From a virus (lineage: Duplodnaviria; Caudoviricetes): a stretch of DNA of 59,264 nucleotides. Under the pieces are notes generated by a model. That model had not been told where the DNA came from and searched no databases. It saw nothing but the letters and a program-made list of their open reading frames with translations. The stretch is taken from positions 1 through 59,264 of the IMG/VR virus record IMGVR_UViG_3300009481_000013; one strand, 5' to 3'. This document shows, piece by piece, positions 1 through 59,264 of the stretch. The first letter of the stretch is position 1, and every line of letters begins with the position of its first letter. The translations under genes were made by a program, and so were the position numbers.

Positions 1-114
1 ATTAAAATTAATTCATCTTTTATACCAAACCTCCGACCTAGACATATTGTTTATGTTCAGAAAGAAGGATATCGTAGATTCGCCGATGTTGACATTCGGA
101 AAGTAAGCAAATGA
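1..114 (+). CDS. 3' end of small protein, probably same paralog family as downstream array
   Basis: Open frame 1 (…RHIVYVQK…IRKVSK*), stop overlaps next ATG (ATGA). Confidence 0.55.
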   Translation: MKINSSFIPNLRPRHIVYVQKEGYRRFADVDIRKVSK

Positions 115-302
115 ACCATTTTAAGAAAGGCAACCTAGTTGTAATAGTTGAAGAAGTCGCTGGAGAAGGGACTTCTATAAACAAAGGTGATTTAGGTATC
201 TATATCGGAAAGGTTAGTAAAAGCCTTCATAGAGTTTATCTGCTTAAAGGTAAGATATTTGTAAGTTTTTTTGAAAATGAGTTTATGAAGGCAAACAAAT
301 GA
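111..302 (+). CDS. small SH3/KOW-like beta-barrel protein (FKKGDLV family)
   Basis: FKKGNLV…DLGIYI…HRVY motif; coupled to neighbours. Confidence 0.7.
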   Translation: MNHFKKGNLVVIVEEVAGEGTSINKGDLGIYIGKVSKSLHRVYLLKGKIFVSFFENEFMKANK

Positions 303-532
303 CCAGTACCTTCAAAAAAGGTGAATTGGTGAAGTTGAGCCCAGAAGCTGGGTATTTTGCAATGATTGACGAATATCAAGATTTAGATTTAATAAATGAT
401 TTAGGCGTCTATATTAAAGCGCATGCATTGAAATGGACAAAAAAACCCTTCGTTCGCCACGATATTTATATGATAAGAGTGGGAAGAATTGTAACGCTCT
501 ATGAGAAAGAATTCGAGCCAATAAGCAAATGA
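299..532 (+). CDS. small SH3/KOW-like protein (FKKGDLV family)
   Basis: FKKGELV…DLGVYI…HDIY. Confidence 0.7.
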   Translation: MTSTFKKGELVKLSPEAGYFAMIDEYQDLDLINDLGVYIKAHALKWTKKPFVRHDIYMIRVGRIVTLYEKEFEPISK

Positions 533-768
533 ACATTGATATTAAAAAAGGTGATTTAGTCGAATTGAGTGAAGTATCCTATCTGAGGAACGTTGAAGGA
601 CTTGAAATCTTAGAACTTGGCGATGTAGGCGTTTACATTAGTCAGGTTTCTGAGACGCCATTCTCTGGTATGACACCGCAAACAACACGGCACATTATCC
701 ATATTTTAAGGGTGAAAAAAGCTATAGTGCTCTTTTATCACGAATTCGAGAAAGTATTGAAAAAATGA
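529..768 (+). CDS. small SH3/KOW-like protein (FKKGDLV family)
   Basis: IKKGDLV…DVGVYI…HIIH. Confidence 0.7.
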   Translation: MNIDIKKGDLVELSEVSYLRNVEGLEILELGDVGVYISQVSETPFSGMTPQTTRHIIHILRVKKAIVLFYHEFEKVLKK

Positions 769-974
769 TCACTGCTAAGTTCAAAAGAGGCGATTTAATT
801 ACCATTAATCATAGCAATCTTATGGCTATTTACATTAGGGATATTTCTTCTAATGATGATATCTACATCAATGCTCAAGCCCGACACTTAGTTTATATAA
901 TAAGATCGAAAAATCGTGGTGGTGAGGCGCTGATGTCTATTACAAATATCAAGAAGGTATTTGTAAATGATTGA
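765..974 (+). CDS. small SH3/KOW-like protein (FKKGDLV family)
   Basis: FKRGDLI…MAIYI…HLVY. Confidence 0.7.
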   Translation: MITAKFKRGDLITINHSNLMAIYIRDISSNDDIYINAQARHLVYIIRSKNRGGEALMSITNIKKVFVND

Positions 975-1164
975 ACCACCTTATAAGCTGCGTCGAGGGG
1001 ATTTGATAGAGTTAAGCAATTTTTCTTATAAAACCGTTTATGAAGGTAATCTGTGCATCTATATTGGATTGAATAAATCTAGACTTTCTCACAAAATATA
1101 CAATATGAAGAGAAAAAAATTCTGTCATTTTAATATTAAATTTATCAAGAAGGTCCAATGTTGA
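967..1164 (+). CDS. small SH3/KOW-like protein (FKKGDLV family)
   Basis: LRRGDLI…NLCIYI…HKIY. Confidence 0.7.
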   Translation: MIEPPYKLRRGDLIELSNFSYKTVYEGNLCIYIGLNKSRLSHKIYNMKRKKFCHFNIKFIKKVQC

Positions 1165-1367
1165 AAGAAGATTATCAAAAGGGTGATTTGGTTAAGGTAG
1201 CCAATTTCTTTACCGCGTCTGAAAGAACGGCGGCAGGCTTGGCTGATATAGAATACGACTTGTGCATCTATATTAGGCAAGGTCGTTTTGTAAACATCCA
1301 CTATCTTTACAATATAAGAAAAAAGAAGTTCTTAGATTATCTCTCAAAAAGTATCAAAAAAAAATAG
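1158..1367 (+). CDS. small SH3/KOW-like protein (FKKGDLV family)
   Basis: YQKGDLV…DLCIYI…HYLY. Confidence 0.7.
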   Translation: MLKEDYQKGDLVKVANFFTASERTAAGLADIEYDLCIYIRQGRFVNIHYLYNIRKKKFLDYLSKSIKKK

Positions 1368-1381
1368 AAAGAAGGTGGCAA

Positions 1382-1651
1382 ATGAACAAGCCTGAACTCA
1401 AGTTTAAGAAGGGTGACTTGATTAGGGTAATAAGATTTAGCATCCCTTCAGCAATAACAGATAAACCGCTTGTGGACTTTCCACTTAATGATGATTTGTG
1501 CATTTATATATGCTTGGATCCCAACAATGAAATGAGTGAAGGCGCGTTCGTGCTGCACAAAGTTTATAATCTCAGATTGAAAAAAGAATTTTATCATTAT
1601 TCAAACGTGTTAGAGAGCGTATCAAATAAACCCGCTTTCAAACTTTCATAA
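1382..1651 (+). CDS. small SH3/KOW-like protein (FKKGDLV family)
   Basis: FKKGDLI…DLCIYI…HKVY; AAGGTGG RBS. Confidence 0.7.
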   Translation: MNKPELKFKKGDLIRVIRFSIPSAITDKPLVDFPLNDDLCIYICLDPNNEMSEGAFVLHKVYNLRLKKEFYHYSNVLESVSNKPAFKLS

Positions 1652-1672
1652 AGCCTTAAAGGATAAAACAAG

Positions 1673-1882
1673 ATGACATCAACTTTTAAGAAAGGCGACT
1701 TGGTAAGAGTAGTAACCAATATACCAGGTTCTGGCATTTGTGAAAGATTGGGGATTTATTTAGGTTACGAGTCAAAACATCAACTTTTTTATCCTCATTG
1801 TGTATTTGTAATGCAAACAGGCAAAAAAAGCAAAAATAATAAATATGAAGTTTTTAGAAGTTGTGAGGTTAGAAAGGTTTGA
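1673..1882 (+). CDS. small SH3/KOW-like protein (FKKGDLV family)
   Basis: FKKGDLV…LGIYL…HCVF. Confidence 0.7.
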   Translation: MTSTFKKGDLVRVVTNIPGSGICERLGIYLGYESKHQLFYPHCVFVMQTGKKSKNNKYEVFRSCEVRKV

Positions 1883-2133
1883 ACCAATCAATGAAAATTT
1901 TTGAAAAAGGCATTTTGGTGCAAACTGTTCATTCGGACTATTATTCAAAGAATAGTCCAGCTGGTCGTTTGGGTGTTTTGTTAAAATTTATTGGAGAACC
2001 TAGCCCGATAACTGGTTTAAAAGGCAGAAGGTTGTGGCAAGTTTGGTGGCAAGGTACTGACGATGTGTGCCTTGTAGATGAGCGATATATTAAAAATATG
2101 TTTCACACTTCGATACGCGATTGTAAATTTTAA
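1879..2133 (+). CDS. small SH3/KOW-like protein
   Basis: FEKGILV…LGVLL…WQVWW. Confidence 0.65.
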   Translation: MNQSMKIFEKGILVQTVHSDYYSKNSPAGRLGVLLKFIGEPSPITGLKGRRLWQVWWQGTDDVCLVDERYIKNMFHTSIRDCKF

Positions 2134-2390
2134 TGCTAAAACAAAATTATAGAAAAGGCGAGCTTCTTTACATTAAGAATGAGGATCGACTACCTATTTC
2201 ATTGAAAAATTGTCAAGGAAAAATGGGAATCTTCCTTTTTGAAGAGCGTAAGGCAGAAAAAATTGGTCGTTATGAAGTTTATGTCTTAGGTGTGGGAAAA
2301 AGGTGGTTTGCATCGTTCGAGATAGAGCCTTTTGCTCCAAGTTTGCACCGAGAGGCACCAACAGAGCTTGATGGGACGAACGATGTTTAA
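2133..2390 (+). CDS. small SH3/KOW-like protein
   Basis: YRKGELL…MGIFL…YEVY. Confidence 0.65.
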   Translation: MLKQNYRKGELLYIKNEDRLPISLKNCQGKMGIFLFEERKAEKIGRYEVYVLGVGKRWFASFEIEPFAPSLHREAPTELDGTNDV

Positions 2391-2682
2391 AAAAGGTGAC
2401 TTAGTTGCGCTTGAACATTGCAAAGATCCCAAGTGTTGCGATAAGAAAACATCTTACTTGTGTGGTTGTTTAGACGTTGAATGTTTCAAAAAAGGTCACT
2501 TATTGATTGTTCTGAAGAAAGCGAATACTGCATATATACCCCCACCAATCAATCAAATCAAATATAGAGAAGGTGAATGGGATAGATATGAACTCTATGA
2601 CCTTAATCGGTATTGGAAATCAAGAAAAAAAACTACATTTTACAGTATACATTTAAAATTGGTCAATAGAAATGAGGTCTAA
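2383..2682 (+). CDS. small SH3/KOW-like protein with Cys-rich insert
   Basis: MFKKGDLV start at 2383, six Cys in the first loop. Confidence 0.65.
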   Translation: MFKKGDLVALEHCKDPKCCDKKTSYLCGCLDVECFKKGHLLIVLKKANTAYIPPPINQIKYREGEWDRYELYDLNRYWKSRKKTTFYSIHLKLVNRNEV

Positions 2683-2941
2683 AGTGTCGGCATTATCAGG
2701 TGGAAGAGTATCTTATAACGTTCCTCAAGAGCATAAAAGAGGTGATCTGGTCTTAACGACAAACTCATTTAGTCGAGATAAAAAGTGGTATGGGATAGTA
2801 TTGAATTGTAGAGCTTATATGGGCACTCAGTACCGACTTTACGATTTGTTGGTCTTAAGTTTAAATAATAGAAATGTAAAAGTCTTGGTTAGAAATACAG
2901 AAATAGAGAAAGCTTCAAAGAAAGGAAACAATAGTGTTTGA
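2672..2941 (+). CDS. small SH3/KOW-like protein
   Basis: HKRGDLV…YGIVL…YDLL. Confidence 0.65.
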   Translation: MRSKVSALSGGRVSYNVPQEHKRGDLVLTTNSFSRDKKWYGIVLNCRAYMGTQYRLYDLLVLSLNNRNVKVLVRNTEIEKASKKGNNSV

Positions 2942-3557
2942 TTTTATTGTTAATATATTCTCAAAAAAAGAAAACCAACATCCGCAAGATATATTAAATG
3001 CAAAGATGTTTGAAAACTACCCAGGTTTAAAAATGAAGTTCCTCGGCTATACACGAGGTCACAAAAGAGTATACTCAAGTGTTGGCATTTGTGAACATCT
3101 TGCCTATCTGGATGCTTCCACTAAAGAAGATAAGATGAATATTTTGCAAAATCGTATAAAACGTGCTGGTTTGAGTGAATTTGGCTTATGTCCTCAGACA
3201 GTTCTTGATGGTGAAGGGTTTTTGAATATTCCTATGATTGATTTTGTTGGCAATCATAATGCTAACTATTTTAAAACGATGGCTCAAACGATGGGCGACA
3301 AGCTGCCTTTCTTGAGAGGAGCTAAGCTTTTTATTTTTCACAGCGGAAACAGTTATCATGGCTATGTCGATAAGATGATTGATTCAGAGAACTATCTCAA
3401 GTGGGGCAACTTCTTGCTTGAATCATCTGGAGTTGATCGCGCCTGGGTTAAGATGGGTATGCGGTGCCTTAGATGGTCTTTGAGTAAAGAAAATAATCGT
3501 AAAAAGCCTTCTCTATTTCAGGAGTTTGAGATTGGCACTAGGACATCAAAATGCTAA
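2934..3557 (+). CDS. archaeo-eukaryotic primase (AEP)-like protein
   Basis: IPMIDF, FHSGNSYHGY (AEP motif II-like SGxxxH) and VDRAW…LR motifs. Confidence 0.55.
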   Translation: MFDFIVNIFSKKENQHPQDILNAKMFENYPGLKMKFLGYTRGHKRVYSSVGICEHLAYLDASTKEDKMNILQNRIKRAGLSEFGLCPQTVLDGEGFLNIPMIDFVGNHNANYFKTMAQTMGDKLPFLRGAKLFIFHSGNSYHGYVDKMIDSENYLKWGNFLLESSGVDRAWVKMGMRCLRWSLSKENNRKKPSLFQEFEIGTRTSKC

Positions 3558-3745
3558 AAAGGGGTCAACTAGTGAAAATAGTAAATGATAAATCTAATCA
3601 TCCGCTTCAGCAGGCTGGCAAAATTGGTGTTATTGTAGACGTTAAAAATTATCAAAATGTGACGCTATATTTTGTAGATATTCAAAATACGAATAACAAG
3701 AAGCTTAATTTTTCTTATCTAGAAGAATCTCTTTTTCTGTTGTAG
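3551..3745 (+). CDS. small SH3/KOW-like protein
   Basis: LKRGQLV…IGVIV…YFVD. Confidence 0.65.
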   Translation: MLKRGQLVKIVNDKSNHPLQQAGKIGVIVDVKNYQNVTLYFVDIQNTNNKKLNFSYLEESLFLL

Positions 3746-3759
3746 ATAGAAGAGGCAAA

Positions 3760-3987
3760 ATGGATACTAAATGCAAAAAATGTCATAAAGAAAAAATAAC
3801 AGTTCAACTTCAAACTTGTTTGGGCTATACTTACTATGAGAAGAACGCTTGCAAGTGTTGTGATTTAGAATTGTTTGGTCCTTGCAAATGTAGCCTTTTC
3901 CTGCCTTCGTCGTCCTGTGGACTTTCAAACGTTTTTTGGAGAGGGCATATTGAGTACTGGCGGCATATTTTTGGAAGATTTAAATAA
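3760..3987 (+). CDS. Cys-rich hypothetical protein
   Basis: GAGG RBS, CxxC motifs. Confidence 0.45.
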   Translation: MDTKCKKCHKEKITVQLQTCLGYTYYEKNACKCCDLELFGPCKCSLFLPSSSCGLSNVFWRGHIEYWRHIFGRFK

Positions 3988-4213
3988 AGTTCCTGACAAA
4001 TGTAGTTTAGTTGAAATAACTAAAAGCTCACGCTATGGAAAACACAAAATCGAAATAGGCAATGTTGGTATTTTTGTCGAGTTTGTCAAAACATCTACAG
4101 AAGAAAAAGAATATGGTGGCTTAATACTAGAGTGGTTTTATGTATATCTGCCTAATATCGGACAAACTATATGTGTTCCAAGGACTGAGTTTAAGGTCTT
4201 GAATAAGGCTTGA
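3875..4213 (+). CDS. SH3/KOW-like protein (true start probably downstream)
   Basis: SLVEI…VGIFV…YVYL pattern like the array. Confidence 0.5.
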   Translation: MVLANVAFSCLRRPVDFQTFFGEGILSTGGIFLEDLNKVPDKCSLVEITKSSRYGKHKIEIGNVGIFVEFVKTSTEEKEYGGLILEWFYVYLPNIGQTICVPRTEFKVLNKA

Positions 4214-4238
4214 CATTGTGTTTGTACTGTGTTAATCT
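4210..4238 (+). promoter_or_regulatory. sigma70-type promoter
   Basis: TTGACA-17 nt-TAATCT with TG extension. Confidence 0.65.
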
Positions 4239-4272
4239 CAGTTAGGTAATAATAAACTTTAGGAGATTTTTC

Positions 4273-4602
4273 GTGAATGATGCCGAAGTAAGTTTTGAAC
4301 TAGAAGATTTGCGCTCCATTACAAAAGAAGCTATTGAAAAAAACAATAAAGATAGTGAAATTAAAATAACCCCTTTAAGTGATTCCTCGATTAATAATCA
4401 TATCCAAAATATGGAAAAAGATATTCAAGATTTTGCAAAGCAAGGTTTTTTTGAAGTCTTTTGGGATTTTGGAACTAGTAATATTCCTCTATTTCACGTG
4501 AGACAAATCTCAAAAGCTTTCAAACAAAAGCATCCACAATTCAGGCAAAAAACACATTCAGGAACCCTAAAGATTAGCGTCTATTGGGGAACAGAGTTTT
4601 AA
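4273..4602 (+). CDS. hypothetical protein
   Basis: AGGAG RBS, GTG start, downstream of promoter. Confidence 0.6.
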   Translation: MNDAEVSFELEDLRSITKEAIEKNNKDSEIKITPLSDSSINNHIQNMEKDIQDFAKQGFFEVFWDFGTSNIPLFHVRQISKAFKQKHPQFRQKTHSGTLKISVYWGTEF

Positions 4603-4622
4603 ATTAAGAAAGGAAACATCAA

Positions 4623-5042
4623 ATGAGTAATGAAAAACCACATTGTCTTTCAGATTACTGGCAGATTGAACACAATCGTCGCTTGAGCGCAAAAAATACA
4701 AAGATGCCAAACAGAATGAACGATTCGTCAGCTCAGCATTATATCAAAAAAGGAAAAGTTCCTCACAAAAGATATGGCAAGACTTGTGGCAAATACAATC
4801 CAAAATACAGGCGAGTCAAGAAAGGCAACAAAGCTATTTTTCAGTACGGAGAAGTAGTATCTGTTAACAATCGTCAAGGATATATTCGAGATCATTATGA
4901 ATATGATGGTGTTATCTTTTACCAAATCGCTTGGCGTGTAGGAGATTCACAACTTTCTTGGTACGATAGGCATATCGGAAATGACAAAGTTCCTAGTCGT
5001 GGCTGGACCGAAGCACGTTTTATCAAGAGAATCGATGAATAA
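4623..5042 (+). CDS. hypothetical protein with C-terminal SH3-like domain
   Basis: AAGGA RBS; FQYGEVV…GYI…YQIAW. Confidence 0.6.
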   Translation: MSNEKPHCLSDYWQIEHNRRLSAKNTKMPNRMNDSSAQHYIKKGKVPHKRYGKTCGKYNPKYRRVKKGNKAIFQYGEVVSVNNRQGYIRDHYEYDGVIFYQIAWRVGDSQLSWYDRHIGNDKVPSRGWTEARFIKRIDE

Positions 5043-5265
5043 GACTAACCTCATAGTTGACATTGAAGCAAAAGGTATGTATACGGAACAAGAATTGCGT
5101 TATTTGTCAGAACAGATTTGCAACTTCCTTTCTGGACCCCACGGAAATGGAATTACTGTAGGTACTCGTTACGACAAGAGTGATAAAACATTTGAAGTGT
5201 CAGATGTAAATATCAAACACCCTTCAAGCCTTGTATGGACAGCAAGCTGGTTCTCAGGTGATTAA
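5035..5265 (+). CDS. hypothetical protein
   Basis: ORF coupled to neighbours. Confidence 0.5.
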   Translation: MNKTNLIVDIEAKGMYTEQELRYLSEQICNFLSGPHGNGITVGTRYDKSDKTFEVSDVNIKHPSSLVWTASWFSGD

Positions 5266-5537
5266 TGGCTAGAATTTTCTTCTTTACTAAACAACCTATC
5301 GAGATTGTCAGAATTCTTGACGGAAAGCTTGATGATTGCAGATTAGAAAAGCACCCCATTCGTTTAATAAATGGGGAAGAATATGTTTATAGTTATTGCA
5401 AATTTCGGAAAATAAGATTTAGAGAAGATGGTCGTCGATATCTAATGATTTATTTAGAATCAGAATTTGAATATTTCCCAGCCATAAAAGTAAGAAAGAT
5501 CTTTGATGATGATGAATGTTGCCCTGACCAACGATGA
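5265..5537 (+). CDS. hypothetical protein
   Basis: ORF coupled (TAATG). Confidence 0.5.
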   Translation: MARIFFFTKQPIEIVRILDGKLDDCRLEKHPIRLINGEEYVYSYCKFRKIRFREDGRRYLMIYLESEFEYFPAIKVRKIFDDDECCPDQR

Positions 5538-5805
5538 GTTTAAAACCATAACAAAGATAACCAGTAGACCGCAAATTGTGATTTATATTGCCCTGTTGGA
5601 TAGGGCAAACAGAGATACTAACTGGGATTGGCACGTTAATGTAGGCTATATCGACTTCTTATTGAAAGAAACACCTTTCAGCAAAGGAACGATTACGGAA
5701 TCTCTTCAGCATCTAGCTTGGGATGGTCACATTGAAAAAACAGGCGACCCAATGATTCCATTTCCTGACTGTCCAATTTTAATCACTTCAAGAAAACAAC
5801 AATGA
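5503..5805 (+). CDS. putative winged-helix DNA-binding protein
   Basis: …IYIALL…TPFSKGTITESLQHLAWDGHIEK resembles a wHTH. Confidence 0.45.
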   Translation: MMMMNVALTNDEFKTITKITSRPQIVIYIALLDRANRDTNWDWHVNVGYIDFLLKETPFSKGTITESLQHLAWDGHIEKTGDPMIPFPDCPILITSRKQQ

Positions 5806-6020
5806 ATATTATCTTATTTAAACGTGGCGATTTAGTCATCGACGCAGCAAGAAATCTACACGGCTTAATCGTAGAGGTTGGTCTTAAGTCTGTAACCGTC
5901 AAATGGGCTAACAAGCCAATGATAAAAGAATATAGAAAAGAACAACTAATGCTTAATTCTTACCTCCGTCAAAAAATAATGGACGGAACATATCTTTACA
6001 ACGAAAAGGCAAATAAATGA
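5802..6020 (+). CDS. small SH3/KOW-like protein
   Basis: FKRGDLV…GLIVEV…VTVKW. Confidence 0.65.
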   Translation: MNIILFKRGDLVIDAARNLHGLIVEVGLKSVTVKWANKPMIKEYRKEQLMLNSYLRQKIMDGTYLYNEKANK

Positions 6021-6574
6021 GTAAAATGATTTTTGACACACTAAAATATGCTTGGACAGACCTTGAAACCACAGGAACCGAAACAGAAGGTGGTGGTATT
6101 TTGGAAGTAGCTTGCATTATCACTGATAGAGCCCTTCAAGAGCTAGGTCGTTTTCACACTCTTGTCCATCCAGGTGATGAAGCGCTAAAAAATATGAGTC
6201 CGTATGTAGCAAATATGCACACTTCGAACAACCTCTTGAGAGACATTCAGGCTCTTGATGTCCCTTCTATTGAAGAAGCAGATGAAAAGTTTGCCGATTT
6301 CCTTAGGCATTACAATCAAGGTGAGCCAAAAGATATCATCCTCGCAGGAAACACCGTTGAGGGAGTAGATTTACCTTTCATTAAGTCTTTTATGCCATTA
6401 TCAAATAAAGAAAAACATTATAGGTATTTTGATATCACTTCTTTAAGGATTGGTGGTGGAATCAAGAATGGGCACGATGTAGATTTCGAAAAATCTCGTG
6501 GTCATCGAGCTTTTGACGATGTGCTTGAGTGTATTGAAGAGTTCAAATTTCTCAGAGCACAAATTCTCAAATAA
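6017..6574 (+). CDS. orn: oligoribonuclease (DEDDh exonuclease)
   Basis: WTDLETTG, ILEVACIITD, MHTSNNL, LAGN, HYRYFD, HRAFDDVLECIEE. Confidence 0.9.
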   Translation: MSKMIFDTLKYAWTDLETTGTETEGGGILEVACIITDRALQELGRFHTLVHPGDEALKNMSPYVANMHTSNNLLRDIQALDVPSIEEADEKFADFLRHYNQGEPKDIILAGNTVEGVDLPFIKSFMPLSNKEKHYRYFDITSLRIGGGIKNGHDVDFEKSRGHRAFDDVLECIEEFKFLRAQILK

Positions 6575-6892
6575 ATGTTTAAAGTTTTATTTTTTAGCTC
6601 TCTATTTTTTACCCTTCAACCAACAGTTTATCAAGCCACTTGGATTACGACTGGTTATGGTTACGGAGCACCAAAGAAAAGTATCATAGTAGTAAAACCG
6701 TGTCAACCAGTAAATCACTACGATAAAGCAAAGTTTAATCGATTTTGTGCAAACGCGGGTAAATACCTTAAACATCAAAAAGGAAGTATGTTCTGCACTC
6801 ACTCAGGTCTACTTACAAAAGAGAAATGTGAAGATGTTGTTCGTCAAAATACGAAAGGAAAACGAACTATTTTAAGACTAATCGAAGATTGA
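6575..6892 (+). CDS. exported hypothetical protein
   Basis: N-terminal signal-like hydrophobic stretch. Confidence 0.5.
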   Translation: MFKVLFFSSLFFTLQPTVYQATWITTGYGYGAPKKSIIVVKPCQPVNHYDKAKFNRFCANAGKYLKHQKGSMFCTHSGLLTKEKCEDVVRQNTKGKRTILRLIED

Positions 6893-7018
6893 AAAGTTTG
6901 GACTGTAAAAGCTTTCTACGCTCTGCTAAGATGATGCAAACAGAGCGACAAACAACATCGCAAAACGCAGGAGCGGACGACTCTGGATTTCCTCAGCGGT
7001 GTTATAGGAAGACTAAGT

Positions 7019-7540
7019 ATGGCAAAGTTTAAAATTGGAGATTGGGTGGAGATTACTCCAAATCCTGATACTTCTTGGAGTGAATGGTCAACTAATCACG
7101 ATAGCTTTTGCGGAGCTATCGGTTACATTGGCGAAATAAGAGATAGCTTCTCTCAATTTGAAGATAACGACAAAATAAAAATCATTGTAGACTTTCGGGA
7201 AGATGTTTTCGGAGGTGGATATAATAGAAATTTTCTATGGTTCCTTAAGCGGCACGTAATCCTTTCAAACAAAACTTCAGAAGAAACAAAACAAAATCTT
7301 AGAAAGAGAGGAAGCGAACTTCAACGATGGGAAGCAACAAAGCGTTCAGTTGTAGACAAAAGTTTAAAAAAAGTCTTTTCGCCTCAGAAGAAGAAAAAAG
7401 TACCCGAAAAAGTAGATATCTGGGATGAAAAAACTGATCCAATGATCTCTATACCTAAGAGGACTAATGATAAAACATTTGATTTATTTGATGATGGTAT
7501 TGATATAGATGACTGGCTTAATGATACTTTTGGTCCCTAA
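7019..7540 (+). CDS. protein with N-terminal SH3-like domain and acidic tail
   Basis: FKIGDWVEI…IGYI; acidic DDWLND C-terminus. Confidence 0.65.
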   Translation: MAKFKIGDWVEITPNPDTSWSEWSTNHDSFCGAIGYIGEIRDSFSQFEDNDKIKIIVDFREDVFGGGYNRNFLWFLKRHVILSNKTSEETKQNLRKRGSELQRWEATKRSVVDKSLKKVFSPQKKKKVPEKVDIWDEKTDPMISIPKRTNDKTFDLFDDGIDIDDWLNDTFGP

Positions 7541-7549
7541 GAGGAAAAT

Positions 7550-7756
7550 ATGCAAGTTAAAGAACTGCGCGAAGCACTTGAAGATTTAAATGATGAAGAC
7601 GAAGTTGTCATTGAGATTCGAAGTTTTACTTGGGGGTGCTACAAGAAGGTTAAAGACCTTCAAAAGAAAACACTTCAACAAAAGGGTGAATTTTTTGAAG
7701 ACGAAACCTATCTTGGAGAGCCTGAATTTCCAGTCAATGTTGCCATCCTCAAATGA
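7550..7756 (+). CDS. hypothetical protein
   Basis: GAGG RBS; MQVKELREAL…DEVVI common small phage protein start. Confidence 0.6.
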   Translation: MQVKELREALEDLNDEDEVVIEIRSFTWGCYKKVKDLQKKTLQQKGEFFEDETYLGEPEFPVNVAILK

Positions 7757-8096
7757 CCTAACCGAGATATTCGAAGAAATTACTATGGAATCAGAACTTA
7801 TGTATTGGAAGAATCACCCTTTGTTTAGAGAAGTATCTTTTGAAATGTCTACAAAAGGCATCGAATCAATCAAATCAGAATCATTTCTAACGAACACCAA
7901 AGAACTACCTTATTTGCCAAAAGAAATACCGTTTAAGTTATTGTATATGCTCGGAACATATTTTGCCGATTCTACAATTAATACTCATCGTAATTTTTGG
8001 GTATATGTGATGATGGAATGCGATACTAAAACTTATGAAAATCTTTTAAAAATGCACTCAAAGGAATTGAGAGAAAAGATTTCACCAGTATGTTGA
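7590..8096 (+). CDS. hypothetical protein (true start probably ~7740-7790)
   Basis: ORF; 5' part overlaps previous gene. Confidence 0.45.
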   Translation: MMKTKLSLRFEVLLGGATRRLKTFKRKHFNKRVNFLKTKPILESLNFQSMLPSSNDLTEIFEEITMESELMYWKNHPLFREVSFEMSTKGIESIKSESFLTNTKELPYLPKEIPFKLLYMLGTYFADSTINTHRNFWVYVMMECDTKTYENLLKMHSKELREKISPVC

Positions 8097-8311
8097 AAGA
8101 ATTAAAAAAAGGATCCCTAGTAAGACATTTAATTATTAAAAATATGAACGGAATAGTGATTTCGCCAAACGGTAGGGCAGAGAAAAGATATTATAAAGTT
8201 TATTGGCTGCTAAACTCCAAATGCGCAGGATTAAATAAAAAAAATAACAAGCGCTGGGAAAGTAGAAACAATTTAGTGGTTTATGAAAAAGAAAACCTTC
8301 AAGAAAGGTGA
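8090..8311 (+). CDS. small SH3/KOW-like protein
   Basis: LKKGSLV…GIVI…YKVYW. Confidence 0.65.
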   Translation: MLKELKKGSLVRHLIIKNMNGIVISPNGRAEKRYYKVYWLLNSKCAGLNKKNNKRWESRNNLVVYEKENLQER

Positions 8312-8498
8312 ACTGGTTTGGCTTTGGTGGAGAACCAAGGATGATGATCCCTTCACCGTATTAGACCAGCCCTACAAAAGATTCGCCATAGTCTTGGTTG
8401 CTAATGAACTTTTACAAGTAGCCGATATTAGCGTTCAAAAATATAAAATCCTAAAAAGAGTTCCTTACACTTATTTAGAACATTCAAACAAAGTCTAA
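8283..8498 (+). CDS. small SH3/KOW-like protein
   Basis: FKKGELV…AIVL. Confidence 0.65.
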   Translation: MKKKTFKKGELVWLWWRTKDDDPFTVLDQPYKRFAIVLVANELLQVADISVQKYKILKRVPYTYLEHSNKV

Positions 8499-8508
8499 AC
8501 ATAGAAGA

Positions 8509-8540
8509 GCCCCGCACTATTTACAGTTGCGGGGTTTTTT
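8509..8540 (+). terminator. intrinsic terminator with CTANTTA motif in its loop
   Basis: GCCCCGCA/TGCGGGGT stem followed by T run. Confidence 0.8.
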
Positions 8541-8993
8541 ATGATACTAGCTTTAAATGAATGGAAGGCTTTTCTTGGAGAAGCTAAAAGAAAAGAATGG
8601 GACTCAGCCCATGTCATCTTGATTAAGGGCAAAAAGGTACTTCTAGTACAGCGCTCTATCGACGATAGCTGGATGCCTGAGAAATGGGCAACTCCAGGTG
8701 GAGAGCTTGATAAAGGTGAGACTCTTGAGCAAGGTCTCAAAAGAGAAATAAAAGAAGAAACTGGTCTTGAAGTAGAACTTGAAGATCTGTTTTATCTTCC
8801 AGCCATTAGTTATAAAATGAAGCACGCTTTCTACGCTTGTAATAAAAGCGCAGGCAAGTTAGAGATTAATGCTAATGGTGTTCACGAACACGAAGCAGCA
8901 AAATGGGTTACCCAAAGTGAAATCACTAATATGGATACTGTTCCAGATATGTTAGAAGTTGTGAAAGAAGCGTTTAAGGTTGTGGGAAAATAA
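8541..8993 (+). CDS. NUDIX hydrolase
   Basis: Nudix box GGELDKGETLEQGLKREIKEETGL. Confidence 0.92.
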   Translation: MILALNEWKAFLGEAKRKEWDSAHVILIKGKKVLLVQRSIDDSWMPEKWATPGGELDKGETLEQGLKREIKEETGLEVELEDLFYLPAISYKMKHAFYACNKSAGKLEINANGVHEHEAAKWVTQSEITNMDTVPDMLEVVKEAFKVVGK

Positions 8994-9618
8994 GATGACA
9001 ATGAAGCTATTATTTGAAAACTGGAGAGGATTTTTGAACGAAGGAATGCAACAGATTGAGAATCTTCCTGAAGGGATTGGTGTACTCATCAATACGGAAA
9101 ATTCTCCTGAAGAAATCCGCATCTCTTATGTAGATTTGCATACTGCCAGTCCTTCTAGTGAGCCGCAAGGAGAAGTGACAATCGGAAATACACCTCAAGA
9201 ATATGCTGATTGGTATGGGGCTTGCTTGAATGCTTGGGTAGTAACTGGAGCAAAGGCTTCAAATGGTTGGGGACCTTTGTTGTACGATGTTGCTATCGAA
9301 TGGGCTTCAATGAGAGGTTCAGGAGTTGGTTTAGCACCCGATCGTTCTTTAGTGAGTGATGAGGCATATGCTGTGTGGGACAAATATGCCCATAGAGGCG
9401 ATGTTGAAGCGATTCAAATGGACAATCCAGAGAATGAATTAACTTCAGACGAGTCAGATAATTGCGCTCAAAACTCATCTGTTGCGGCAGCAAACAATCA
9501 AGGTGTAGAATGGCATCAAACTCCTCTTTCCAAAGTCTATAAGAAGAAAGGGGCTAAAATGATTAAAGCCCTTCAGGCTGCTCAGAAACTAGTTTTCAGA
9601 GAAGAAGGTGATCTGTGA
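8980..9618 (+). CDS. GNAT-like fold protein, probable virion protein
   Basis: GWGPLLYDVAIE resembles acetyl-CoA motif A; paralogous to C-terminal domain of 10109-11413; N-terminal ENWRGFLNE tag. Confidence 0.5.
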   Translation: MWENKMTMKLLFENWRGFLNEGMQQIENLPEGIGVLINTENSPEEIRISYVDLHTASPSSEPQGEVTIGNTPQEYADWYGACLNAWVVTGAKASNGWGPLLYDVAIEWASMRGSGVGLAPDRSLVSDEAYAVWDKYAHRGDVEAIQMDNPENELTSDESDNCAQNSSVAAANNQGVEWHQTPLSKVYKKKGAKMIKALQAAQKLVFREEGDL

Positions 9619-10124
9619 TTGTAATCAAGATTGGAAAAAAGTGTTCTGAGGATATTTTACCTGGCGGCTTAGCAGACAAGAATAGTCCTAGCGATTTTGA
9701 TCCAAAACATTTGGCAAAGAGCACCAAAGTAGAAATGGAGCACGTTAACGATAAAAAAATTGCTCAAGAGATTGCGATGGATCACTTAACAGAAGATCCA
9801 AAATATTATGACAAATTGAAAAAAATAGAAACTGAATCTTTAGCAGATTCAAGAGTGAAGATTTATAGAGCCTTGCCTGCAACTACAACTGAAATACGAC
9901 ACGATGATTATGTTACATTGTCTCGTAAATTTGCAGGCGACCACGCAGTAACTTCAGCTGTTTATAATGAAGAGCCTTTTTATGTGGTTTGGGCTTTCGT
10001 AGCTAAAACAGATATTGTAGAAGCATCAAATCCTGGTGAATACAAATATATGGGAAAACCCTTTAAGGCTAAAGCGAGCCAAATAGCAAACGAAAATGGA
10101 GTCCTTAAGTGGTTAAAAATATGA
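9615..10124 (+). CDS. DUF5661-like domain fused to putative ADP-ribosyltransferase-like domain
   Basis: KVEMEH…EIAMDHLTEDPKYY; then IYRA…YVTLSR…GEY (R-S/T-E-like). Confidence 0.5.
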   Translation: MIVIKIGKKCSEDILPGGLADKNSPSDFDPKHLAKSTKVEMEHVNDKKIAQEIAMDHLTEDPKYYDKLKKIETESLADSRVKIYRALPATTTEIRHDDYVTLSRKFAGDHAVTSAVYNEEPFYVVWAFVAKTDIVEASNPGEYKYMGKPFKAKASQIANENGVLKWLKI

Positions 10125-11413
10125 ATTCACTTGTTGAAAACTGGAAGGCATATCTTGAAGAATTGGTAGACCCAAGTTCTATTGATTTGTCTAGCTTTGC
10201 AATCAAAGATCAATTGAACCCTCAAGTATGGGTTGGTGGTCGTTTGCGTCCAGAAGTAAAAGAGCGCCTTATAGAGATTGCTAACGACTTCTTTGAAGCT
10301 CTAGAACTTCCTGATGTAGAGTTGAAGGATATCACCTTTACAGGTTCCTTGGCGAACTTCACGTGGTCCCAATTTTCTGATATCGACCTTCACTTGATTG
10401 TTGATTTTAACGAAGTTGACACAAACGTGGAATTGGTTAAGAATTGGCTTGATCAAGCTCGCGCAGTTTGGAACAAAAGTCACGATATTGAAATCGGGGG
10501 ACACGAGGTAGAGATTTACGTACAAAACGAAACAGAACCTCACATTTCAACAGGTGTTTATTCGGTATTGAATGATGCTTGGTTGACAAAACCTGATAAA
10601 GAAAAACCTACAGTCAAATGGGATGAGGTTCAGGAAAAGGCTGCATCCTTGATGAACGAGATTGAAGAGGTTGAAAAGATGTTTTCGTCAGGTGAAACGG
10701 AAGCAGCTTTAGAATACGCAGAAAGACTTAAAGAGAAGATTCGCAAGTTTAGAAAGAGTGGACTGGAAAAAGGAGGCGAGTTTTCTGTTGAGAATATCGC
10801 GTTTAAAACCCTTCGCAGAAACGGATACCTTGAAAAACTGTCTAAACTGAAGGATGATGCATATGATCAAAATATGTCTCTTCAAGAGTCGCGTAAATGG
10901 CAAAGCTTTATGAATGAAGCAGCTGTTACGCCAGAACAGATTCCTCAAGGTTGGAAGTTCACAATTAAAGAACAACCGAATCGAGTGGTTGTTGTTTTGA
11001 AAGACCATAGAGACAAAGGAGTAGGTAAAGTTCTTATTCAAAATGATACCAGACTACCTTGCATTGATGCTCTCTCTGTTCTCTCCTCTTACGCACCGAA
11101 AGGATATGGTCCTTTGCTTTATGATTTAGCAATGGAACTTTCTGGAGATAGGGGCATTTATTCAGATCGCACCAGTGTAAGTGACCAAGCTCAAAAGATT
11201 TGGGAATATTATGAGCATCATAGGAGTGACGTAGAATCGTTTCATCCTCTTGAATTGATCGATACAACGGAATCAGAATGTGTGGAAGATATCACTTTTA
11301 TGTTTGGAGAAGAATGGGAAGATGATCCACTTTCTAAAGTTTATAAAAAGAAAACTGACAAACTAGCTACTCTTGAAGCTCTCAGAACGGCAAACAAGAT
11401 AACATTTGTCTAG
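10109..11413 (+). CDS. Pol-beta family nucleotidyltransferase fused to GNAT-like domain
   Basis: TGSLANF…SDIDLH…EVEIY; C-terminal GYGPLLYDLAME…SDRTSVS. Confidence 0.8.
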   Translation: MVKNMNSLVENWKAYLEELVDPSSIDLSSFAIKDQLNPQVWVGGRLRPEVKERLIEIANDFFEALELPDVELKDITFTGSLANFTWSQFSDIDLHLIVDFNEVDTNVELVKNWLDQARAVWNKSHDIEIGGHEVEIYVQNETEPHISTGVYSVLNDAWLTKPDKEKPTVKWDEVQEKAASLMNEIEEVEKMFSSGETEAALEYAERLKEKIRKFRKSGLEKGGEFSVENIAFKTLRRNGYLEKLSKLKDDAYDQNMSLQESRKWQSFMNEAAVTPEQIPQGWKFTIKEQPNRVVVVLKDHRDKGVGKVLIQNDTRLPCIDALSVLSSYAPKGYGPLLYDLAMELSGDRGIYSDRTSVSDQAQKIWEYYEHHRSDVESFHPLELIDTTESECVEDITFMFGEEWEDDPLSKVYKKKTDKLATLEALRTANKITFV

Positions 11414-11416
11414 TTA

Positions 11417-13939
11417 TTGGAGCGAGGAAACACAATGAATCAATTATGGGAACAAAAATGGCGTTCGTTTAGAAAAACTGAACCCCAATCAGCACCGGAG
11501 TACAACAAACCAAAATCTATTGATGAGGGCGGTCCGCTTCTTAGAGAACTTACAGAATTTGAATATGATAAGGTTGCTCACGTTGTTGGAAATGTAGACG
11601 CTGATGACTTATCGTTTGACAACATTTTTCAAGGTAAAAAAAGAATTGTTATCCCTTTTGTAGCTGGTCCAACTGGAGAGTTAAATAAGATAATCACATA
11701 TTTTGATAAAGCCGGTTACGAAATCGATTGGAACAATGGTCTAGTCGGAAAAGAGATAGAAACTCAGCGCGGGAAACAAATGCGCAAATCAAAGATTGGG
11801 AAATTTTTAAATAAAGCTATCTCTGTTCAAAAAAAGTTTGAAGCTTTGGCACTGACTCATAGCACTGCTGTTGGAAATGCACAAGCTCTTAGGAAAGAGG
11901 AAACAGAAGAAATAAAACAAAATCTTATTCGTCAAGGCGAAGGGGGGGGAAGTTATCGCATTAACCAAGAGGCTCGGAATATTTGGTTTGATAATGATAG
12001 AACTCCCGAATATAAAGTTATTCAAAAAACAATAGATGATTTTGAACTTAAAATGGATCAACTGCGCCGCAAAATTAATGATGAATTTGGTTCTTTTGTT
12101 TCTGCAAGAGAACTTGAAGCTATGCTTAAGTTTTGGAACGAAAAAGGAGACTTTTATCGCCAGAATCCTCAAGCAATTCAAGGCGAGGAAGGCAAATATT
12201 CACTTGTAATTACTCGTGCGCCGATTGATGTTCTTCGAATGAGCGATTTTGACGACATTACTTCGTGTCACAGCCCTCCCAACCGTGGCTCGCCGAATGG
12301 CGGGGGTTATTATGCTTGTGCAATAGCTGAAGCTAATGGTCACGGTCCTATTGTATATGTTGTAGAGAATGTTGACATTCCAGAAGATTTTGATTGGGAA
12401 GAAGACGAAGTATTTACAGACGATCATCGCGGAGTGAATGGGGTAGAGCCTATTTCTAGACTTAGAGTTAGAAAATTCGTAGACCCAGATAAAGAAATAA
12501 GTTTTGCTATTCCAGAGCTTAGAACTTATGGTAGAAAATTTCCTAATCTTGGAAATGCGGTTAATAATTTCTTTAGAAAATCTCAACCAGAAATAATGGC
12601 TAATCCTCCTTCTGACAAATTGTATAAATTGGAACGATATGGCGGCTCATATTCGGACAATACAGATGATAATCTTTTTAGAAGATTTTTCGACAATTCT
12701 ATTGCATATACTGGTAGTGCAAATCATCTAAATGACGATGAAGAAGAAGAATATGATGATGAGGAAGAGGCAGATTTAGAAGCTGAATATGAAGCAGAAT
12801 GCGAAGGAATTGATGCTCAATACAACAATCATCATACTCTTGAACACGCTTACGCAAGCTATGAAATTGAAGATTATGGTGACGGCGTAGCCGTCTTTAT
12901 GAACGGCGGAATGTCTATTGAGATTGATGAAGATGAAATGATCAATACTTTGCCCGATTGGAGAGGTCAGAACGAACTTTCAAAGCAGATTCAGGGTGAG
13001 TTAGATGTGTCTGTGAATGATATAAATTTTCAAGAATTTAACGGCTCACTTCACGTTCAACTAGATGCTTATACGAGCAACATCTATGAAAATACTCCAT
13101 CAGCTTATGAAGATTTTCTGAGATATAACGTTAAAGAATTAGATGATGGATATACTCAAATTTTAGCAACTGTTCGAAAAGTTTTAGTTGCGAATAAGAT
13201 TTTAGCACAAAACGCATTTGGAAGCCTCACGCTTGATGCCGAGGCACTTGATGATATTGGAGATAAATATAAACACTTTGACATAGAATATCACGATGGT
13301 GAACTTACTATCGATCTTAAAGAAGAATCAAAAATTCCTATTGACGTATCGCTTATTGTTGAGTTAAACAAAGAACTGGAGGGAACCCCTCAAAATGATG
13401 ATGCAAAATACAACGATTCTGTTCTCAGAGCAGGTCGACACAGTTTAAAACATTTTATTAAAACTCTCGAAGCAGACGGCTTTAAACATCAAGTGTGGTC
13501 AGGTATTGTCAGAATGATTGAGAATGCAGCTAAACAGATTGATCTTCCAGGTTTAGAAAATGACGTAAATAACGAAGTTAGCATTAAAATGCCTTTTGAA
13601 GATTTGAGTTTTTCGCCAGCAGGCAGGGGAATTACCCAAAATAATATTACAAAACCTTGGATTGCTTATACTGATCTGACAATGACTCTTACAGGTCTTG
13701 AAGAAAACGAAGATGTCATCATTGCAGTGAAGCTTATCGAATATATTGACGAACATTTTGAACGTGTTGCGGAATTCGTTAATAAAGAATTCAACAATTT
13801 TGCTAAAAGCGTAAACGATGCGATAAATAATGTGACCAGTTTATTTGAAAAAGAAAATATGGTAAATGAAGTGTTAAAAAGTATTCAGCCAAAAACGAAG
13901 AAAATAGTTATTGGTTTGCAAAGAAAAAAAACTAGTTAA
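11417..13939 (+). CDS. large hypothetical protein (probable virion protein; likely start 11435)
   Basis: 840-aa ORF, EQKWRSF tag, acidic linker; GAGG RBS before ATG 11435. Confidence 0.75.
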   Translation: MERGNTMNQLWEQKWRSFRKTEPQSAPEYNKPKSIDEGGPLLRELTEFEYDKVAHVVGNVDADDLSFDNIFQGKKRIVIPFVAGPTGELNKIITYFDKAGYEIDWNNGLVGKEIETQRGKQMRKSKIGKFLNKAISVQKKFEALALTHSTAVGNAQALRKEETEEIKQNLIRQGEGGGSYRINQEARNIWFDNDRTPEYKVIQKTIDDFELKMDQLRRKINDEFGSFVSARELEAMLKFWNEKGDFYRQNPQAIQGEEGKYSLVITRAPIDVLRMSDFDDITSCHSPPNRGSPNGGGYYACAIAEANGHGPIVYVVENVDIPEDFDWEEDEVFTDDHRGVNGVEPISRLRVRKFVDPDKEISFAIPELRTYGRKFPNLGNAVNNFFRKSQPEIMANPPSDKLYKLERYGGSYSDNTDDNLFRRFFDNSIAYTGSANHLNDDEEEEYDDEEEADLEAEYEAECEGIDAQYNNHHTLEHAYASYEIEDYGDGVAVFMNGGMSIEIDEDEMINTLPDWRGQNELSKQIQGELDVSVNDINFQEFNGSLHVQLDAYTSNIYENTPSAYEDFLRYNVKELDDGYTQILATVRKVLVANKILAQNAFGSLTLDAEALDDIGDKYKHFDIEYHDGELTIDLKEESKIPIDVSLIVELNKELEGTPQNDDAKYNDSVLRAGRHSLKHFIKTLEADGFKHQVWSGIVRMIENAAKQIDLPGLENDVNNEVSIKMPFEDLSFSPAGRGITQNNITKPWIAYTDLTMTLTGLEENEDVIIAVKLIEYIDEHFERVAEFVNKEFNNFAKSVNDAINNVTSLFEKENMVNEVLKSIQPKTKKIVIGLQRKKTS

Positions 13940-13943
13940 AGAT

Positions 13944-14516
13944 ATGAAGATGTTAAAAGCTATATTTAGTGGTATTCTGTTGTTGGGGATGATTTCTTGT
14001 TCAAATTTGTCGGATGTCTCGACTTGTGGTCTAGATTATGAACCAATTCCCGGTTATAGTAATGCAGGTCAAAAGGTGATTGGAGATTACTTCGACGCAG
14101 AAAGAACTTCTATAGCTATGGATATTTTTTATGACAAGTGGGTTGAAAAATCAGAAGATTACGACGAAGTAGCATCAATTTTGTCAGGTGTTTGTGTTAA
14201 GTGGGAGCCTTATCCTTGGATTGTAGAAAGTTTAGGAAATTATGAAGATGGGGTACCTAAGCGTGCTGCTGGCTTAACTGAATCTAGACGATTAGTTAGA
14301 GTGTTTATCGGAGAAAATGAAGATAGTTTGGGAAATGAAATAGAAAGAACAATTTCGGCAACTGCCTTGTGGCACGAATTAGTTCATTTAACGCTTTGGA
14401 ACTTGAATGATGAACCAGACCCAGATCACGAAGGTTCTTCTTATAGTGGTTGGGAAACGGACGAAACTCAGGTAATCATCGATTCTAGAATAGAAGGAAA
14501 CCATTTGGGAATTTAA
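13944..14516 (+). CDS. lipoprotein Zn metallopeptidase-like
   Basis: signal peptide ending MISC; HELVH…DPDH. Confidence 0.6.
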   Translation: MKMLKAIFSGILLLGMISCSNLSDVSTCGLDYEPIPGYSNAGQKVIGDYFDAERTSIAMDIFYDKWVEKSEDYDEVASILSGVCVKWEPYPWIVESLGNYEDGVPKRAAGLTESRRLVRVFIGENEDSLGNEIERTISATALWHELVHLTLWNLNDEPDPDHEGSSYSGWETDETQVIIDSRIEGNHLGI

Positions 14517-14520
14517 AAAA

Positions 14521-15102
14521 ATGTATGAAAAGAAACGTATAAATGAAACTAAAAACTTTCTCAAAGGATGGGGAACTTATCTCAACGAAGCAGGCGGTCT
14601 CGATGGAGTCAACCGTTCTAAAATTGCTCAACTTCTTAAGCGCCTAGGTAAAAGCGAACAACCTCCTCCGATTCCAGATGATGCTATGCCTGCTGATGGC
14701 GCGGATGATGACAATGTTGTAGATGATGTTGATGTAATAGATTCAGGAAACGATCTTTCTATGGGACAAATAATGGTCGTTTTAAATCAGTTGCGCAATA
14801 CAGGCGGTCTATCATTTGAGGATTTGGGAAATGATCTGCTTAATCAAGTGAGAGATTCTATTAAAAAAACTATTACAACTTTAGCTAAAAGACCAGGTGT
14901 TCGTTCAAGTGACATAGCTCAAGATAAACAAAACATCGAAGAGGTTGGCGGCAGAATCTTAAAACGCCTTGAAGTGGCATTTGAAAAACTCTTTCAACCA
15001 AGGGCGCTTGTGAATCTTCAAGAAGTCCTTCAGGTTATTGAAAGCGAGGAACATAAAGTTCTTAAAGAGCACAAAAAACTTATTATAAGGATTAAAGACT
15101 GA
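14521..15102 (+). CDS. hypothetical (probable virion) protein
   Basis: KGWGTYLNEA tag. Confidence 0.65.
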   Translation: MYEKKRINETKNFLKGWGTYLNEAGGLDGVNRSKIAQLLKRLGKSEQPPPIPDDAMPADGADDDNVVDDVDVIDSGNDLSMGQIMVVLNQLRNTGGLSFEDLGNDLLNQVRDSIKKTITTLAKRPGVRSSDIAQDKQNIEEVGGRILKRLEVAFEKLFQPRALVNLQEVLQVIESEEHKVLKEHKKLIIRIKD

Positions 15103-15103
15103 C

Positions 15104-15553
15104 ATGAGTGATGACGTGCTTAAAGATTTGTCTGATCAGTTTTACCCCTATGCTCAACAGAAAATGGGGTTTGACAAGCCAGTTCAAATAAATTACTTGA
15201 ATGATCCACAAAATGCTGAAGATCCTCTTGGAAAAACTGCATACTACGATCCAGAAGCTATGGAAATCTCACTTTTTGTTGATGGAAGGCACCCAAAAGA
15301 CATCCTTCGTTCTTTATCTCACGAGTTAGTTCATCATACACAAAATTGTCGCGGCGAGTTTGCAAACGGCTTTATAGCAACAGAAGGGTATGCGCAAGAA
15401 GATGAACATCTCCGCGAAATGGAACGCGAAGCATACGAACAGGGCAATCTTGTTTTCAGAGACTTTGAAGATGAGTTTAAAGCTAATAAAAAAAAGAAAA
15501 GTTTAAAGTTAGAAATTAAAATTAACAGAGGAAAGAAATTATGTCTAAGTTAG
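15104..15553 (+). CDS. zincin-like metallopeptidase
   Basis: LRSLSHELVHHTQ…EREAY. Confidence 0.75.
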   Translation: MSDDVLKDLSDQFYPYAQQKMGFDKPVQINYLNDPQNAEDPLGKTAYYDPEAMEISLFVDGRHPKDILRSLSHELVHHTQNCRGEFANGFIATEGYAQEDEHLREMEREAYEQGNLVFRDFEDEFKANKKKKSLKLEIKINRGKKLCLS

Positions 15554-15683
15554 AAGATCATTTTGATATTCGCAGAATCAAGCTTAATAAACAATTGATG
15601 GATAAATATGGCTATAAGCCAAAAAAAGATACCAACAAGGAAGTTCTTAAGAACGAACCCAAAACAAACAAGGAGAAAAAATA

Positions 15684-15953
15684 ATGACATCACCAAAACA
15701 ACGCAAAAAGCGACGACTTTTGAGAGCGTTACAAGAACTACAAACAGCCGCACCTGAAGTGGTTGAAGTCGCGCCAGAGGAGCCAAAGAAAGCTTTACCA
15801 GAAGTAAAGAAAGAAGTTCCAAAAGTAGCAGCTAAGAAGGCTCCTAAGAAGCCAGCTGCTAAACCTGCAAAGGTGTCAGCGAAACCTGCCAAGAAGGCAG
15901 ACAAGCCAGCTGAGGATTCTGTAGAGGCATCTACCAAAGCTACCAAGGAGTAG
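15684..15953 (+). CDS. Lys/Ala/Pro-rich (histone H1-like) protein
   Basis: AAKKAPKKPAAKPAK low-complexity; AGGAG RBS. Confidence 0.6.
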   Translation: MTSPKQRKKRRLLRALQELQTAAPEVVEVAPEEPKKALPEVKKEVPKVAAKKAPKKPAAKPAKVSAKPAKKADKPAEDSVEASTKATKE

Positions 15954-15959
15954 AAGATT

Positions 15960-16241
15960 GTGCCCGACTTCAGAAAAATGACCAAAAAGTTTCTTTTAGG
16001 AGAAACTAAAAGTAAAGAGCCAGGAATGATGAGTCATCTTCAAGCTCTTGAAGAGACGCTCGGCTTATTGCAGCCTCGCTCTAAATCCGATTCCCGTCGC
16101 GTTGAGATTGCGCGGGAACATTTGCGTGGAATGAAGCGTCAATATCGTCGCATTATACAAGAGAATAAAAAGTTGCAAGAAAAGGTTAGCCTTTTAGAGG
16201 AAGAAAAAGCAAATGCACTCATTGAAGAAGATTATAAATGA
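15960..16241 (+). CDS. coiled-coil hypothetical protein
   Basis: ORF with heptad pattern. Confidence 0.6.
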   Translation: MPDFRKMTKKFLLGETKSKEPGMMSHLQALEETLGLLQPRSKSDSRRVEIAREHLRGMKRQYRRIIQENKKLQEKVSLLEEEKANALIEEDYK

Positions 16242-19200
16242 GGGCGGCGCCGCTGCCGTTGCTCTAACAAATAAAAAACTAGCTCCACATCCAAACAATG
16301 CTGAAAGAGATTTGCAATATGGCAAAATCTCGGATGCTGAGCTGGATTCTATTTTTCCTAGAGAATATGGAACTATGACAGATGCTTCTGACGATACATA
16401 CGTTGGAAGGATTTTTCACGCTCTTGGTTCGCAAGGATTGATAGACACTTCTCATTCTCCCTCATATTCGATGGGCTCCACACGTCTGGCAGCACTCAAA
16501 AAATATGGTCGTGGTTCTATCGGGCTAGACAAGTATGAAACTGATGACGTAATCGCAACCGTAAGCGGAAAAAAGACTGAATATGGTGATTTAGATATTG
16601 ATCTTCTTTTTACTGGCGACAAAAAGTCTATTGCCAACGCAATTGAAGCTATTGACCCGTCTGTTTATGCAGCAGCAGCTGGAGGTCCCAAAGCTGTTGC
16701 TGTAGCTATTCGAATTGGAAACAAAGTTATCCAAGTAGACTTGGTTGATATCTCTGAAGGTCAAGCGGCACAGGACTTTCTTTGGAAGAGCAGTTTTGTA
16801 GACTTGGCAGCTGGAGTTAAAGGTGCTTTTTCTATTATTTTGCTGCGAGCAGTAGCTTCTGTTATGGAAATTGGTCCTAGTGATACCCTTGAGTCTCTTA
16901 TTCAATATGCTCAAGACAATCCAGAGTCTCGATTTGCCAAAGATTTCAATAAAAAGCTAAAACTAAATTATCAACCAGTTGGTTCGCGCTTTTCTCTTGG
17001 TTCAAAAGGTTTAAAGCTTATTGTAGATTTAGAAAAGCCAAGTAAAAAAGATCCTAACAAAAAAACTCAATCAAAAATCGATTTTGAAGATGCAGTGCGT
17101 CAAGGATACGAAGATTTAGATGAATTGGCGCAAATAATTCTTCAAAATCGAAATGCTGACTCATCTACGATTTATAGTGCAACGAAACTAGCTAGTTTTA
17201 TCAAAAAACACGTCCCTCAAAGCAAAATCAATCTGATTTGGAGCGCTTTTCTAAAAAGTACTAAAGATACGCTTGAAGGAAAAATCGATCAACACGATTA
17301 TGAGACTGGAATGGCTTTTTTGGGCAATTTACTCGGAACTGAGTGGACTCCTGAAGCAGCTGCAACCTTAAATGAAGCTCGTGAAGATATTGGGCGATTT
17401 ATTGGTAAAAATAAGTTCTCCAATAAGAATATGCTGTTGCTATTGAGGGCTTTGGTTTCCGAATCGGGCAACGAAGGAAAGACCAGTTTTGATATTAAGC
17501 TTTCAGAAAATCCAGCGGTTGATATGGTTGAGAAAATGGATTCATCGTTCAGTCACTTTGGTATCGACCCAGAAGGCAAGTTCTTTATGGAAACCAGCAA
17601 TAGCGGTCCTGTAACGAAAGAGAACTTGGAAGAAAAGTTCGGAACTAAGCCAGAGTTTTTCCACGATATCTATGAATCCTTCAAATGGTTGTCCAACAGT
17701 AAAGAGGTTCAAGGTTCTCTTCAAGAAATTTTCAAACAAATCGGACCAATTAGATATGATGCTGAACTCTTTCCAGTTTTGACTCACGAAGGTGATGCTT
17801 CAGGGAATATTGTATTCGTTGGCACACCTTATTCGAGAGAGAAGCTTGGAAGAGTTGGTGGTTTCGTAGTATTTAAAGCTCAAAAATGGAGTCCTGAAGA
17901 GCTTAGTTGGTATCGACCAGAACCAGCAGAGAACGTAGCTTTGGTGAAGATGATTAAACAGTCTTCTTTCTCAGGCAACTGGGCTGGAGATTGGAGAGTT
18001 TATACCAACGAAGAAGATATGAAACACAACGTCACGCTTCACGTTGAGTTTGATGAGTTGTTGTCAAGCTATTTGAGCAGTGAAGAGAGCTTCAATAAAG
18101 CTCTGGCACTTGTCTCTACACGTAAAAACAATCCCGATAAGGATGAACTGCTCTTTTCTCTAAACAGAATACGTGAGGTGTTGCAAGATAAGCTTAATTC
18201 TTATGCTTCTGGAGCTGAATCTATTCTAGGTGGTGAAGGCTCTTACATCGAAGGCGTTGTCCTCCGAGTAAAGAAGAACAATGGTGATATTTTCGAAGCA
18301 AAAGGGACTTCATACAAGTTTGATGAGCACAAGGAAGAACTTTGGGAGGATCGCGTCAATGTACTTAATCTTACCAAGACTTTTGAAAAGAAACTAATGA
18401 TTGAGGTTCTAGAACTTAGAACTGATCATCCAGCAACATTGAACAAAGCAATCAAGCAAGTGTCCCTTGAGTTTAACGCTACCTCAAGCGGCGATGAAGC
18501 GAAGGTGGAGTTTATTAGAGAGCTGTTACCTGTTATCACCGACAAGACAACTGGGTTTGATAAAATAAAACCTGAAACAATCAACCTAATCAATGAAACA
18601 GAAGCTCTTTACAAAGAACTCCTTCAGCAGTTTGAAGCGAACAAGCCAAATCTCGATCCTGACACTATCAGGAAAACCCAAGCTTTGTATGACTCTTCTG
18701 CTGAGTCTCTAAGTAAGTACAAAGCAGCTGCCAGCTCTACTCTTGAGAGTATGTCTTATTTCGTATACCTTATTGGTTTAACACTGAACAGAAGAATCGA
18801 CAGATTTGTGAATTTTGGAAGAACTAAGCCACGCCCAGAGAAGAAAGATGTTCCTAAAGTTATCTTTTGGAATGGCAGGGCTCAACCTTGGCACAAAGGT
18901 CACGATGCTATGGTGCAGAAAGGCAAAAGTATGCTCAATACACTTGATGCTGAAGCGGTAATGATTATGATTGTCAAAGGTGGTAAAGCTTCTCAAGACA
19001 AATCGGTAAATCCATTGTCAGAGTCAGATCAAATCAACTTGATTAGTGCAATCTACGAAAATGATCCGCAAGTTATCGTTTCAGACAAGATTTTGAAGCG
19101 TTCATTCATTGGAGAGATTGCAAATGTTGTCTACAGCACTGGATATGAGGTTGTAGGTTGGCTTGCTGGTGCAGATAGGATCGATAGCTACAGAAAAGGA

Positions 19201-20364
19201 TTGAATTCTTTTAATCCCGAAATGTGGGAAAAAGATCACGCTTATTCGCCATTTGACGCCGACGATGCTGGACACTCCACAGTTAAGATGATCGAGACTC
19301 CTCGCGTCATGAGCGGAACCAAGGCGCGTGAGCTAGTGAATCAGGTAGAGGTTCCTGAATGGATTGATGCTGTAGCTCCAGATGGTATTGGGGAAGCTGC
19401 TCAACAAGCTTATGTCGAAGTTTATGACAAACTTCGAAACCCTGAGCTTTCTGAAATAGTGTTTGATGCTCTTGAAGAGATGTCATCAGCTGGTGGTGGT
19501 GCTGTTAGTGGTTATCCTGGTGGTTTCAAAGACCCAGACGCAGATGAGGGCACTCTAATCAGAGAAGAGGAAACAGATGGTGACGAACTACTTAATACAG
19601 AGGTAAATGAAATGGATCGTGAAGTATTTATGAAAGAAATGCAACTTAGGAAGTTTATTCGTCGTGCAATCAATATTGTCGAGAGTAAGAATCAAAAACA
19701 GCGCTTTTTGCAAGAATCTAAAGTGCGAAAGTACGTACGAAAGCTTATTCTTGAAGCAGAAGAAGATCATCCTCACGATTCTACCGGTATCAATGTTCTG
19801 GAAGACCTTTTGAAGAAAATCATCCCAGTATTTGAGAAAGATTACAAATCGCTCACTACGGATGCAAACCAACGTAAATCTTTCCGTTCTCACGTTATCA
19901 ATGCAGTGCAAAATTCTCTTGCTCCTTCACGAGCTGAGATTAGTATTAATCCAGAAGCTCCACAAGGACCTGCTGTAGGGATGACTGAACAGGAAGATGA
20001 ACTTGAGATGGATATTCCTACTGAAAGGGATCTTGATCCTAAATTTATCGATATTGATCCAGCATCTAAAGAAGCTCCAGAAATTGCTCCAGAAGAGAAG
20101 TTTGGCATTCCTGGTGAAGACGAAACAGGACGTAATGTCGCTATGAGAAGTTGGGATCAAGTAGAAACTTCAGTTATTGATGCCTATAATGTTTTGTCAA
20201 ATGCACAGGATCGGGAAATGTTTTATGATTATCTTATTACAAATCTAAAACTATATTTCGATAAAATGGAAGAAGAACTTTCTCCAGGTGTTCAGGAACC
20301 TGAGTCAGAAATCTATCAGCAACAAAAAACAGCAGAACAACCTTCTTCTGATTTTAATCTTTAA
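16213..20364 (+). CDS. multidomain protein: Pol-beta NTase + RNA-ligase-like + HxGH cytidylyl/adenylyltransferase + acidic C-terminal domain
   Basis: MGS…YGDLDIDL…QVDL; VEKMDS…DAELF…IEGVVLR…EAKG; GRAQPWHKGH…GADR…SGTKAR. Confidence 0.75.
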   Translation: MHSLKKIINEGGAAAVALTNKKLAPHPNNAERDLQYGKISDAELDSIFPREYGTMTDASDDTYVGRIFHALGSQGLIDTSHSPSYSMGSTRLAALKKYGRGSIGLDKYETDDVIATVSGKKTEYGDLDIDLLFTGDKKSIANAIEAIDPSVYAAAAGGPKAVAVAIRIGNKVIQVDLVDISEGQAAQDFLWKSSFVDLAAGVKGAFSIILLRAVASVMEIGPSDTLESLIQYAQDNPESRFAKDFNKKLKLNYQPVGSRFSLGSKGLKLIVDLEKPSKKDPNKKTQSKIDFEDAVRQGYEDLDELAQIILQNRNADSSTIYSATKLASFIKKHVPQSKINLIWSAFLKSTKDTLEGKIDQHDYETGMAFLGNLLGTEWTPEAAATLNEAREDIGRFIGKNKFSNKNMLLLLRALVSESGNEGKTSFDIKLSENPAVDMVEKMDSSFSHFGIDPEGKFFMETSNSGPVTKENLEEKFGTKPEFFHDIYESFKWLSNSKEVQGSLQEIFKQIGPIRYDAELFPVLTHEGDASGNIVFVGTPYSREKLGRVGGFVVFKAQKWSPEELSWYRPEPAENVALVKMIKQSSFSGNWAGDWRVYTNEEDMKHNVTLHVEFDELLSSYLSSEESFNKALALVSTRKNNPDKDELLFSLNRIREVLQDKLNSYASGAESILGGEGSYIEGVVLRVKKNNGDIFEAKGTSYKFDEHKEELWEDRVNVLNLTKTFEKKLMIEVLELRTDHPATLNKAIKQVSLEFNATSSGDEAKVEFIRELLPVITDKTTGFDKIKPETINLINETEALYKELLQQFEANKPNLDPDTIRKTQALYDSSAESLSKYKAAASSTLESMSYFVYLIGLTLNRRIDRFVNFGRTKPRPEKKDVPKVIFWNGRAQPWHKGHDAMVQKGKSMLNTLDAEAVMIMIVKGGKASQDKSVNPLSESDQINLISAIYENDPQVIVSDKILKRSFIGEIANVVYSTGYEVVGWLAGADRIDSYRKGLNSFNPEMWEKDHAYSPFDADDAGHSTVKMIETPRVMSGTKARELVNQVEVPEWIDAVAPDGIGEAAQQAYVEVYDKLRNPELSEIVFDALEEMSSAGGGAVSGYPGGFKDPDADEGTLIREEETDGDELLNTEVNEMDREVFMKEMQLRKFIRRAINIVESKNQKQRFLQESKVRKYVRKLILEAEEDHPHDSTGINVLEDLLKKIIPVFEKDYKSLTTDANQRKSFRSHVINAVQNSLAPSRAEISINPEAPQGPAVGMTEQEDELEMDIPTERDLDPKFIDIDPASKEAPEIAPEEKFGIPGEDETGRNVAMRSWDQVETSVIDAYNVLSNAQDREMFYDYLITNLKLYFDKMEEELSPGVQEPESEIYQQQKTAEQPSSDFNL

Positions 20365-20372
20365 CTTTCCCC

Positions 20373-20401
20373 TTGACATCTTAAACTAGAAATGTTAGAT
20401 C
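20373..20401 (+). promoter_or_regulatory. probable sigma70-type promoter
   Basis: TTGACA followed by TG-TTAGAT; -10 imperfect. Confidence 0.45.
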
Positions 20402-20513
20402 TATGACTTGATCATTAGACAAGAGAACACTTGATCTATTTTTTCTTATTTGATCTATAATATTACTGATCAATTGGTATAGTGTTCTATACGTTCAAAT
20501 CCAAGGAGAAATA

Positions 20514-21005
20514 ATGACTATTAGAGATGATTATGAAGAAATCGGAGCAAGCATTGGAAGGCTCATTCAAGAAAAACAAGCAGCGTACGGAGATTCATTT
20601 AACCGGTCTAACGAAATTCTACGGGTTCTATATCCTGAAGGTGTTACACCAGATAAGTATCGTGATTTCCTAGCTGTAACGAGAGTTATTGATAAGCTAT
20701 TCAGGATCGCTACAGACAGAGACGCACTTGGAGAAAGTCCGTGGCGTGATGTTATGGGCTATGCGCTTTTGAGTCTTGCTCACCAAGAAGAAGAGAGAGT
20801 GATTTCATTTACACCCGATGAAATAAAAAAGGCTGTAATAAGTGAATATGAAGAAGTTTATGGCGTAGAAACTCCTCCTAAGATTGCCCCTGCCCCTCGC
20901 GGCGGTCGGCAACAGAAAGGTTGGGCTCAACAACAAACAGCCACCGCTGGTCAGACCACTACAGTAGTTAATACAGAAGTGCCTGCCGATCATAAGAAAC
21001 GTTAA
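20514..21005 (+). CDS. nucleotide-modification-associated (DUF1599/MazG-like) domain protein
   Basis: KQAAYGDSF…DKLFRI…ESPWRDVMGYALL; AAGGAG RBS. Confidence 0.6.
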   Translation: MTIRDDYEEIGASIGRLIQEKQAAYGDSFNRSNEILRVLYPEGVTPDKYRDFLAVTRVIDKLFRIATDRDALGESPWRDVMGYALLSLAHQEEERVISFTPDEIKKAVISEYEEVYGVETPPKIAPAPRGGRQQKGWAQQQTATAGQTTTVVNTEVPADHKKR

Positions 21006-21007
21006 TA

Positions 21008-21379
21008 GTGGTTTGGACTCCAAAGAAAAAAAAGTTTGGCAAGAACAGATATTATTCAGTAGCCAAGTTGTTGCGAAGGCAAAGAAAAACTTCTCCACAG
21101 TTTGAAGTAATGCTCAGCAGCCTTTCTCTTGAAGAAGTGATTGCCCTGAAACTTGAGTTGGCAGCTCAGGCTTCAGGGTCTCCTCTTTACGGTGTTCCTC
21201 TTTGGAAGAATTTAAATTTTATCGTTAGAGATGCTGTTATTAAATATGCTCTTTCAGCTACTCGTACTAAACACGAAGCAGCTCGTTTTTTGGGAATGGA
21301 TATAAGTCAGTTTTGGTTAAGGCAGAAATATTATCAAACAGAAAGTTATTTTAACAAAGAAAAAGAAGATGATCTGTAG
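21008..21379 (+). CDS. Fis-like HTH DNA-binding protein
   Basis: AVIKYALSATRTKHEAARFLGM resembles Fis HTH. Confidence 0.6.
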   Translation: MVWTPKKKKFGKNRYYSVAKLLRRQRKTSPQFEVMLSSLSLEEVIALKLELAAQASGSPLYGVPLWKNLNFIVRDAVIKYALSATRTKHEAARFLGMDISQFWLRQKYYQTESYFNKEKEDDL

Positions 21380-21443
21380 AACTTTTTTTTCTTTGTCCGT
21401 TTAAAGAGATAGAAAGCTAGTTAGCTTCACAAGAGATAGAACA

Positions 21444-21545
21444 ATGAGTAAAATACAAGGGATTTCTGGTTTTAGTATGTCACAGGTCACAAGATCGGTG
21501 GGTACAGCTGCGCGCAACGATATCGAAGAAAAAAATAGCCCTTGA
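21444..21545 (+). CDS. putative attenuator leader peptide (33 aa)
   Basis: MSKIQGISGFSMSQVTRSVGTAARNDIEEKNSP*, stop inside antiterminator strand. Confidence 0.5.
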   Translation: MSKIQGISGFSMSQVTRSVGTAARNDIEEKNSP

Positions 21546-21597
21546 TTTGAACGTTTAACAACCGAAAGAATCAAGGGACTCGAAAGAGTCCTTTTTT
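21539..21597 (+). terminator. overlapping antiterminator/terminator (attenuator)
   Basis: CCCTTGATT/AATCAAGGG competes with AGGGACTC-GAAA-GAGTCCTT-TTTT. Confidence 0.75.
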
Positions 21598-21629
21598 ATT
21601 AGATACTTAGGAGAAACACAACAATAGGC

Positions 21630-21658
21630 TTGACAAATAGCGCGCCGCCTGCTACAAT
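21630..21658 (+). promoter_or_regulatory. sigma70-type promoter
   Basis: TTGACA-17-TACAAT with TG extension. Confidence 0.8.
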
Positions 21659-21831
21659 GCGTTGGACTTAGGAGAAAGAGATGAAATTACAACCTATTTT
21701 TGGTAAAATGCAAAGAGATGGTAAAAATAAGAATGGATTGATGATGTTTAAATGCTTAGAGTGTGGACGTAGGTCTTCTTGGGCAAGGCAAGAACATAAT
21801 CACCCAGAGGTTGAAGAAAAGTAAGAAATAT

Positions 21832-21909
21832 GCGCCCAAAGTGTCAAGAGGCTCTGTATACCTGTTTTGTACTCAGGAGGACCGAGTTCGAGACTTGGTG
21901 GGTGCTCCA
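21832..21909 (+). tRNA. tRNA-Thr(UGU)
   Basis: cloverleaf, GCGCCCA/TGGGTGC, TTCGA T-loop, CCA. Confidence 0.8.
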
Positions 21910-21961
21910 AGAAGATGTGGAATAAGGTGATAACCACAGTTAAATAAAAACGACCTACTAT

Positions 21962-22259
21962 GGGGGATCCATGGTTTCGACAGAGTAAGGAGAATGATTC
22001 ATACAAGGAAGCCAGCCAACAAATGCTTTAAATCAGTGTTGGAAAGTATAACTGCAAACGATAATGTTGAACAGTTCGCTCCTATTGCTCTAGCAGCGTA
22101 GAAAGCTGGGCGTCAACTGCCTGGGAACAGAAAGTTGAAAAGAGAAGAATGAATGGTAGAATGGAATGTCAGTTGCTGGACTCAAACCAGCTAACCTTGT
22201 AAGTATTTGAATTATTTGAGTTATTTTGGACAGCGGTTCGACTCCGCTATCCTCCACCA
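21962..22259 (+). ncRNA. ssrA: tmRNA; tag ANDNVEQFAPIALAA* (22054-22101)
   Basis: GGGGGAT/ATCCTCC acceptor with G3:U70, TTCGAC, GGAC-AGCGGTTCGACTCCGCT T-arm, ACCA; internal tag ORF ending ALAA. Confidence 0.95.
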
Positions 22260-22312
22260 GAGTGAAAGCCAGCAAGAACTAGGCTTGACGCATCGGAGAG
22301 ACGATGATTTAT

Positions 22313-22387
22313 AGGTTCGTAACTCAGAGGCAGAGTGCTACTTTTACACGGTAGAAGCCGAGATTTCGAAATTCTCCGAACCTACCA
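22313..22387 (+). tRNA. tRNA-Val(UAC)
   Basis: cloverleaf, CCA. Confidence 0.88.
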
Positions 22388-22484
22388 TAGGCGTGCAGTG
22401 AAGGGCGGGATTGACTATCGTCCAGTTCATAGCCTAGTCAGCAATGAATCCTGACACTGCACGCCAACGATTTTAAGAGATGGC

Positions 22485-22513
22485 TTGACAAGCCTAAAAT
22501 GATCTGTTAGAAT
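22485..22513 (+). promoter_or_regulatory. sigma70-type promoter
   Basis: TTGACA-17-TAGAAT, TG extension. Confidence 0.8.
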
Positions 22514-22570
22514 GTTAGAAAAGAAAAGGAGAAAATTATGGGCACCGAACCAACGTGGTAAACAAATAGT

Positions 22571-22646
22571 GGCTTAGAGATCGAAGAGTCGAAATATCTG
22601 CCTGTCGAGCAGAATCAAACAGGTTCGAGTCCTGTCTAGGTCGCCA
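22571..22646 (+). tRNA. tRNA-Asp(GUC)
   Basis: CTGC-CTGTCGA-GCAG anticodon arm, T-arm, GCCA; weak D arm. Confidence 0.8.
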
Positions 22647-22777
22647 TCCCGTTAGCAGAGACGGGCAAGATGAGTTCGAGGTCTGACGGCATTTCCACGC
22701 TGCTCACTCATCAGGGATACGATACAACAACCGCCAAGTGGTGTATCCTGGGTAATGCTGATAGTTGTTAAATTTTT

Positions 22778-22856
22778 GGGGTATGGGTCTGCCTGGGGTG
22801 GACACCTCGCTTGCACCGAGGATCTCAACAGGGTTCGAGTCCCTGATACTCCACCA
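22778..22856 (+). tRNA. tRNA-Ala(UGC)
   Basis: cloverleaf with G3:U70, ACCA. Confidence 0.9.
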
Positions 22857-23124
22857 TTGCGTTAGGGAATCCACACTGGGGACAGTGCCCGCGCAATCAA
22901 ATTACCTCGCGTTGGTTTAAAATTGATGCGTTTTTAAGGGAAAACGCGCTCGCTCCTCGCGGAAGCTTAGAGATTGAACGAGCATATACGATCTGAGGAT
23001 GTTTTTTAGATAAGCCACTGGCGGCGGGTTGAAGCTCTTCGGAGATTATCCAAAGTAACTAGCTTATGACGGGAAAGCCACCGTGTGTTCGGCTTGACAA
23101 GGTACGGAGAGACGTCGCATTTGT

Positions 23125-23202
23125 GGGTGTGTAGCTCAGCCAGGTTAGAGCAGTCGTCTGATACGCGAAAGATCATAGGTTCAAATCCTATCATACCTAC
23201 CA
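23125..23202 (+). tRNA. tRNA-Ile(GAU)
   Basis: cloverleaf, ACCA. Confidence 0.9.
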
Positions 23203-23204
23203 CA

Positions 23205-23276
23205 GCGGAAGACGTTGGTTCGATTCCAACTATCACAACCATAGTGATATCGTTTAGTGGAAGGATATCCGCACCA
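23205..23276 (+). ncRNA. circularly permuted tRNA-like RNA (T arm before D arm)
   Basis: GCGGA-AGAC-T arm-TATCAC/GTGATA-D arm-TCCGC-ACCA. Confidence 0.75.
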
Positions 23277-23505
23277 TTTTAAGGAAAAAGAGTGACAAAC
23301 TTGGAAAAAAGCATTGCACGCATTAGCAAATGAAGAAGCCTAGATTTCCTGAAGGGAGAGTAATTAAAGAAGGCGGAAAGCATACAGATTATTGTGGATG
23401 CAATGACTGCCGATTAGTTGAAAAGACTAAAGAAGAATTTCGTAGGGCATTGTTTTTTGCCCGAATAGAGGAGAAGAAGAGATGTTAGAAAGTGACTTTA
23501 TTTTT

Positions 23506-23583
23506 GGGCTGAAAGCTCAAGTGGTCGGAGCGCTGGTTTGAAACGCCTGAGATTAGAGGGTTCGAGTCCCTTTTAGCCCACCA
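23506..23583 (+). tRNA. tRNA-Phe(GAA)
   Basis: cloverleaf, ACCA. Confidence 0.88.
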
Positions 23584-23587
23584 ATTA

Positions 23588-23669
23588 GTCTATAGTGAAC
23601 GATGGACGTTCAGTGCTCTCATAAGGCACGGAGAAATCACCACTGGTTCGATTCCAGTTATAGGCACCA
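23588..23669 (+). tRNA. tRNA(CAU) elongator Met/Ile2 with extended variable loop
   Basis: GTGCT-CTCATAA-GGCAC, 12-nt variable region, ACCA. Confidence 0.8.
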
Positions 23670-23719
23670 AAGGAGAAGGTTTTAAACTTTGCACTCCTTA
23701 AAAAATGCAAGGTTATTGT

Positions 23720-23797
23720 CGCGGGTTGGTGTAGTCCGGTCTAGCATTTTGGGTTCATGTCCCAAAGCCGTCAGTTCAAATCTGGCACCCGCAACCA
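23720..23797 (+). tRNA. initiator tRNA-fMet(CAU)
   Basis: C1:A72 mismatch, GGG/CCC anticodon stem, ACCA. Confidence 0.88.
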
Positions 23798-23852
23798 ACA
23801 TCGAAAGCCGTAGATGTAGACTAGGTTTGACACTGGGAGAGACTGGAACTGT

Positions 23853-23930
23853 GGCGTGGTAGGATAACTGGAATAGTCCCCCTGATTTTCACTCAGGATG
23901 ATGCGAGTTCGATTCTCGTCCACGCTACCA
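23853..23930 (+). tRNA. tRNA-Glu(UUC)
   Basis: cloverleaf, ACCA. Confidence 0.88.
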
Positions 23931-23948
23931 AAACAAGGAGAAGACAAG

Positions 23949-24179
23949 ATGGATGATTTGGAGTTGTATTACCTCGAACGAGGAACGCGAATTATGAAGG
24001 TCAAGGAAGAAGCAAAGGTTCTTTTGAAGGAATACTCAGACATCCTTGAAACTTCTAAGCCAGAAATCAAGAGCAACCTTAATGAGTTTGCTTTAGAAGA
24101 GGCTGGTATTAAAATCACTGATATGGTGATTTACGATGAAGGCTCTATTAGTCTTGAATTTGGGAAGATGGTAGATTAA
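23949..24179 (+). CDS. hypothetical protein
   Basis: AAGGAG RBS. Confidence 0.55.
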   Translation: MDDLELYYLERGTRIMKVKEEAKVLLKEYSDILETSKPEIKSNLNEFALEEAGIKITDMVIYDEGSISLEFGKMVD

Positions 24180-24252
24180 AATGTTTAAGTGTCTTAACGA
24201 TTACCCTAGTGAAGTTCAACCTCAGCAAACGCTGGACGTTGTTCAATACTGT

Positions 24253-24328
24253 AGGGATATGGTCTAACTGGTAAGACACTTGATTTTGATTCAAACCGAT
24301 GTGGGTTCGACTCCCTCTACCCCCACCA
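24253..24328 (+). tRNA. tRNA-Gln(UUG)
   Basis: cloverleaf with some acceptor mismatches, ACCA. Confidence 0.78.
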
Positions 24329-24332
24329 TTAA

Positions 24333-24408
24333 TGCCGATTTGCTTAGTGGACTAAAGCGGGGCACTCTGAATGCTCTATCATCGGTTCGAATCCGATATC
24401 GGCTGCCA
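24333..24408 (+). tRNA. tRNA-Gln(CUG)
   Basis: cloverleaf, GCCA. Confidence 0.88.
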
Positions 24409-24540
24409 CTATGAATAAACTGACACCAGAAAAACTTGAAGAACTAAAAGAAGAGGGTCGCCAGCTCTCAAAAGAGTTAGATAAGCAAATAAGACAAATG
24501 TGGAACATTCCCGAAGAACAAATGAAAAGAAGGTGTAATT

Positions 24541-24846
24541 GTGGGAAATGTTGTTGATATATTTAAGAATACTTTAAAGGAGCCAAAAGAAGGAAAAATT
24601 AAGCCTGCACATGAGGATGAAATTTCCATCTTAAATATGGAACAGATTCAGAGAATCTTTTATGAAGCTTTAATTTCGCAAGAAGAAAAGCCACCATCTG
24701 AAGAAGATTTGATTTCTATTTTGTGTTGGGCGCGTGAAACTACTATCAGAGTAGGCATTTTGAACTTGATTTACCAAGGAGAAGTAAAATTTAAATGGTG
24801 TAATAAAGAAAAAGATCTTATAGTTGAAAAAATAAAAGATAAATAG
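24541..24846 (+). CDS. hypothetical protein
   Basis: ORF, AAGGTG RBS. Confidence 0.55.
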   Translation: MGNVVDIFKNTLKEPKEGKIKPAHEDEISILNMEQIQRIFYEALISQEEKPPSEEDLISILCWARETTIRVGILNLIYQGEVKFKWCNKEKDLIVEKIKDK

Positions 24847-24850
24847 GTAT

Positions 24851-24939
24851 GGAAGTTGTCCGGCATGGACGAGGACACCGGTTTGAACCCGGCTGCGGCT
24901 TAATCTCCGTCAAGAGTTCGATTCTCTTAGCTTCCGCCA
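24851..24939 (+). tRNA. tRNA-Ser(UGA)
   Basis: long variable arm, G73 CCA. Confidence 0.85.
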
Positions 24940-25013
24940 GTCCCAGAGAACTACTTGCTACCCAACTTGGACGGGAAAAAACGTAGTGACAGATTGGAGA
25001 GACGATCGCGAGT

Positions 25014-25101
25014 TAAGGGTTGGCAGAGTGGTTTAATGCGACCTCCTACAGGGAGGTGTCCCGAGACGGACCGTGGGTTCGAATCCCACACCCTACACTC
25101 A
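25014..25101 (+). tRNA. atypical class II tRNA with ACA anticodon (Cys decoder or pseudogene)
   Basis: ACCTC-CTACAGG-GAGGT arm, long variable arm, frayed acceptor, no CCA. Confidence 0.6.
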
Positions 25102-25107
25102 TTTTAC

Positions 25108-25199
25108 GGAAGGCTGACAGAGTCAGGTTGAATGTAGCGGGTTGCTAACTCGTAGGTTGTGAAAGCTTCCCAAGGGTTCGAATCCCTTGCCTTCCTCCA
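25108..25199 (+). tRNA. tRNA-Ser(GCU)
   Basis: long variable arm, CCA. Confidence 0.88.
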
Positions 25200-25233
25200 A
25201 AAACAAGAAGCAGAACTTGTCAAATCTGTGTGT

Positions 25234-25311
25234 GCGTCGTCGGTCTCAATGGTGGGACATCACCCTTCCAAGGTGAACATCAGAAGGGTTCGATCCCCTT
25301 ACGACGCTCCA
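25234..25311 (+). tRNA. tRNA-Gly(UCC)
   Basis: cloverleaf, U73 CCA. Confidence 0.88.
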
Positions 25312-25314
25312 TTT

Positions 25315-25389
25315 GCGAGAGAGTATCTATGGTTGATTGTCTCGTTGCCAACGAGAAGCTTGCGAGTTCGAATCTCGTCTCTCGCTCCA
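25315..25389 (+). tRNA. tRNA-Gly(GCC)
   Basis: cloverleaf, U73 CCA. Confidence 0.85.
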
Positions 25390-25392
25390 CAC

Positions 25393-25469
25393 GCCTTTGT
25401 AGCTCAGTCAGGTAGAGCGTTCCCTTGGTATGGGAAATGTCGTTAGTTCAAATCTAATCGGAGGCTCCA
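25393..25469 (+). tRNA. tRNA-Thr(GGU)
   Basis: cloverleaf, CCA. Confidence 0.9.
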
Positions 25470-25474
25470 ATATT

Positions 25475-25819
25475 ATGAAAGTTTTAGTTTGTGGCGGTAG
25501 GAAATACGACGATCAGGAATATGTGTCACAAGTTCTTGATATGATTCACAGCGATTATCCCATTACTTGCGTTGTACACGGCGCAGCAACAGGTGCCGAC
25601 ACATTTGGAGAATCTTGGGCAAAAGCAACCGGTATTGCTTTTAAACCCTACCCAGCAGATTGGGATACTTTCAAACACGCAGCAGGTTCAATCAGGAACG
25701 CTGAAATGCTAAAAGACAACCCAGATATCGAGCTAGTTATTGTGTTCCCAGGCAACAACGGAACCAATAATATGCGAAACAAAGCAGAAAAAGCAGGCAT
25801 TAACGTGTACTGCGCATAA
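25475..25819 (+). CDS. SLOG family (DUF2493/YspA-like) protein
   Basis: VLVCGGRKY…VHGAATGAD…YPADW…AGSIRN…FPGNNGT. Confidence 0.85.
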   Translation: MKVLVCGGRKYDDQEYVSQVLDMIHSDYPITCVVHGAATGADTFGESWAKATGIAFKPYPADWDTFKHAAGSIRNAEMLKDNPDIELVIVFPGNNGTNNMRNKAEKAGINVYCA

Positions 25820-25836
25820 CCCAAAAGGAGTAAAGA

Positions 25837-26097
25837 ATGGAAGAAGTAAAAGAAGTTCAGAAACAAGGGAAAACTTGGAAGAATTCAGCTTATAAAGCTA
25901 CATTTGAAGAAGCAGACGCTATTCGTATTGAACGCCTTCTAGAGCCTGGTACAGAGGCTAAGGTTAAATGGCTTGAATCAGAGAATAGGTTCGTTGTAAA
26001 GGTCCGTAGAGACCCCATTATAGAGGCATCTGAGAAGCTTTTCGGAGGCAATGCTAAAAAGAAGGGCAAGAATAAGAAGAAAGGTAAGCGCAAATAG
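25837..26097 (+). CDS. hypothetical protein
   Basis: AGGAG RBS. Confidence 0.6.
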   Translation: MEEVKEVQKQGKTWKNSAYKATFEEADAIRIERLLEPGTEAKVKWLESENRFVVKVRRDPIIEASEKLFGGNAKKKGKNKKKGKRK

Positions 26098-26099
26098 AC

Positions 26100-26128
26100 T
26101 TGACAAAAATAAAATGCTATGCTAGAAT
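26100..26128 (+). promoter_or_regulatory. sigma70-type promoter
   Basis: TTGACA-17-TAGAAT, TG extension. Confidence 0.8.
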
Positions 26129-26141
26129 GGGTAAGCATTGA

Positions 26142-26216
26142 GCGCCTAGGGAGGACGGTGTCCTCAGCGGGACTTATAATCCGCGAAAGTCGGCTCGTAC
26201 CCGAATGGGCGTACCA
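26142..26216 (+). tRNA. tRNA-Ile(UAU), atypical
   Basis: loop CT-TAT-AA, bulged anticodon stem, degenerate T loop, ACCA. Confidence 0.7.
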
Positions 26217-26232
26217 AAGAAAGAGAGATAAG

Positions 26233-26670
26233 ATGTCTAATACATATTTCATCACTACAAATCAGCATTTTGATTATGAAGAAGTGATAAAGTCAGTAAA
26301 TGACACTTTGAAGCGTCTTAAATATGACGATGTTGTTCACGTTTCGACAATAGATTTGTTTGATCAAATAAATATTGTAATGCCAGGAGTATCTTGTGCA
26401 TTCTTTATGATGTCAAAACGAAGGATTGAATATTCATCGCCACGAGGCGCCTTCGCGCAATGGTTGGTAACCTCTATCGAGAACGACATTGCACTGAAAT
26501 ACAACGGCTGGATGGGTGATGAGAACGAGAGATGGCGAGGAGAACATAATAAATATCCAACATATGAAAGTTGGATTGCAGCAATGACTTCTCATATAGA
26601 AGATAATGACTTGCGCTTTTTATTGTCTGAGAGAATGAGGCAAGAAGCACCAAAGAAAGAGAGCGAATAA
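26233..26670 (+). CDS. hypothetical protein
   Basis: ORF after tRNA. Confidence 0.6.
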   Translation: MSNTYFITTNQHFDYEEVIKSVNDTLKRLKYDDVVHVSTIDLFDQINIVMPGVSCAFFMMSKRRIEYSSPRGAFAQWLVTSIENDIALKYNGWMGDENERWRGEHNKYPTYESWIAAMTSHIEDNDLRFLLSERMRQEAPKKESE

Positions 26671-26918
26671 TGAGTAAAGATTCACGAACGAAAACAGAAC
26701 GAAAGTATTACATTCAACATTTCAAGAAGCCAAACTGGCTTGATTGTCGAAAAATGAAAGGCGTTCAAGAGGTGTTTGGCAGCCCCGAACACGCAAAGCA
26801 AATGATGGACAAAGTGATGACGCATTTCAATGACTTTGTCCCAATGAACTATCGACTTGTTGAGCGAACGACCATCGTGATTGATGAGCCGCTTGAGAAG
26901 TTTGGAAAAGGTTGGTAA
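26670..26918 (+). CDS. hypothetical protein
   Basis: coupled ORF (TAATG). Confidence 0.55.
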   Translation: MSKDSRTKTERKYYIQHFKKPNWLDCRKMKGVQEVFGSPEHAKQMMDKVMTHFNDFVPMNYRLVERTTIVIDEPLEKFGKGW

Positions 26919-26922
26919 ATAT

Positions 26923-26999
26923 GCGCCGGTAGTCAAACTGGATTGGCACTTGATTACGGATCAAGATTAATGTGGGTTCGAGTCCCGCGCGGCGTGCCA
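26923..26999 (+). tRNA. tRNA-Arg(ACG)
   Basis: cloverleaf, GCCA. Confidence 0.88.
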
Positions 27000-27004
27000 A
27001 ATAT

Positions 27005-27121
27005 GGGGGGCGATAGTGTAAGTTGGTATGCACGCCTGCAAGGACGCTTGAGGAAGCGAGGATTAATTACCCTTGTGACTGCGGGAAGGTTTGTAGGTTC
27101 GAACCCTACCGTCCCCCACTA
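27005..27121 (+). ncRNA. tRNA-like RNA with ~39-nt branched insert replacing the anticodon loop
   Basis: GGGGGGCG/CGTCCCCC, D arm GTGT/GCAC, CCTGC/GCGGG stem, GTAGG-TTCGAAC-CCTAC. Confidence 0.7.
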
Positions 27122-27136
27122 TTTCACGGAGAATAG

Positions 27137-27340
27137 ATGAATCTAAAAGATTTTAGAAAGAAGTATGAAGAGAAGCTCGGATACTTTCAAAAAGAAAAAA
27201 CAAACGCACGTTCTAAAGGTAGAGTTATGAATTGCAGGACTGCAATCAAGATTGTTGACGAACTGCTAACTGACCTTGGTGATCTAGAAGAGCACATTGA
27301 CGCTTCTTATATGGAATTTGAAGAACTAGTTGATGAATAA
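27137..27340 (+). CDS. hypothetical protein
   Basis: GGAG RBS. Confidence 0.55.
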   Translation: MNLKDFRKKYEEKLGYFQKEKTNARSKGRVMNCRTAIKIVDELLTDLGDLEEHIDASYMEFEELVDE

Positions 27341-27344
27341 ATAT

Positions 27345-27419
27345 GGACAGGATCCCGAACGATTAGGGTCTGGATTGCAAACCCAGTATTAGTGAGTTCG
27401 ATTCTCACCCTGTCTTCCA
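27345..27419 (+). tRNA. tRNA-Cys(GCA)
   Basis: cloverleaf, U73 CCA. Confidence 0.85.
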
Positions 27420-27436
27420 CTTGAAAGAAAAATGAG

Positions 27437-27709
27437 ATGAACAAAAAGTACCATCCACTACAACAGATTTACAAGGCAAAAGGTGATCGCCCAAGGTTTC
27501 GTTCAAATGAGATTGTCAAACTTCTTTTGAAGCTTGGACCATTCGATTTAAACAAGCTTCATAACTTTAAACTATCTGATGAGGATTGGCTCCAGTTTTA
27601 TCAACTCATTGGTTATTCGGTTGATGGCTTTGCAGAACTTAACAAGTCTCAAAATAATCCAGAAGTGATTGAAGAAGCAGACAGAATTGTTGAAGAGTAT
27701 GGGCTTTAG
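27437..27709 (+). CDS. hypothetical phage protein
   Basis: HPLQ…RFRSNEIV…QLIGYSVDGFAEL. Confidence 0.6.
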   Translation: MNKKYHPLQQIYKAKGDRPRFRSNEIVKLLLKLGPFDLNKLHNFKLSDEDWLQFYQLIGYSVDGFAELNKSQNNPEVIEEADRIVEEYGL

Positions 27710-27713
27710 GTAT

Positions 27714-27786
27714 GCGCCACGCGACGGATTCGCAGATTCGGTTTCTACCCTTATCGTTCTAGGTTCGACTCCTAGGTGGCGTGCCA
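27714..27786 (+). tRNA. tRNA-Arg(UCU), short D arm
   Basis: acceptor and T arm intact, loop TT-TCT-AC, GCCA. Confidence 0.7.
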
Positions 27787-27790
27787 TTTT

Positions 27791-27863
27791 GCCCTCTCTA
27801 AGGGATTTTAGACCTAGCTTTCCTAAAGCCGGTGGAACAGTTCGACTCTGTTAGAGGGTGCCA
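27791..27863 (+). tRNA. tRNA-Arg(CCU), short D arm
   Basis: acceptor and T arm intact, loop TT-CCT-AA, GCCA. Confidence 0.7.
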
Positions 27864-27971
27864 CAAAGGAGAACAAATGACTAAAAAAGAACTCAAGAAA
27901 GAGAACAAGAAACTTAAGAAGAAGCTCGAAAAGCTTGAGAGATTTCGTCGAGAAGTTCAGGGAACTAAACG

Positions 27972-28166
27972 ATGAAGAGAACTGAGTTTATAGACGGCAA
28001 GCCTGTAGCAGTTGAAGTTGATGTTGTAGAAGAGGCGTTCAACAAGTGGTGGGAACAATATTGTTTCTACAATAGTAATTACAATGCTACACTAACAATA
28101 CGCGAAGCTTATAAGGCAGGTTTTCAAGCTTGTCAAAATATTAACAACCCAGACGTAGGAATATAA
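27972..28166 (+). CDS. hypothetical protein
   Basis: ORF. Confidence 0.5.
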   Translation: MKRTEFIDGKPVAVEVDVVEEAFNKWWEQYCFYNSNYNATLTIREAYKAGFQACQNINNPDVGI

Positions 28167-29633
28167 ATGAATGAATTTTTGAGTGAAGTATACGGTGATT
28201 TGGAAAAAGAACTTAAGCAAATTTGTGATTATGAGGTTCCAGAAAATTACGTAGCTCCTTTTAATCCAAGTTCAATGCAAATAAGTAGCGTTTTTCAATT
28301 ATTGAATAAGCAACATTTGGGTAATTTCTCCGCACCAGGCGCAGGAAAAACTCTTGCTGCTATTTTGAGTAGTTGTAAACTTGATGCTAAGTTGACCGTG
28401 ATCTTTTGCCCGAATAACGTGGTTGGAGATAATGGATGGGTGAAAGAGTTGGCAAAATGTCTCCAAGCGGACTCTTATGAGGTTCAGCTTAAGACTTGGA
28501 GTCCTGTTTGGAAGTCTAAAAATAAGCCAAGGTATTTGATTTTAACTTATGAAGGAGGCTTGCAAGCAGAAGATTCATCATTGCAAGCCAAAACTTTTCT
28601 AGAAGAAAACAAAGTAGATTTTCTCGTTTTAGACGAGATGCATTATGCCAAGCGCCGCTCTGAAGAAACTTCTGCTCGTCACGATGTTTTGATGAACTTC
28701 CGAATTCAAGCAGGAGAAGATAATCCAGATCTGCATGTTTTAGGGATGACTGCTACTCCTGTTGTCAATAATCTTACAGAAGGGAAACACACTATAGAAA
28801 TGATCAAGGGTGAAGAGAACGATTCTCTTGAAACGAGGAAAACCCTCGACAATGCCATGAAAATGCATCAAGAGTTTTCTCGTTGTAGTCTACGTGTTAT
28901 TCCAGATTATGAAATAGAATGCGAAGAATGTGATATTCCAATTAAAGGCGACTCACATTTGGAAGAATTTCTCTCTTTGGGAGATAATCCAACAGAAAGT
29001 AAGGTCGATAGATTACTTACTGAGATTAAAATGTCAACTATTTTGGAGAATCTTGTTCCAAAAACCATCATCTATACTCACTACGTAGATGGAATCGTTT
29101 CTTTGTTGAAAAAAGAAGTTTCTGCTGCTAATTGGACAGTAGGAGTTTACACAGGTGAAGATAAAAGTGGATTGGAAGGTTTTTGGAAGGGAGATATTGA
29201 TGTTTTGATTGCAAGTAGCGCAATTGCAACAGGAGTTGATGGTTTGCAAGACATTTGCGATCGTATTATTATCTCCAGTTTGCCTTGGACTAATGCGGGC
29301 TATCAGCAGCTGGTTGGTAGGGTTTATAGAAAAGGACAAAAGAAAAAAGTTGATATCTTTCGGCTTCTTGTTTATGTTACTGATCCAGAGACTGGCGAAG
29401 AACGATCTAATGATCGACGAAGAATGCAAATCATCGAAAACAAGGAAACTATTGCTGATGCTGTGCTGGATGGCTCTATTGGTAGAGACGCAGAGGAAAA
29501 AATCACTCAAAAGAAAGCAAAGAGAGCATTTGTTAAGTGGACTCAAAATATTGCTAAGGGAGACGTGAAGACTCATGTTGTTACTCCTCTTGAGCCAAAA
29601 TGGGATGCCACTAATCGAAAAGGTGATAAGTGA
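28167..29633 (+). CDS. superfamily 2 (DEAD/DEAH-like) helicase
   Basis: APGAGKT, LDEMH, MTATP, ATGVDG, QLVGRVYRKGQ. Confidence 0.9.
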   Translation: MNEFLSEVYGDLEKELKQICDYEVPENYVAPFNPSSMQISSVFQLLNKQHLGNFSAPGAGKTLAAILSSCKLDAKLTVIFCPNNVVGDNGWVKELAKCLQADSYEVQLKTWSPVWKSKNKPRYLILTYEGGLQAEDSSLQAKTFLEENKVDFLVLDEMHYAKRRSEETSARHDVLMNFRIQAGEDNPDLHVLGMTATPVVNNLTEGKHTIEMIKGEENDSLETRKTLDNAMKMHQEFSRCSLRVIPDYEIECEECDIPIKGDSHLEEFLSLGDNPTESKVDRLLTEIKMSTILENLVPKTIIYTHYVDGIVSLLKKEVSAANWTVGVYTGEDKSGLEGFWKGDIDVLIASSAIATGVDGLQDICDRIIISSLPWTNAGYQQLVGRVYRKGQKKKVDIFRLLVYVTDPETGEERSNDRRRMQIIENKETIADAVLDGSIGRDAEEKITQKKAKRAFVKWTQNIAKGDVKTHVVTPLEPKWDATNRKGDK

Positions 29634-31171
29634 TGAAGATTAAGTTAAACAATCTGACAGTAACTCATCCAGAGCTATGTAAAAATTGGAGCCCTAAAAA
29701 TGAAAAAGGACCAGAGCATTATACAAAGAGGACAGCAAGAGAAGTTTTTCTTGATTGTCCCACTTGTAAATGTGAATATCTAACTAAAGTTGCAAATCTA
29801 ACGAGGGTTAAGGGTGAAACTTGTCCGAAATGTCGAATTGTTAACAACCTAACAACAACTCACCCAGAACTTTGTAAGGAATGGAGCCTCAAAAACGAAA
29901 AAGGACCAGAGCACCATACTGCCGGTGAAAATAAAAAAGTTTGGTGGGATTGTCCAACTTGCGATGAATCGTTTGATTCTTCTCCAAATTCTAGGACCCG
30001 CGCCGGGGTCGGTCGTGGTTGTCCCTATTGTTCAGGTCGTAAAGCAGGTTCTAATAGCAACCTAACAACAACTCACCCAGAACTAGTCAAAGAATGGAGT
30101 CCCAAAAATGAAAAGGGTCCTGAAGAATATACAAAAGGTTCAAATAAAAAAGTTTGGTGGGATTGTCCAACTTGTGAAATGACATATCCAGCCCCGCCCA
30201 AAAAACGTACCGTTGGTCGTGGTTGTTCCTATTGCGCCGGTAAAAGAGTATGTTCCAATAACAACCTAACAACAACTCACTCAGAACTTTGTAAGGAATG
30301 GAGCCTCAAAAACGAAAAGGGTCCTGAAGAATATATCAATGGCTCAGGAGAAAAAGTTTGGTGGGATTGTTCAGTTTGTAATGATTCGTGGAATGCTGCT
30401 ATTGTTAGCCGAGCGCGAGGCGCTGGTTGTCCCTATTGTTCAGGTCATAAAGCAGGTTCAAAAAATAATCTAGCAGTAATTAATCCTGATTTATGTAAAG
30501 AATGGAGTCCTAAAAACGAAAAGGGTCCTGAAGAATATACCCCAGGTTCAGGTTATAAAGTGTGGTGGGATTGTTCAGTTTGTAATGATTCGTGGAATGC
30601 TGCTATTTTTAGCCGAGCGCGAGGCGGTGGTTGTCCCTATTGTTCAGGTCAAAGACCTATTAAAAAGCTTCGCTCTATTCTTAAAGGGGTAATGTCTTTT
30701 ATCGATATCTTACCTTCATCAGAACTTTATGCTATCTTACAACAAGAGGGTGTTTCAAAGGCTAGATTAAAGAGAGTGTCAAAAGCAAAGAGGATTCTTC
30801 CTCCAAAAGATGTAGCTGCCTTCGTTGAGGGTGAAGAAGATACAACAGTAGAAGAGATGCTTCTAAAGGACGAAGAAGATTATTCTTTAGAGACCAAAGA
30901 ACTTCTAAAAGAAGGAGATAATCTGAGTGTTGAAGCTGAAGTAGATTTTTCAGACATTATGAATAAGAATGTTGATTCTCTTGTGTTTTTGATGAGCAAC
31001 AATTTTCGGCGCTGCTCTGATGATGATACTGCGACGTTTTTGATTGAGAAGGCAAAAGATCGAATTCGACAAGTAATAAACATAATAAGAGATAGAGATG
31101 GCAATGAAGCAGCAATGACTCATCTTCATTCTTCTTGGGCGTTGGCAGAGGAAAAGAGTAAAGTTGGATAA
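29630..31171 (+). CDS. zinc-ribbon (DUF4379-like) repeat protein
   Basis: five repeats THPEL.KEW..KN…KVWWDCxxC…GCPYC. Confidence 0.85.
   Translation: MMKIKLNNLTVTHPELCKNWSPKNEKGPEHYTKRTAREVFLDCPTCKCEYLTKVANLTRVKGETCPKCRIVNNLTTTHPELCKEWSLKNEKGPEHHTAGENKKVWWDCPTCDESFDSSPNSRTRAGVGRGCPYCSGRKAGSNSNLTTTHPELVKEWSPKNEKGPEEYTKGSNKKVWWDCPTCEMTYPAPPKKRTVGRGCSYCAGKRVCSNNNLTTTHSELCKEWSLKNEKGPEEYINGSGEKVWWDCSVCNDSWNAAIVSRARGAGCPYCSGHKAGSKNNLAVINPDLCKEWSPKNEKGPEEYTPGSGYKVWWDCSVCNDSWNAAIFSRARGGGCPYCSGQRPIKKLRSILKGVMSFIDILPSSELYAILQQEGVSKARLKRVSKAKRILPPKDVAAFVEGEEDTTVEEMLLKDEEDYSLETKELLKEGDNLSVEAEVDFSDIMNKNVDSLVFLMSNNFRRCSDDDTATFLIEKAKDRIRQVINIIRDRDGNEAAMTHLHSSWALAEEKSKVG
29647..30650 (+). repeat. intragenic tandem repeats (~205-215 bp) encoding zinc ribbons
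   Basis: near-identical DNA blocks, e.g. AAAAACGAAAAGGGTCCTGAAGAATATA and TGGGATTGTTCAGTTTGTAATGATTCGTGGAATGCTGCTATT. Confidence 0.85.
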
Positions 31172-31178
31172 ATGCAAT

Positions 31179-31689
31179 ATGTTAGGACAAGTATTTCATT
31201 ATTGGACTGTTAAATCAAGAGACCCTATCAAGAAAAGGTATTGGATTTGCTCTTGCAAATGTGGGAGTGAGAAATCTGTTTTTTGAAAGTAACTTAAAAT
31301 CAGAGAAGTCTAAAAGTTGCGGCTGTTGGGCAAAAGAAAAAGCATCCCGACCAAGAATAGATGACACCAATCCTGCTTTAAGAAGATTAATCCATTCCTA
31401 TCGATTCAATGCGAAGAGCAGAGGGTTAGAATGGAATCTTACAATAAAACAGTGTGAGGTCATTTTTCAAGAAAATTGTTTTTATTGCGGTGCTGAACCA
31501 AGCAAAGTAAGAAAGACAGGTATTAATCACTTTGTTTATAATGGGATTGATCGAAAAGATAACACCAAAGGGCATGATATTGGGAATGTTGTTTCTTGTT
31601 GTTTTATTTGTAATAGGGCAAAAAGTGTTCTAACAGTGGAAGAGTTTCTTGAATGGATTGAAAGAGTAAATACCTACCAACGCTCCTAA
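31179..31689 (+). pseudogene. HNH homing endonuclease split by +1 frameshift at T6 (31279-31284)
   Basis: frame 1 MLGQVF…WICSCKCGSEKSVF*; frame 2 ESNL…SCGC…CFYCG…GIDRKDN…NVVSCCFICN. Confidence 0.75.
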
Positions 31690-31709
31690 AAACACACAAC
31701 ATTTAATGC

Positions 31710-31738
31710 TTGACAGCCTCCATCTGGTCTGCTAAAGT
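31710..31738 (+). promoter_or_regulatory. sigma70-type promoter
   Basis: TTGACA-17-TAAAGT, TG extension. Confidence 0.7.
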
Positions 31739-31758
31739 GGATTAGATGGAGGTTTCTT

Positions 31759-32322
31759 TTGATTACAGAAATCAAGTTTAAAAAAGGTAAAGATGCTTGT
31801 CCTACTATCGAATGGCGTAGGAAGATGTCTGACGAGGAGTTTAAAACAGCAACTGAAAAAGTTGTTTGTTTTGCGGCTTCTACGGGAGTAGAAGTTAAGT
31901 TTTCTTCTCGTTACAGGTGTACACACAAAGTGTGTGATAAAATCATTTATATGAATTCGAGAATGAAGCCATCGAAGACTTATTATATTCTCCTTCACGA
32001 AATGGGACACAGTGTTATTCAGAGCTATATGACCAAAGGACAGGATCATTCAGAATATATGTTGAATTATCCAGGCAATGTAGATGAAAACACTATGTGC
32101 TATACAGCTGAAGGCGGTCGTGAACATCTTCTTTCCAAGAAAGACCAACGTCGACGAAATATTACAATCATTCACGAAGAACTTGATGCTTGGCGCAAAG
32201 GAATCGATATCGCGGCTATACTTCAATTACCATTGAGTTTGTACGATTACTATTCAATGGCTACAAAAGGTGTTGAATCCTACGTGGTTGGAGCAGTAGT
32301 CGATGGAAACTTGAAGCTTTGA
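31759..32322 (+). CDS. zincin-like metallopeptidase
   Basis: LLHEMGH…HEELDAW; GGAGGT RBS. Confidence 0.7.
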   Translation: MITEIKFKKGKDACPTIEWRRKMSDEEFKTATEKVVCFAASTGVEVKFSSRYRCTHKVCDKIIYMNSRMKPSKTYYILLHEMGHSVIQSYMTKGQDHSEYMLNYPGNVDENTMCYTAEGGREHLLSKKDQRRRNITIIHEELDAWRKGIDIAAILQLPLSLYDYYSMATKGVESYVVGAVVDGNLKL

Positions 32323-32342
32323 AGAAGATCCGAGAAAGTAAC

Positions 32343-32371
32343 TTGACAAAGGCGAAATGATCTGTTAGGAT
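32343..32371 (+). promoter_or_regulatory. sigma70-type promoter
   Basis: TTGACA-17-TAGGAT; spacer identical to that at 40733. Confidence 0.8.
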
Positions 32372-32387
32372 CTATTTAAGGAACACC

Positions 32388-32511
32388 GGACGAGATTCCG
32401 GCTTGAGGAAGACAATGTTTATTTCAAAGTTACATAAACAAAATACCATCGGCTATCATTTGTGGTATAGCCATGCGAACGCCCTCAAGTCTTATTTGGG
32501 CTAATCTCTCC
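32388..32511 (+). ncRNA. candidate structured ncRNA (~125 nt)
   Basis: GAGATT/AATCTC, CTTGAGG/CCTCAAG, TGTTTAT/ATAAACA, GGCTAT/ATAGCC helices. Confidence 0.5.
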
Positions 32512-32536
32512 ACAAAACCCCCTAAAACTAATGTAT

Positions 32537-32612
32537 TGTAGGAGAGGCGTCTGGGTGACGCCGGGCGATTGTTACTCGCTTGAGGTTGGTTCGAGTCCAA
32601 CTCTTACAACCA
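32537..32612 (+). tRNA. tRNA-Asn(GUU)
   Basis: cloverleaf, ACCA. Confidence 0.8.
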
Positions 32613-32689
32613 TTGCAGGTAGTATTAAAAAATAAAACGTCGGTCTGTTAAACCGAAAGATGCGAGTGGGAGTCTCGCCCTGTAAGCCA
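32613..32689 (+). tRNA. tRNA-Asn(GUU), degenerate D/T loops
   Basis: TCGGT-CTGTTAA-ACCGA arm, GCCA. Confidence 0.65.
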
Positions 32690-32840
32690 AGAAAGAAGGA
32701 AGAATGTTTGAGTGGGTGATGAGATTGATTAGAAAACGCATTAATCCTAAAAGGATGTGCGACGATTGTCTAAGAGAGTTTACTTATCAGACCAAATCTG
32801 GTAAGATGCTATGTGAGAAGTGTCACAGGAGGCAAAATAA

Positions 32841-33257
32841 ATGAAGCCAGCTTGGGATCAAATTTGGATGGACTTAGCGGTAGCAATATCGCAACGTTCA
32901 AATGATCCTAAGTTCAAAGTCGGCGCTGTAATCGTCACAAGAGACAATGAGTCTGTTTTGTCGCTCGGTTACAATGGAGACGAAAAGGGTGGAGACAACA
33001 TTAGAGACAGCTTGGAAACAGGATGCTCTGGATTCATTCACGCTGAAGTTAACGCAGTTGCTAAAATGAACTATGTTGACCCAAGAGAGAGAAAGATTTA
33101 TCTGACTCACTCACCTTGCCTTGTATGTGCTAGATTGCTCGTCAATGCAAGAATTTCAGAAGTCATCTTTAGGGAAGAATATAAATCAGACACGAAAGGA
33201 CTTGACTTACTCAGAGAACGTGGTATAGTAGCTAGACAGTCAGAATACTGGGAATAG
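32841..33257 (+). CDS. dCMP deaminase
   Basis: KVGAVI…GYNG…HAEVNA…SPCLVC. Confidence 0.9.
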   Translation: MKPAWDQIWMDLAVAISQRSNDPKFKVGAVIVTRDNESVLSLGYNGDEKGGDNIRDSLETGCSGFIHAEVNAVAKMNYVDPRERKIYLTHSPCLVCARLLVNARISEVIFREEYKSDTKGLDLLRERGIVARQSEYWE

Positions 33258-33270
33258 AAAGGAAGCAGAA

Positions 33271-33930
33271 ATGACGGATCTTAAAGTAGTTTGCATTAGC
33301 GATACGCACAATCAACTTGACACGTTGAATATTCCAGACGGCGACGTTTTGGTTCACGCTGGAGACTTTTCGATGATGGGCACTGAAGAAGAAGTAGTTA
33401 AGTTTTTTGAAGATTTTTCTGCACTACCTCATTATGTGAAGATTTGTATCGCGGGCAATCACGATTTTATGCCTGAGAAAGACCCTGGTGGTTTTCGAGC
33501 ACTTCTTCCCTTGGGGATTACTTACCTAGAGGATACCAGTGTTACGATTGAAGGAGTGAAGTTTTACGGTACTCCTTGGGTTCAAAACTTACCACGTTGG
33601 GCGTTCAACATCGATGATGTAAAAGAACGTGCAAAGAAGTGGGAGATGATTCCAGACGATGTCGACGTATTGATTACGCACGGTCCTCCATATGGAATCC
33701 TTGATTTGCTCAAGTACCCACGCGCAGGCGAAGATCCTCACGTTGGATGCAGTGCTCTCAATTATGAGGTGCTGGAGCGAATCAAGCCGAAGTACAATGT
33801 CTTTGGACACATCCACGAGGCAAGAAGCACACGTAAGATCGGAGAAACTACTTTCATCAATGCTTCTATTTTGGATGAAAAATATAGAATCAAAAATGAA
33901 CCGTACATATTTAACATTGGAGAGGAATAG
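33271..33930 (+). CDS. calcineurin-like metallophosphoesterase
   Basis: SDTH, HAGD, GNHD, THGPP, GHIH. Confidence 0.92.
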   Translation: MTDLKVVCISDTHNQLDTLNIPDGDVLVHAGDFSMMGTEEEVVKFFEDFSALPHYVKICIAGNHDFMPEKDPGGFRALLPLGITYLEDTSVTIEGVKFYGTPWVQNLPRWAFNIDDVKERAKKWEMIPDDVDVLITHGPPYGILDLLKYPRAGEDPHVGCSALNYEVLERIKPKYNVFGHIHEARSTRKIGETTFINASILDEKYRIKNEPYIFNIGEE

Positions 33931-34092
33931 AAATGAGTTGTTTGTATTGTGGTGGTGAAAGCTGCGGATCCTCCGCAGGAGGATCTGAAATGTGTAACAA
34001 CACAGGAAAAGATAAGGAAAAGGGAAAGAAAATGAAAAAGTACAAACACAAGCAATAAGGTTCGGACTGCACCTGTTAAAGCAGTCCCTTGT

Positions 34093-34176
34093 GGGATTGT
34101 GGCAGAGTGGCTTATGCACCTGACTCTTAATCAGCGCCGAAAGGCAACGTGGGTTCGAATCCCACCGGTCCCACCA
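34093..34176 (+). tRNA. tRNA-Lys(CUU) with long variable arm
   Basis: loop CT-CTT-AA, GCC-GAAA-GGC variable hairpin, ACCA. Confidence 0.85.
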
Positions 34177-34255
34177 ACAGGTGTAACTCAATTGGATTAA
34201 GAGTAACGGGCTTTTACCCTGGAAGTTGTGGGCATCCAATCCACCACCTGTACCA
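34177..34255 (+). tRNA. tRNA-Lys(UUU), degenerate T loop
   Basis: ACAGGTG/CACCTGT, loop CT-TTT-AC, ACCA. Confidence 0.7.
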
Positions 34256-34269
34256 TATCGGAGAAGAAA

Positions 34270-34530
34270 ATGATAGATATAGTAGGAAACGAAATCAAAG
34301 AAAGAGATGTCATAATATACGCCAACGATAATGGGTTTTTAACCTTTGCAATTGTTGAAAGTGTGAATGATGAACGTTTGGAAATCTTGGAAAAGGGTTA
34401 TCGAGATGTAGTACACAAAAAGGTCCTAGTAAGACCTAATAACACATTGTTGATAACTGGACAGATAGACCTACCTACGCCTGGGAATATTGATTCTCAA
34501 ATAAACTTTCTCAGGTCTTTAAAGAAGTAA
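34270..34530 (+). CDS. hypothetical protein
   Basis: GGAG RBS. Confidence 0.55.
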   Translation: MIDIVGNEIKERDVIIYANDNGFLTFAIVESVNDERLEILEKGYRDVVHKKVLVRPNNTLLITGQIDLPTPGNIDSQINFLRSLKK

Positions 34531-34547
34531 AGAGATTGATGATTTAT

Positions 34548-34820
34548 GCTCGTGCTGCCGTCGAATGATAGATCGTAGCCAACCGTTCTAAGGGGAGTCT
34601 CAGCTGAACCTGTGGATTGAAAATGAAGCAGGGAGAAAGACGAACTGAAGTTTGAGGATCGATAGGAGAGGGATAGCTTCCTCAAAAATGTTCCTCACGG
34701 AAGGCGAGCCCTGGAGAGTAGGAAAAGGTGCGAAGAGTAAGCACTGAAGTACAAAATCCTAGCGTTGTCCGACTCAGACAATGCAAAAAAGGCTTAGGGT
34801 TAAATTCCCTACACGGGCGC
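34548..34820 (+). ncRNA. large (~270 nt) structured RNA closed by tRNA-like acceptor stem and T arm
   Basis: GCTCGTG/CACGGGC, TAGGG-TTAAATT-CCCTA, AGCC/GGCT, GAGTC/GACTC pseudoknot, followed by T8. Confidence 0.6.
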
Positions 34821-34842
34821 TTTTTTTTAACTGGAGATAAAT

Positions 34843-35460
34843 ATGAGTGCAAGTTTGCTTGGACATATGATGGAAGAATTGATTGCTGCTGGTGTTGAGA
34901 TTCACCTCACGCCAAAGAAATCAATCGATTCAGATGATGGCGGCAAGATGTCCGGCGCTTTCTCAGAAGATGATAAAATACTCGAAGTAGCCTCAGGAAG
35001 AGATGACTGTCTTCAAGTATTCGCACACGAATATTGTCACTTTAAACAATGGCAAGATGGACTTTTTGAAGACATTGAAGTTATTGCTGCATATTCGTGC
35101 TTTACTCCTTGGCTTTTGAGGCAAAGAGAGCTTTCTGAAGAACAACTTGAGCTTTTTATTCGTAAAATGCAATGGCTTGAGATGGAGAATGAAAAGAGGA
35201 CAGTAAAACTCTTGAAGAAGTTTAAAGTTGATTTTGATGAGGAAGAATATATCACCAAAACCAACATCTATATGCACTCATATGAGTTGTGTAAAAGAGT
35301 TCGTAAATGGCACAAGAAAGCACTTTATGATCTTCCTGAACTAATGGAACTAGTTTCAGGAGAAGAGTTTCTAAAAGAAGAAGATTTTGGTGAATTGCCA
35401 GAAGGATTTGAAGCGATAGCGATGCAATGCTACGACTTCACAAAGGAAGAAGAGGAATAA
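34843..35460 (+). CDS. zincin-like metallopeptidase
   Basis: FAHEYCHFKQW…LEMENE; GGAG RBS. Confidence 0.7.
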   Translation: MSASLLGHMMEELIAAGVEIHLTPKKSIDSDDGGKMSGAFSEDDKILEVASGRDDCLQVFAHEYCHFKQWQDGLFEDIEVIAAYSCFTPWLLRQRELSEEQLELFIRKMQWLEMENEKRTVKLLKKFKVDFDEEEYITKTNIYMHSYELCKRVRKWHKKALYDLPELMELVSGEEFLKEEDFGELPEGFEAIAMQCYDFTKEEEE

Positions 35461-35496
35461 AATGGACTATTATTATTGCTATAGACATTCACATAT

Positions 35497-35588
35497 GGAG
35501 TAGCTGTCAGAGACGGTGGACTGCGTCAGGCTGTAAACCTGAATCCTGTAATGGGACGCTGGGGGTTCGAATCCCTCCTACTTCACCA
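35497..35588 (+). tRNA. tRNA-Tyr(GUA)
   Basis: long variable arm, ACCA. Confidence 0.88.
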
Positions 35589-35618
35589 ACTGATAGCTAG
35601 AATGTCGAGCAATAATAT

Positions 35619-35706
35619 GGTGTTTGATCCCGAAGTGGTCGAGGGGCTGGACTGTGAATCCGGTTTCAGAAATGATAAGCGAGTTCGAGTCTCGTCATTC
35701 ACCCCA
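35619..35706 (+). tRNA. tRNA-His(GUG) with long variable arm
   Basis: G-1:C73, loop CT-GTG-AA, TCA-GAAA-TGA variable hairpin. Confidence 0.82.
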
Positions 35707-35718
35707 AATCAAATACGC

Positions 35719-35747
35719 TTGACAAGCGGAGGACAGTATGGTAGGTT
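35719..35747 (+). promoter_or_regulatory. sigma70-type promoter
   Basis: TTGACA-17-TAGGTT, TG extension. Confidence 0.65.
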
Positions 35748-35961
35748 TAAAGGTAATAGCACATTTTGCAAAGAAGCAGGATAGAGACTGGGTTCTCGTT
35801 GCTAAAGAAGGTGTTGTTGTGAAGGATTTTTTCTTACGTACTGGAAATCAGTCACTCTACCAAGTGGAGTATAAAGATGGAACTTTCGATAACTGTTGGA
35901 ATGACCAACTTGAGGTGATAGAAGAATAGATGGAAATTACTTGGGAAAAGTGAGTTAAGTA

Positions 35962-36147
35962 GTGTGGTATTGGCTATCGAACGTTAAAATGACAGTAGCT
36001 GTCAAAACAGATGAAAACGACAATATCGTAGAAAGCGCTCCAATCGTTCGAAGGTTCACTGGGCAAAACTTAGAAAACTTAGCAATGTGGATGAACAGAC
36101 AGAAGGGATTTGAGATAGAAGAAATGAAATGTGGGGATATGGCGTAA
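35962..36147 (+). CDS. hypothetical phage protein
   Basis: ORF …APIVRRFTGQ…. Confidence 0.5.
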   Translation: MWYWLSNVKMTVAVKTDENDNIVESAPIVRRFTGQNLENLAMWMNRQKGFEIEEMKCGDMA

Positions 36148-36217
36148 TTGGTAGGCGCGTCGGGTTTAAGTTCTGATGTCTTCGGGCGTGTGGGTTCGAG
36201 TCCCACTATCCCTACCA
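36133..36217 (+). tRNA. tRNA-Leu(UAA)
   Basis: long variable arm, ACCA. Confidence 0.9.
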
Positions 36218-36230
36218 CAAAAAATAATAT

Positions 36231-36306
36231 GGGCTAGTATTCCAACGGCAGAGAAAATCGTTTCAAACGCGATCCAGTGAGGGTTCGAATCCCTCTTAGC
36301 CTACCA
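36231..36306 (+). tRNA. tRNA-Leu(CAA) lacking long variable arm
   Basis: ATCGT-TTCAAAC-GCGAT, 5-nt variable loop, ACCA. Confidence 0.8.
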
Positions 36307-36317
36307 AAGAGGAAAGT

Positions 36318-36704
36318 ATGAAGTATATTGACACGATGTTACTGGTTTGGATCTGGGCAATTCTATTACCCACCTGCTTCATTGAGCCTGTTCACATTGA
36401 AGAGCCAGACGCTGGAACACCTTCAAGAACAGTCATACTTCCACCATTCGCTATCACATGGGGTGAACCAGATGCAAACGATATTGACCTTGTTCAAGAC
36501 AGCGGTACTGTTGACAGTGGTTATGATGGCGGTTTGGACTTGGATGCAGGTAGCGATAGTGATTCGGGTCCTGTATTGGGTGACTCAGGGGTCCTAGAAG
36601 ACTCTGGTTGCGATTCTGACGATGATTCAGATAGTGATTCTGACGATGATTCTGACGATGATTCAGATAGTGATTCTGACAACCATCATGGACATCATCA
36701 TTGA
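36318..36704 (+). CDS. exported Asp/Ser/Gly-rich low-complexity protein
   Basis: hydrophobic N-terminus, DAG/DSG repeats, DSDD repeats, His tail. Confidence 0.65.
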   Translation: MKYIDTMLLVWIWAILLPTCFIEPVHIEEPDAGTPSRTVILPPFAITWGEPDANDIDLVQDSGTVDSGYDGGLDLDAGSDSDSGPVLGDSGVLEDSGCDSDDDSDSDSDDDSDDDSDSDSDNHHGHHH

Positions 36705-37222
36705 AGCAAGGAAGATTAATGTTAGACGAAAAAGCAGTTGAAGAGTCAGATTTCTTGAAACTTGGAGAGGCTCTAAGAGATCCAAAGTTTCTAGAGGTAA
36801 TGGTAAAGAAATGCCAGCTTGAAAACAAGGTCCGCGTCATTCCCGATAGAGAAACAGACGAACCCTATCTTGTACGCTACTATCTTCAAAACTTCAGACC
36901 GTTTGGACGTATTGTAATGCACAACGTACTTAGGTCAGATATTGATGGATTACACGATCATCCTTGGGGATTTCAAAACTACATCATTCGTGGTGGATAT
37001 TGGGAAACCAATCAAGAAGGAAGATTCTGGCGCCCAGCTGGCTACAGCGCCACAAGAGCCTCTGATTATATGCATCGTCTTGAGATTGATCCAGCTAAGG
37101 CGCTTGATGAAACTTGGACGCTATTTATGATGGGTCCTAAGGAAAAAGACTGGGGATTTCTCAATGAAGGTAAAGAATGGGTTCAATGGGAAAAACACCT
37201 AGCAAATAGAAAGAAGAAGTAA
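36701..37222 (+). CDS. cupin-like protein
   Basis: PYLVRYY…LHDHPW…GGYWE…HRLEI…WTLF. Confidence 0.75.
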   Translation: MKQGRLMLDEKAVEESDFLKLGEALRDPKFLEVMVKKCQLENKVRVIPDRETDEPYLVRYYLQNFRPFGRIVMHNVLRSDIDGLHDHPWGFQNYIIRGGYWETNQEGRFWRPAGYSATRASDYMHRLEIDPAKALDETWTLFMMGPKEKDWGFLNEGKEWVQWEKHLANRKKK

Positions 37223-37225
37223 TAT

Positions 37226-37296
37226 ATTCGGGGTGCTGGGCACAGGAAAGCCTCCAAAACTATCCTTGCTGGGTTCGATTCCCAGACCGTTTGCAA
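37226..37296 (+). tRNA. tRNA-Trp(CCA), degenerate
   Basis: CT-CCA-AA loop, intact T arm, short D arm, poor acceptor stem. Confidence 0.55.
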
Positions 37297-37315
37297 AACC
37301 TTAGGAGGTTGAATT

Positions 37316-37786
37316 TTGTCTTTAGTTTATCTAGCAGGTCCCATCAGCGAGCTATCATACGATGATTGCACTGGTTGGCGAGAGTACGCAAAGAAAGAAC
37401 TAGCAAAAGCTGGCATTACAGGGTTAAACCCTTTGAGAGCAAAAGAATATCTTCAGAATGAAACTTCAATGCCAGACGCTGTAGGACAGATGAAGAGCGA
37501 TCATCCATTAGCTCACGTACTCAGCAGTAGAAAAGGCATCACAACTAGAGACAGATGGGACTGTACCCGATGTGACGTTGTGATTGCTAACCTTTTAGGA
37601 GCGAAGAAGCCGTCCATTGGAACGTGTATGGAAATCGCTTGGGCTGACTTGAATAGAATCCCAGTAATTCTAGTTGAAGAAGAAGGTGGATTCCACGATC
37701 ACGCAATGATTGCAGATTGTGTTGGATTCACAGTTCCAAATCTTGAGCAGGCACTAGAGCTTGCAAAGGCGTTGTTGCAGTCATGA
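37316..37786 (+). CDS. nucleoside 2-deoxyribosyltransferase-like protein
   Basis: VYLAGPI…NP…CDVVIANL…SIGTCMEI; AGGAGG RBS. Confidence 0.82.
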   Translation: MSLVYLAGPISELSYDDCTGWREYAKKELAKAGITGLNPLRAKEYLQNETSMPDAVGQMKSDHPLAHVLSSRKGITTRDRWDCTRCDVVIANLLGAKKPSIGTCMEIAWADLNRIPVILVEEEGGFHDHAMIADCVGFTVPNLEQALELAKALLQS

Positions 37787-37989
37787 GAATGTATCACTAC
37801 AAAAAACTACCAGAAGGCGCCATTACTCACTTTGAGTTTGGTTATGAACAGATTGGCTTCATTACCTTAAAGAATCAACTTGTTAAAGTTGAATATAAAT
37901 ATGATGGGTTGGGATATTTGCAAGTCGATCCTGATACTACAAAGTACGGTCCAGTTGATGCTCCAGTTTTTAGGAAGAAAGCTAATTAG
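37783..37989 (+). CDS. hypothetical protein
   Basis: coupled ORF. Confidence 0.5.
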   Translation: MRMYHYKKLPEGAITHFEFGYEQIGFITLKNQLVKVEYKYDGLGYLQVDPDTTKYGPVDAPVFRKKAN

Positions 37990-37992
37990 AAC

Positions 37993-38151
37993 GTGATTGT
38001 ATGTGTTTGTAACGCAATAAACGAAGAAGAACTCGACGACGCTGTACAATGTGGGTGCAGCGCTGTAGAAGATGTTTGGAAACACTTTAAATGCCAAAAA
38101 CGTTGTGGTATATGTGTAGAGAGCATTGAAAAAAAGTTAGATACTGACTAG
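37993..38151 (+). CDS. bfd: Bfd-like (2Fe-2S) ferredoxin (52 aa, below ORF-track cutoff)
   Basis: MIVCVCNAI…CGIC pattern; GTG start 4 nt after CTAATTA. Confidence 0.75.
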   Translation: MIVCVCNAINEEELDDAVQCGCSAVEDVWKHFKCQKRCGICVESIEKKLDTD

Positions 38152-38191
38152 TCAAAAAGTTTTTGTTCTTTAAGAGCACTACTTACGGTAG

Positions 38192-38548
38192 ATGCCCACC
38201 TTTAACGAACGAGCTTGGCGAAAGCTAGTATTAACTACACAATTTCCTGTACAAAATATAAGCGGTTCAACATTATCAGTTAATACTCTCAGCGGTTCTT
38301 CGCTGACTGTATCAACTGCTAGTGGTTCTTCGTTATCTGTTAGCAATGCTAGTGGTTCGTCGCTTAATGTTACAACTGCCAGCGGCTCCTATGTTTCTGC
38401 AAGTATTTCGAGCAGTGCAGCAAATGCTGTTCACGTTGCTTTGCCTATTGATCACAATATTGAACTAATGTGTACGCTAAATCAACTTCTTGAAGAACAA
38501 AAGAAAACTAATCTCTATTTATCAGAGATAGTGGGTGACACATTTTAA
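38192..38548 (+). CDS. probable virion protein with SGS repeats
   Basis: five 10-aa xSGSxLxVxx repeats. Confidence 0.6.
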   Translation: MPTFNERAWRKLVLTTQFPVQNISGSTLSVNTLSGSSLTVSTASGSSLSVSNASGSSLNVTTASGSYVSASISSSAANAVHVALPIDHNIELMCTLNQLLEEQKKTNLYLSEIVGDTF

Positions 38549-38563
38549 ATGAGGGTTTAAACA

Positions 38564-39148
38564 ATGATCTTGGAAGACGGAACAGGTACAGGCAGTAGGT
38601 TAAAAATTGATTCAGAAAATAGAATGTGGGCTCGTGTTATCACTGAATCCGAAGCACAACACGCTAGTGAAGAAGGCGATGCTTACAATATTAATACTGG
38701 AATAATGTTGGTGACTGGCTCTACGACTATCGCAGGTTTATATATTAAGAATACAGAAACAAGAAACCTTATCATTGAAGCAGTCGCTGTCGGAATTGGC
38801 ACAGGTTCTGCTCTAAATCCAGCAGTTGTCAGAATCGTTAGAGCACCAACACTCGGAACTATTATTTCTGATGCTAATGTTGTTGATATGAATGCTAATA
38901 GAAATTTTAACTCAAGTAAAACTTTATCATCACTCGCCTATAAAGGATCACTTGGTTCAACTTTTACTGATGGTGCTCCTGTTGCTCAGTTTTTCCAAAC
39001 TCACAATGGTCGCTTGTTTGCAACTATAAATTTTATTCTTCCTCAAGGTACTGCTATGGGTGTTTCAATCAACCCAAACCTTACGGCTGGCACATCTTCA
39101 GTTTATATTGCTGCTATTGTTAATTTAGCTCCTATTGTTGGTTCATAG
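38564..39148 (+). CDS. probable virion structural protein
   Basis: ILEDGTGTG N-terminus, G/S/T-rich beta composition. Confidence 0.6.
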   Translation: MILEDGTGTGSRLKIDSENRMWARVITESEAQHASEEGDAYNINTGIMLVTGSTTIAGLYIKNTETRNLIIEAVAVGIGTGSALNPAVVRIVRAPTLGTIISDANVVDMNANRNFNSSKTLSSLAYKGSLGSTFTDGAPVAQFFQTHNGRLFATINFILPQGTAMGVSINPNLTAGTSSVYIAAIVNLAPIVGS

Positions 39149-39163
39149 TAAAAGGGGTTTATA

Positions 39164-40261
39164 ATGTCGTTAAAATCTATCATTGAAGATGGAAATGGCT
39201 CAGGATTAAAAGCAACAGTAGATAATGTTCCAGGTGACGGACAGAACGGTCTTGTTGTTCTTACGACTCCTTTGTTGGAGCTTTATCCTAAAACAAAATT
39301 CTTCACCAATCCAGAATACGGCGTTTCTATGGTACAGAGCGCTTCTTTGTCTGGCGCTCCCAAAAACATTCACAACGGAAATGACACAGGTCTTTGGGTT
39401 GGCTCTTCTATCGTCGGCGCTAAATTTAATTTTAGTTCAACAGATATAGCTTTTGAAGGCACCAGCAGCGTCCACGCTAACTCTCCATCTGTTGGGGACA
39501 TAATGCAATTTGCTAGTGGCAGCGCATTCACAGTTTCTGACTATGGTGCTCTTACTTTTCATATTAACGTTGACAGAAGGTGGACCACCGATTCGGTTTC
39601 AATCTATGGTTGGGATACAAATTCTGGCTCTATTGTTGGAAACAAGGTTTTGTTAGAAGATTATTTTGTTCAAAACGATTTTGATGTTTGGCAAACTGTT
39701 ACTATTCCGCTCGTTTCGATGGGACTTGGCGGTGATGAGATTATTGACTCTATTAGAATCGAAGGCGAATCAAACACAGGAAGAGGACCAGAATATTATC
39801 TAGACAAAATCGCATTAAAAGGAACTTCCACTTCTACACCTCTTTGTTATACAGCGAAACCTTCTCCAGGGACAAGATATCACGTTAATGCTTTTAGGCT
39901 TATTATCGGAAATAACATTTCAGGCTCCGTTACAAATGGGACCATGACAGGCTTATCATATGATAAATTTATAGGAATGAATGAACTTTCAGGTGGCTTG
40001 AACATTCAAAGAATTCTTAATGAAAGTGCTGATTTTACAGGACGCTTCACTACCACAAGCGATTTGATGTTTGCTGGCTTGAGAAATATTGACTCTATTA
40101 GTGATGGAACCAATTCTCTCTTTATTTATGAATTTGAGTTTCATACTCCAAGTATCTTAGATTCTAGAACAAATGACAGAATAGAGATTACTTTGAACGA
40201 TGATATGACAGATTTGACCTATTTGCGTGCTACATTGCTTGGATCTGAAGAATTCCTCTAA
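39164..40261 (+). CDS. probable virion structural protein with carbohydrate-binding-like domain
   Basis: IIEDGNGSG N-terminus; WQTVTIPL…YLDKI jelly-roll-like. Confidence 0.6.
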   Translation: MSLKSIIEDGNGSGLKATVDNVPGDGQNGLVVLTTPLLELYPKTKFFTNPEYGVSMVQSASLSGAPKNIHNGNDTGLWVGSSIVGAKFNFSSTDIAFEGTSSVHANSPSVGDIMQFASGSAFTVSDYGALTFHINVDRRWTTDSVSIYGWDTNSGSIVGNKVLLEDYFVQNDFDVWQTVTIPLVSMGLGGDEIIDSIRIEGESNTGRGPEYYLDKIALKGTSTSTPLCYTAKPSPGTRYHVNAFRLIIGNNISGSVTNGTMTGLSYDKFIGMNELSGGLNIQRILNESADFTGRFTTTSDLMFAGLRNIDSISDGTNSLFIYEFEFHTPSILDSRTNDRIEITLNDDMTDLTYLRATLLGSEEFL

Positions 40262-40268
40262 TGAGTAC

Positions 40269-40297
40269 TTGACAAAGGTGAAATGAACTGATAGGAT
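40269..40297 (+). promoter_or_regulatory. sigma70-type promoter
   Basis: TTGACA-17-TAGGAT. Confidence 0.75.
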
Positions 40298-40321
40298 ATT
40301 GTTCTCGCGAAAGGTATTAAA

Positions 40322-40729
40322 GTGAAAACGATTTTGATGATTTGTGTGTTGTGTTTCATTAGTGGAGTTGTAGAGGCAAAGCCACTCCCCACTAACGCTG
40401 AAAAGATTGAAGAGAAGCTTTGTCAAGATGAAGCAGCGCTTCAACAGGCAGAAAATGCTCAATGGTATCAAAGCGGCTGGGTGTGGATTGGTGGCGCTTT
40501 TCTTGCCACAGGTCTTTTTACTACAGTCCTCAGCGCTGTTCTCCTTCCTTTCACTGCGGGTGCTAGTTTGAGTCTAAGTTTGATGGGCTGCGGATTCCTT
40601 ACCTCGGCTGCATTCGATATTTGGTTTGGATTGTGGTTGCAAGGTCACGAACGCGACATGGCTAAAAAGTGCCAAGAGAAGAAAAAAGCTCCTAAAAATA
40701 CGAAAACGACAATGACAATGGTTTATTAG
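40322..40729 (+). CDS. membrane protein
   Basis: signal peptide plus two hydrophobic segments. Confidence 0.65.
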   Translation: MKTILMICVLCFISGVVEAKPLPTNAEKIEEKLCQDEAALQQAENAQWYQSGWVWIGGAFLATGLFTTVLSAVLLPFTAGASLSLSLMGCGFLTSAAFDIWFGLWLQGHERDMAKKCQEKKKAPKNTKTTMTMVY

Positions 40730-40732
40730 GGC

Positions 40733-40761
40733 TTGACAAAGGCGAAATGATCTGTTAAGAT
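40733..40761 (+). promoter_or_regulatory. sigma70-type promoter
   Basis: TTGACA-17-TAAGAT. Confidence 0.8.
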
Positions 40762-40769
40762 CTACTTAG

Positions 40770-40962
40770 AAGAGACATAGCCGAAACATTCAAACGGATG
40801 TACCAAGTGGGATAGGCTCCCTTGGCTGAAGAGGCAAGCCTAAACGAAAGGGAGGAGATACAAATGAAAAACGATTCACAAGAGCTATATGTTAAGCGAC
40901 TGGAGAACGGTCTTCTCCCACTACCCGCGTAGGGTATATCACTTACATAAGAGATGTTTCTT
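40770..40962 (+). ncRNA. candidate structured ncRNA (~190 nt)
   Basis: AAGAGACAT/ATGTTTCTT closing stem plus internal helices; starts right after promoter. Confidence 0.55.
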
Positions 40963-40972
40963 GCACACTTAA

Positions 40973-41048
40973 CAGAGTATGAGAAAGCCTGGTATTCATC
41001 GTCCCCTGGAAGGACGAAACGCACGTTCAAATCGTGTCACTCTGACCA
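40973..41048 (+). tRNA. tRNA-Pro(UGG)
   Basis: CGTCC-CCTGGAA-GGACG, ACCA. Confidence 0.75.
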
Positions 41049-41118
41049 CGCTAAGTGCTTGAAAACATTGAAGAAACAAGATTTATGAGATGTAGCTCAG
41101 TTCGGCACTACTTACTGT

Positions 41119-41628
41119 ATGAACCAAGCTGAACTACAAGCTTTAATTGAAAAAGATTTCACGTTAAAGCAAATTACGAAAGAAACCGGGAAAGCTTCTA
41201 CAACTATACGATATTGGATTAAGAAGTACGGATTAAAACTGAAGAGGGGTCGACGCGGAAAACACCCAAAAGATTTTGTTGTTCAAAGAAGTTGTACTTG
41301 TGGTGAGACCAACCCTGACAAGTTTTACGGAAACAAAAAAAGTATCTGCGGTAAATGTCACAACAAGTATACCCTAGAAAAAGGAAGAGAAAACAGAAAG
41401 AAATCTATTGAATATCTTGGTGGTGAATGTGTGATTTGTAGTTGGAAAAAGTTTGGAAGTGGTTTTGACATTCACCATGTGGATCCAAATGAGAAAGATG
41501 TTGCCTTTGCTTCGATGAGAAGTTGGTGTTGGGAGCGAACGAAAAAAGAACTTGACAAATGTGTTCTTCTATGCAAATGTTGTCATGCGGGTGTTCATAG
41601 TAACGATTTGAAAATAGACCAGAATTAG
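41119..41628 (+). CDS. HNH homing endonuclease with N-terminal HTH
   Basis: TTIRYWIKKYG; CVIC…DIHHVDP…CVLLCKCCH. Confidence 0.85.
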   Translation: MNQAELQALIEKDFTLKQITKETGKASTTIRYWIKKYGLKLKRGRRGKHPKDFVVQRSCTCGETNPDKFYGNKKSICGKCHNKYTLEKGRENRKKSIEYLGGECVICSWKKFGSGFDIHHVDPNEKDVAFASMRSWCWERTKKELDKCVLLCKCCHAGVHSNDLKIDQN

Positions 41629-41696
41629 CGAAGCTTGGTTATCGCGTCTGCTTTGGGAGTAGAAGATCGTAGGTTCAAATCCTACATTCTGGACCA
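41619..41696 (+). tRNA. tRNA-Pro(UGG)
   Basis: cloverleaf overlapping HNH stop codon, ACCA. Confidence 0.88.
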
Positions 41697-41721
41697 AATT
41701 GAATGAAAACAAGGAGTTAGA

Positions 41722-42090
41722 GTGTATATTGTTCATCTGAATTTGCGATTTCTCGGTGATGATCAAAACAGTTTTGATTTTTATGAGAAAACGTTTACTG
41801 ACTTGGAGAATGAAATTGAGAAAAAACTTTCTCTCAGAATAGAGTATTACAAGAACGCCATAGTTACAACTAACGTTCTGTATGTTGATAAAATTACAGG
41901 CAAGCCTGAAATTCTTAATGGAGGAGGTCATTGGGTACATCCGATCCATGAGCTTCCTCCTCAATCAGTAAAGGATATTTATAATTCTATTTCTCAAATG
42001 AGCGATTGGTATATGCCTCCTAACCTTCCTGATTGTGAACATATGGATGTAGGTGCTCATCTAGACTCTATTTTGAGTTCTATTAGATAA
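41722..42090 (+). CDS. hypothetical protein
   Basis: AAGGAG RBS. Confidence 0.55.
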   Translation: MYIVHLNLRFLGDDQNSFDFYEKTFTDLENEIEKKLSLRIEYYKNAIVTTNVLYVDKITGKPEILNGGGHWVHPIHELPPQSVKDIYNSISQMSDWYMPPNLPDCEHMDVGAHLDSILSSIR

Positions 42091-42105
42091 GATAGAAGAG
42101 GACTA

Positions 42106-42339
42106 ATGGCAAAACGCATTGAAATTGATGGCAAGTTCTATAGGATGAGACGTGGAACGCTTGTAGAGATTCCTAGCGAATGGGTGGGCAATACTACTCA
42201 TCCACAAACCATCCGCAAGCGCCAGTCTAAACAGACAGGCAAATCTAGGCGCAAAGGCAATTGGGGTAGCAAATACCGCGAACGATTGCCCTCGCGAATG
42301 GAAGAGAACAAAGGTCCCATCGAAGAAGGATTAGAATGA
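42106..42339 (+). CDS. basic hypothetical protein
   Basis: GAGGA RBS. Confidence 0.55.
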   Translation: MAKRIEIDGKFYRMRRGTLVEIPSEWVGNTTHPQTIRKRQSKQTGKSRRKGNWGSKYRERLPSRMEENKGPIEEGLE

Positions 42340-42626
42340 CAAGCAAGAACACTGATTGGTATTGGGACGAAGAGGAAAATAAGTATGTGCTGTTGGCAGG
42401 CGCGCTTACAGTTGAGTTAACTAAGCAACTTGCAGCAACAACAAGATCTATTTGGAAACTTGAAATTAACTGTGTGCCCAATTCTATCTATTACATCTAT
42501 CCTAAAGGAACAGAGGAAGAAGAAGATTTGCTAGAAGAAGCTGCGGAAAGAGCCATAAGTGTTATTGAGAATCGTATTGGAGCAATGCACTCTTACATAG
42601 ACATACTCAAGTATGTAAAGGATTAG
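42336..42626 (+). CDS. hypothetical protein
   Basis: coupled ORF. Confidence 0.55.
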   Translation: MTSKNTDWYWDEEENKYVLLAGALTVELTKQLAATTRSIWKLEINCVPNSIYYIYPKGTEEEEDLLEEAAERAISVIENRIGAMHSYIDILKYVKD

Positions 42627-42627
42627 A

Positions 42628-42849
42628 ATGACAACTAAAAAAGAAGATTCGTTTGATACATTTCCTTTTGCTGTTATAGGCGTAATGTTTATAATTTCTC
42701 TCATTTCGATAGGAACGATGTTCATCGTTGACTACAATGAACCCGAACGAGTAAGATGCGTAAAAGTAGCCAAACGCGGCTGTTCCAATGTTGATGAGAG
42801 TGGAGACTTTGGCGCTTGTATTGCTAAGGCTTGCGGAGAAGCTAAATGA
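42628..42849 (+). CDS. small membrane protein
   Basis: one TM helix, Cys-rich tail. Confidence 0.55.
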   Translation: MTTKKEDSFDTFPFAVIGVMFIISLISIGTMFIVDYNEPERVRCVKVAKRGCSNVDESGDFGACIAKACGEAK

Positions 42850-43058
42850 AAACAATTGCCCTCCTCGCTCTCGCACTCTCCCTTAACGGTTGTTGCTGTT
42901 GGGGACTTGGAGTAAAAGTCAGTGAGTCTTATGATTGTTTCGATAGCCAAAGAGAAGCTTATTGTCTTGAAGCAAAGACAGAAGAGGAGAAGATAGATTG
43001 TTTCGGAGAACTTCAGGAGAGATGTGTTCACGAGTCTTTGACAGGAAAGTTTGATTAA
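42846..43058 (+). CDS. small lipoprotein
   Basis: MKTIALLALALSLNGC lipobox. Confidence 0.6.
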   Translation: MKTIALLALALSLNGCCCWGLGVKVSESYDCFDSQREAYCLEAKTEEEKIDCFGELQERCVHESLTGKFD

Positions 43059-43067
43059 GTAATTTGT

Positions 43068-43154
43068 GCTCAGGTGGTGGAACTGGCAGACACGCCGCAT
43101 TTAGGCTGCGGTGTCCGAAAGGACGTGAGGGTTCGAATCCCTTCTTGAGTACCA
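43068..43154 (+). tRNA. tRNA-Leu(UAG)
   Basis: long variable arm, ACCA. Confidence 0.92.
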
Positions 43155-43157
43155 GCG

Positions 43158-43292
43158 CCGGAAGATGTAGGGTATTGAATCCCTACTGCAACTAAAGAGG
43201 GAAATGCTGACACATTTGCTTCTGCGAGGGAAAAAGGATATGTCAGTATCTTACAAAACCATCGTTCTTGTATAGCTCAACCAGAGCACCGG
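43158..43292 (+). ncRNA. circularly permuted tRNA-like RNA with inserted hairpin
   Basis: CCGG-AAGAT-T arm-TGCAA…TTGTA-TA-D arm-A-CCGG. Confidence 0.7.
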
Positions 43293-43299
43293 ATATTTT

Positions 43300-43376
43300 G
43301 GAGTATTCGTCTAGCGGAATAGGACGCCTGATTCTCAATCAGGAAAACGACGGTTCGAATCCGTCATACTTCACCA
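43300..43376 (+). tRNA. tRNA-Glu(CUC)
   Basis: cloverleaf, ACCA. Confidence 0.9.
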
Positions 43377-43379
43377 CCC

Positions 43380-43502
43380 CCGGTACGTGGGTTCGAATCC
43401 CACTGCACGTGTTTTTAATAGCTGTCACTATTAAAGAATACAAGAAGATTGTTGGCAGGCAATGCTTGACTGCAAGTGTATCGTCTATTGGAAGGACGCC
43501 GG
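43380..43502 (+). ncRNA. circularly permuted tRNA-like RNA with inserted hairpins
   Basis: CCGG-TAC-GTGGGTTCGAATCCCAC-TGCAC…GTGTA-TC-D arm-G-CCGG. Confidence 0.75.
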
Positions 43503-43525
43503 ATTTTTTATAAACTACTTACTGT

Positions 43526-43903
43526 GTGAGTAAAACAATAGCGCAGTTACTTAGCGAGCATCCTCAGTTCAATTTTGAACCAGGGATGCTTGTTTTGTTT
43601 CACAAGTCTCGAAAAGAAGAAGTAAAGTTGCGCCTCACAAGCCCTGAGACAGCCGTTCTATGGCAGACGGCAGACGCACTTATGGAACCAATCTTAAACG
43701 ACTACGGGACGTCTGCGGCGCTCATAGAGGTTCTAACTAACGCCACCGGCAAAGGAAGGTTTGAGATTCACCGCACGTCAGCCATTACAAACAAAAGATG
43801 GGTTGTTAAAGTGTTCAAAGGCGGTACATATGAAAATGGCGAGTCACTAGGGGAAACGCTAGCACTCGCCATTTTAGATTTATGGGACAGAAAGGTCAGA
43901 TAA
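43526..43903 (+). CDS. hypothetical protein
   Basis: GTG start 4 nt after CTACTTA. Confidence 0.6.
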   Translation: MSKTIAQLLSEHPQFNFEPGMLVLFHKSRKEEVKLRLTSPETAVLWQTADALMEPILNDYGTSAALIEVLTNATGKGRFEIHRTSAITNKRWVVKVFKGGTYENGESLGETLALAILDLWDRKVR

Positions 43904-44567
43904 TATCTTTTACGAATTCCTGAATATCTTCTAGAGTTACCATCAAACCTACATTTTCTAAAGTTATAAAAGCCATAGAAGCGATTCCGATGATTTCCCA
44001 TCTTTCATTATAGACTGGAGAGCCTGAACTTCCTGGTCTAGTTGGAATAGTGTGCATATCCAAGTCATAACCAAGCTTTTCGCGATTAACTCTTCCGGCA
44101 TAATAGCCTTCAAATTGGAGGATCATATTTTTATCGTGAATCCCCCAAGGTGCTGCTAGATTATATGTTTTTTCTCCTGGTTTTGGCATTTGATGTGCAA
44201 TAGGACTTATTGGTCGTTCTACCCTATCCATAGTAATTAAAAGGCACAAATCTGACTTTTTAGATACTTTTAAAATCAGAGTTCTATGTTTGTTAAGTTC
44301 TATGTCTAAAGCATATAATAAACCATCTTGAGGTTCGCAAATATGACCAGCAGTAAGGATAAAAGTGTTGTTTTCAATATGTTGAATAATAACACCAGAA
44401 CCTGAGCCTAGTTTTTGTCCGTTTTGTTCGGAAATAACCTTGACAAAAGATTCTCTTGGTGGTATATTAGTTGTTGGGATAAGATTTTTTAATGAGACGC
44501 AGGCGATTGGATTTATTAAAATGGCAAATCCCAATACAAGAGCGAATGTTCGTAGTAATGTTTTCAT
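43896..44567 (-). CDS. trypsin-like serine protease (lipoprotein)
   Basis: TAGH, DL, PGSSGSP triad motifs; signal peptide ending IAC. Confidence 0.88.
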   Translation of the reverse strand: MKTLLRTFALVLGFAILINPIACVSLKNLIPTTNIPPRESFVKVISEQNGQKLGSGSGVIIQHIENNTFILTAGHICEPQDGLLYALDIELNKHRTLILKVSKKSDLCLLITMDRVERPISPIAHQMPKPGEKTYNLAAPWGIHDKNMILQFEGYYAGRVNREKLGYDLDMHTIPTRPGSSGSPVYNERWEIIGIASMAFITLENVGLMVTLEDIQEFVKDII

Positions 44568-44626
44568 ATTAGTAACTATGAAGAACTACTTAAAAGAGAT
44601 TAAGTTCTTAATAAAAAGGTGGGTAA

Positions 44627-45955
44627 ATGGCTAAAAATACATATGTTCTCGATACAAGCGTGTATCTAACTAACTTTCACGCACTCTACGAGTACAAGAA
44701 TCACGATATCGTGGTGCCCCTAAAAGTTTTAGAAGAAATTGACAAACACAAGAATAGGCAAGATTCTGTGGGACATCAGGCTCGAAACACAATTCGAGAG
44801 CTTGATCGTCTTAGGGAAAAAGGCAGCCTCTCGAAGGGCGTTCGTCTCGGCAAGGGTAAGGGCATTTTGCGAGTGGAAGGATCATCAACTTCTTTCCTTC
44901 CAGAAGATCTGTCCCCAAAAGTTCCAGACAATATGATTATTTCTACCGCATTGGCAGAGCGCCATGACGCTGCGCACAACGCTCCAAGTCGTAAGGTGAT
45001 TTTGGTTACTCGCGATATTAATATGCGAGTGATTTGTGATTCAATTGGTCTTAAGTGCGAATCATATGATCCAGAAAAGGCAGTTCAAGACAGAAATGAG
45101 CTTTATTCTGGATATGCAGAAGTGGAAGTAGACGAAGAGTTTTTAGATCGTTTTTATGCTGGTGAAGTAAACAATCTCCCTCCAGAGATTATTGATGGTG
45201 GTTTCAAATACCAACCCAATGAATTCATAATGCTAAGAGCTGCTGGAAACGAAAAGAAGACTGCTCTTACGCGCATCTTTAAAAGTGGTAAACTTGAAAA
45301 AGTTAAAGAGTCTAAAAGAAAGATTTGTAACGTAAAGACACGCAACCGCGAACAATCTTTTGCTATGGACTTGCTGTTAGATCCTGATGTCAAGGTTGTT
45401 ACTCTTGTGGGTAAAGCAGGTTCAGGCAAGACTTTATGTGCCATTGCAGCTGGACTCCATCAAACAATCGACGAAGACAAATATCGACGTTTAATTGTTT
45501 CGAGACCCATTCAACCAATGGGAAAAGATATTGGATTCCTTCCAGGTGATATTAACGATAAGATGCTTCCTTGGTTGGCTCCCATTCAAGACAATTTGCA
45601 GACCCTTCTTGGTGACAGGGCTCAGCTTGAAGAGCATATGTTTCAGGGCACGATTGAAATCGAAGCTTTGACTTATATTCGTGGTCGTTCTATTTCTGAT
45701 GCTTACATTATTATCGATGAGTCACAGAACTTGACGATGCACGAGTTGAAGACTATTATCACTCGCGTTGGAGAGAATACTAAGATTGTTCTTACTGGCG
45801 ACATCGAACAGATTGATAATGCTTTTATTAACGATGTGACGAATGGTTTGACTCACGCAGTAGAGAAGTTTAAACATTCTGAGCTTGCTGGTCACGTAAC
45901 TTTGGTCAAGGGCGAAAGGAGCGCGGTCGCGACTCTCGCAGCCAAGGTACTATAG
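44627..45955 (+). CDS. phoH: PIN-domain PhoH family ATPase
   Basis: YVLDT PIN motif; GKAGSGKT, GFLPG, RGRS, IDESQN, GDIEQID. Confidence 0.93.
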   Translation: MAKNTYVLDTSVYLTNFHALYEYKNHDIVVPLKVLEEIDKHKNRQDSVGHQARNTIRELDRLREKGSLSKGVRLGKGKGILRVEGSSTSFLPEDLSPKVPDNMIISTALAERHDAAHNAPSRKVILVTRDINMRVICDSIGLKCESYDPEKAVQDRNELYSGYAEVEVDEEFLDRFYAGEVNNLPPEIIDGGFKYQPNEFIMLRAAGNEKKTALTRIFKSGKLEKVKESKRKICNVKTRNREQSFAMDLLLDPDVKVVTLVGKAGSGKTLCAIAAGLHQTIDEDKYRRLIVSRPIQPMGKDIGFLPGDINDKMLPWLAPIQDNLQTLLGDRAQLEEHMFQGTIEIEALTYIRGRSISDAYIIIDESQNLTMHELKTIITRVGENTKIVLTGDIEQIDNAFINDVTNGLTHAVEKFKHSELAGHVTLVKGERSAVATLAAKVL

Positions 45956-45974
45956 AAAGGGGAATAACAATAAG

Positions 45975-46009
45975 TTCACTACTAGTTAGTAACACTAGGA
46001 GGTAGTGAA
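45975..46009 (+). promoter_or_regulatory. RBS-sequestering hairpin containing CTAGTTA
   Basis: TTCACTAC/GTAGTGAA stem around GGAGGT. Confidence 0.65.
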
Positions 46010-46579
46010 ATGTTTGTTAGAATTGAAAAACCAGGAAGTTGGGATGAAAAAACAGTTATTGTTCAATGTGAGGAGTGTAATAGAGAAAGAGAAATCAAAT
46101 GGACTACTGCTCGTATGAAAAAAGAGCATCTGTGTAGATCGTGTTCAATTAGTATTGCGAATACTGGAGCAAAGCGCTCTGAAGAAGCTAAAAAAAGAAT
46201 GAGTATTGCTCAAAGAAAATGTGGCAATGGTGGGATAAGAATGAACCAGAGCGGCGGCTATAAACAAGTTATTGTAGATGGCTATCATCCAAGAAAAAAA
46301 GATAGAAAAGGCGGCAACTATATTATGGAACACATTCTCATTGTAGAGAAAAGATTAGGTCGCTTCTTGGAATCGCGCGAAATTGTTCACCACATTGACG
46401 GTAACAAACAAAATAATGATGATTCTAATCTTTTTTTGTGTTCTGGAGAAACAAAAAAAGAATCTAGACAAATCCACAATGCTTGCCATACATCAGCTGA
46501 AAAATTAGCATTTGACATGCTCAAGAGAGGTATGGTAGAGTTTGTGGACGGTCATTATCAACTTAAGGAAAAACAATGA
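46010..46579 (+). CDS. HNH homing endonuclease (NUMOD3-like motif)
   Basis: RSEEAKKRMS; EHILIVE…LGR…VHHIDGNKQNNDDSNL. Confidence 0.88.
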   Translation: MFVRIEKPGSWDEKTVIVQCEECNREREIKWTTARMKKEHLCRSCSISIANTGAKRSEEAKKRMSIAQRKCGNGGIRMNQSGGYKQVIVDGYHPRKKDRKGGNYIMEHILIVEKRLGRFLESREIVHHIDGNKQNNDDSNLFLCSGETKKESRQIHNACHTSAEKLAFDMLKRGMVEFVDGHYQLKEKQ

Positions 46580-46992
46580 ACAATAAATACAACGTAGATG
46601 AACTTTATGAAAAGATGGGATTGATCCCCTATGATGAATTTTCAACTAAACAAAGAGCAATCAACTTGGCTCACCCTGAATCATATAGGGGAGAGTGTGA
46701 TGGTTTTAGGCAAACAGGTAGGACCACTAGACAACTTTGCAAAGCAATAGCTAACGTTTTGTCTGGAACGGATGTAGTGTATTACGTTAGTAATCAAATT
46801 TCCGCAAACCATCACAAAAAGAAAGCAGAAGAAATTTTAAATAAGATTGAAATTCATAATTTTACTTCCCCAAACAATGACATTTGTTGTTTCTCTAAAG
46901 ATGGTACGTCATCCCTGATGGGAACAAAACTTTCTTTCGTGATTGAAAAATCTACAAAGAAGGTTTATTTTGATGCAGCTTTTAACGATTGA
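46576..46992 (+). CDS. hypothetical protein with P-loop-like motif
   Basis: RQTGRTT. Confidence 0.55.
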   Translation: MNNKYNVDELYEKMGLIPYDEFSTKQRAINLAHPESYRGECDGFRQTGRTTRQLCKAIANVLSGTDVVYYVSNQISANHHKKKAEEILNKIEIHNFTSPNNDICCFSKDGTSSLMGTKLSFVIEKSTKKVYFDAAFND

Positions 46993-47028
46993 TTTTTTAA
47001 ACACAGCAAACGCTGTAAGGAAAGGAAA

Positions 47029-47373
47029 ATGACAGAAGAAAATATTAAAACGCTAACTGAATTGGAGGCAGAAGCTCAAGCAGAGTTGCAACAACCTGTA
47101 GAGCCTATCAACCCTTTGAAAGCTTTTTTTATAGAATATGTAGGCAATAAATACAAGCCTGAAGATGGTGCAGTGACGGTTGAGATGTGCGTTCAAGCTT
47201 TAGGTGAAGATTTCCCAGAGTTTTTGGTGCCTGTGTGTGAGCAAAACTTCTTTCTTGGTTATAATCAATGTGAGGCAGATATTCGAACAGCACTTACCGC
47301 TCGTGACGCAGCTAAGGAAACTGAAGCAAGTGTTGATTTAGATGAAACAGAGGATGTAGTCATTAATGAATGA
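47029..47373 (+). CDS. hypothetical protein
   Basis: AAGGA RBS. Confidence 0.65.
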   Translation: MTEENIKTLTELEAEAQAELQQPVEPINPLKAFFIEYVGNKYKPEDGAVTVEMCVQALGEDFPEFLVPVCEQNFFLGYNQCEADIRTALTARDAAKETEASVDLDETEDVVINE

Positions 47374-48040
47374 TTACGGAGTAAAAACCTATATCAAGCA
47401 GACAGCAGGAGGACTACAACAAGAACTTTTGTTTAACCGCATTATTGTTTATCAGCAAAATCCACTCCCAGATGGAATCGAAATAAAGAATCTCATTCAG
47501 AGCATCGAGGAAAAGGTTCCTCAATTTTTATGCAACGATATCGATTCTATTTTCGTCGGTCAGTTTTCTTTTTTGAAAGAAAAAGATCTAGAAGCTGTTT
47601 ACGAAAACGGCGCCATCTACATCAGTAATGAGCAAGATAACGAGCAAGATTTTTTGTCAGATATTGTTCACGAAATAGCACATTCTGTTGAAGAGATATA
47701 TCCGCTTGACATATATGGAGACAAAACAATAGAAAATGAATTTCTCATAAAGCGTAAAAGTATGGCAGAGATTTTGAATGCTCACGGCTTTAAAGAGTAT
47801 GATATGGCATCTTATGCTGAAACAGAATACTCAGTTGAGTTTGATACTTATTTGTATCAGCACGTCGGATATGAACTTCTTCACACGCTTTTGCAGGGAT
47901 TGTTTGTTTCGCCATATGGCGCTACCTCATTGAGAGAATATTTTGCAAATGCATTTGAAGAATTTTATGCTGGAGATACGTATTACGTTAAATCTATTTC
48001 TCCAGCTATCTATAGAAAGATAATCGACATTCAAGGTTGA
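47366..48040 (+). CDS. zincin-like metallopeptidase
   Basis: HEIAH…Y…REYFANAFE. Confidence 0.7.
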   Translation: MNDYGVKTYIKQTAGGLQQELLFNRIIVYQQNPLPDGIEIKNLIQSIEEKVPQFLCNDIDSIFVGQFSFLKEKDLEAVYENGAIYISNEQDNEQDFLSDIVHEIAHSVEEIYPLDIYGDKTIENEFLIKRKSMAEILNAHGFKEYDMASYAETEYSVEFDTYLYQHVGYELLHTLLQGLFVSPYGATSLREYFANAFEEFYAGDTYYVKSISPAIYRKIIDIQG

Positions 48041-48060
48041 TAAACAAGAGGAAAAAAACA

Positions 48061-48381
48061 ATGGAAAAAAACATCAAAGTAAGCAAAGACAAGGTAGTAG
48101 TTTCGCTTAAGCTAGCACCTTGGAAGCCTGGTCACAAAAAGGTTAGATATTACGAAGAAAATGCTCGTGAATGGGTAAAAGAAGAGCATCCAAAAGTTGT
48201 GATTGGTAAAACCCTTAAACCTTGCGTTGTACGCAACCAGGGAAGTATTACAGAGGGTGAATGGATTTTTGAAGTAGTCCAAGAAGTAAAAGAAGTAAAA
48301 GAAGTAAAGAAAGTGACCAAGAAAAAGGTTGCCCCAAAGAAAGAGGTGGTTAGTGTTAAAGATTCTAACCGAACAAGTTGA
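48061..48381 (+). CDS. hypothetical protein
   Basis: GAGGA RBS. Confidence 0.55.
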   Translation: MEKNIKVSKDKVVVSLKLAPWKPGHKKVRYYEENAREWVKEEHPKVVIGKTLKPCVVRNQGSITEGEWIFEVVQEVKEVKEVKKVTKKKVAPKKEVVSVKDSNRTS

Positions 48382-49204
48382 AGAAAAAAAGGGTAGATAT
48401 CTTTCTTGGTCAGCTGCCAAGAACTGGGATGAATGCCCTTATTATTATAAGTTAACAAAAATAGATGATATTGGTGGCTTTGAGGGGAATGTTCATACCG
48501 CTTTTGGTCACGGAGTTCACTGGACCATCGAAAAGGAGCTAACCCCTACACGGACTGGCTCTATTGATCTTGCTGAAACGTTTACAGAGAACTTCAACAA
48601 AGCTCTTGGCGAACTTCCAGAAGAGCAAAAGAAACTTCTTTCAGAAGAACCCAAAACAATGAAACTTCACGATGAAATGAAACTTCAGGGTCGTGAACTT
48701 GTTCCTTTTCTTAAGCCTGCGCTTGATGAGTATTTTGGCGAATGGGAACTTGTTGGTATTGAAGAGAAATTTTACGAAAAATGTAACTTCTATGATTTGG
48801 GAGATTTCTTTTTTAAAGGATTTATTGATATTGTCGTCAAAACAAAAGATGGGAAGTTTCATATTGTTGATTGGAAAACTTGTAGCTGGGGTTGGGATGT
48901 GCGAAAGAAGTCAGATCCTATGGTTACCTATCAGCTAACTGTTTACAAACATTTCTTCTGTCAAAAATATGGTATTAAACCATCAAAAGTTGAAACTCAT
49001 TTTGCCCTTTGTAAAAGAACTAACAAGACCAACAAAAGAGTCGAGTTTTTTAAAGTTACGAGCGGACCAAAAAAAACTGCCAATGCTCTTAACTTCTTGA
49101 AACGAGTCGTATACAATGTCGATCATAACAATCACTTAAAAAATCGCAGTAGTTGTTATAAAAAAAAGAAATGTGAGTTTCGCCATACGAAACATTGCTT
49201 ATAG
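48329..49204 (+). CDS. PD-(D/E)XK nuclease (Cas4/AddB-like)
   Basis: LSWS…CP…GHGVH…GFID…DWKT…QLTVY…C…CEF…C. Confidence 0.88.
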   Translation: MPQRKRWLVLKILTEQVEEKKGRYLSWSAAKNWDECPYYYKLTKIDDIGGFEGNVHTAFGHGVHWTIEKELTPTRTGSIDLAETFTENFNKALGELPEEQKKLLSEEPKTMKLHDEMKLQGRELVPFLKPALDEYFGEWELVGIEEKFYEKCNFYDLGDFFFKGFIDIVVKTKDGKFHIVDWKTCSWGWDVRKKSDPMVTYQLTVYKHFFCQKYGIKPSKVETHFALCKRTNKTNKRVEFFKVTSGPKKTANALNFLKRVVYNVDHNNHLKNRSSCYKKKKCEFRHTKHCL

Positions 49205-49212
49205 GATTATAA

Positions 49213-50562
49213 ATGACTGACAAAACCCTTACCTTTTCTGACAAAGTAGAAGAGCTTGCAACTGTAACAAAAATTCCCACCAAGAAAATAAAAATCTTAA
49301 CTATCGGAGACCACCCAATGTCTCCTTCTGGTGTTGGTACACAGACTCGCTATATGATTGAGCACTTACTTTCTACAGGAAAATATCAGTTCATTTCTAT
49401 GGGTGGAGCAATAAAACATCACGATTATCGCCCTCAAAAGACGGAAGAATGGGAAGAAGATTGGATTATGCTTCCTATTGATGGATATGGCAACCAAGAT
49501 TTGGTTCGCTCCCTTATTCTGGCGCACAAGCCAGATGTTCTTTGGTTTATGACTGACCCAAGATTTTATGGTTGGTTGTGGAATATGGAAGAAGAAATTC
49601 GCCCATTTGTCCCTATGGTTTATTATCACGTTTGGGACAACTATCCGTTCCCTAAGTTTAATAAGCCGTTTTACGATTCAAATGATGCTATTGTAACGAT
49701 TTCTAAGTTGACTGACAACTGTGTAAGAAATGTTTCACCTGAGGTAAAGTGTATTCATTTGCCTCACTCAGTAGATACTGATGTTTTTAAGAAGCTGCCA
49801 GATGATGACATTGAAACTTTCAGAAAAGGCGCTTTCCCTAAAGAGGAAAAGGATTCAAAATTTACTTTTTTGTGGAATAGTCGCAACGCCCGTCGAAAAC
49901 AATCGGGTTCATTAATTTTTTGGTTCAATGAGTTTCTTGATAGGGTGGGTCGTGATAAAGCACGATTGATTATGCATACCGATCCTAAAGATCCTAATGG
50001 ACAAGATTTGGAAGCAATCATTCACGAACTTGGTTTAACCAATAGCGAAGTAATGTTTTCCCGTGCCAAGCTTCATTCACTTGACTTAGCAAACTTGTAC
50101 AATATGGCAGATTGCACTCTTAGCGTTTCAGATGCTGAAGGGTTTGGTCTTTCAACAATGGAATCCATCGCTTGTGAGACACCTATTATCGTTACTATGA
50201 CTGGCGGTCTACAAGAACAAGTAACCGATGGCGAGAACTGGTTTGGTATTGGTCTAGAACCATCTTCAAAATCTATTATTGGTTCACAAGATGTTCCCTA
50301 TATCTACGAAGATCGCCTTGCAAAAGAAGATGTCATTGCAGCATTAGTGAAAATGTATGAAATGAGTCCAGAAGACCGCGCCGCACTTGGTAAGGCTGGT
50401 CGCGAACACGTTCTTAAAAACTATAACTTCAAAGATATGATTAATGGTTGGGACGATATTTTTACCGATATTCATAAAGAATGTGGCTCTTGGGATAATC
50501 GCAAGGGATATGATAGATGGACTTTCGAAGAAATGGGTAAAGCCAAGAAGGAGGCAGCGTGA
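49213..50562 (+). CDS. glycosyltransferase (GT-B, family 4-like)
   Basis: RNARRKQ, EGFGLSTMESIAC. Confidence 0.88.
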   Translation: MTDKTLTFSDKVEELATVTKIPTKKIKILTIGDHPMSPSGVGTQTRYMIEHLLSTGKYQFISMGGAIKHHDYRPQKTEEWEEDWIMLPIDGYGNQDLVRSLILAHKPDVLWFMTDPRFYGWLWNMEEEIRPFVPMVYYHVWDNYPFPKFNKPFYDSNDAIVTISKLTDNCVRNVSPEVKCIHLPHSVDTDVFKKLPDDDIETFRKGAFPKEEKDSKFTFLWNSRNARRKQSGSLIFWFNEFLDRVGRDKARLIMHTDPKDPNGQDLEAIIHELGLTNSEVMFSRAKLHSLDLANLYNMADCTLSVSDAEGFGLSTMESIACETPIIVTMTGGLQEQVTDGENWFGIGLEPSSKSIIGSQDVPYIYEDRLAKEDVIAALVKMYEMSPEDRAALGKAGREHVLKNYNFKDMINGWDDIFTDIHKECGSWDNRKGYDRWTFEEMGKAKKEAA

Positions 50563-51812
50563 AAAGGATTGTAATCAAGGGACCAGCTCTTAGTGCGTCA
50601 GGATATGGGGAACAATGCAGGTTTGCCCTCAAATCTCTCATGGCTCACGAAGAAAGGTTTGAAATATATCTTGAAAATATTAGCTGGGGTAAAACTGGCT
50701 GGATTCCAATGGATAGTGAAGAAAGAAACATTATTGATCACCTTATCGGCAAGACAATGATTTATGTTCAACAAGGCGGAACGTTTGATATTTCCTTGCA
50801 AGTAACAATTCCAAATGAGTGGGATCCTAATCTTGCTCCCTATAATGTTGGTTATACAGCTGGTATTGAAACAACTCGTATTTCTCCTCAATGGATTGAA
50901 GCGAGCAATAAAATGGATAAAATCATTGTTGTATCTAACCACGCTAAAGCTGGCTTCGACCACACTGTCTATAAGGCGCGCAATGAGCAGACAGGAGAAG
51001 AGAAAGAGTTCAGAACGACAACTCCAATAGAAGTTGTTAACTATGCGTTGCGCAAGAGTAAGCCAGCAAAGCTAGATTTAGAGCTTGAGAATGATTTCAA
51101 CTTTTTGACAGTTTGTCAATGGGGACCTCGTAAGAATCTTGAAGCTACTATCGTTAGCTTTATGGAAGAGTTTCACGATGAAGATGTGGGTTTGGTTGTA
51201 AAGACCAATATTGCTAGAAACAATGAAATGGATCGACAACATTGCCGCTTGCGCTTCGACGATTTTCTAGCGAACTTCCCTGACAGAAAGTGCAAATTGT
51301 ACCTTGTACACGGCAATCTTTCTTCTGAAGAGATGGCAGGACTTTACACACATCCAAAAATTAAAGGTATTGTTTCAACTACACACGGCGAGGGATTTGG
51401 TTTGCCACTTTTCGAAGCTGTATGTCACGGTTTGCCAGTGATTGCTCCTAACTGGAGTGGGCAAGTGGACTTCCTTTATGCACCTGTAAAAGATAAGAAG
51501 ACTAAAAAGATTAAGCAACGTCCTCATTTCCTTAAAGTTGATTTTGAATTGAAACAAGTTCAACAACAAGCAGTATGGGATGGAGTGGTTCAAGCGGATT
51601 CTAAATGGTGTTTTGTTAAGAAGAGTAGTGTTAAACAAAATATGAGGAATCTATTCAAAGAGCTTCAAAAGCGTCAATCACTCGCAAAGAAACTTCAGAA
51701 ATATGTAATTAAAAAGTTCGAGGAAGAGGCTATTTTTGAACAGTTTGCTACTGCTGTACACGAGTCTGAAGATGCCTGGGAGAATGACCTAGATGAAATT
51801 GCAGAAGTCTAG
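50559..51812 (+). CDS. glycosyltransferase (GT-B, family 4-like)
   Basis: SGYGEQCR, RKN, GEGFGLPLFEA. Confidence 0.88.
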   Translation: MKRIVIKGPALSASGYGEQCRFALKSLMAHEERFEIYLENISWGKTGWIPMDSEERNIIDHLIGKTMIYVQQGGTFDISLQVTIPNEWDPNLAPYNVGYTAGIETTRISPQWIEASNKMDKIIVVSNHAKAGFDHTVYKARNEQTGEEKEFRTTTPIEVVNYALRKSKPAKLDLELENDFNFLTVCQWGPRKNLEATIVSFMEEFHDEDVGLVVKTNIARNNEMDRQHCRLRFDDFLANFPDRKCKLYLVHGNLSSEEMAGLYTHPKIKGIVSTTHGEGFGLPLFEAVCHGLPVIAPNWSGQVDFLYAPVKDKKTKKIKQRPHFLKVDFELKQVQQQAVWDGVVQADSKWCFVKKSSVKQNMRNLFKELQKRQSLAKKLQKYVIKKFEEEAIFEQFATAVHESEDAWENDLDEIAEV

Positions 51813-53409
51813 AAAGATTGTTTTCATAGCGGATTACTTCGTTGGAGAAGTTGTGGGGGGTGCCGAATGTAACGATTCGGTCCTCATTTCTTTTTTAGAG
51901 GCACAAGGTTATGAGGTTGAGAAGAGAGAGTCTCAACGTGTTCGCGTGTCTGACTTTGTCTCAAATGATGCTTTCTATATTGTTGGTAATTTTATTGGAC
52001 TCTCAGAAGATGTCAAATATACCATGGCTACTGCTGGTGTTGAGTATATAATTTATGAGCACGACCATAAATATTTAAAGTCACGCGACCCATCAAAATT
52101 TAAAAACTTCAAGGCTCCTTTGAACCAGATTATCAATCACGATTTTTACAGCAATGCGAAAGCCGTGGTTGTACTTAGCGAGATTTGCCAGGAGGTGATT
52201 TGCAAAAATCTCAACATCAATAATGTTTATAACATTGGATGCAGTCTGTGGGGGAAGGCTCGCCTTGAACTTTTGGAGCGCTTAAGTTATTCGAACAAAA
52301 CGGAAATGGTTTCAATTATGGAATCTAGCAACCCCACTAAAGGCACCGCAGCCGCTGTTGCGTTTTGTAAAAAGAATTCCTGGGATCCTCGTTTAATTCC
52401 AACAACTAAAATTCAAGAACAGTTTTTAGCAGATTTAGCTAAAACACATAAGTTGGTTTTTATCCCTCAAGTTCTTGAGACATTCTGTCGCTTGGCAGCT
52501 GAAGCTAAAATGCTCAACTGCACACTAATCACTAAGCCTAAAATGCTCGGGTTTGCAAGTGAAGCGTGTTTTGAGTTGCAAGGAAAAGAACTCATTGATG
52601 AAATGAGGCGTAGAGTCGACAAGGCGCTCAAGCTTTTCGAGGACTTGGTTGAAGGTAAAGAAGATACTGGCGACGGCAAGGTCACAGCCATTTTAAATTG
52701 CTACAAACGCCCACAACTTTTAAAAGAACAGATTCAGGCTTTAAGAAATCAATCTAATCCTCCTGACGAGATTTGGGTATGGGCTAACGACGATGGTCTT
52801 GAAGACAAACGTAGTCGTGCGTCACGCCTACGAACTTGTGGTGCAGACAGAGTTTTTAATAATGATCACAACTGGAAGTTCTATGGCAGATTCGCAGCTG
52901 CCTTGCTTGTCGACACCGAATATGTCGCAATCTTTGATGATGATACAATACCAGCAAAAGATTGGCTCTCAAACTGCCTAGAAACGATGGCAGTTAAGGA
53001 GGGCATCCTCGGTGGAGTTGGTTGCATACTGCCGGGAGACAGCTACTACGGGCACGAGAGAGTGGGTTGGAGTGCTCCCAACAAAGAGATAGTTGAAGTT
53101 GACCTTGTAGGTCACGCTTGGTTCTTCAAAAGAGAGTGGTTGCAATATTTGTGGAGAGAAAAACCACAAACTTGGGACAACGGAGAAGATATACAATTTT
53201 CTTATCTCGCTCAGAAATATGGAAATATTAAAACATACGTTCCCCCACACGACAAGCCAGAAAAGTTTAGCTCGACAAAGGGAATGGAGTATGGTATAGA
53301 TGATGTTGCAACTTCGAACACACGAAACCACGAAGTCTTCTATAAAGAGAGAAACGATTGTGTGAAGAATGCAGTTAAGAACGGTTGGAAAATCGTTAGG
53401 AGTCGATAA
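51793..53409 (+). CDS. two-domain glycosyltransferase (GT-B-like + GT2-like)
   Basis: ETFCRLAAEA; TAILNCYKR…FDDD…GED. Confidence 0.8.
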   Translation: MKLQKSRKIVFIADYFVGEVVGGAECNDSVLISFLEAQGYEVEKRESQRVRVSDFVSNDAFYIVGNFIGLSEDVKYTMATAGVEYIIYEHDHKYLKSRDPSKFKNFKAPLNQIINHDFYSNAKAVVVLSEICQEVICKNLNINNVYNIGCSLWGKARLELLERLSYSNKTEMVSIMESSNPTKGTAAAVAFCKKNSWDPRLIPTTKIQEQFLADLAKTHKLVFIPQVLETFCRLAAEAKMLNCTLITKPKMLGFASEACFELQGKELIDEMRRRVDKALKLFEDLVEGKEDTGDGKVTAILNCYKRPQLLKEQIQALRNQSNPPDEIWVWANDDGLEDKRSRASRLRTCGADRVFNNDHNWKFYGRFAAALLVDTEYVAIFDDDTIPAKDWLSNCLETMAVKEGILGGVGCILPGDSYYGHERVGWSAPNKEIVEVDLVGHAWFFKREWLQYLWREKPQTWDNGEDIQFSYLAQKYGNIKTYVPPHDKPEKFSSTKGMEYGIDDVATSNTRNHEVFYKERNDCVKNAVKNGWKIVRSR

Positions 53410-54467
53410 TGTTAGGTATTGCTTTTGGAACCAGACCTGAATGGATTAAGATTTTACCTGTTGTTAAGGAGTTAATCGAACGTGTTATTCCATTCAAATT
53501 AATAATCACAGGGCAGCATAGTGATCTTCTTAACTATAATAAAATAAGTGAAGACTTGTTTGATCGCGGTTATGATCCTGCTGATTGGAAGAAAGGTAAG
53601 CGAACAATGCGTGTGCTTGAAATAGCAACGCTTGATGATGCCAATAGATTAGATTCTATTGTTTCTAGTATTTTAAGCAAAAGTGATAATATTCTTGATG
53701 GGTGTACTTCCATTATGGTCCAGGGTGATACTACTTCAGCTTTTGCTTGTGCTCTTGCAGCCTTTCACAGACAGATTCCTGTGATTCACCTTGAAGCAGG
53801 GTTGAGAACGTATGTTTTGGAACAACCGTTTCCTGAAGAAGGAAATAGGCAGATGATCTCTTGTATTGCGAAGCTCCATTTATGCCCAACATATGAGGCA
53901 GAAGAAAATCTTTATTCTGAAAGAAAAGATTGGCAGTCTCTCGTTAAGACTACAGGAAATACTGTACTCGACAACATTCGAGATGTGAAGACGACGAACT
54001 TGAAGAGAGTGTTGGTAACAATGCATCGTAGAGAGAATCACGAACGTCTTGACGAGTGGTTTACAAATATCAATGCTTTGGCAAAAGAGAGACCTGACTA
54101 TGAGTTCTTGCTTCCCATTCATCCGAACCCTAATGTTTTGAAGCATCGTGATTTACTGACGCACGTTAAGGTGGTAGAGCCAATGGAGCACGATGAATTG
54201 ATCAAATACCTTGCCTCTTGCGAATATGTTATTACAGACAGTGGTGGAATCCAAGAAGAAGCTTGTTTCTTACGCAAGCCCACGATTGTTTGTAGAAAAG
54301 ATACAGAGAGAGAAGAAGGATTGGGAAACTTTTCGATGTTGTGTACTGGTCCAGAATTTCTTAGTGATATACACGGGCGACTTCACAAACTGAAGTGTGA
54401 GGGTCCTTGCCCCTATGGCGATGGTCATTCAGTAGAGAAGGTGGTAGATGCAATCCAAGGACTTTAG
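53409..54467 (+). CDS. wecB: UDP-N-acetylglucosamine 2-epimerase
   Basis: GTRPEWIK, TGQH, QGDT, HLEAGLR, PFPEE, HRREN, TDSGGIQEE. Confidence 0.95.
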   Translation: MLGIAFGTRPEWIKILPVVKELIERVIPFKLIITGQHSDLLNYNKISEDLFDRGYDPADWKKGKRTMRVLEIATLDDANRLDSIVSSILSKSDNILDGCTSIMVQGDTTSAFACALAAFHRQIPVIHLEAGLRTYVLEQPFPEEGNRQMISCIAKLHLCPTYEAEENLYSERKDWQSLVKTTGNTVLDNIRDVKTTNLKRVLVTMHRRENHERLDEWFTNINALAKERPDYEFLLPIHPNPNVLKHRDLLTHVKVVEPMEHDELIKYLASCEYVITDSGGIQEEACFLRKPTIVCRKDTEREEGLGNFSMLCTGPEFLSDIHGRLHKLKCEGPCPYGDGHSVEKVVDAIQGL

Positions 54468-55230
54468 AAAACATTTTTGGATGCTCCAAAAGAAGCTAAA
54501 GAGTGGTGAGAACTTTGCCTTCTCGCGTTATTCTGATGGTGAAATGATTATTATGCAGAATAAGCATTTGAAACTCGGTGACGAAAAAACGACCGTTGAT
54601 GGTGCAAACGCTGGCATTGGTTATGATAAATCAGATCATAAAGAATTTGATCCAAAGAAACATTCACATTTTAGAGATGAACTGCTCAAAGCCTATCAGC
54701 ATAAACAAGATAACTATTTTGTTGGTTTGAGTTGCCCGTGTTGTGTTGGTAAAGAGCAAAACAAATGGATGAAAGACGTTCGCGGCGGAGATGATAAGCA
54801 CTTGACTTGGGCGAATCTGTTTGTAAACTCAAACTATCCATATTTTCTAAACCATATTGTACCACTTTTGAAAAATAAAAAAGTATACATTGTGTGTAAC
54901 GAAAATGCTGATTTGAGTGAACTACCTTTTAAGGTGGAGAAAGATTGGCGTATTGGTTCAAACGCAATGATTGAAGATGCTGATTTGATTGATGGTATAG
55001 ATGGTTTCATTAATACGAATAAAGTGAAAAATGCAGTGTTTTTGTTCGCAGGTGCTTCTTTGACGAATTTGTTGATTGGTAGATTGTTCCCGACACATCC
55101 TGATAACACATATCTCGACATTGGAACAACGCTGAATCCACATATGAAGTTGCCTATTGCTAGAAATTATTTGAAGGGATATTTTTTAAAATCTGGCAAC
55201 ACAGAAATTTACAGGAGGTGTGTGTGGTGA
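54448..55230 (+). CDS. GT-D/DUF1792-like glycosyltransferase
   Basis: FSRYSDGE…LFAG…YLDIG. Confidence 0.65.
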   Translation: MQSKDFRKHFWMLQKKLKSGENFAFSRYSDGEMIIMQNKHLKLGDEKTTVDGANAGIGYDKSDHKEFDPKKHSHFRDELLKAYQHKQDNYFVGLSCPCCVGKEQNKWMKDVRGGDDKHLTWANLFVNSNYPYFLNHIVPLLKNKKVYIVCNENADLSELPFKVEKDWRIGSNAMIEDADLIDGIDGFINTNKVKNAVFLFAGASLTNLLIGRLFPTHPDNTYLDIGTTLNPHMKLPIARNYLKGYFLKSGNTEIYRRCVW

Positions 55231-55607
55231 ATGTTGTACACAATAAAAGAAAATATTGGGATTTCATTAGAAATCTTCGAAATGATTCGAGAGTAAAAAA
55301 AGGATTCATCCAACAGCACGAGATATCTCTTGATGAACATTACGACCACATGGGTCATTGCGCAGCTACATATAGGATTTGCCTTATTGAAGATAAGCCC
55401 GCAGGCTACGCCCGCGTTGATTATAGTGGAGACATTAGCGTTTGTGTCCACCCAGACTATCAGAAACAAGGTGTAGGAACGGCATTGATTGAAGATATTT
55501 CCTACTCAGACGCCTTTGCTAAAATAAAGATTGAGAATGAAGCAAGTCTGCGCCTCTTTGAGAAGTGTGGCTTCAAGAAAAAGTATTACATTATGGAGAA
55601 AGAATGA
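55218..55607 (+). CDS. GNAT N-acetyltransferase (PseH-like)
   Basis: VHPDYQKQGVGT…NEASLRLFEKCGF. Confidence 0.88.
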   Translation: MCVVNVVHNKRKYWDFIRNLRNDSRVKKGFIQQHEISLDEHYDHMGHCAATYRICLIEDKPAGYARVDYSGDISVCVHPDYQKQGVGTALIEDISYSDAFAKIKIENEASLRLFEKCGFKKKYYIMEKE

Positions 55608-56251
55608 AAGAAAATCCCTATGAAATTGTCAGAATGTTCGAGCGAGTAGTAGCAGAGTACACGGGTGCCCCTTATGCGGTATCGGTAGACTCTTGTACAA
55701 ATGCGTTGTTCTTGAGTCTTAAATATAAAGCTAAGCTTGAATCGTTACATCAACGTCTCCATACACATATCGTTATTCCAAAAAGAACATACCTTTCAGT
55801 ACCTCAATCAATTATTAGAGCAGGATACAACCTGGTATTCGATGAGCGCGAGTGGGAAGGAACTTATGATTTGATTGGCTCTAATGTAGTTGATGCAGCC
55901 AAACGCTTTACATCAAATATGTATGTACCAGGAAAGATGATGTGTCTTTCGTTTCACATTAAAAAGCATCTGAAGATTAGTAAGGGCGGAATGATTTTAA
56001 CAGACGATCCTGATGCAGTTGCGTGGCTCAAGAAGGCGCGATACGAAGGGCGCTCAGAAGGTGTTAGATATCAAGATGATGACATTGATATGTTGGGATG
56101 GAATATGTACATGACCCCTCAACAAGCAGCACACGGTCTTACTCTTATGCAAAACTTTCCAAAGGATAATCCAGATCTTCCTGAGGATCCACCATATAGA
56201 GATTTGACTGAGTTCACTATTTTCAGAAATACTCCGGTGTTGAAAAAATGA
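55604..56251 (+). CDS. short DegT/DnrJ/EryC1 sugar aminotransferase
   Basis: SCTNAL, DAA, SFHIKK, GGMI, GWN. Confidence 0.85.
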   Translation: MKENPYEIVRMFERVVAEYTGAPYAVSVDSCTNALFLSLKYKAKLESLHQRLHTHIVIPKRTYLSVPQSIIRAGYNLVFDEREWEGTYDLIGSNVVDAAKRFTSNMYVPGKMMCLSFHIKKHLKISKGGMILTDDPDAVAWLKKARYEGRSEGVRYQDDDIDMLGWNMYMTPQQAAHGLTLMQNFPKDNPDLPEDPPYRDLTEFTIFRNTPVLKK

Positions 56252-57123
56252 TTACATTTGTAGAGCTTGGAGTCTTGGGGCGACTGGGGAACCAACTTTT
56301 CCAATATGCTGCTCTTAAGGCACTGGGTTTGGAAAATGGCTATGACGTGCGTATTCCAAATCCAGCTACTCAGGTATGGCACAATCAGAAGTGTTTGCTT
56401 TCAGAGTTTAATCTTGAGTGCAAATATTACGATACCGATCTTCCTTTGTATATAAAATATCTCTATAACGAACGTGATCATATGAACTACGATCCCAATT
56501 TTTGGATCATTCCAGATGGTACAAACTTGAAGGGATTCTTTCAAAGTACACACTATTTTGAGAAACATTCTGAACAGATTAAAAAAGAACTGACACCTAA
56601 ACCTTGGCACCTCAAGAAAGCTGAAAAGAAAATAGCAGAAATAAAAGCAAAGTACCCTGGCTGTGATATTGTAAGCCTCCACCTTCGCCGAGGAGATAAC
56701 ACCGATGGTTCTAATATTTCGGTCAAGTTGAATCAGATGTATGATTCTTTCGAATCTGATTATGATGAGTATCTGGAAAAAGCGCTTCTCCAGTTTGATA
56801 GAAGAACCACTAAGTTCTTTGTATTCTCTGGTGGATCGCGCTCAGTAGGAAACGATAACACCGCAGATATGGAGTGGTGCAAGAAAGAGTTCTCAGGTGC
56901 TGAGTTCATCTTTTCTGAGACAAACGATACAATGGAAGATTTTTGTTTGATTAGGGCTTGTGATCACAATATCATCTCTCCAGTGAGTAGTTTCGGCTGG
57001 TGGGCAGCTTATCTAAATCCAAGCAAGGAAAAGATTGTAGTTGCTCCTAAACATTACCACCCAGATATGCCAGAATACAAGCACAGACCGGGATTTTACC
57101 CAAAGGATTGGAGACTATTATGA
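56248..57123 (+). CDS. alpha-1,2-fucosyltransferase (GT11)
   Basis: GRLGNQLFQYA, GFFQS, HLRRGD, SSFGWWAA. Confidence 0.9.
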   Translation: MITFVELGVLGRLGNQLFQYAALKALGLENGYDVRIPNPATQVWHNQKCLLSEFNLECKYYDTDLPLYIKYLYNERDHMNYDPNFWIIPDGTNLKGFFQSTHYFEKHSEQIKKELTPKPWHLKKAEKKIAEIKAKYPGCDIVSLHLRRGDNTDGSNISVKLNQMYDSFESDYDEYLEKALLQFDRRTTKFFVFSGGSRSVGNDNTADMEWCKKEFSGAEFIFSETNDTMEDFCLIRACDHNIISPVSSFGWWAAYLNPSKEKIVVAPKHYHPDMPEYKHRPGFYPKDWRLL

Positions 57124-57815
57124 AATTGATTTTTGATGTTGGCTATAATAGAGGCGACTTTACCTCTAAGTGTTTTGAGAAGTTCCCAGAGTGTAAATCG
57201 ATTGGTGTAGAAGCTAATCCTAATCTTGCTTATGCTGCCGAGGACACTCCAAATGTTACGGTGCTGAACAGGCTCGCTGCTCGTGAGGGCGATGATGACC
57301 TTGAGTTTTTCATTGAGCCAGACCAAGATGGTATCTCTACTGCTTCAAAAAAGTTTATGGAGAACTCACGTTTTTCAAAAGGAAGCGACAATCTTGCACC
57401 CCATTCAGCCGAATGGATTCCTCCTATTATGATTGAGACGATTACAATAGATGAGATGGTAGAAGAATATGGCAAACCAGATTTAATCAAAGTTGACGTA
57501 GAAGGTTATGAACTTGAAGTTTTAGCTGGATTAAGTCATAAAATCAATAGACTCTGCTTTGAGTGGCACGAAGAATTTTTAGATGAATTTGTTTTGTGTC
57601 TTGAAGAACTGGAGAGAATCGGATATAAAGAATATGGAATCATTGGCTACTTTGTTGAGCCAGATAAAATTGAGGGCATGACTTATTCCCCTCAAGGCGA
57701 TCCGTATATGGTAGAGCCAGAAAGCTATTTGTCACGCGAAGAGCTGCTTGACAATGTTAGAAAAGTCTGTTATCCTGAGCGCCGCATTAACTACGGAATG
57801 TTGTGGGCGAAATGA
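57120..57815 (+). CDS. FkbM family methyltransferase
   Basis: FDVGYNRG, EANP, IKVDVEGYE. Confidence 0.9.
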   Translation: MKLIFDVGYNRGDFTSKCFEKFPECKSIGVEANPNLAYAAEDTPNVTVLNRLAAREGDDDLEFFIEPDQDGISTASKKFMENSRFSKGSDNLAPHSAEWIPPIMIETITIDEMVEEYGKPDLIKVDVEGYELEVLAGLSHKINRLCFEWHEEFLDEFVLCLEELERIGYKEYGIIGYFVEPDKIEGMTYSPQGDPYMVEPESYLSREELLDNVRKVCYPERRINYGMLWAK

Positions 57816-58774
57816 AAGTATTAAATAATAGAAACCAAAACTACTCAGATGATGCAGATTTTTATCTAGAGTTTGAAGATCATGATGACGGTGATGATAG
57901 CGAAGTGTTGTACTACGGCTATGCATCTTGTCATGATAAGGCTAACATAGAACTTTACAAAGATTCAAAGCAGATTTTCTGGCAGATGGAACAGCCTTGC
58001 GGTCTTATGGATCCAGGCAAGACAGAATTTCATGTAAATATTGGAGAGAATTTTGATCGAATCTATTCTACGTGTCCGTACACTGCTGAGTGGTTAAATA
58101 AAATCAAGTACACTGATGGAAGATACCGAGTGTCCATTTTCCCCCACAATGCAAAGTACGCAATCAAAAAAGAAGAAGAAGTTGAGCGAGAGTTCGACGC
58201 TATCACTTGGGGCAACCCACACGTTCAAGACGTATATGATATTATAGAGACGATTTCCAAATTCAAGTACAACTTCTATACTCTGGGCTTGGCTAACCTC
58301 AATGCATACAAAAAGTATGTAACTGGCATGAAGATGGACAGAAAGGTTATGTGGGAGACTTTGCGAAAGACAAAGATCATGGTTACATCTAACCTCTTAT
58401 ACGTTCAGCCTCGTCACGTTGCAGCAACCAAGGGGATTCCTCAATGGGAACTCAATGAAGCTTTTTCTCATGTAGACCAAGGTATTATGCCTCAAATTAA
58501 GACCAGATGTATTGAGGCAGTCTTTAATAAGACTCTTCTTTTGGTCAAACGTGACCCATGGAGAGTTCTTGAGAAATGGTTTGTTGCTGGCGAAGACTTC
58601 TTGTATTACGACGACAAGAATGATCTTTACGAGAAGATAAAAGAGATTTCCAACAACTGGGATGATTACAAACACATTCCAGAAAGCGCTTATGAGAGAG
58701 CACTTAACAATTACACCACTGACCATTTGATGGAAGCTATCAAAAACGATGTTACAATGGAAATGCTGAAATGA
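57812..58774 (+). CDS. glycosyltransferase (GT-B C-terminal, CgeB-like)
   Basis: QIKTRCIEA…F..GEDFLYY. Confidence 0.7.
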   Translation: MKVLNNRNQNYSDDADFYLEFEDHDDGDDSEVLYYGYASCHDKANIELYKDSKQIFWQMEQPCGLMDPGKTEFHVNIGENFDRIYSTCPYTAEWLNKIKYTDGRYRVSIFPHNAKYAIKKEEEVEREFDAITWGNPHVQDVYDIIETISKFKYNFYTLGLANLNAYKKYVTGMKMDRKVMWETLRKTKIMVTSNLLYVQPRHVAATKGIPQWELNEAFSHVDQGIMPQIKTRCIEAVFNKTLLLVKRDPWRVLEKWFVAGEDFLYYDDKNDLYEKIKEISNNWDDYKHIPESAYERALNNYTTDHLMEAIKNDVTMEMLK

Positions 58775-59264
58775 GTTTCTACAAGAATAAGAAAGTCCTC
58801 GTCACCGGTGGAGCCGGTATGATTGGTAGAGAAGTAGTAGACCTTTTATTGGAAAAGGGTGCTAAAGTCAGAGTATCGAGCATCGACGACAATCCAGTGT
58901 TGCCCAAAGGTGTTGCTTATTTTCAAGCAGATTTGACGGACATCAATCTTTGTCACGAAGCTTGTAGAGACATTGACTATGTTGTAAATTGTATTGGAGT
59001 CAAGGGTTCGCCCAAGATGTGTATGGAGAAGCCAGCCAGCTTCTTCGTCCCAATGTTACAGTTTAATACTAACATGATGCAGGCTGCCCTTGAGAACAAG
59101 ATTGAGCGATATGTATATGTCAGTAGTGTTGGAGTTTATTCGCCTCAGGAAGTTTTCCAAGAAGATTCCGTTTGGTCTACGTTCCCATCGCCAAACGACA
59201 AGTTTGCAGGCTGGGCAAAGAGAATGGGCGAACTTCAAGCTGAAGCTTACAAGATTCAATACGG
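58771..59264 (+). CDS. NAD-dependent sugar epimerase/GDP-fucose synthase-like (truncated by window end)
   Basis: VLVTGGAGMIG, DL, VSSVGVY, GWAKRMGE. Confidence 0.88.
   Translation, partial: MSFYKNKKVLVTGGAGMIGREVVDLLLEKGAKVRVSSIDDNPVLPKGVAYFQADLTDINLCHEACRDIDYVVNCIGVKGSPKMCMEKPASFFVPMLQFNTNMMQAALENKIERYVYVSSVGVYSPQEVFQEDSVWSTFPSPNDKFAGWAKRMGELQAEAYKIQY

Follow-up and report, generated by a model that had tools for sequence, protein, structure and literature searches.

A candidate nucleic-acid end-repair protein of a tailed phage, with three nucleotidyltransferase domains and an acidic C-terminal module

The window analysed here, a 59,264-nucleotide stretch of tailed-phage DNA (IMG/VR record IMGVR_UViG_3300009481_000013), encodes in a single chain, P0001, three nucleotidyltransferase domains with conserved catalytic residues and an acidic C-terminal module. 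Its relatives belong to a T4-like lineage, and in them the terminal parts of the protein are either fused or encoded by separate genes. This enzyme set is not known to have been studied before. It probably repairs or alters the ends of nucleic acids, and its most likely function is to extend such ends and seal nicks, together with an adenylyl-transfer partner. We propose, tentatively, that four cooperating modules have been fused in a T4-like phage, to be cleaved apart and perhaps packaged.

Domain organisation and catalytic residues

Searches among proteins of 760–2421 aa gave 74 relatives of P0001 at E≤1e-3; the main alignment (A1) has 26 rows, of which 25 cover the N domain. The open reading frame is real, and all the motifs listed in an earlier sequence-only reading of this DNA were located and are conserved. 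The four-part division proposed there is also right, since models, profiles and stand-alone relatives of the C module agree on it (Table 1).

Table 1. Features of the P0001 gene and its surroundings (window coordinates)
Feature	Position	Strand	Basis or remark
Whole ORF, P0001	16213..20364	+	1383 aa, ATG start
N-terminal leader, aa 1-10, I-N-E then G-G	16213..16242	+	candidate propeptide with prohead-protease site
Pol-beta-fold nucleotidyltransferase domain, aa 11-385	16243..17367	+	motifs, AF2 model, weak uniform fold matches
Junction L386-N-E388, N domain/ligase domain	17368..17376	+	[LIVM]xE conservation, low pLDDT
RNA-ligase-type nucleotidyltransferase domain, aa 389-710	17377..18342	+	AF2 model, Foldseek, VIA, motifs
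All-helical domain after ligase core, aa 711-870	18343..18822	+	long helices in AF2 model
HxGH nucleotidyltransferase, NMNAT-like, aa 875-1080	18835..19452	+	PHROGs, Pfam on relatives, NCBIfam
Conserved linker L-E-E-M-S-S-A-G-G-G-A-V-S-G, aa 1087-1100	19471..19512	+	strict regex
GAGGT and in-frame ATG of M1134	19600..19614	+	sequence; relic or active C-module start
Acidic C module, aa 1134-1383	19612..20361	+	stand-alone relatives, HMM
Upstream neighbour, 149 aa, HExxH, candidate metallopeptidase	15104..15553	+	Pfam, conservation
Two conserved downstream genes, 163 aa and 123 aa	20514..21379	+	orthologues in L001-L004
Terminator-like hairpin 21573-21594, then TTGACA-17-TACAAT 21630-21658	21573..21658	+	consensus scans only
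One-piece tmRNA, first gene of RNA island	21962..22259	+	ARAGORN, Rfam

The N domain contains the Pol-beta motifs G88-S89, G125-D126-L-D128-I-D130 (the three aspartates lying at nt 16588–16602) and Q174-V-D176. A1 shows almost no variation at S89, D126, D128, D130 and D176, and there is none in the rows that carry the N domain (A3); S89, D126 and D176 are invariant over 13 loci. With its AF2 model (pLDDT 88.3), a Foldseek search of the PDB returned nothing at E≤1e-3, the best rows, FAM46A, TUT4, PolX and pol beta, having E values of 0.017 or worse. The best Z in the wide VIA comparison was 6.6, none reaching 8, and nearly all of the top 33 rows are Pol-beta-fold nucleotidyltransferases. PolX-type rows cover 159–192 residues and include the longest alignments (pol beta 175 aa, AsfvPolX 159 of 176, Leishmania infantum pol beta 192), their Z of 6.2–6.5 being tied with that of RNA-specific terminal transferases (6.2–6.6). 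Pithovirus family X polymerases and a 'DNA polymerase-like protein' are among the weaker BFVD matches. The domain belongs to a small family, with 132 representatives at E≤1e-3 among 1.84 billion, and P0001 matches no NTP_transf_2 model in Pfam at E≤1. These fold matches, weak but uniform, support the predicted Pol-beta-type assignment of aa 11–385 that the motif had suggested.

For the middle of the protein the model clearly points to an Rnl2/Rnl5-type RNA-ligase domain followed by a helical domain (aa 389–870). The ligase-like motifs are E440-K441-M-D443-S444 (motif I Lys K441 at nt 17533–17535), D516-A-E518-L-F520, E680-G681-VVLR and K697; K441, D443, E518, E680, G681 and K697 are invariant in all 26 rows of A1, and F535 is also listed among the key residues. 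RNA ligases account for 10 of the 10 PDB matches found by Foldseek at E≤1e-3 with the AF2 model of this region (pLDDT 90.7), the best being T4 Rnl2 (2hvq, 8.5e-6). In VIA the leading rows are NgrRnl (Z 11.5, 196 aa, 3.7 Å), Rnl2 (11.0) and REL1 (10.9), and these three enzymes span Z 11.5 to 10.7 over 194–205 residues at 3.5–3.8 Å, against at most 9.0 for DNA ligases. Both the ligase fold and the invariant catalytic lysine, on which the case for a ligase-like middle domain had been made to depend, are thus found. The helical domain matches only generic helical bundles and, loosely, the Rnl2 C-domain (2hvr_A, 275 aa aligned, rmsd 18 Å), and no Pfam RNA-ligase model was matched by P0001 at E≤1. 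The contig of one relative (L008) encodes three canonical RNA ligases besides, which leaves room for a different role of the ligase-like domain.

The HxGH domain is marked by G888-RAQPW-H894-K-G896-H897 (H894-x-G-H897 at nt 18892–18903), N933-P-L-S, G986-A-D988-R989 and S1034-G1035-T1036..R1039, with H894, G896, H897, D988, R989, G1035, T1036 and R1039 invariant in A1. Two PHROGs annotated 'cytidyltransferase' match it (phrog_3041, 5.3e-15; phrog_395, 9.2e-10), and Pfam CTP_transf_like, at 15.2 bits in P0001, exceeds its cut-off in eight of 22 relatives. The only enzyme models matched in NCBIfam are those of NMNAT, namely the NadM-type NMNAT/Nudix model by 22 of the 26 members, PRK01153 by 15 and arch_NMN_Atrans by eight, every match lying far under the curated cut-off (for example 15.9 bits against 397). 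One source calls relatives of ~1150 aa 'nicotinamide mononucleotide adenylyltransferase', and the HxGH, NPLS and SGTxAR motifs resemble the signatures of archaeal-type NMNAT. These results bear out the HxGH transferase and support a putative archaeal/NadM-type NMNAT-like domain at aa 875–1080.

The acidic C module, the last domain of the earlier reading, is real and widespread. It has 3234 shorter relatives at E≤1e-3, mostly of 245–300 aa and none named, and the ESM Atlas groups it with viral 'hypothetical protein' clusters. An HMM built from 103 stand-alone C modules matches the window (3e-98), the fused protein of L001 and the separate ORFs of L002, L003 and L004.

Split genes, junctions and possible processing

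Of 12 related loci, seven (L005–L008, L010–L012) encode the N domain in an adjacent gene of its own, and three (L002, L003, L004) do so for the C module. From this arrangement we conclude that the ORF is a fusion of cooperating proteins. In L005–L008 the stand-alone N-domain gene closes with GE-stop at the position of E388 and the next gene opens M-P-R-E-G-I-G-R-F; a relative that lacks the N domain (P0049) opens directly with M-P-R-E-G, without the leader. In L003 the separate C-module ORF begins at a Met aligned with M1134 and overlaps the stop of the enzyme gene, and in L002 a GAGGAG precedes the ATG of that ORF. The ligase-like/HxGH pair recurs in a family of 900–1050 aa (motifs EKTDGQN, AEGFVF, YKFTG) and, in reverse order, in Microcystis phage Mel-JY01; this coupling is known in three architectures, the present fusion among them. 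No part of the family is shared more widely than the HxGH/C-module pair.

The signals that had suggested separate production of the last domain are indeed present, CTACTTA at 19588–19594, GAGGT at 19600–19604 and the in-frame ATG of M1134 at 19612–19614. CTACTTA is unenriched in the window (it occurs 9 times where 6.19 are expected, and 13 of 100 shuffles give 9 or more), a consensus scan found no sigma-70-like site near GAGGT and M1134, and the GAGGT may simply be Glu/Gly coding. That the last domain may also be made on its own in this phage thus has indirect support, from the separate C-module genes of L002, L003 and L004 and the aligned start Met of L003. The linker peptide upstream is kept in 17 of the 26 rows of A1 and in 20 of the 22 rows of A4.

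LxE-type sites do fall at the domain junctions, as proposed: TLNEA (aa 385–389, nt 17365–17379) and ALEEM (aa 1085–1089, nt 19465–19479). The [LIVM]xE pattern is present at aa 386–388 in 24/24 rows, with pLDDT below 50 in both models, and at aa 1087–1089 in 17/25; the leader, of mean pLDDT 27, has it at aa 8–10 in 23/23 rows, and the leader pattern ..[LI]xE|GG recurs in L004, L010, L011 and L012. Outside the catalytic motifs, aa 8–10 and 386–388 are the only places where [LIVM]xE is fully conserved. Across P0001 as a whole [LI]xE is unenriched (23 sites against ~18.6 expected from composition). In T4, gp21 cleaves Alt at ITE-6 and LTE-619 (PMC5694885). A T4 gp23-type capsid protein and a gp21-type protease are encoded by the contigs of L002 and L004, two of the five relatives' contigs searched, among them the sole contig with 92% completeness; the window, 33% complete by CheckV, is without head genes. 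Conserved sites in disordered segments, together with a T4-type capsid and protease in relatives, make cleavage and packaging plausible, and a polyprotein that is cut at LxE and packaged is consistent with the data.

Genomic setting and possible functions

The HExxH neighbour is kept in L001–L004. Its Pfam matches are DUF6647 (6.4e-5; 23.2 bits, cut-off 24.1) and Peptidase_M91 (0.019), and its homologue in L004 matches DUF6782, 'putative metallopeptidase', at 1.2e-5. The 123-aa downstream gene has a weak HTH_8 match in Pfam. Terminator-like and strong promoter-like sites then divide the gene block from the RNA island, ahead of the tmRNA, which fits the one-piece model RF00023 over positions 1–374 of 374 (99.4 bits). 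P0001 includes neither an end-healing kinase nor a 2',3'-phosphoesterase, the only end-healing candidate in the window being a metallophosphoesterase 13 kb away.

For substrates and the order of reactions, as for cleavage and packaging, we infer the following scheme. The N domain would add nucleotides to a 3'-OH end or fill a short gap, and the ligase domain, as an ATP-type RNA ligase adenylylated on K441, would then seal the 3'-OH/5'-phosphate nick left behind, in RNA or in a duplex that contains RNA. The HxGH domain may contribute a coupled adenylyl transfer, forming NAD or a related dinucleotide or modifying a 5'-phosphate; to our knowledge no pathway explains an NMNAT-like domain in end repair. 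The modules would probably be freed by cleavage after the Glu of the conserved [LI]xE junctions and may travel in the capsid in the manner of T4 Alt.

The HxGH domain also allows a reading that is unlikely but a live rival, in which the NMNAT-like core would rebuild NAD from NMN and ATP after host NADases fire, as an NAD-linked counter-defence, and the ligase-like part would use that NAD as AMP donor, or pass AMP to a small-molecule acceptor, instead of sealing polynucleotides. The NMNAT profile matches, the naming of relatives, the archaeal-type motifs, the wide sharing of the HxGH/C-module pair and a NUDIX gene at 8541–8993 all favour it, whereas those matches lie far under their cut-offs, the ligase fold is nearest to polynucleotide ligases and the Pol-beta domain is left without a role. 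Nor was Nampt/NAPRTase (PF04095) found in the contigs of five relatives, the 92% complete one included, by a search that was positive in 8 of 14 control genomes. Somewhat less probable again is a reading in which a minimal PolX plus ligase would fill gaps and seal nicks in the DNA of the phage itself, perhaps as it comes in; such a pair may be likened to viral base-excision repair sets. The length of the PolX alignments and the pithovirus matches of the N domain fit such a role, and some Rnl2/Rnl5-type enzymes seal hybrid-duplex nicks that have an RNA 3' end. RNA ligases, however, score 1.5 to 2.5 Z units above DNA ligases, the ligase core is followed in the model by helices only, with no OB domain, and PolX scores no better than RNA-specific terminal transferases.

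That the ligase-like and NMNAT-like modules add or remove an adenylyl- or NAD-type cap at RNA 5' ends is very unlikely: the idea rests purely on analogy, gives the N domain no role, and we know of no enzyme of this kind. It draws on the 5'-5' pyrophosphate links made by both enzyme classes and on the three architectures that couple them, and among the candidates for non-canonical capping in a review (PMC8131947) are RNA ligases (A-pp-RNA) and NMNATs, the latter marked 'capping of RNA not proved'. We give least credence to maturation or repair of the phage tRNAs and tmRNA, whether through CCA addition or through the joining of permuted pieces, as the sequence-only reading had envisaged. In both the window and L001–L004 the gene does have a tmRNA 0.5–2.8 kb downstream, 26 ARAGORN tRNA calls follow it, and phage RNA ligases mend tRNA in T4. 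Joining or maturing permuted RNAs is not supported, given the one-piece tmRNA and the separation of the island, with its own promoter-like site, from the gene block; nor is CCA addition, as 21 of the 22 Rfam-called tRNA genes encode CCA and P0001 matches no Pfam CCA-enzyme family at E≤1. The mending of broken tRNA is compatible with these results. The flanks of L005–L012, some of them short, yielded no tmRNA, and one tRNA lies in L008.

Comparison with known systems

The ligase domain shares the nucleotidyltransferase fold of T4 Rnl2, Trypanosoma brucei REL1 and Naegleria NgrRnl (Rnl5 family), with the motif I Lys, motif III Glu and motif IV Glu-Gly kept, and in the model it is followed, as in Rnl2, by a helical domain and not an OB domain. 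It differs in having just 12–16% identity to them, K-M-D-S in place of KxDG in motif I, a single motif V Lys (K697) where Rnl2-type enzymes have two, ~60 additional residues between motifs IIIa and IV, and a position between two other transferases. The N domain resembles Family X polymerases and terminal RNA nucleotidyltransferases in the placing of G-S, D-x-D and the third Asp on the expected strands, but only at Z≤6.6, and its G-S and D-x-D are 37 residues apart, compared with ~10 usual in the Pol-beta superfamily, because of an inserted helix in the AF2 model. With archaeal/NadM-type NMNAT the HxGH domain has in common G-R-x-Q-P before HxGH, the N-P-[LF]-[ST] loop and S-G-T-x-x-R; unlike it, it lacks a fused Nudix domain or kinase and is always joined to a ligase-like domain, usually also to an acidic C module.

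In uniting several unrelated enzymatic domains in one phage polypeptide P0001 recalls T4 Alt and the polyvalent proteins, among whose domain classes passages of Iyer et al. 2017 (PMC5512222) list Pol-beta nucleotidyltransferases, ~35% of these proteins being phage-encoded and 'likely to be packaged'. In the same passages no polyvalent protein is joined to an RNA ligase, and an NMNAT-type domain is unmentioned. A candidate metallopeptidase gene adjoining the P0001 gene adds to the likeness, whereas the protein itself is without a MuF, portal or in-chain peptidase domain.

T4 Pnkp and Rnl1, bacterial Pnkp/Hen1, fungal Trl1 and bacterial LigD combine end-modifying activities with a ligase in one chain or operon. 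This fusion follows the same logic, but a Pol-beta nucleotidyltransferase and an NMNAT-like domain take the place of a kinase, 2',3'-phosphoesterase or methyltransferase.

Domain make-up of P0001

The gene under study encodes a protein of four parts, P0001, for which a reading of the sequence without database searches had proposed a nucleotidyltransferase, an RNA-ligase-like domain, an HxGH transferase and an acidic C-terminal domain. Each of the motifs it listed was found in its expected place, and motifs, fold matches and profiles together show this domain reading to be largely right. Alignment A1 comprises 26 relatives with 33-76% identity. The window, an entire viral contig record with a completeness estimate of 33%, carries all its genes on the + strand, and is present in three DNA sequencing runs; no RNA sequencing run containing it is listed. 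P0001 itself gave no tblastn match among the INPHARED phages (seven records were matched by protein P0050) and nothing at E<=1 in a phmmer search of PDB sequences, against which the A1 profile returned three chance-level rows only (E 0.2 or worse). A cluster look-up yielded no names.

Residues Ser89, Asp126, Asp128, Asp130 and Asp176 of the N-terminal domain (N domain, residues 11-385) are invariant or nearly so in A1, with Ser89, Asp126 and Asp176 invariant across 13 loci. Gly88-Ser89, the Asp126/Asp128/Asp130 stretch and Asp176 correspond with the hG[GS], [DE]h[DE]h and third-carboxylate elements of the Pol-beta superfamily, at an unusual spacing. The model of residues 1-390 (pLDDT 88.3) gave no Foldseek match at E<=1e-3; the weak matches, of which the best has E 0.017, comprise FAM46/TENT5, TUT4, PolX, pol beta, a tRNA-processing (CCA-type) enzyme and CD-NTases, and those in BFVD are uncharacterised phage proteins. 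A VIA search of 48,161 chains, independent of Foldseek, gave a best Z of 6.6, with none at 8 or more, and the top 33 rows are nearly all Pol-beta-fold nucleotidyltransferases. Because of this match list and the invariant Gly-Ser, Asp-x-Asp and third Asp, we accept the predicted N domain as a Pol-beta superfamily nucleotidyltransferase, its branch left unassigned. P0001 has no match to Pfam NTP_transf_2, the cut-off of which is reached by two of 43 N-domain relatives scanned, and a profile built from the 13 loci retrieves no more than 132 representatives (E<=1e-3) from 1.84 billion. At the related locus L004 the N domain is shorter, two of three Asp residues in its D-x-D-x-D stretch being lost, and may be inactive.

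The second part is a predicted RNA-ligase-type domain. Its invariant residues in A1 are Lys441, Asp443, Glu518, Glu680, Gly681 and Lys697. Motif I reads E440-K441-M-D443-S444, with Lys441 and Asp443 present in all 26 rows and the Gly of KxDG replaced by Ser; Glu518, Phe535-Val536, Glu680-Gly681 and Lys697 are invariant and follow in the expected order, their assignment to motifs III, IIIa, IV and V being by spacing only, and motif V lacks its second Lys. The AlphaFold2 model of residues 386-880, built from 32 sequences, has a mean pLDDT of 90.7 and a pTM of 0.83. All ten of its Foldseek matches in the PDB at E<=1e-3 are RNA ligases, the best being T4 Rnl2 (8.5e-6), with T. brucei REL1, the adenylyltransferase domain of C. 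glabrata tRNA ligase, an archaeal RNA ligase and Naegleria RNA ligase among the others. The VIA alignments, which span model residues 4-325 (residues 389-710 of P0001), gave Z scores of 11.5 for NgrRnl (196 residues, 3.7 Å), 11.0 for Rnl2, 10.9 for REL1 and 9.2 for Rnl1; rows of the first three kinds range from 11.5 to 10.7, above those of DNA ligases (9.0 or less). Residues 711-870 are modelled as long helices, and no OB domain follows the core. Absence of a ligase fold or of a catalytic Lys would have spoken against the sequence-only reading; the Foldseek and VIA matches and Lys441 show both to be present, and the reading therefore stands in this respect. The domain is a divergent branch: the curated models Pfam RNA_ligase, RNA_lig_T4_1 and DNA_ligase_A_M do not match P0001 at E<=1. 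Three canonical RNA ligases are encoded besides in the contig of L008; canonical RNA ligases were not found in that of L004, which is 92% complete.

In the third part, both the HxGH motif and a second motif of SxxxxR type are present, and His894, Gly896, His897, Asp988, Arg989, Gly1035, Thr1036 and Arg1039 are invariant in A1. The PHROG 'cytidyltransferase' families match at 5.3e-15 and 9.2e-10. Pfam CTP_transf_like scores 15.2 bits with P0001 against a cut-off of 21, which is exceeded in 8 of 22 relatives, and NCBIfam NMNAT models are matched by 22, 15 and 8 of 26 members, all far under the curated cut-offs (best E 4.5e-6). From these profiles the domain looks like an archaeal/NadM-type NMNAT, yet it is not classifiable as one.

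For the acidic C-terminal module (C module, residues 1134-1383), a search of shorter proteins clustered at 90% gave 3234 relatives (E<=1e-3); those listed are mostly of 245-300 residues and none is named. A function for this module would supply the annotation of a phage gene that is very common. In the ESM Atlas the module falls among viral clusters labelled 'hypothetical protein', of 270-298 residues, and P0086, a stand-alone C module, gave no tblastn match in INPHARED. Complex prediction of the C module with the ligase and HxGH parts scored 0.00, which is evidence neither for nor against contact. A role as the scaffold protein of the lineage was considered and dropped, since a C-module HMM matched none of 16 head-module proteins of the L004 contig at E<=10. 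Separate production of this module from Met1134 had been suggested from a CTACTTA heptamer at 19588 together with GAGGT and the in-frame ATG. The heptamer is not a credible signal here; it is not enriched and encodes a conserved Leu-Leu-Asn shared with L001. A scan for sigma-70-like sites, which did not extend to T4-type late promoters, found none near 19560, upstream of Met1134.

Recurrent coupling of the ligase-like and HxGH domains

Twelve related loci from viral contigs (L001-L012) were compared by a tblastn frame map, scripts and an HMM built from 103 stand-alone C modules. All four parts lie in one gene in the window and in L001. In L002, L003 and L004 the C module is its own ORF immediately downstream; in L003 the start Met of this ORF aligns with Met1134, and there is overlap between the ORF and the enzyme gene's stop codon. 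A separate gene encodes the N domain in L005-L008 and L010-L012, and in L005-L008 that gene ends in Gly-Glu-stop at the position of Glu388, the following gene beginning M-P-R-E-G-I-G-R-F. Distant relatives L010, L011 and L012 carry an insert of ∼0.75-1 kb between the ligase and HxGH parts; the L011 protein also contains Pfam DUF5661.

A second family, of 900-1050 residues, has just its HxGH and C parts in common with the P0001 family. Its N-terminal domain carries EKTDGQN, AEGFVF and YKFTG motifs, and is on this basis another ligase-like domain. A link of the ligase domain to DUF6267 was also considered but not seen: hhalign of A1 with protein P0069 aligned the HxGH and C parts only. In Microcystis phage Mel-JY01, the only cultured, named phage to match the pairing, the order is reversed, with HxGH at residues 31-135 and the ligase-like domain at residues 236-638 (hhalign E 8e-40). 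Ligase-like and HxGH domains are therefore coupled in three architectures. This recurrence, seen in sequence comparisons, is the strongest argument that the two domains may act together, and it argues for a conserved two-enzyme reaction.

Neighbouring genes and the RNA island

Coordinates of features in the window and in related or compared loci
Feature	Sequence	Coordinates	Remarks
P0001 gene	window	16213-20364 (+)	ATG start; 1383 aa
Shared-leader genes	window	8541-15102; ORF starts near 8541, 9004, 10121, 11435, 14521	just upstream of P0001 gene
434-aa ORF	window	10109-11413	
Basic 89-aa ORF	window	15684-15953	Lys/Ala/Pro-rich; between HExxH gene and P0001 gene
tRNAs and tmRNA (ARAGORN)	window	21962-43376	26 tRNAs and tmRNA
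Region of differing tRNA calls	window	22313-43376	ARAGORN (26 tRNAs) and Rfam (22)
'tRNA-Cys', anticodon ACA	window	25014-25098	85 nt; ARAGORN only
tRNA calls of Rfam only	window	22571, 27345, 32613, 34177	
CTACTTA directly after -10-like boxes	window	38179, 40762, 43515, 44586 (+)	
Further leader-pattern occurrences	L001; L002; L003	531; 566 and 4127; 2897	
Shorter N domain	L004	7703-8662	
Insert between ligase and HxGH parts	L010; L011; L012	4106-4851; 12506-13524; 12501-13342	
Two small head-module proteins	L021 (G002:66000-84000)	6282-6683, 15319-15840 (minus strand)	common leader M-K-V-T-K-Q-[FY]-L

Five genes upstream of that for P0001, namely a NUDIX gene and ORFs of 212, 434, 840 and 193 residues, share a leader, W-x-x-[FYW]-[LIR]-x-[ET], in their N-terminal ∼26 residues, and most of these leaders finish with L-x-E before Gly or Ala. 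Across the six frames of the window the pattern occurs eight times, five of these being the N-termini in question; it is found also in three related loci. Such a sequence may serve these proteins as a common targeting leader or propeptide. The 434-residue protein matches phrog_36119 at 4e-49 and shows weak matches to NTP_transf_2 (residues 72-143, E 0.011) and to GNAT acetyltransferases (residues 293-350); it may be a second nucleotidyltransferase beside the P0001 gene. In composition, the basic 89-residue ORF resembles proteins of DNA-binding or internal type.

Downstream of the P0001 gene, at a distance of 0.5-2.8 kb, both the window and L001-L004 have a tmRNA gene; none was found in the flanks of L005-L012, although several of these are short. 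The proposal that P0001 matures permuted RNAs finds no support: the tmRNA fits a one-piece model along its entire length, CCA is encoded by 21 of the 22 tRNA genes called by Rfam, and the gene block is separated from the tmRNA by terminator-like and promoter-like sites. Repair of damaged tRNA by the protein is possible. The two tRNA predictions disagree at about a dozen loci. CTACTTA directly follows -10-like boxes at four sites in the window, one of them (40762) in the context TTGACA, 17 nt, TAAGAT; it may be a transcription-start mark of the phage, though the heptamer is not enriched overall.

Candidate reactions, and possible processing and packaging

The best-supported function for P0001 is to extend nucleic-acid ends and seal them, in a process coupled to adenylyl transfer of NMNAT type. 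Three rivals have to be weighed with it. Rebuilding of NAD would draw on the NMNAT-like part; a search for Nampt in the contigs of five relatives did not find it. DNA gap repair would call on the polymerase-like and ligase-like parts; PolX-type chains align with the N domain over 159-192 residues and RNA terminal transferases over ∼100; against this rival, DNA ligases reach Z scores of at most 9.0 with the ligase model, below those of the RNA ligases. The third rival is modification of RNA 5' ends. The combination of domains is new, each catalytic fold being already known. In the literature covered, no description was found of a Pol-beta nucleotidyltransferase joined with both RNA-ligase-like and NMNAT-like domains, nor of a fusion between a phage RNA ligase and nicotinamide mononucleotide adenylyltransferase. 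Literature searches on 'cytitidyltransferase' and on 'DUF6267' returned nothing.

The sequence-only reading also took P0001 for a packaged polyprotein with LxE sites at its domain junctions. The protein contains 23 [LI]xE sites compared with ∼18.6 expected and is not enriched in them. Outside the catalytic motifs, full conservation is limited to the sites at residues 8-10 (23 of 23 rows) and at residues 386-388 (24 of 24); both lie within segments of pLDDT <50. The first ends an N-terminal leader, which in L004 is M-S-L-L-L-E followed by G-G, and P0049, a relative that has no N domain, starts without a leader. A further site, at residues 1087-1089, is retained in 17 of 25 rows and begins the peptide L-E-E-M-S-S-A-G-G-G-A-V-S-G, the strict pattern of which is matched by 17 of 26 rows in one family and by 20 of 22 in the other.

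The contigs of L002 and L004 encode a capsid protein of T4 gp23 type and a prohead protease of gp21 type. They make up two of the five contigs searched, and one of them is the sole contig that is 92% complete; these contigs have several further genes in common with the window. Neither protein is encoded in the window, a fragment ∼33% complete. Internal head proteins of T4 bear a capsid-targeting sequence, and gp21 cuts T4 Alt at ITE-6 and LTE-619 (PMC3012670, PMC5694885). Given the T4-like relatives, the conserved [LI]xE sites and the Alt precedent, the idea of a processed, packaged polyprotein is a reasonable one for what may be a protease substrate. At locus L021, the capsid protein has a 10-residue leader that ends L-T-E before Gly, and a scaffold-like acidic ORF of 465 residues with 19 [LI]xE sites adjoins the capsid gene.

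A fuller proposal, which we consider improbable as a whole, is that the heads of T4-like phages from uncultured lineages contain a 'polyvalent' enzyme, processed by a protease and delivered with the DNA and the leader-sharing neighbour proteins, its RNA-ligase-like/NMNAT-like pair working on an undescribed reaction. One candidate for the latter would be a sealing of RNA that depends on NAD made in place; another would be the capping of RNA ends with NAD or an adenylyl group. If the [LI]xE junctions are real protease sites, the theme of T4 Alt and the internal proteins would extend to nucleic-acid enzymes, and would provide a sequence rule for spotting ejected proteins in uncultured T4-like phages.

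A comparison may also be made with the polyvalent proteins (Iyer et al. 2017), phage polypeptides that unite at least two unrelated effector domains and are linked to packaging or peptidase domains. P0001 has four modules in one chain; MuF or portal linkage is absent, and the sole peptidase candidate is the adjoining HExxH gene, which scores slightly under the Pfam cut-off.

Follow-up and report, generated by a model that had tools for sequence, protein, structure and literature searches.

A candidate ribosome-dependent transcription attenuator at the end of a protein-coding block, ahead of the tmRNA/tRNA island of an uncultured phage

The locus considered here raises the question of whether a short open reading frame, a helix at its stop codon and the intrinsic terminator behind it act together as a ribosome-dependent switch, and of what such a switch could control. 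It lies in an uncultured phage fragment with a CheckV completeness estimate of 33%, hereafter the window, by which we mean the whole 59-kb stretch of DNA that was analysed (59,264 nt). All long ORFs of the window are carried by the + strand, and its gene matches include a helicase, a dCMP deaminase, a PhoH-like protein, NUDIX, HNH endonucleases and glycosyltransferases, together with one tmRNA and 26 tRNA genes called by ARAGORN. A 123-aa gene, the product of which matches Pfam HTH_8 at an E of 0.0026 (under the curated cut-off), closes a long protein-coding block as its last long gene, and a tmRNA gene, in one piece according to ARAGORN, opens the tmRNA/tRNA island as its first RNA gene. No cultured relatives emerged when the phage collection was searched with 20500-22300 (blastn) and with the 123-aa protein (tblastn); the PhoH-like protein of the window had only matches below 40% identity there. 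Three DNA runs displayed no variants in the leader region, and Rfam returned no known RNA family in 21380-21660 except a histone stem-loop match at chance level (E 0.29). The elements discussed below are the following.

21008..21379, + strand: upstream gene, 123 aa, weak Fis-type HTH match
21399..21423, + strand: spacer with the conserved elements CCGTTTA, then TAnTTA (alignment A2, four leader-bearing sequences)
21444..21545, + strand: leader ORF of 33 codons, start ATG, stop TGA at 21543-21545, peptide MSKIQGISGFSMSQVTRSVGTAARNDIEEKNSP
21539..21548, + strand: arm A, candidate antiterminator 5' arm, containing the stop codon
21568..21577, + strand: arm B', candidate antiterminator 3' arm, the last 4-5 nt of which (AAGGG, 21573-21577) also start the terminator 5' arm
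21573..21597, + strand: intrinsic terminator AAGGGACTC-GAAA-GAGTCCTTT plus T-run, hairpin at 21573-21594
21630..21658, + strand: sigma70 promoter with extended -10, GCTTGACA-N14-TGCTACAAT (TTGACA-17-TACAAT with TG, 11/12 matches)
21681..21824, + strand: 47-aa ORF, first gene past the promoter, good SD (-7.3 kcal/mol)
21962..22259, + strand: tmRNA gene with the tag ANDNVEQFAPIALAA (ARAGORN; Rfam RF00023, 99.4 bits)

The intrinsic terminator, with its T-run to 21597, which an earlier note on this DNA had proposed from the sequence, is indeed present, with nine pairs (four of them G-C), a loop of four (GAAA) and a T6. The exact terminator (CAAGGGACTCGAAAGAGTCCTTTTTT) was also found, without arm A, in 14 contigs of an unrelated small-phage family (L024-L038 except L027, e.g., L024:2268-2293), where it ends a small basic gene of about 47 aa or 40-odd aa (MAKSVSWNSEQ...). 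In 11 distinct small-phage contexts, the region preceding the terminator reached only -5.7 to -12.6 kcal/mol and placed no long helix onto the arm, which indicates that the hairpin works by itself as an ordinary terminator, arm A being an extra found specifically in the leader clade. Chance is an unlikely source of 22 identical bases in unrelated phages (we estimate <0.01 for such a collection), and this identity, at the sequence level, suggests that the common terminator is host-adapted or was exchanged between phages.

Beyond the terminator, the pattern TTGACA-N13-16-TGnTAnAAT was found three times in the window, against 0.03 expected, at 21630, 22485 and 26100 (all +). All three consensus extended -10 promoters of the window fall within the tmRNA/tRNA island; to judge from these sites, host-type promoters seem to drive the RNA genes there, in contrast to the protein-coding blocks. 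Within positions 1-20000, sigma70-like sites were fewer than in shuffles (37 vs 53.3) and terminator-like sites showed no excess (13 vs 12.0). From this distribution of promoters and terminators, the terminator at 21573-21597 lies where the long protein-coding block meets an RNA-gene island equipped with its own host-type promoters.

Relatives of this region were found via the 123-aa gene, with 22 in viral contigs and, in metagenome contigs, the best 80 of 300. The 450 nt downstream of its homologue were scanned in 90 distinct regions, the window included, for a terminator, for at least four bases of its 5' arm paired upstream at -12 kcal/mol or better, and for an ATG ORF of 20-60 codons, the stop of which had to fall at the paired block. 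A terminator-like site was present in 15/90 downstream regions and the full combination of ORF, helix and terminator in 4/90, the other 11 terminator-bearing regions being without such a helix plus ORF. The four leader-bearing sequences are the window, L001/L040, L039 and L041; L040 is the same contig as L001 and L027, and L042 is a near-identical copy of L041 ending inside the terminator. L001, L039 and L041 are the closest among the relatives listed (84, 80 and 70% identity in the neighbouring protein). The four sequences form one narrow clade, so that their conservation partly reflects shared descent. All three keep the intrinsic terminator downstream of the leader ORF. The arms, peptides and computed energies compare as follows, all energies in this work being nearest-neighbour predictions.

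Window: arm A / B' CCCTTGATT / AATCAAGGG, stop inside arm A; leader peptide MSKIQGISGFSMSQVTRSVGTAARNDIEEKNSP, 33 codons; A:B state -14.4 and terminator state -15.3 kcal/mol; refolding barrier from antiterminator to terminator 2.2 kcal/mol
L001: arm A / B' CCCTTGAATTTT / AAAATTCAAGGG, arm A beginning 4 nt past the stop's first base, 5/9 terminator 5'-arm bases; leader peptide MNKMQGFSGFSSTQVVGSVEGMSAIIDATGLET, 33 codons; A:B state -17.6 and terminator state -18.6 kcal/mol; barrier 1.9 kcal/mol
L039: arm A / B' AGCCCTTGA / TCAAGGGCT, stop overlapping arm A, 7/8 terminator 5'-arm bases; leader peptide MNKMQGFSGQSMQVVGSAEGTTAFIDSQTDT, 31 codons; A:B state -15.0 and terminator state -15.1 kcal/mol; barrier 5.9 kcal/mol
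L041: arm A / B' GAGTCCCT / AGGGACTC, stop overlapping arm A, 8/8 terminator 5'-arm bases; leader peptide MNNTGTTFAMSQQSESTVVATFSGIDATKQT, 31 codons; A:B state -17.3 and terminator state -18.2 kcal/mol; barrier 9.1 kcal/mol

The comparison with related phages, which had been put forward as a check on the proposed pairing, came out in its favour within this one narrow clade, the pairing being kept with changed arm sequences in L001, L039 and L041. In all four sequences, no more than about 4 nt separate the stop codon from the arm A 5' end. The core CCCT/AGGG is common to the four by descent, and in three sequences (window, L001, L039) the helix grows from it on the 3' side of arm A, in L041 on the 5' side. 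Such differing extension suggests that selection acts to keep the first bases of the terminator within a helix, whatever its exact sequence. The L041 arm A directly repeats the terminator 3' arm, which puts the whole 5' arm (8 bases) under competition; a repeat of this kind is a classic attenuator signature.

Whether the ORF at the 5' side of this helix is translated was considered from its conservation. The 33-codon ORF with its stop at 21543-21545 inside CCCTTGATT, as previously described, was read directly at 21444-21545. The leader ATG is aligned and the frame open in 4/4 sequences, the chance of an open frame being 0.10-0.22 per sequence as estimated by shuffling, and the other two frames across the leader are interrupted by stops in most cases. 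Leader peptides are 26-48% identical, vs 70-84% for the neighbouring protein, and the pN/pS of the leader ORF is 0.45-0.9; its length remains steady at 31-33 codons (in L039 an upstream in-frame ATG would make the ORF 45 codons) and its stop remains steady at arm A. A fast-changing peptide in a frame kept open is what would be seen if the act of translation counted for more than the peptide it yields, and the sequences fit such a leader. SD-like pairing before the leader amounts to -5.7 to -6.3 kcal/mol in L001, L039 and L041, for a gene median of -5.6; it is weak before the window leader (-2.9 kcal/mol, near the random-ATG median of -2.4).

Part of the peptide is nevertheless recognisable from one phage to the next. 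The C-terminal halves have diverged with indels, and the N-terminal 19 residues (M-x-K-x-Q-G-x-S-G-F-S-x-x-Q-V-x-x-S-V) can be followed in three of the four sequences and in P0004, the one more 33-aa relative returned by a profile search of 1.84 billion proteins. This moderate conservation of the N-terminal half leaves room for a peptide function of its own. Two long proteins from the same search, P0002 and P0003, matched through short repeated stretches; a peptide-pattern scan confirmed no further leader copies, and a degenerate DNA pattern of the leader N-terminus recovered only the L001 contig, while the pattern for P0004 recovered nothing. As had been claimed, the leader has no run of one amino acid. 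No conserved rare codon was found among its codons either, the ATA and AGA of the window being replaced in L001, so that only general ribosome progress could be read.

Two other readings of the same stretch were tried and rejected. A -1 frameshift on the A-run at 21530-21536 would meet a stop immediately in the -1 frame, and the run is missing, by eye, in the three relatives. A minus-strand gene (57-aa TTG ORF, 21401-21574) finds no conserved match in the relatives, whose minus strands are open for at most 19-53 aa, in differing frames.

In the spacer that separates the leader from the 123-aa gene, all four sequences keep CCGTTTA and TAnTTA unchanged, and these elements do not match a sigma70 promoter; the combined pattern GTTTA-N12-14-TAnTTA has one copy in the window (0.54 expected). 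The motif CTAGTTA, to which the earlier note had drawn attention, does lie at 21417-21423, as stated there, at the TAnTTA element of the spacer, and as a recurring motif it is not borne out, its six copies in the window being at chance frequency (6.05 expected). No promoter was found directly upstream of the leader ORF. The sole consensus match considered as a promoter for the leader, at 21426-21454 (10/12), would start transcription inside the ORF and, by eye, is lost in L001.

In the window itself, the perfect 9-bp pairing that had been noticed, overlapping the terminator 5' arm, can be read directly: CCCTTGATT (21539-21547) is exactly complementary to AATCAAGGG (21569-21577). The minimum-energy fold takes this helix one register over (21540-21548 with 21568-21576) and places it beside a shortened, 5-bp terminator hairpin (GACUC-GAAA-GAGUC). 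This coexistence of the A:B helix with the shortened hairpin means that the two structures are only partly exclusive in the window, where arm A pairs with 7/9 terminator 5'-arm bases (AAGGG plus two bases beyond a bulge). The 71-nt stretch at 21530-21600 folds at -17.7 kcal/mol, vs a shuffle mean of -9.16 (sd 2.34, z -3.65), and 0/200 shuffles were as good; the 221-nt stretch at 21380-21600, taken as a whole, has no unusual structure (z -0.53). In the equilibrium ensemble of the full window transcript with arm A free, the five loop-proximal terminator pairs are at 0.68-0.97 and the sixth at 0.37, and A:B holds the three outer terminator positions, the pairs of which use U-run bases. Such outer U-run bases are still in the RNA-DNA hybrid when a hairpin acts.

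Across the four sequences, the computed antiterminator and terminator states are near-isoenergetic. When a terminating ribosome was imitated by a mask reaching 12 nt beyond the stop codon's first base, an assumed footprint, the full terminator remained in 4/4. The observed helix onto the terminator arm was reproduced in 0/1000 dinucleotide shuffles of the upstream region (42 nt in the window) for each sequence. The refolding barriers are less uniform. In the window and in L001, 4-5 nt are contested, the hairpins can coexist and the barrier comes to about 2 kcal/mol. The equilibrium in L039 and L041 lies entirely with the terminator, so that any antitermination there must be kinetic; when a long L039 transcript is folded, the partner of arm B is a far-upstream segment instead of arm A. 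With an order-of-magnitude prefactor, exchange between the two states would be sub-millisecond in the window and would take roughly one second in L041. From the stop to the last base of the T-run there are 53-71 nt, which, for usual footprint sizes, would be compatible with a coupled ribosome at the stop and a polymerase at the terminator.

Taken together, these sequence features lead us to give about an even chance to a leader-peptide attenuator of transcription, dependent on the ribosome, that closes the protein-coding block just ahead of the island promoter. Polymerase arriving from upstream would transcribe the 33-codon ORF, and arm A, around the stop codon, could then pair with the segment opening the terminator 5' arm (arm B). 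If a ribosome stood at the stop when the terminator 3' arm emerged, arm A would be buried, the full terminator would form and transcription would end. If no ribosome were there, because the leader was untranslated or because of a stall more than about 5 codons earlier, the A:B helix would form first and withhold part of the terminator stem, with more read-through into the 47-aa gene, the tmRNA and the tRNAs as a consequence. Translation of the ORF, the deciding role of ribosome position in the fold and the change in read-through are the steps that we infer. The attenuator of the earlier note is partly supported: comparison favours its architecture, which is kept in 4/90 regions with changed paired sequences, and the support is weaker for the window copy, where competition involves only 4-5 nt against a barrier of 2.2 kcal/mol and where the regulatory range is probably small. 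The folding model predicts a weak switch in the window and a strong switch in L041.

An ordinary small gene followed by an ordinary terminator would be a simpler account, and we hold it to be possible, if somewhat doubtful. The first hairpin would then be an accessory 3' structure stacked on the terminator, aiding termination or protecting the transcript end, and ribosome position would be irrelevant. The minimum-energy fold of the window, which holds both hairpins side by side, is in line with this account, as is the barrier of about 2 kcal/mol in the window and L001, although it fits these two sequences and not the others: the hairpins cannot coexist in L041 or L039, where 8/8 and 7/8 5'-arm bases are taken, respectively. 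The same terminator does stand alone in another phage family, two transcription units are usually insulated by a terminator placed directly ahead of a strong promoter, and a structure starting at a stop codon is unsurprising in compact phage genomes. Against this, arm A repeats the terminator 3' arm in L041, the near-equal energies of the two states in 4/4 sequences would not be expected of an accessory hairpin, and a helix plus ORF of this kind is absent both from the 11 other terminator-bearing relatives and from the 11 small-phage contexts, which serve as natural controls.

The locus may also matter through a product of its own, either a micro-protein of 31-33 aa or the terminated short transcript acting as a trans-acting small RNA, with the hairpins serving the expression or stability of that product. 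We consider this quite unlikely as the main explanation, and it is compatible with an attenuator. The recognisable N-terminal 19 residues in three of the four sequences and in P0004 speak for it, as do the gene callers of two sources, which predicted such peptides; peTrpL and rnTrpL reportedly illustrate that attenuator products can act in trans (PMC7298713, PMC6614838). The low identity and the pN/pS of the leader speak against it, and so do a hydrophilic, low-complexity peptide without Pfam or PHROG match and with an unconserved C-terminal half; the pairing of arm A with the terminator arm would moreover be left unexplained. That pairing, like the position of the stop codon, is equally unaccounted for if the first hairpin serves as a signal for RNA processing or stability (e.g., a double-strand-specific RNase site) parting the upstream mRNA from the tmRNA/tRNA precursors, which appears to us very improbable. 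The downstream RNAs do need processing and the helix is conserved, but at 9-13 bp it is short for RNase III, which requires a helix of roughly 20 bp, and no nuclease-site-specific feature was found at the hairpin.

Returning to the ribosome-dependent attenuator, what it could control is limited by the promoter behind it. The separate sigma70 promoter, which had been entered as a caveat to the original proposal, is present at 21630-21658 with 11/12 matches, and the extended -10 promoter after the terminator is kept in the window, L001, L039 and L041. The claim that the leader gates the tmRNA/tRNA island is weakened by this consensus promoter, conserved in all four. With a strong promoter after the terminator, the island has its own drive and needs no read-through, and only transcripts coming from upstream could be added or withheld by the attenuator. 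As a speculation, and an unlikely one in our view, the leader would be a codon-unspecific sensor of ribosome progress, faltering translation letting upstream transcripts run into the tmRNA and tRNA genes. If true, this would constitute a feedback loop raising ribosome-rescue and decoding RNAs when they are needed, e.g., after host tRNA cleavage, and phages could in this way couple their supply of such RNAs to the translation state of the infected cell. It would then bear on phage tRNA sets countering host tRNA-targeting defences (PMC11555353). If the element does not work as a switch, it offers a useful caution, since contact between a helix and a terminator does not by itself make a switch. 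The four natural variants, with barriers of about 2 to 9 kcal/mol, constitute a ready series for testing how much antiterminator overlap is needed.

Several observations concern the island side of the junction. The conserved 47-aa ORF at 21681-21824 has a CxxC pair (MKLQPIFGKMQRDGKNKNGLMMFKCLECG...), with a zinc-knuckle Pfam match at chance level (E 0.017), and comparable ORFs follow the promoter in L039 and L041, by eye, as after the 21630 promoter. A tRNA-like sequence at 21831-21907 (+), ending in CCA, aligns with a tRNA-Thr(UGU) that ARAGORN called just before the tmRNA in L001; it received no call by ARAGORN or by Rfam at E up to 1, and by its sequence it is possibly a divergent or decayed tRNA-Thr gene. 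Rfam also reports a tRNA at 22571-22643 (+; 39.5 bits) that is missing from the ARAGORN list.

Other relatives carry a different RNA in this slot. A pseudoknotted RNA of about 75-155 nt was found 50-130 nt after the 123-aa gene homologue in 44/100 sources, when the window and 99 loci were searched with the model R1; all 44 hits are on the + strand (e.g., L094:1940-2036, L006:3446-3570 and L050:921-1003, plus 41 further loci). It comprises a hairpin P1 with the loop yAUGyCUCUAAC, a CUCU/AGAG pseudoknot, the core AAAGAGAGRCUAGUA and a hairpin P2 with the loop ..CGAGAAAU. In alignment A4, pairing covers 96.7% of cells, 0/500 shuffles attained the covariation score, and slid controls did not exceed 55%. 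Eight loci, six of them with the motif, were searched against Rfam at E up to 0.1 and matched no family. The motif lies 15-33 nt before the tmRNA 5' end in 17 of the 44 hits and 280 nt before it in four; 20 hits are without a tmRNA downstream and three are cut off. In some loci (L006, L094), what looks by eye like a covarying outer helix comes next, together with a T-run. R1 gave no hit in the four leader-bearing sequences, window included, even with filters off. The possibility that the window spacer is a relic of this motif (TTAAAGAGA...GCTAGT, by eye) was rejected, as the covariance model found nothing there, its best match in the four sequences having an E of 1.7 and being located outside the spacer. 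On the speculative sensor reading, a slot that holds a leader in four sequences and a pseudoknotted RNA in 44 sources would suggest that the junction before the tmRNA gene is regulated and served by two devices.

Leader-peptide attenuators are classic elements of bacterial biosynthetic and resistance operons. In the trpL type, a short ORF precedes an intrinsic terminator, an alternative helix uses part of that terminator, and a ribosome at the stop favours termination. Regulatory codons define the amino-acid class, not all ribosome-mediated attenuators. The trpL, pheL and hisL leaders of E. coli share with the present locus a short ORF, a terminator and an alternative helix; the pheL leader is treated in PMC3082878. 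The phage leader differs from this type in having no regulatory codon run and no fourth segment, so that an untranslated leader should give read-through, not super-attenuation; it ends an operon instead of following a promoter, an independent promoter comes after it, and it precedes RNA genes, not biosynthetic ones.

Leaders of the vmlR, msrD/mef-mel and bmrCD type, which sense translation inhibitors, share this logic too. Reportedly, their ORFs are without amino-acid runs, and when the ribosome stalls or is missing the RNA changes from the terminator to the antiterminator fold (PMC9226507, PMC4335068, 10.1101/2021.11.29.470318), so that, as proposed for the phage, trouble in translation turns on genes that help translation. 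They are reported to respond to drug-specific arrest at defined codons, whereas no arrest motif is known in the phage leader, the downstream genes of which are, unlike theirs, a tmRNA and tRNAs with their own promoter, in a phage. No paper describing a leader-peptide attenuator ahead of a phage tmRNA/tRNA island or cluster was found in the literature searched. A phage case is the marine phage Melnitz, where the tmRNA gene reportedly follows an early promoter between terminators and a glutamine (glnA-type) riboswitch was proposed (PMC9004378). Both phages thus have a tmRNA gene under proposed RNA-level control, a two-piece tmRNA and a riboswitch in Melnitz as described there, and in the window a one-piece tmRNA and a translated-leader candidate without riboswitch family match. 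With a plain intrinsic terminator, finally, the locus shares a G+C-rich hairpin, a GAAA loop and a T-run, and it departs from one in that the terminator 5' arm has a potential pairing partner upstream, where a conserved ORF has its stop.

Follow-up and report, generated by a model that had tools for sequence, protein, structure and literature searches.

The lambda-type nut site consists of a boxA word directly 5' of a boxB hairpin that is bound by N, and its boxB loops are N-specific and variable. The RNase III intercistronic sites of phage T7 are long irregular duplexes, about ten per genome, and belong to one phage group. The put RNAs of phage HK022 are characterized, in the available part of one account (PMC9378689), as cis-acting antiterminators that bind RNA polymerase; they are ~70 nt long, comprise two long irregular stems and a triplex, and about ten such sequences are known. 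Theta ribozymes, according to the available part of another (PMC10879173), follow tRNA and fold into a nested double pseudoknot with a catalytic C in J4/2. The element considered here, a pair of very small hairpins, occurs four times in a 59,264-nt stretch of DNA from a virus of the Caudoviricetes (IMG/VR record IMGVR_UViG_3300009481_000013; hereafter ‘the window’).

Four copies beside tRNA and tmRNA genes

When the sequence of the window was re-read, the four repeats lay where a preliminary description had placed them (Table 1), and their P2 and P3 pairings agreed with its assignment. All share the architecture GA-[5-bp P2]-GAC-R-[3-5-bp P3, loop GAGAGA]. The next-best site in the window for covariance model R1 scores 6.3 bits (versus 40.9-61.0 for the four copies), and a second model, R2, gives the copies 35.7-55.5 bits and the best other window site 11.4. 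The word GGAGAGAC occurs four times in the 59 kb, always inside a copy (1.34 occurrences expected; four are reached in 4 of 100 shuffles), while the looser pattern TGAC-N3-9-GAGAGA has five matches, the four copies and a site at 33077, with 1.27 expected by chance.

The spacing originally reported was also recovered: the gaps from copies 1-4 to the next tRNA, as called by ARAGORN, are 6, 9, 6 and 6 nt, and copies 1, 3 and 4 begin 4-9 nt past the CCA end of the tmRNA or of a tRNA. Copy 2 is without an upstream tRNA, and a terminator-like hairpin (22908-22930) lies ~140 nt upstream of it. A promoter-like consensus match at 21630-21658 heads the tmRNA/tRNA region. Two simple identities for the repeats were discarded: a promoter scan of the window calls none of the four copies as a sigma-70 promoter, and none is among the terminator-like sites in the window, the 3' flank being just mildly U-rich where an intrinsic terminator has a U tract behind its G+C-rich hairpin.

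Table 1. Coordinates of the motif copies and neighbouring features in the window
Feature	Position	Strand	Details
Sigma-70-type promoter	21630..21658	+	TTGACA-17-TACAAT with TG; consensus match only; ~630 nt upstream of copy 1
Phage tmRNA gene	21962..22259	+	ARAGORN; Rfam RF00023, 99.4 bits; CCA end 4 nt before copy 1 GA
Copy 1, whole	22264..22306	+	R1 61.0 bits, R2 55.5 bits
Copy 1, P2	22266-70 / 22282-86		AAGCC / GGCTT; GA 22264-65; 11-nt loop
Copy 1, P3	22291-95 / 22302-06		CATCG / CGATG; GAC 22287-89; G 22290; GAGAGA loop 22296-22301
tRNA-Val	22313..22387	+	begins 6 nt past copy 1; ARAGORN, Rfam
Copy 2, whole	23073..23115	+	R1 42.4 bits
Copy 2, P2	23075-79 / 23091-95		AAGCC / GGCTT; GA 23073-74; 11-nt loop
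Copy 2, P3	23104-06 / 23113-15		ACG / CGT; GAC 23096-98; linker 23099-23103; loop 23107-12
tRNA-Ile	23125..23202	+	begins 9 nt past copy 2; ARAGORN, Rfam
tRNA-Met	23720..23797	+	end 5 nt before copy 3 GA; ARAGORN, Rfam
Copy 3, whole	23803..23846	+	R1 40.9 bits
Copy 3, P2	23805-09 / 23824-28		AAGCC / GGTTT, one G-U pair; GA 23803-04; 14-nt loop
Copy 3, P3	23833-36 / 23843-46		CTGG / CTGG, two G-U pairs; GAC 23829-31; A 23832; loop 23837-42
tRNA-Glu	23853..23930	+	begins 6 nt past copy 3; ARAGORN, Rfam
tRNA-Ser	24851..24939	+	end 8 nt before copy 4 GA; ARAGORN
Copy 4, whole	24948..25007	+	R1 46.6 bits
Copy 4, P2	24950-54 / 24983-87		ACTAC / GTAGT, fully compensated; GA 24948-49; 28-nt loop
Copy 4, P3	24992-96 / 25003-07		GATTG / CGATC; GAC 24988-90; A 24991; loop 24997-25002
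tRNA called Cys, anticodon ACA	25014..25098	+	begins 6 nt past copy 4; ARAGORN; Rfam tRNA 33.2 bits (E-value threshold)

A phage-specific family of short structured RNAs

Across the family the element is ~45 nt long and holds ~20 near-invariant bases. P2 is a 5-bp stem with GA on its 5' side and GAC on its 3' side (so that tandem G·A pairs are possible), closed over a loop that varies from 6 to more than 50 nt; a single purine joins it to P3, a stem of 3-6 bp with a fixed G-C closing pair and a nearly invariant GAGAGA loop. The covariation first noticed among the window copies is kept in their homologs, where both-sided changes are found at four of the five P3 pairs and none of 500 shuffles matches the observed score. 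In P3, G·U pairs outnumber A·C mismatches 15 to 3 in one family alignment and 18 to 3 in the ACGCC/GGCGU type, and in P2 of the latter type by 24 to 1; given this excess of G·U over A·C, the motif folds as RNA, on the sense strand. Outside the stems conservation is high, with the GAGAGA loop present in 93 of 96 copies of the ACGCC/GGCGU type, and GAC in all 96 of its listed linkers and in 43-44 of 44 copies of the AAGCC/GGCUU type. P2 plus P3 is the minimum-energy fold of copy 1 (z = -2.88) and is not that of copies 2-4 (z = +1.1, +0.3 and -0.1); because folding of single sequences is this weak, with insignificant z-scores in three of the four window copies, the support for the structure is comparative and not thermodynamic. 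Units reduced to P3 also exist, in tandem in Pseudomonas phage Itty13 and singly at loci L389 and L115. In the AAGCC/GGCUU-type alignment the 3' flank has A at +1 in 22 of 44 copies, an excess of U at +3, +5 and +6, and little G.

One element of the original proposal, a pseudoknot in which the 5' flank pairs into the P2 loop, did not survive shuffling. The complementarity in the window copies is at chance level (p = 0.34, 0.24, 0.10 and 0.36), and over 43 copies none reaches p<=0.05, the mean being 3.19 bp observed against 3.29 bp shuffled. A recurring, covarying structured RNA at tRNA boundaries is upheld as to its covariation and spacing, and not as to the pseudoknot. In the HDV-like fold, P1, P1.1, P2, P3 and an optional P4 make up a nested double pseudoknot whose P1 begins at the cleavage site. 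The suggestion that the topology is not HDV-like holds, as the motif is without a supported nested pseudoknot and without an HDV-family match at E<=10 in 21800-25600; the HDV-family models of Rfam 15 that gave no matches over this interval may not include a theta-specific one. An Infernal comparison with Rfam 15 as a whole likewise returned no match to the motif even at E<=10. Hammerhead, twister, twister-sister, pistol, hatchet, hairpin, glmS and VS models found nothing at gathering score or E<=10, and no known ribozyme lies near the motif in 33 homolog loci (Rfam, gathering score). The arrangement GA-[stem]-GA recalls the flanks of hammerhead stem II; this identity was rejected, since a hammerhead is a three-way junction with CUGANGA and GAAA cores, and here the third stem is absent and no conserved CUGA precedes GA, alignment columns 10-12 being variable. 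Possible likenesses to helix P4 of RNase P, the Ro-binding site of Y RNA, k-turns and CsrA sites were considered and dropped, the Rfam scan being negative. Literature searches, outside supplementary motif lists, returned no description of the motif, and the available part of the genome paper on the Sinorhizobium meliloti phage PhiM9 (PMC4621102) makes no mention of it.

The ‘four-copy’ label proved far too small: the motif is a large, phage-specific family of short structured RNA in many unrelated phages. At least 44 copies of the AAGCC/GGCUU type were found in 36 sources, and at least 96 of the ACGCC/GGCGU type in 82 of 100 loci among the IMG/VR matches listed; both scans returned lists filled with true copies, and the second of these subtypes has GTGAC in place of TTGAC. 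By covariance-model score, 29 of 116 viral pattern matches reach at least 25 bits, and by inspection none of 120 pattern matches in prokaryote genomes is a true copy. A match was obtained in 1 of 151 alphaproteobacterial genomes, complete E. coli genomes gave no blastn match to the copy in Pasteurella phage Pm86, and a site in a Hyphomicrobiales genome (L364) was discarded as lacking the GAGAGA loop. Two BLAST leads were also set aside, Aeromonas phage 4_4572 (no model match at E<=0.1) and Pseudomonas phage XD2 (a weak P3-like match only, 9.7 bits). A scan with GAAAGCC-N4-34-GGCTTGAC brought up mostly chance matches or ordinary promoters, with at least 25 bits at 4 of the 84 new loci scored, a set that leaves out 29 further loci (L205-L233). 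Nine cultured phages carry the motif, and their hosts (Pasteurella, Mannheimia, Morganella, Pseudomonas, Ralstonia, Rhizobium, Sinorhizobium, Rhodobacter and Synechococcus/Planktothrix) span gamma-, beta- and alphaproteobacteria and cyanobacteria. There is usually one locus per genome, with one to four copies; three contigs of 279, 169 and 139 kb each hold a single copy, and a 42-kb genome (100% complete according to CheckV) holds two adjacent ones.

The tRNA association extends beyond the window. Loci holding tRNAs make up 13 of 34 with the motif and 9 of 193 controls (odds ratio 12.7, p = 4e-7); a tRNA follows 22 of the copies at a distance of 2-16 nt, and five begin 4-9 nt past the end of a tRNA or tmRNA. 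Copies stand at the head of tRNA arrays in five loci (L093, L113, L115, L166 and L053) and lie between tRNAs in the window, L039 and L063. Most members are not beside tRNAs and precede unrelated phage genes (portal, terminase, DNA polymerase, exonucleases), many of them in mid-operon ahead of portal, minor tail or head-tail adaptor genes. The nearest ORF starts within 31 nt of the motif in 31 of 63 cases; of the nearest downstream stop-to-stop ORFs, 82 share the strand of the motif and 30 run opposite to it, a count that is noisy in GC-rich DNA and in which annotated same-strand genes contradict several of the ‘opposite’ calls. The Pm86 copy follows a strong promoter at a distance of 530 nt, next to the repressor gene, and shares its untranslated leader with a word that resembles the boxA consensus. 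Synechococcus phage MinM2 carries a tandem pair between divergent genes; in a Morganella phage, Itty13 and Heva the motif is upstream of holin or terminase genes; at L357, L358 and window copy 2 it is 140-170 nt downstream, not upstream, of a strong terminator; and the isolated copy of Rhodobacter phage RcCWillis is antisense to both annotated neighbours. Since the downstream genes are unrelated and include tRNAs, a riboswitch was rejected. A tblastn comparison of window ORFs of at least 50 aa with 35 motif and 193 control loci found no shared neighbour that might serve as a partner protein, with one exception, an HNH endonuclease (window 41119-41628) that has matches in three tRNA-rich motif loci and one control locus.

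Candidate functions

Several explanations compete. It is unlikely, on balance, that the motif is a new class of small self-cleaving ribozyme which, by analogy with theta (HDV-like) ribozymes, would cleave next to tRNAs and genes in the polycistronic transcripts of phages. Conserved unpaired purines (GA, GAC, GAGAGA) between variable stems, with a peripheral P2 loop of variable length, are consistent with such an activity, as is a phage-specific, sporadic, intergenic distribution with strong tRNA association and close spacing; catalysis needs no host factor, which would suit a very wide host range. Set against this are the failure of any Rfam ribozyme family to match even at E<=10, the loss to chance of the sole tertiary pairing proposed, the lack of known ribozymes nearby in the 33 homolog loci and the units consisting of P3 only (Itty13, L389). 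The helices are short and thermodynamically weak, and a junction-closing helix is absent, leaving two 5-bp hairpins and a 4-nt linker, an architecture simpler, to our knowledge, than that of every known self-cleaving class. Cleavage might instead be supplied by the host, the motif serving as an endoribonuclease signal (for RNase E, or for RNase P together with the adjacent tRNA) that would punctuate transcripts, define where the downstream tRNA or mRNA begins and leave a structured 3' end on the upstream RNA. Its tight placement before tRNAs and ORF starts argues for this, and so does the composition of the 3' flank, where several members have A-U-U-U directly after P3. A-U-U-U after a hairpin resembles classical RNase E sites. 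However, GC-rich members are without an A/U-rich flank, one or two sites per genome are few for a general processing signal, a plain hairpin guide needs neither a near-invariant loop nor a linker, and the hairpins are too weak for an exonuclease block; a signal of this type is judged distinctly improbable.

The chances are slim that the motif acts in trans, as a small RNA or a protein decoy (for example, a mimic of a conserved cellular hairpin) which tRNA-processing enzymes would free and which would titrate a host or defence protein. Tandem multiplicity (two to four copies, plus the P3-only tandems), flanking tRNAs that would excise the motif, the solitary antisense copy of RcCWillis and a loop that may resemble the GAGA-containing sarcin-ricin loop are all in keeping with it; for most copies, though, an ORF comes 6-31 nt further on, and neither a terminator nor a tRNA is there to free the RNA. 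Equally doubtful is an element acting as DNA, either a promoter that would use the TTGAC of P2 as its -35 box or a single-stranded hairpin for priming or replication. The word GGCTTGACA is the -35 consensus and also heads both consensus promoters of the window, and with the most frequent P3 geometry the spacer measures 17 nt. In Mannheimia phage 587AP2 the deposited annotation, based on a consensus scan, calls the site a promoter. A place just 5' of genes would fit, and the G·U asymmetry, read as G·T, is compatible with single-stranded DNA. Yet the -10 box is not conserved and is wholly absent in GC-rich members, the distance from TTGAC to the loop varies (3-9 nt), the second subtype has GTGAC, and covarying stems with G·U sit poorly with recognition of duplex DNA. 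A sigma-70 promoter has its -35 and -10 hexamers 16-18 bp apart and its start site upstream of the gene; the tRNA in the window begins 20-25 nt past the TTGAC hexamer, short of the minimum of 28 nt, and transcription from such a promoter would start 4-10 nt into the tRNA.

The explanation preferred, tentatively, is that the motif may be a factor-recognition hairpin on nascent polycistronic RNA, comparable to nut or put. A recognition signal is suggested by the combination of weak stems, near-invariant sequence across very different hosts and a GAC-R-P3 hairpin that appears alone or in tandem. The motif would be transcribed in the sense direction within polycistronic phage transcripts and read there, on the nascent transcript, by some conserved factor acting in trans, which might be the RNA polymerase or Nus factors of the host, a conserved RNase or a protein of the phage. 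The sub-mechanism leaned towards is a nut/put-like control of elongation, in which the folded hairpins would be loaded onto the elongating polymerase or modify it, letting it run past pauses and terminators where transcription units are long and partly untranslated, as in tRNA arrays.

Several observations bear on this nut/put-like proposal. The invariance of GAGAGA and GAC, taken with the insignificant z-scores, favours recognition over stability, the P3-only units (Itty13, L389 and L115) favour the P3 hairpin as the unit, and leader-like positions (heads of tRNA arrays, Pm86, MinM2, the copies upstream of holin or terminase) favour the proposal itself, as do the restriction to phages of many hosts and the usual single locus per genome. 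Counting against it are the many copies in mid-operon rather than only at operon heads, those downstream of a terminator (L357, L358 and copy 2), the antisense RcCWillis copy, the lack of a consistent nearby protein or of a model match in HK022, the restriction of the boxA-like word to three Pasteurellaceae-type loci, and the 2-16 nt tRNA spacing, which antitermination does not need and which fits processing at least as well. It is conceivable, if some way from probable, that the motif represents an undescribed class: a minimal self-cleaving ribozyme punctuating tRNA/mRNA transcripts, or a universal, protein-free, put-like RNA that would reprogram polymerase across proteobacteria and cyanobacteria.

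Under any of these explanations, an element of ~45 nt that is common to phages of gamma-, beta- and alphaproteobacteria and of cyanobacteria, and is absent from Rfam 15, would be a compact new part of phage gene expression. Its conservation across such hosts implies contact with something equally conserved, or a catalysis of its own. The enrichment at phage tRNA clusters bears on how these clusters are expressed and matured; the element might be developed into a portable tool (insulator, antiterminator or processing tag), and nine cultured carriers put bench tests within reach.

Comparison with described systems

The RNase III sites of T7 are, like the motif, conserved structured RNA between phage genes on the sense strand; the motif differs in being two tiny hairpins, present at one to four per genome in many phage groups. 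Theta ribozymes, as far as the available text describes them (PMC10879173), share with it the character of a small phage RNA element abutting tRNA genes inside arrays, whereas the motif is without a supported pseudoknot, mostly precedes the tRNA and is without an HDV-family Rfam match. In copy 3, only 3 nt separate the 5' strand of P2 from the 3' strand of a candidate P1, which leaves no room for P3/L3.

The motif resembles nut in having a small 5-bp hairpin (P3 has about the size of boxB) capped by a purine-rich loop, a conserved single-stranded word ahead of it, and an intercistronic position on the sense strand at one or two per genome; in Pm86 and 587AP2, moreover, the leader that holds the copy adjoins the repressor gene and includes a boxA-like word. 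Unlike that of nut, the loop of the motif is a hexamer, GAGAGA, conserved across phyla. A boxA-like 9-mer on the same strand, 210-250 nt upstream, was found only at L354, L361 and L026, with no excess in the window, and no N-like protein was identified. The put RNAs bind the zinc-binding domain of the polymerase beta' subunit and suppress termination in cis. When the whole HK022 genome was scanned with R1 (filters off), the best site scored 7.7 bits and fell in the region of the terminase genes, at a distance from the early promoters. Against the put RNAs as the available text presents them (PMC9378689), the motif differs in its two 5-bp stems, in its conserved sequence and in the many copies placed mid-operon or abutting tRNAs; it resembles them as a phage-encoded, sense-strand nascent RNA of two stem-loops, with very few copies per genome, placed in early transcripts downstream of promoters and needing no dedicated protein.

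Anatomy and folding of the motif

The four elements that the preliminary description placed at tRNA boundaries in the window are all present, and their anatomy, the pseudoknot excepted, was correctly drawn. Each of the 4 copies follows the same scheme of GA, a first stem (P2), GAC, a purine, and a second stem (P3) carrying the loop GAGAGA. P2 is a 5-bp helix, paired as AAGCC/GGCUU in two copies and as AAGCC/GGUUU and ACUAC/GUAGU in one each, and its loop measures 11-28 nt; P3 is a helix of 3-5 bp with a G-C closing pair. Motif copies account for all four occurrences of GGAGAGAC in the window, and R1 (a covariance model built from an alignment of 23 copies) scores the copies at 41-61 bits and the next site at 6 bits. 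Downstream of the copies, tRNA-Val, -Ile, -Glu and -Cys start after gaps of 6, 9, 6 and 6 nt, respectively, and three of the four copies start 4-9 nt after the CCA end of a tmRNA or tRNA.

The proposed covariation of both stems was upheld on homologs. In a MAFFT alignment (A1), both-side changes were found at 4 of the 5 P3 pairs, with a score that none of 500 shuffles and no slid register came close to; pairing was found in 96% of all P3 cells, a percentage inflated because the rows had been picked for a fully paired P2 and three or more P3 pairs, a selection that leaves the variety of P3 pairs unaffected. A model-fitted alignment of 96 copies (A4) contained double changes in 122 cells, versus 28.7 in shuffles. 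P2 is less variable than P3, with compensated types that include AAGUC/GACUU, ACGCC/GGCGU and ACUAC/GUAGU. Among non-Watson-Crick cells, G·U far exceeds A·C (15 versus 3 and 18 versus 3 in two counts for P3; 24 versus 1 for P2), and the motif therefore folds on the given strand, in the same sense as the tRNAs and most of the genes around it. Single-sequence folding supported the combined P2 and P3 fold for copy 1 only among the window copies. The suggested pseudoknot between the 5' flank and the P2 loop fails: the longest complement averaged 3.19 bp, versus 3.29 bp with shuffled loops, and 0 of 43 copies reached p<=0.05 (12-nt 5' flank against P2 loop).

Size and distribution of the family

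A first scan of IMG/VR with the pattern CTTGAC-N3-9-GGAGAGAC returned at least 116 loci, many with a hairpin-forming spacer and an upstream GAAAGYC; R1 reached at least 25 bits in 29 of the 116 loci listed. A second covariance model, R2, was trained on a pool of first-scan loci, four second-scan loci and one cultured phage (44 copies from 36 sources). A third scan, with the variant GCGTGAC-N3-9-GGAGAGAC, gave at least 115 new loci, and R2 found 96 copies in 82 of the first 100. The main P2 types among these copies are ACGCC/GGCGU, with 39, and ACGUC/GGCGU, with 16; the linker is GAC followed by A, G or U, and 93 of the 96 have a GAGAGA loop.

As a prokaryote control, the first pattern was run on 185,579 species genomes and yielded 120 loci with chance-like P3 pairing lengths (one pair in 76, five or more in 5); by inspection, the upstream half of the motif was absent from all 24 loci with three or more P3 pairs. 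Among 151 alphaproteobacterial genomes, R2 located the motif in 1, as two copies, and 5 other genomes yielded no true copy. Copy number is low and local in the contigs compared: those of 279, 169 and 139 kb have a single copy apiece, a complete genome of 42 kb has two side by side, a 13.6-kb contig has three, and the window, which is a whole 59-kb IMG/VR viral contig rated about 33% complete, has four.

Cultured carriers comprise Pasteurella phage Pm86, Mannheimia phage 587AP2 (the copy was annotated as a promoter by the depositors on the basis of a consensus scan), Sinorhizobium phage PhiM9 (whose copy is divergent), Rhodobacter phage RcCWillis (the copy runs antisense to the genes on either side and abuts the 3' end of an integrase gene), Rhizobium phage RHph_N2, Synechococcus phage MinM2 (two tandem copies), Pseudomonas phage Itty13 (a full copy and a pair of adjacent P3-only units), Ralstonia phage Heva and Morganella phage IME1369_02. 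BLAST matches alone suggest additional carriers among Ralstonia, Planktothrix, Providencia and Pasteurella phages.

Genomic setting

The + strand of the window holds 26 tRNA genes and one tmRNA gene. Across loci, tRNAs accompany the motif in 13 of 34 cases, versus 9 of 193 pattern-only control loci (odds ratio 12.7, p = 4e-7); 22 copies end 2-16 nt upstream of a tRNA, and the motif heads a tRNA array in several loci (L093, L113, L115, L166, L053). The majority of copies precede protein genes of diverse kinds, including those for primase-polymerase, helicase-methylase, terminase subunits, portal, minor tail and head-tail adaptor proteins, DNA polymerase, a UvsX-like recombinase, exonucleases, amidoligase and HNH endonucleases (directly 3' of the motif in MinM2 and locus L047), often with 6-31 nt between P3 and the start codon.

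Features of the window and of motif-bearing viral loci
Sequence	Position	Feature
Window	16213-20364	1383-aa ORF just upstream of tRNA region; sole PHROG match a cytidyltransferase-like stretch (residues 873-1075)
Window	21681-21824	Small ORF with Cys-x-x-Cys pairs (by eye)
Window	21962-22259	One-piece tmRNA gene, tag peptide ANDNVEQFAPIALAA; heads tRNA region
Window	22264-22306 (+)	Motif copy 1
Window	22388-22470	After tRNA-Val, 11-bp long-range stem around ~50 nt, then ATTTT (by eye)
Window	22485-22513	Consensus promoter, downstream of 11-bp stem region
Window	22571-22643, 27345-27416, 32613-32686, 34177-34252	Rfam tRNA model 38.5-44 bits (above gathering), no ARAGORN call; candidate additional or degenerate tRNA genes
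Window	22857-23072	~215 gene-free nt between tRNA-Ala and copy 2; no consensus promoter
Window	22908-22930	Terminator-like hairpin and T run, in the preceding gap
Window	23073-23115 (+)	Motif copy 2
Window	23803-23846 (+)	Motif copy 3
Window	24948-25007 (+)	Motif copy 4
Window	25014-25098	ARAGORN tRNA-Cys, unusual anticodon ACA; Rfam score only 33.2 bits
Window	41119-41628	HNH endonuclease gene within tRNA region
L075 (viral contig)	4976-5287	Permuted tmRNA, ~360 nt downstream of the motif copy
L354 (Pm86)	1240-1540	Untranslated leader
L361 (587AP2)	1240-1540	Untranslated leader
L358	~1599-1706	Small ORF with Cys-x-x-Cys pairs (by eye)
L370 (Itty13)	1676-1714	Two directly adjoining P3-only units, loops GAAAGA and GAGAGA
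L371 (Heva)	2235-3305	IS200/IS605-family transposase gene between motif and small terminase gene

The untranslated leader, of ~290 nt, is conserved in Pm86, 587AP2 and locus L026; it starts near the boxA-like word GCTCTTTAA, holds conserved blocks, ends with the motif, has a repressor gene at its side and tRNA genes downstream, and gives no Rfam match at E<=10. The layout at copy 2 recurs in loci L357 and L358, with a terminator and then the motif 140-170 nt downstream. In Itty13 the P3-only units precede the full motif by ~250 nt and fall inside a CDS that is annotated on the other strand. Homologs of the window HNH gene occur in tRNA-rich motif loci (L053, L063, L093), and small Cys-x-x-Cys ORFs are, by eye, scattered among the tRNAs of the window, L113 and L358.

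Candidate roles and known RNA families

The TTGAC of P2 is identical to a -35 box; a promoter reading of the motif fails, with no conserved -10, variable spacing, and nothing A/T-rich after P3 in GC-rich members. In the window the tRNA begins 20-25 nt past the TTGAC hexamer, such that a sigma-type start site would fall inside it. A riboswitch is excluded because the downstream genes are too diverse. The weak stems, the near-invariant sequence across distant hosts, the lone P3 units, the sense orientation and the restriction to a single locus point to a motif that would serve as a recognition signal on the transcript.

As to what such a signal might do, we lean, with considerable doubt, towards a nut- or put-like elongation signal, because of the two-hairpin form, the early-leader position (as in Pm86 and 587AP2, where the leader contains both the motif and a boxA-like word) and the placement before tRNA regions, which are long and partly untranslated. 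Copies in the middle of operons, copies that follow terminators and the close abutment to tRNAs would be explained about as well by a processing signal or a ribozyme.

Phage HK022, home of the put RNAs, gave no motif match. Rfam 15 returned only tRNA, tmRNA and chance matches on the motif region (at the gathering score and at E<=10), and the Rfam families in 33 homolog loci were limited to tRNAs, one int-alpA RNA and a permuted tmRNA. The motif is a real, large, phage-specific RNA family, new relative to the catalogues searched, and its topology, as had been stated at the outset, differs from that of the HDV and theta ribozymes (PMC10879173).

Follow-up and report, generated by a model that had tools for sequence, protein, structure and literature searches.

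A conserved and covarying non-coding RNA, framed like a tRNA at its ends, from the tRNA island of an uncultured phage

Introduction

What lies between two open reading frames of a phage tRNA island when the usual RNA searches call nothing there? The window studied here, i.e. the whole stretch of DNA that was analysed, is a fragment of an uncultured virus (59,264 nt, estimated to be 33% complete). Its tRNA island extends from 21.9 to 43.4 kb. The Rfam scan of the window gives one tmRNA and 22 tRNAs and the ARAGORN run one tmRNA and 26 tRNAs, all of them on the + strand. The true tmRNA (21962-22259), which is of the one-piece type, scores 99.4 bits and has the predicted tag ANDNVEQFAPIALAA, stands at the head of the island.

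Inside the island, between an ORF that ends at 34530 and one that starts at 34843, is an interval of about 272 nt (34548-34820, + strand) which received no call in either scan. A sequence-only reading had proposed that this interval, called RNA-X below, encodes a large tRNA-framed non-coding RNA that is either related to manA, GOLLD or ROOL or new. ROOL and GOLLD are phage RNAs of unknown function that are located near tRNA islands (10.1101/2024.12.08.627333). We asked whether RNA-X is a real RNA, whether it belongs to a known family and what it may do.

Results

Homologues and distribution

The homologues were reached through relatives of the 205-aa protein encoded downstream of RNA-X, which led to two syntenic phage contigs. 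Both carry a copy of RNA-X in the same place as in the window (G001, 31007-31282; G002, 11555-11828), as judged by synteny and by a covariance model. All three contigs share the gene order, and their proteins are roughly 33-88% identical. The pairwise identities of the three RNA-X copies are 82, 76 and 72%, as compared to 72, 62 and 59% nucleotide identity in the adjoining gene and 51-58% in the 60 nt upstream. In other words, RNA-X is more strongly conserved than the neighbouring sequence, and the boundaries of conservation are the first and the last base of the closing stem. The sequence was identical to the window at RNA-X in four DNA runs, and a 151-nt seawater contig that spans 34580-34730 has one difference from it.

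The G+C content of RNA-X is 49% (window: 39%). No conserved reading frame was found in RNA-X, as every + strand frame of the three copies contains 3-10 stops. The earlier statement that there is no ALAA-type tag is borne out: no frame for a tag peptide is conserved and the candidate frame stops early in the homologous copy L003.

The covariance model, denoted R1, has matches in 3 out of the 102 phage records that were searched whole. No match was found by blastn among 50,697 phage records (cultured phages). In IMG/VR, three pattern scans recovered no true copies beyond the two known contigs, and a pattern scan of the JGI metagenomes returned the same two and a near-duplicate of the G002 copy (L029, one difference). 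RNA-X is thus known from three related metagenomic phage contigs and one near-duplicate. Further IMG/VR pattern matches (1, 14 and 7 stretches) were chance matches, ruled out by nhmmer or by reading, and the single match of the GTDB genome scan was rejected as chance as well. R1 had no match in Xanthomonas phage XacN1 and G003 or in 47 PhoH-related records. It was likewise negative for 78 loci that encode relatives of the 205-aa protein and for 50 whole records of such relatives (17 of which are at least 90% complete). We note that the PhoH-related phages are not close kin, because the 205-aa protein and the phosphoesterase are both missing from them (0 out of 5 records in each case).

The search through relatives of a 224-aa protein added only one 6-kb fragment. 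This protein (47366-48040) is lineage-specific, contains an invariant HELAH motif, is 68-75% identical in the two sister phages and is without a match in Pfam or PHROGs. Logan contigs carry eleven closer relatives of the 205-aa protein (P0002-P0012, 50-71% identical), and additional copies of RNA-X are most likely to be found on these contigs. A search of the literature, with supplementary files outside its scope, found no description of such an RNA. Taken with the family searches given below, RNA-X probably founds a new structured-RNA family. Its distribution is very narrow, with only three informative sequences, all from a single restricted lineage of large tailed phages.

Consensus structure

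The consensus fold was calculated with RNAalifold from the three sequences, which gave 78 pairs, 17 of them with compensatory changes. A loop-loop helix taken from an exhaustive scan of all column pairs was then added and the pairs were recounted. The final fold consists of 82 pairs with 97.6% of the cells paired. Compensatory changes are seen in 19 out of 82 pairs as compared to 6.7 +/- 2.0 in shuffles, with none of the 500 shuffles reaching 19, but these counts lean towards the fold because it was derived from the same three sequences. Slid controls gave 2-4 compensatory pairs. The minimum free energy of the single RNA-X sequence is unremarkable, with a z-score of -1.56, and 15 out of 200 shuffles fold as well. 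That RNA-X is the + strand follows from the many G.U pairs.

The fold is a five-way junction with nearly no linker nucleotides, and the sequence at the junctions is invariant and purine-rich. The order of the helices and the geometry of the junction are those of a tRNA with a long variable arm, in which the anticodon and variable arms have been replaced. The overall frame suggested by the sequence-only reading is upheld (the RNA is conserved and covarying, and has no tag), and its outer elements stood up well; the inner anatomy that it proposed is largely wrong.

The acceptor-like closing stem P1 (GCTCGTG/CACGGGC, 7 bp) is formed by 34548-54 and 34812-18 and is paired in 100% of the cells, as the earlier reading had it. 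Its pair 2:71 changes from C-G to U-A in L003, and pair 3:70 is a U.G wobble in the window and U-A in both other copies. The 3' strand of P1, CACGGGC, is followed by a discriminator-like G34819 and by C34820 (34812-34820 in all); at this place the homologues have A-CC and A, respectively. A T8 run comes directly after the closing stem (34821-34828), again as noted before, and both homologues have T6 instead. The consensus terminator scan called no + strand terminator at the T8 run.

Hairpin A (34555-34578, + strand) is D-arm-like and consists of CUGC/GUAG and an inner GUC/GAU stem; it is 95% paired and shows no compensatory change. Its large loop has invariant GUCG and AUAG segments and a variable middle.

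Domain B (34579-34704, 126 nt, + strand) is at the position of the anticodon arm. It comprises helices 3-10, in which compensatory changes occur in 10 pairs, and is closed by a stem of 34579-86 and 34697-704. Two long, irregular hairpins lie within it. Hairpin C (34588-34650) is capped by a GNRA tetraloop (34619-22) above three tandem purine-purine pairs. The tetraloop is GAAA, GAGA and GAAA in the three copies, closed by U-A, C-G and C-G, respectively. At 34600-07, in an internal-loop region of the same hairpin, 8 nt form the invariant palindrome TCAGCTGA (= UCAGCUGA). Hairpin D (34654-34696) is based on GAGGA (34654-58) paired with UCCUC (34692-96) and has an inner stem GAGGGA/UUCCUC with a UAGC loop.

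Domain E (34706-34795, 90 nt, + strand) is at the position of the variable arm. It comprises helices 11-14 and 16, with compensatory changes in 6 pairs, and is closed by GAGCC (34706-10) paired with GGCUU (34791-95). It contains hairpin F (34713-34759, with a 9-nt loop) and hairpin G (34762-34784, GCGTTGTC/GACAATGC, with a 7-nt loop). The latter had been recognised in the sequence-only reading, and its three compensatory pairs confirm it. Domain E also has A-rich internal loops, among them GGAAAA/GAAG, and an A6 linker.

The inner helices proposed earlier fared differently. The AGCC/GGCT stem has 1-2 broken pairs in L003, and GAGCC/GGCUU is better supported. The TTTGAGGA/TCCTCAAA helix has 1-2 broken pairs in the same copy, and so does the pseudoknot proposed between the GACTC loop and GAGTC at 34595-99. 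Jointly, these three helices do no better than 157 out of 500 shuffles. GAGGA/UCCUC, with its inner GAGGGA/UUCCUC stem, is likewise among the pairings with better support. The GACUC loop pairs with the loop of hairpin F instead: GAGU (34735-38, loop F) and ACUC (34772-75, loop G) form a candidate kissing-loop pseudoknot. All three sequences have its 4 bp, with GAGA/UCUC in L003 (U-A to A-U). This contact is suggestive only, because it shows one compensatory change after many comparisons in an exhaustive column-pair scan.

The T-arm-like hairpin, TAGGG-TTAAATT-CCCTA (34795-34811, + strand), has a 5-bp stem and a 7-nt loop. It had been described as a T-arm mimic, and the hairpin is confirmed: the stem covaries and the loop length of 7 nt is kept, but the loop sequence is not conserved. 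The hairpin adjoins the 3' strand of P1 without a linker, giving a 12-bp acceptor/T stack as in tRNA.

How tRNA-like or tmRNA-like is RNA-X?

The 7-bp acceptor-like stem and the 5-bp T stem with its 7-nt loop are present in all three copies and both stems covary. The T-like loop itself is UUAAAUU in the window (near-canonical), UUCAAUC in L003 (canonical) and GGAAGUU in L002 (not T-loop-like), i.e. the T-loop consensus is seen in only 1-2 of the 3 copies. Complementary di- or trinucleotides between the variable loop of hairpin A and the T-like loop can be found in each sequence, but comparison across the sequences does no worse, so the contact is not significant. None of the three copies encodes CCA at the 3' end. 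In the window, CCA is encoded by 25 out of 26 ARAGORN tRNAs, by all four tRNAs called only by Rfam and by the tmRNA (30 out of 31 overall). No anticodon loop is present in RNA-X, and the G3.U70 identity pair of tmRNA and alanine tRNA is absent, position 3:70 being U.G, U-A and U-A. A search for a parent tRNA of the tRNA-like half found none, the best candidate having 15 out of 25 identities.

Among the known RNAs, the class II tRNAs, i.e. those with a long variable arm, are similar in having five helices at one junction in the order acceptor, D-like, 'anticodon', 'variable' and T. They share with RNA-X the 7+5 bp coaxial stack and the 7-nt T loop, and in L003 the likeness extends to the loop sequences, UUCAAUC being canonical and the D-like loop having a GG. 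In contrast to these tRNAs, the lower arms of RNA-X are branched and 126 and 90 nt long, almost no linkers are left at the junction, there is no anticodon loop or CCA, and RNA-X is detected neither by RF00005 nor by ARAGORN. The tmRNA (RF00023) is likewise closed by a tRNA-like acceptor stem and T arm around a structured insert of a few hundred nucleotides, and both RNAs are encoded by phages with tRNA islands. RNA-X differs from tmRNA in that it has no model match, no ARAGORN call, no G3.U70, no encoded CCA and no tag frame. The inner architecture also differs, as RNA-X has two multi-helix arms on a five-way junction whereas tmRNA has a P2 helix and four pseudoknots.

Comparison with known RNA families

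The region 34480-34880 was compared with all 4,227 models of Rfam 15 using permissive filters and a threshold of E<=10. For the RNA-X of the window only DUF805b was listed, a 24-nt chance match of 10.9 bits (gathering threshold 35.6, E=3.3). One of the two homologous copies gave nothing and the other gave three rows at chance level (sno_ncR4, E=1.2; L31 leader, E=5.7; GNAS-AS1, E=7.7). The comparison with the group I intron, RNase P, tmRNA, manA, GOLLD and ROOL, which the sequence-only reading had put forward, was carried out, and neither these models nor that of tRNA match any of the three copies at E<=10. The same is true of the ribozyme families of Rfam 15 at this threshold, and no riboswitch or T-box family of Rfam matches the three copies. 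Of the earlier alternative 'related to manA, GOLLD or ROOL or new', the second half probably holds (no Rfam match in three copies), while no homology to the three named families was found. An attempt to map the RNase P regions CR-I, CR-V and P4 by eye onto GGAGAAAGA and GUACAAAAUCC was abandoned as the pairing fails in some sequences.

The tmRNA mode of ARAGORN reported nothing for the RNA-X copies at default settings. The tRNA mode, with introns of up to 260 nt allowed, called none of the three copies at default settings, and with lowered thresholds it made a different call in each copy.

GOLLD and ROOL resemble RNA-X in that they are phage-encoded, lie beside or within tRNA islands, are highly structured and have conserved junctions (10.1101/2024.12.08.627333). 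Unlike them, RNA-X has tRNA-like ends, is without an Rfam match in three copies and is much smaller; ROOL and GOLLD are described as large or over 800 nt (10.1101/2024.12.08.627333). The link between RNA-X and these RNAs is one of setting only (phage, beside tRNA genes) and not of homology.

In summary of its identity, RNA-X is a real RNA of a phage tRNA island: it is conserved, non-coding and covarying, and its ends are tRNA-like.

Genomic context

In G001 and G002, a gap of about 20-30 nt is all that separates RNA-X from the preceding tRNA-Lys(CUU) and tRNA-Lys(UUU). A 100-aa ORF (34228-34530) is located between tRNA-Lys and RNA-X in the window; it is absent from G001 and G002 and looks like a recent insertion in the tRNA island. 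The tRNA-Lys pair (window 34093-34176 and 34177-34252; L002 2524-2690; L003 2510-2690) is kept in the three phages and is unusually long (84 nt in the window), with an extended D arm of about 7 bp as judged by eye.

RNA-X is preceded by a leader, AAGAGATTGATGATTTAT (34530-34547, + strand), that resembles the leader of a tRNA-Val, GGAGAGACGATGATTTAT, the last 10 nt being identical. This 18-nt leader also resembles that of L002, where GAGAGAT occurs 11 nt before the RNA-X start; L003 is less similar. A shared promoter or processing signal is a possible explanation for the leader common to RNA-X and tRNA-Val. The octamer GGAGAGAC occurs in exactly four copies in the window (22295-22302, 23106-23113, 23836-23843 and 24996-25003), each 9-11 nt before the 5' end of a tRNA (Val, Ile, Glu and an odd 'Cys(aca)' call), and at least two of the copies have TTGAC(A/G) a few bases upstream. 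A degenerate form of the octamer precedes RNA-X. The octamer may be a phage promoter or a processing signal of the tRNA island. The 'tRNA-Cys (aca)' (25014-25098, 85 nt), with the octamer box upstream, was called by ARAGORN and not by Rfam. It is the sole tRNA call in the window without an encoded CCA and may be a second non-standard tRNA-like gene.

The gene downstream of RNA-X (34843-35460, + strand) encodes the 205-aa HExxH protein, whose fold is metallopeptidase-like by a weak structural resemblance. It has an invariant HEYCH motif and a confident model (pLDDT 91); Foldseek gave weak metallopeptidase-like matches (minigluzincins, IrrE/PprI), the best of them with E=0.22, and Pfam and PHROGs gave nothing usable. 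The gene adjoins RNA-X on the same strand in all three copies. The start codon is 14 nt after the T8 run in the window and 14-20 nt after the U-run across the copies; since a gap of 14 nt has no room for a promoter, RNA-X and the downstream mRNA must be co-transcribed. The protein family is widespread in large phages that have no RNA-X, where its gene is often directly after a tRNA. In Xanthomonas phage XacN1 the gene of this family adjoins that of a peptidyl-tRNA hydrolase. RNA-X is absent from all 78 other loci and from all 50 whole records of the relatives of the protein. In L131, where the protein is 53% identical, a tRNA-Tyr and no RNA-X is found in the same slot before the same gene, which suggests that RNA-X fills a tRNA slot without being tied to the 205-aa gene.

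The 3' end of the window (49213-58774) carries genes of a glycosyltransferase, a UDP-GlcNAc 2-epimerase, an aminotransferase and an FkbM methyltransferase, a sugar-modification cluster that is unusually large for a phage.

Discussion

The explanation that we favour, at a probability of about 45% and thus tentatively, is that RNA-X is a stable, trans-acting RNA built on the scaffold of a tRNA top half and matured like a tRNA. The top half would serve as a handle for maturation and stability, and RNA-X would be produced together with the neighbouring tRNAs or in the same manner as they are. Its 5' end may be cut by RNase P, and its 3' end would be set just after the discriminator, by the closing stem and the U-run and/or by trimming. 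As CCA is not encoded, the RNA is probably not aminoacylated. Domains B and E, with their invariant purine-rich junctions, GNRA tetraloop, tandem G.A pairs and loop-loop contact, would be the working part. This part would most likely act in trans during infection, by binding a protein or complex that works in translation or tRNA metabolism and serving it as a platform or decoy; such a decoy or scaffold function is proposed by analogy.

Precedents for such an arrangement exist. The species 1 and 2 RNAs of phage T4 are non-tRNA RNAs that have an acceptor/T-like minihelix and are matured by RNase P. In the engineered 'tRNA scaffold', the lower half of a tRNA accommodates a chosen RNA, which the cell then processes and stabilises like a tRNA; this is a laboratory design, of which RNA-X would be a natural counterpart with two inserts. 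RNase P cleaves model hairpins made of acceptor stem, T stem and T loop as well as pre-tmRNA, 4.5S RNA and the phage M3 and C4 RNAs (PMC11143913). The non-tRNA substrates 4.5S RNA, phage M3 RNA and C4 antisense RNA carry an acceptor/T-like minihelix (PMC11143913), as RNA-X does. The non-tRNA substrates, i.e. 4.5S, M3, C4 and the T4 species 1 and 2, are smaller and simpler than RNA-X. RNA-X has a substrate-like geometry and may be processed by RNase P.

The tRNA-scaffold reading is further favoured by the position in the tRNA island, by the tRNA-Lys before RNA-X, by the tRNA-Tyr in the corresponding slot of L131 and by the tRNA-Val-like leader, and the 78 loci and 50 records in which relatives of the next gene lack RNA-X speak for independence from that gene. 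There are also points against it. L002 lacks the T-loop consensus and the contact between the D-like and T-like loops is not significant. CCA helps bacterial RNase P and is not encoded in RNA-X. Co-transcription with the next gene would fit a cis-acting leader as well.

Such a leader or attenuator of the 205-aa HExxH gene, in which P1 and the U-run would terminate transcription unless a signal (a ligand, a protein or a tRNA) remodels the fold, is the most immediate alternative, and we regard it as unlikely. The same strand, the same neighbour, the distance of 14-20 nt from the U-run to the start codon and the U-run after P1 are all found in three out of three copies, and the 5' strand of P1 can also pair with 34704-34709 in each of them (alignment columns 1-6 with 160-165), a possible alternative conformer. 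This alternative pairing, however, shows no compensatory change and consists mostly of G.U pairs in L003; the consensus scan called no + strand terminator, and no riboswitch or T-box family matches. What weighs on this idea from the side of the gene is that its family does without RNA-X in 78 out of 78 other loci and in L131, where a T-run precedes the gene although there is no RNA-X. Less likely again is an RNA-only, self-assembling particle, i.e. a smaller analogue of the ROOL and GOLLD nanocages in which exposed palindromes or loops would hold the copies together. The setting in phages and near tRNA islands (10.1101/2024.12.08.627333), the invariant palindrome and the invariant junctions and loops that have no apparent partner would fit such a particle. 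But the consensus fold has part of the palindrome paired, neither sequence nor model comparison links RNA-X to ROOL or GOLLD, and its 272 nt make it far smaller than those RNAs, described as large or over 800 nt (10.1101/2024.12.08.627333). The energy gained by cofolding RNA-X as a homodimer is uninformative on this point, because any sequence gains energy as a dimer.

A ribozyme, self-cleaving, self-splicing or RNase-P-like, with an active site formed by the conserved junctions, appears improbable to us. The size and the conservation of the junctions are typical of catalytic RNAs and the 30 tRNA genes around RNA-X need processing, but no ribozyme of Rfam 15 matches the three copies at E<=10, no arrangement of P4, CR-I and CR-V as in RNase P could be traced by eye in the alignment, and the exon-like tRNA halves that would flank such an element are absent. 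A diverged member of a known tRNA-derived class, i.e. a second tmRNA or a tRNA gene with one or two introns, has been largely refuted and is very improbable. In its favour are the closing topology, an acceptor stem and T arm around a large insert as in tmRNA, and the tmRNA that the phage already carries, but the models for both classes find nothing in RNA-X at E<=10. ARAGORN calls no tmRNA, and with introns allowed its calls are 0 out of 3 at defaults and inconsistent at low thresholds. Position 3:70 is U.G or U-A instead of G.U, and CCA, a conserved tag frame and an anticodon loop are all missing.

Beyond the tRNA-scaffold reading as such, RNA-X might represent a new class of functional tRNA-derived RNA in the sense that tmRNA is one, with the top half giving entry to the machinery and the two domains carrying a new activity. 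We consider this unlikely. The top half would enter machinery that measures the distance from acceptor end to elbow, i.e. RNase P and the CCA-adding enzyme, and perhaps also tRNA-targeting defence nucleases or the ribosome. The new activity might then be to sequester or misdirect a host factor of tRNA-directed defence or of translation, or it might be the formation of an RNA-only particle like ROOL and GOLLD.

Outside the classic families, large non-coding RNAs with an intricate fold are, to our knowledge, rare, and every new one has tended to bring new biology to light. RNA-X would be a natural functional RNA on a tRNA top-half scaffold, and it would be the third, and a much smaller, enigmatic structured RNA of phage tRNA islands beside GOLLD and ROOL. 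A length of 272 nt puts it within reach of chemical probing, crystallography, cryo-EM and pull-downs, which would make the role of the tRNA-island RNAs more tractable.
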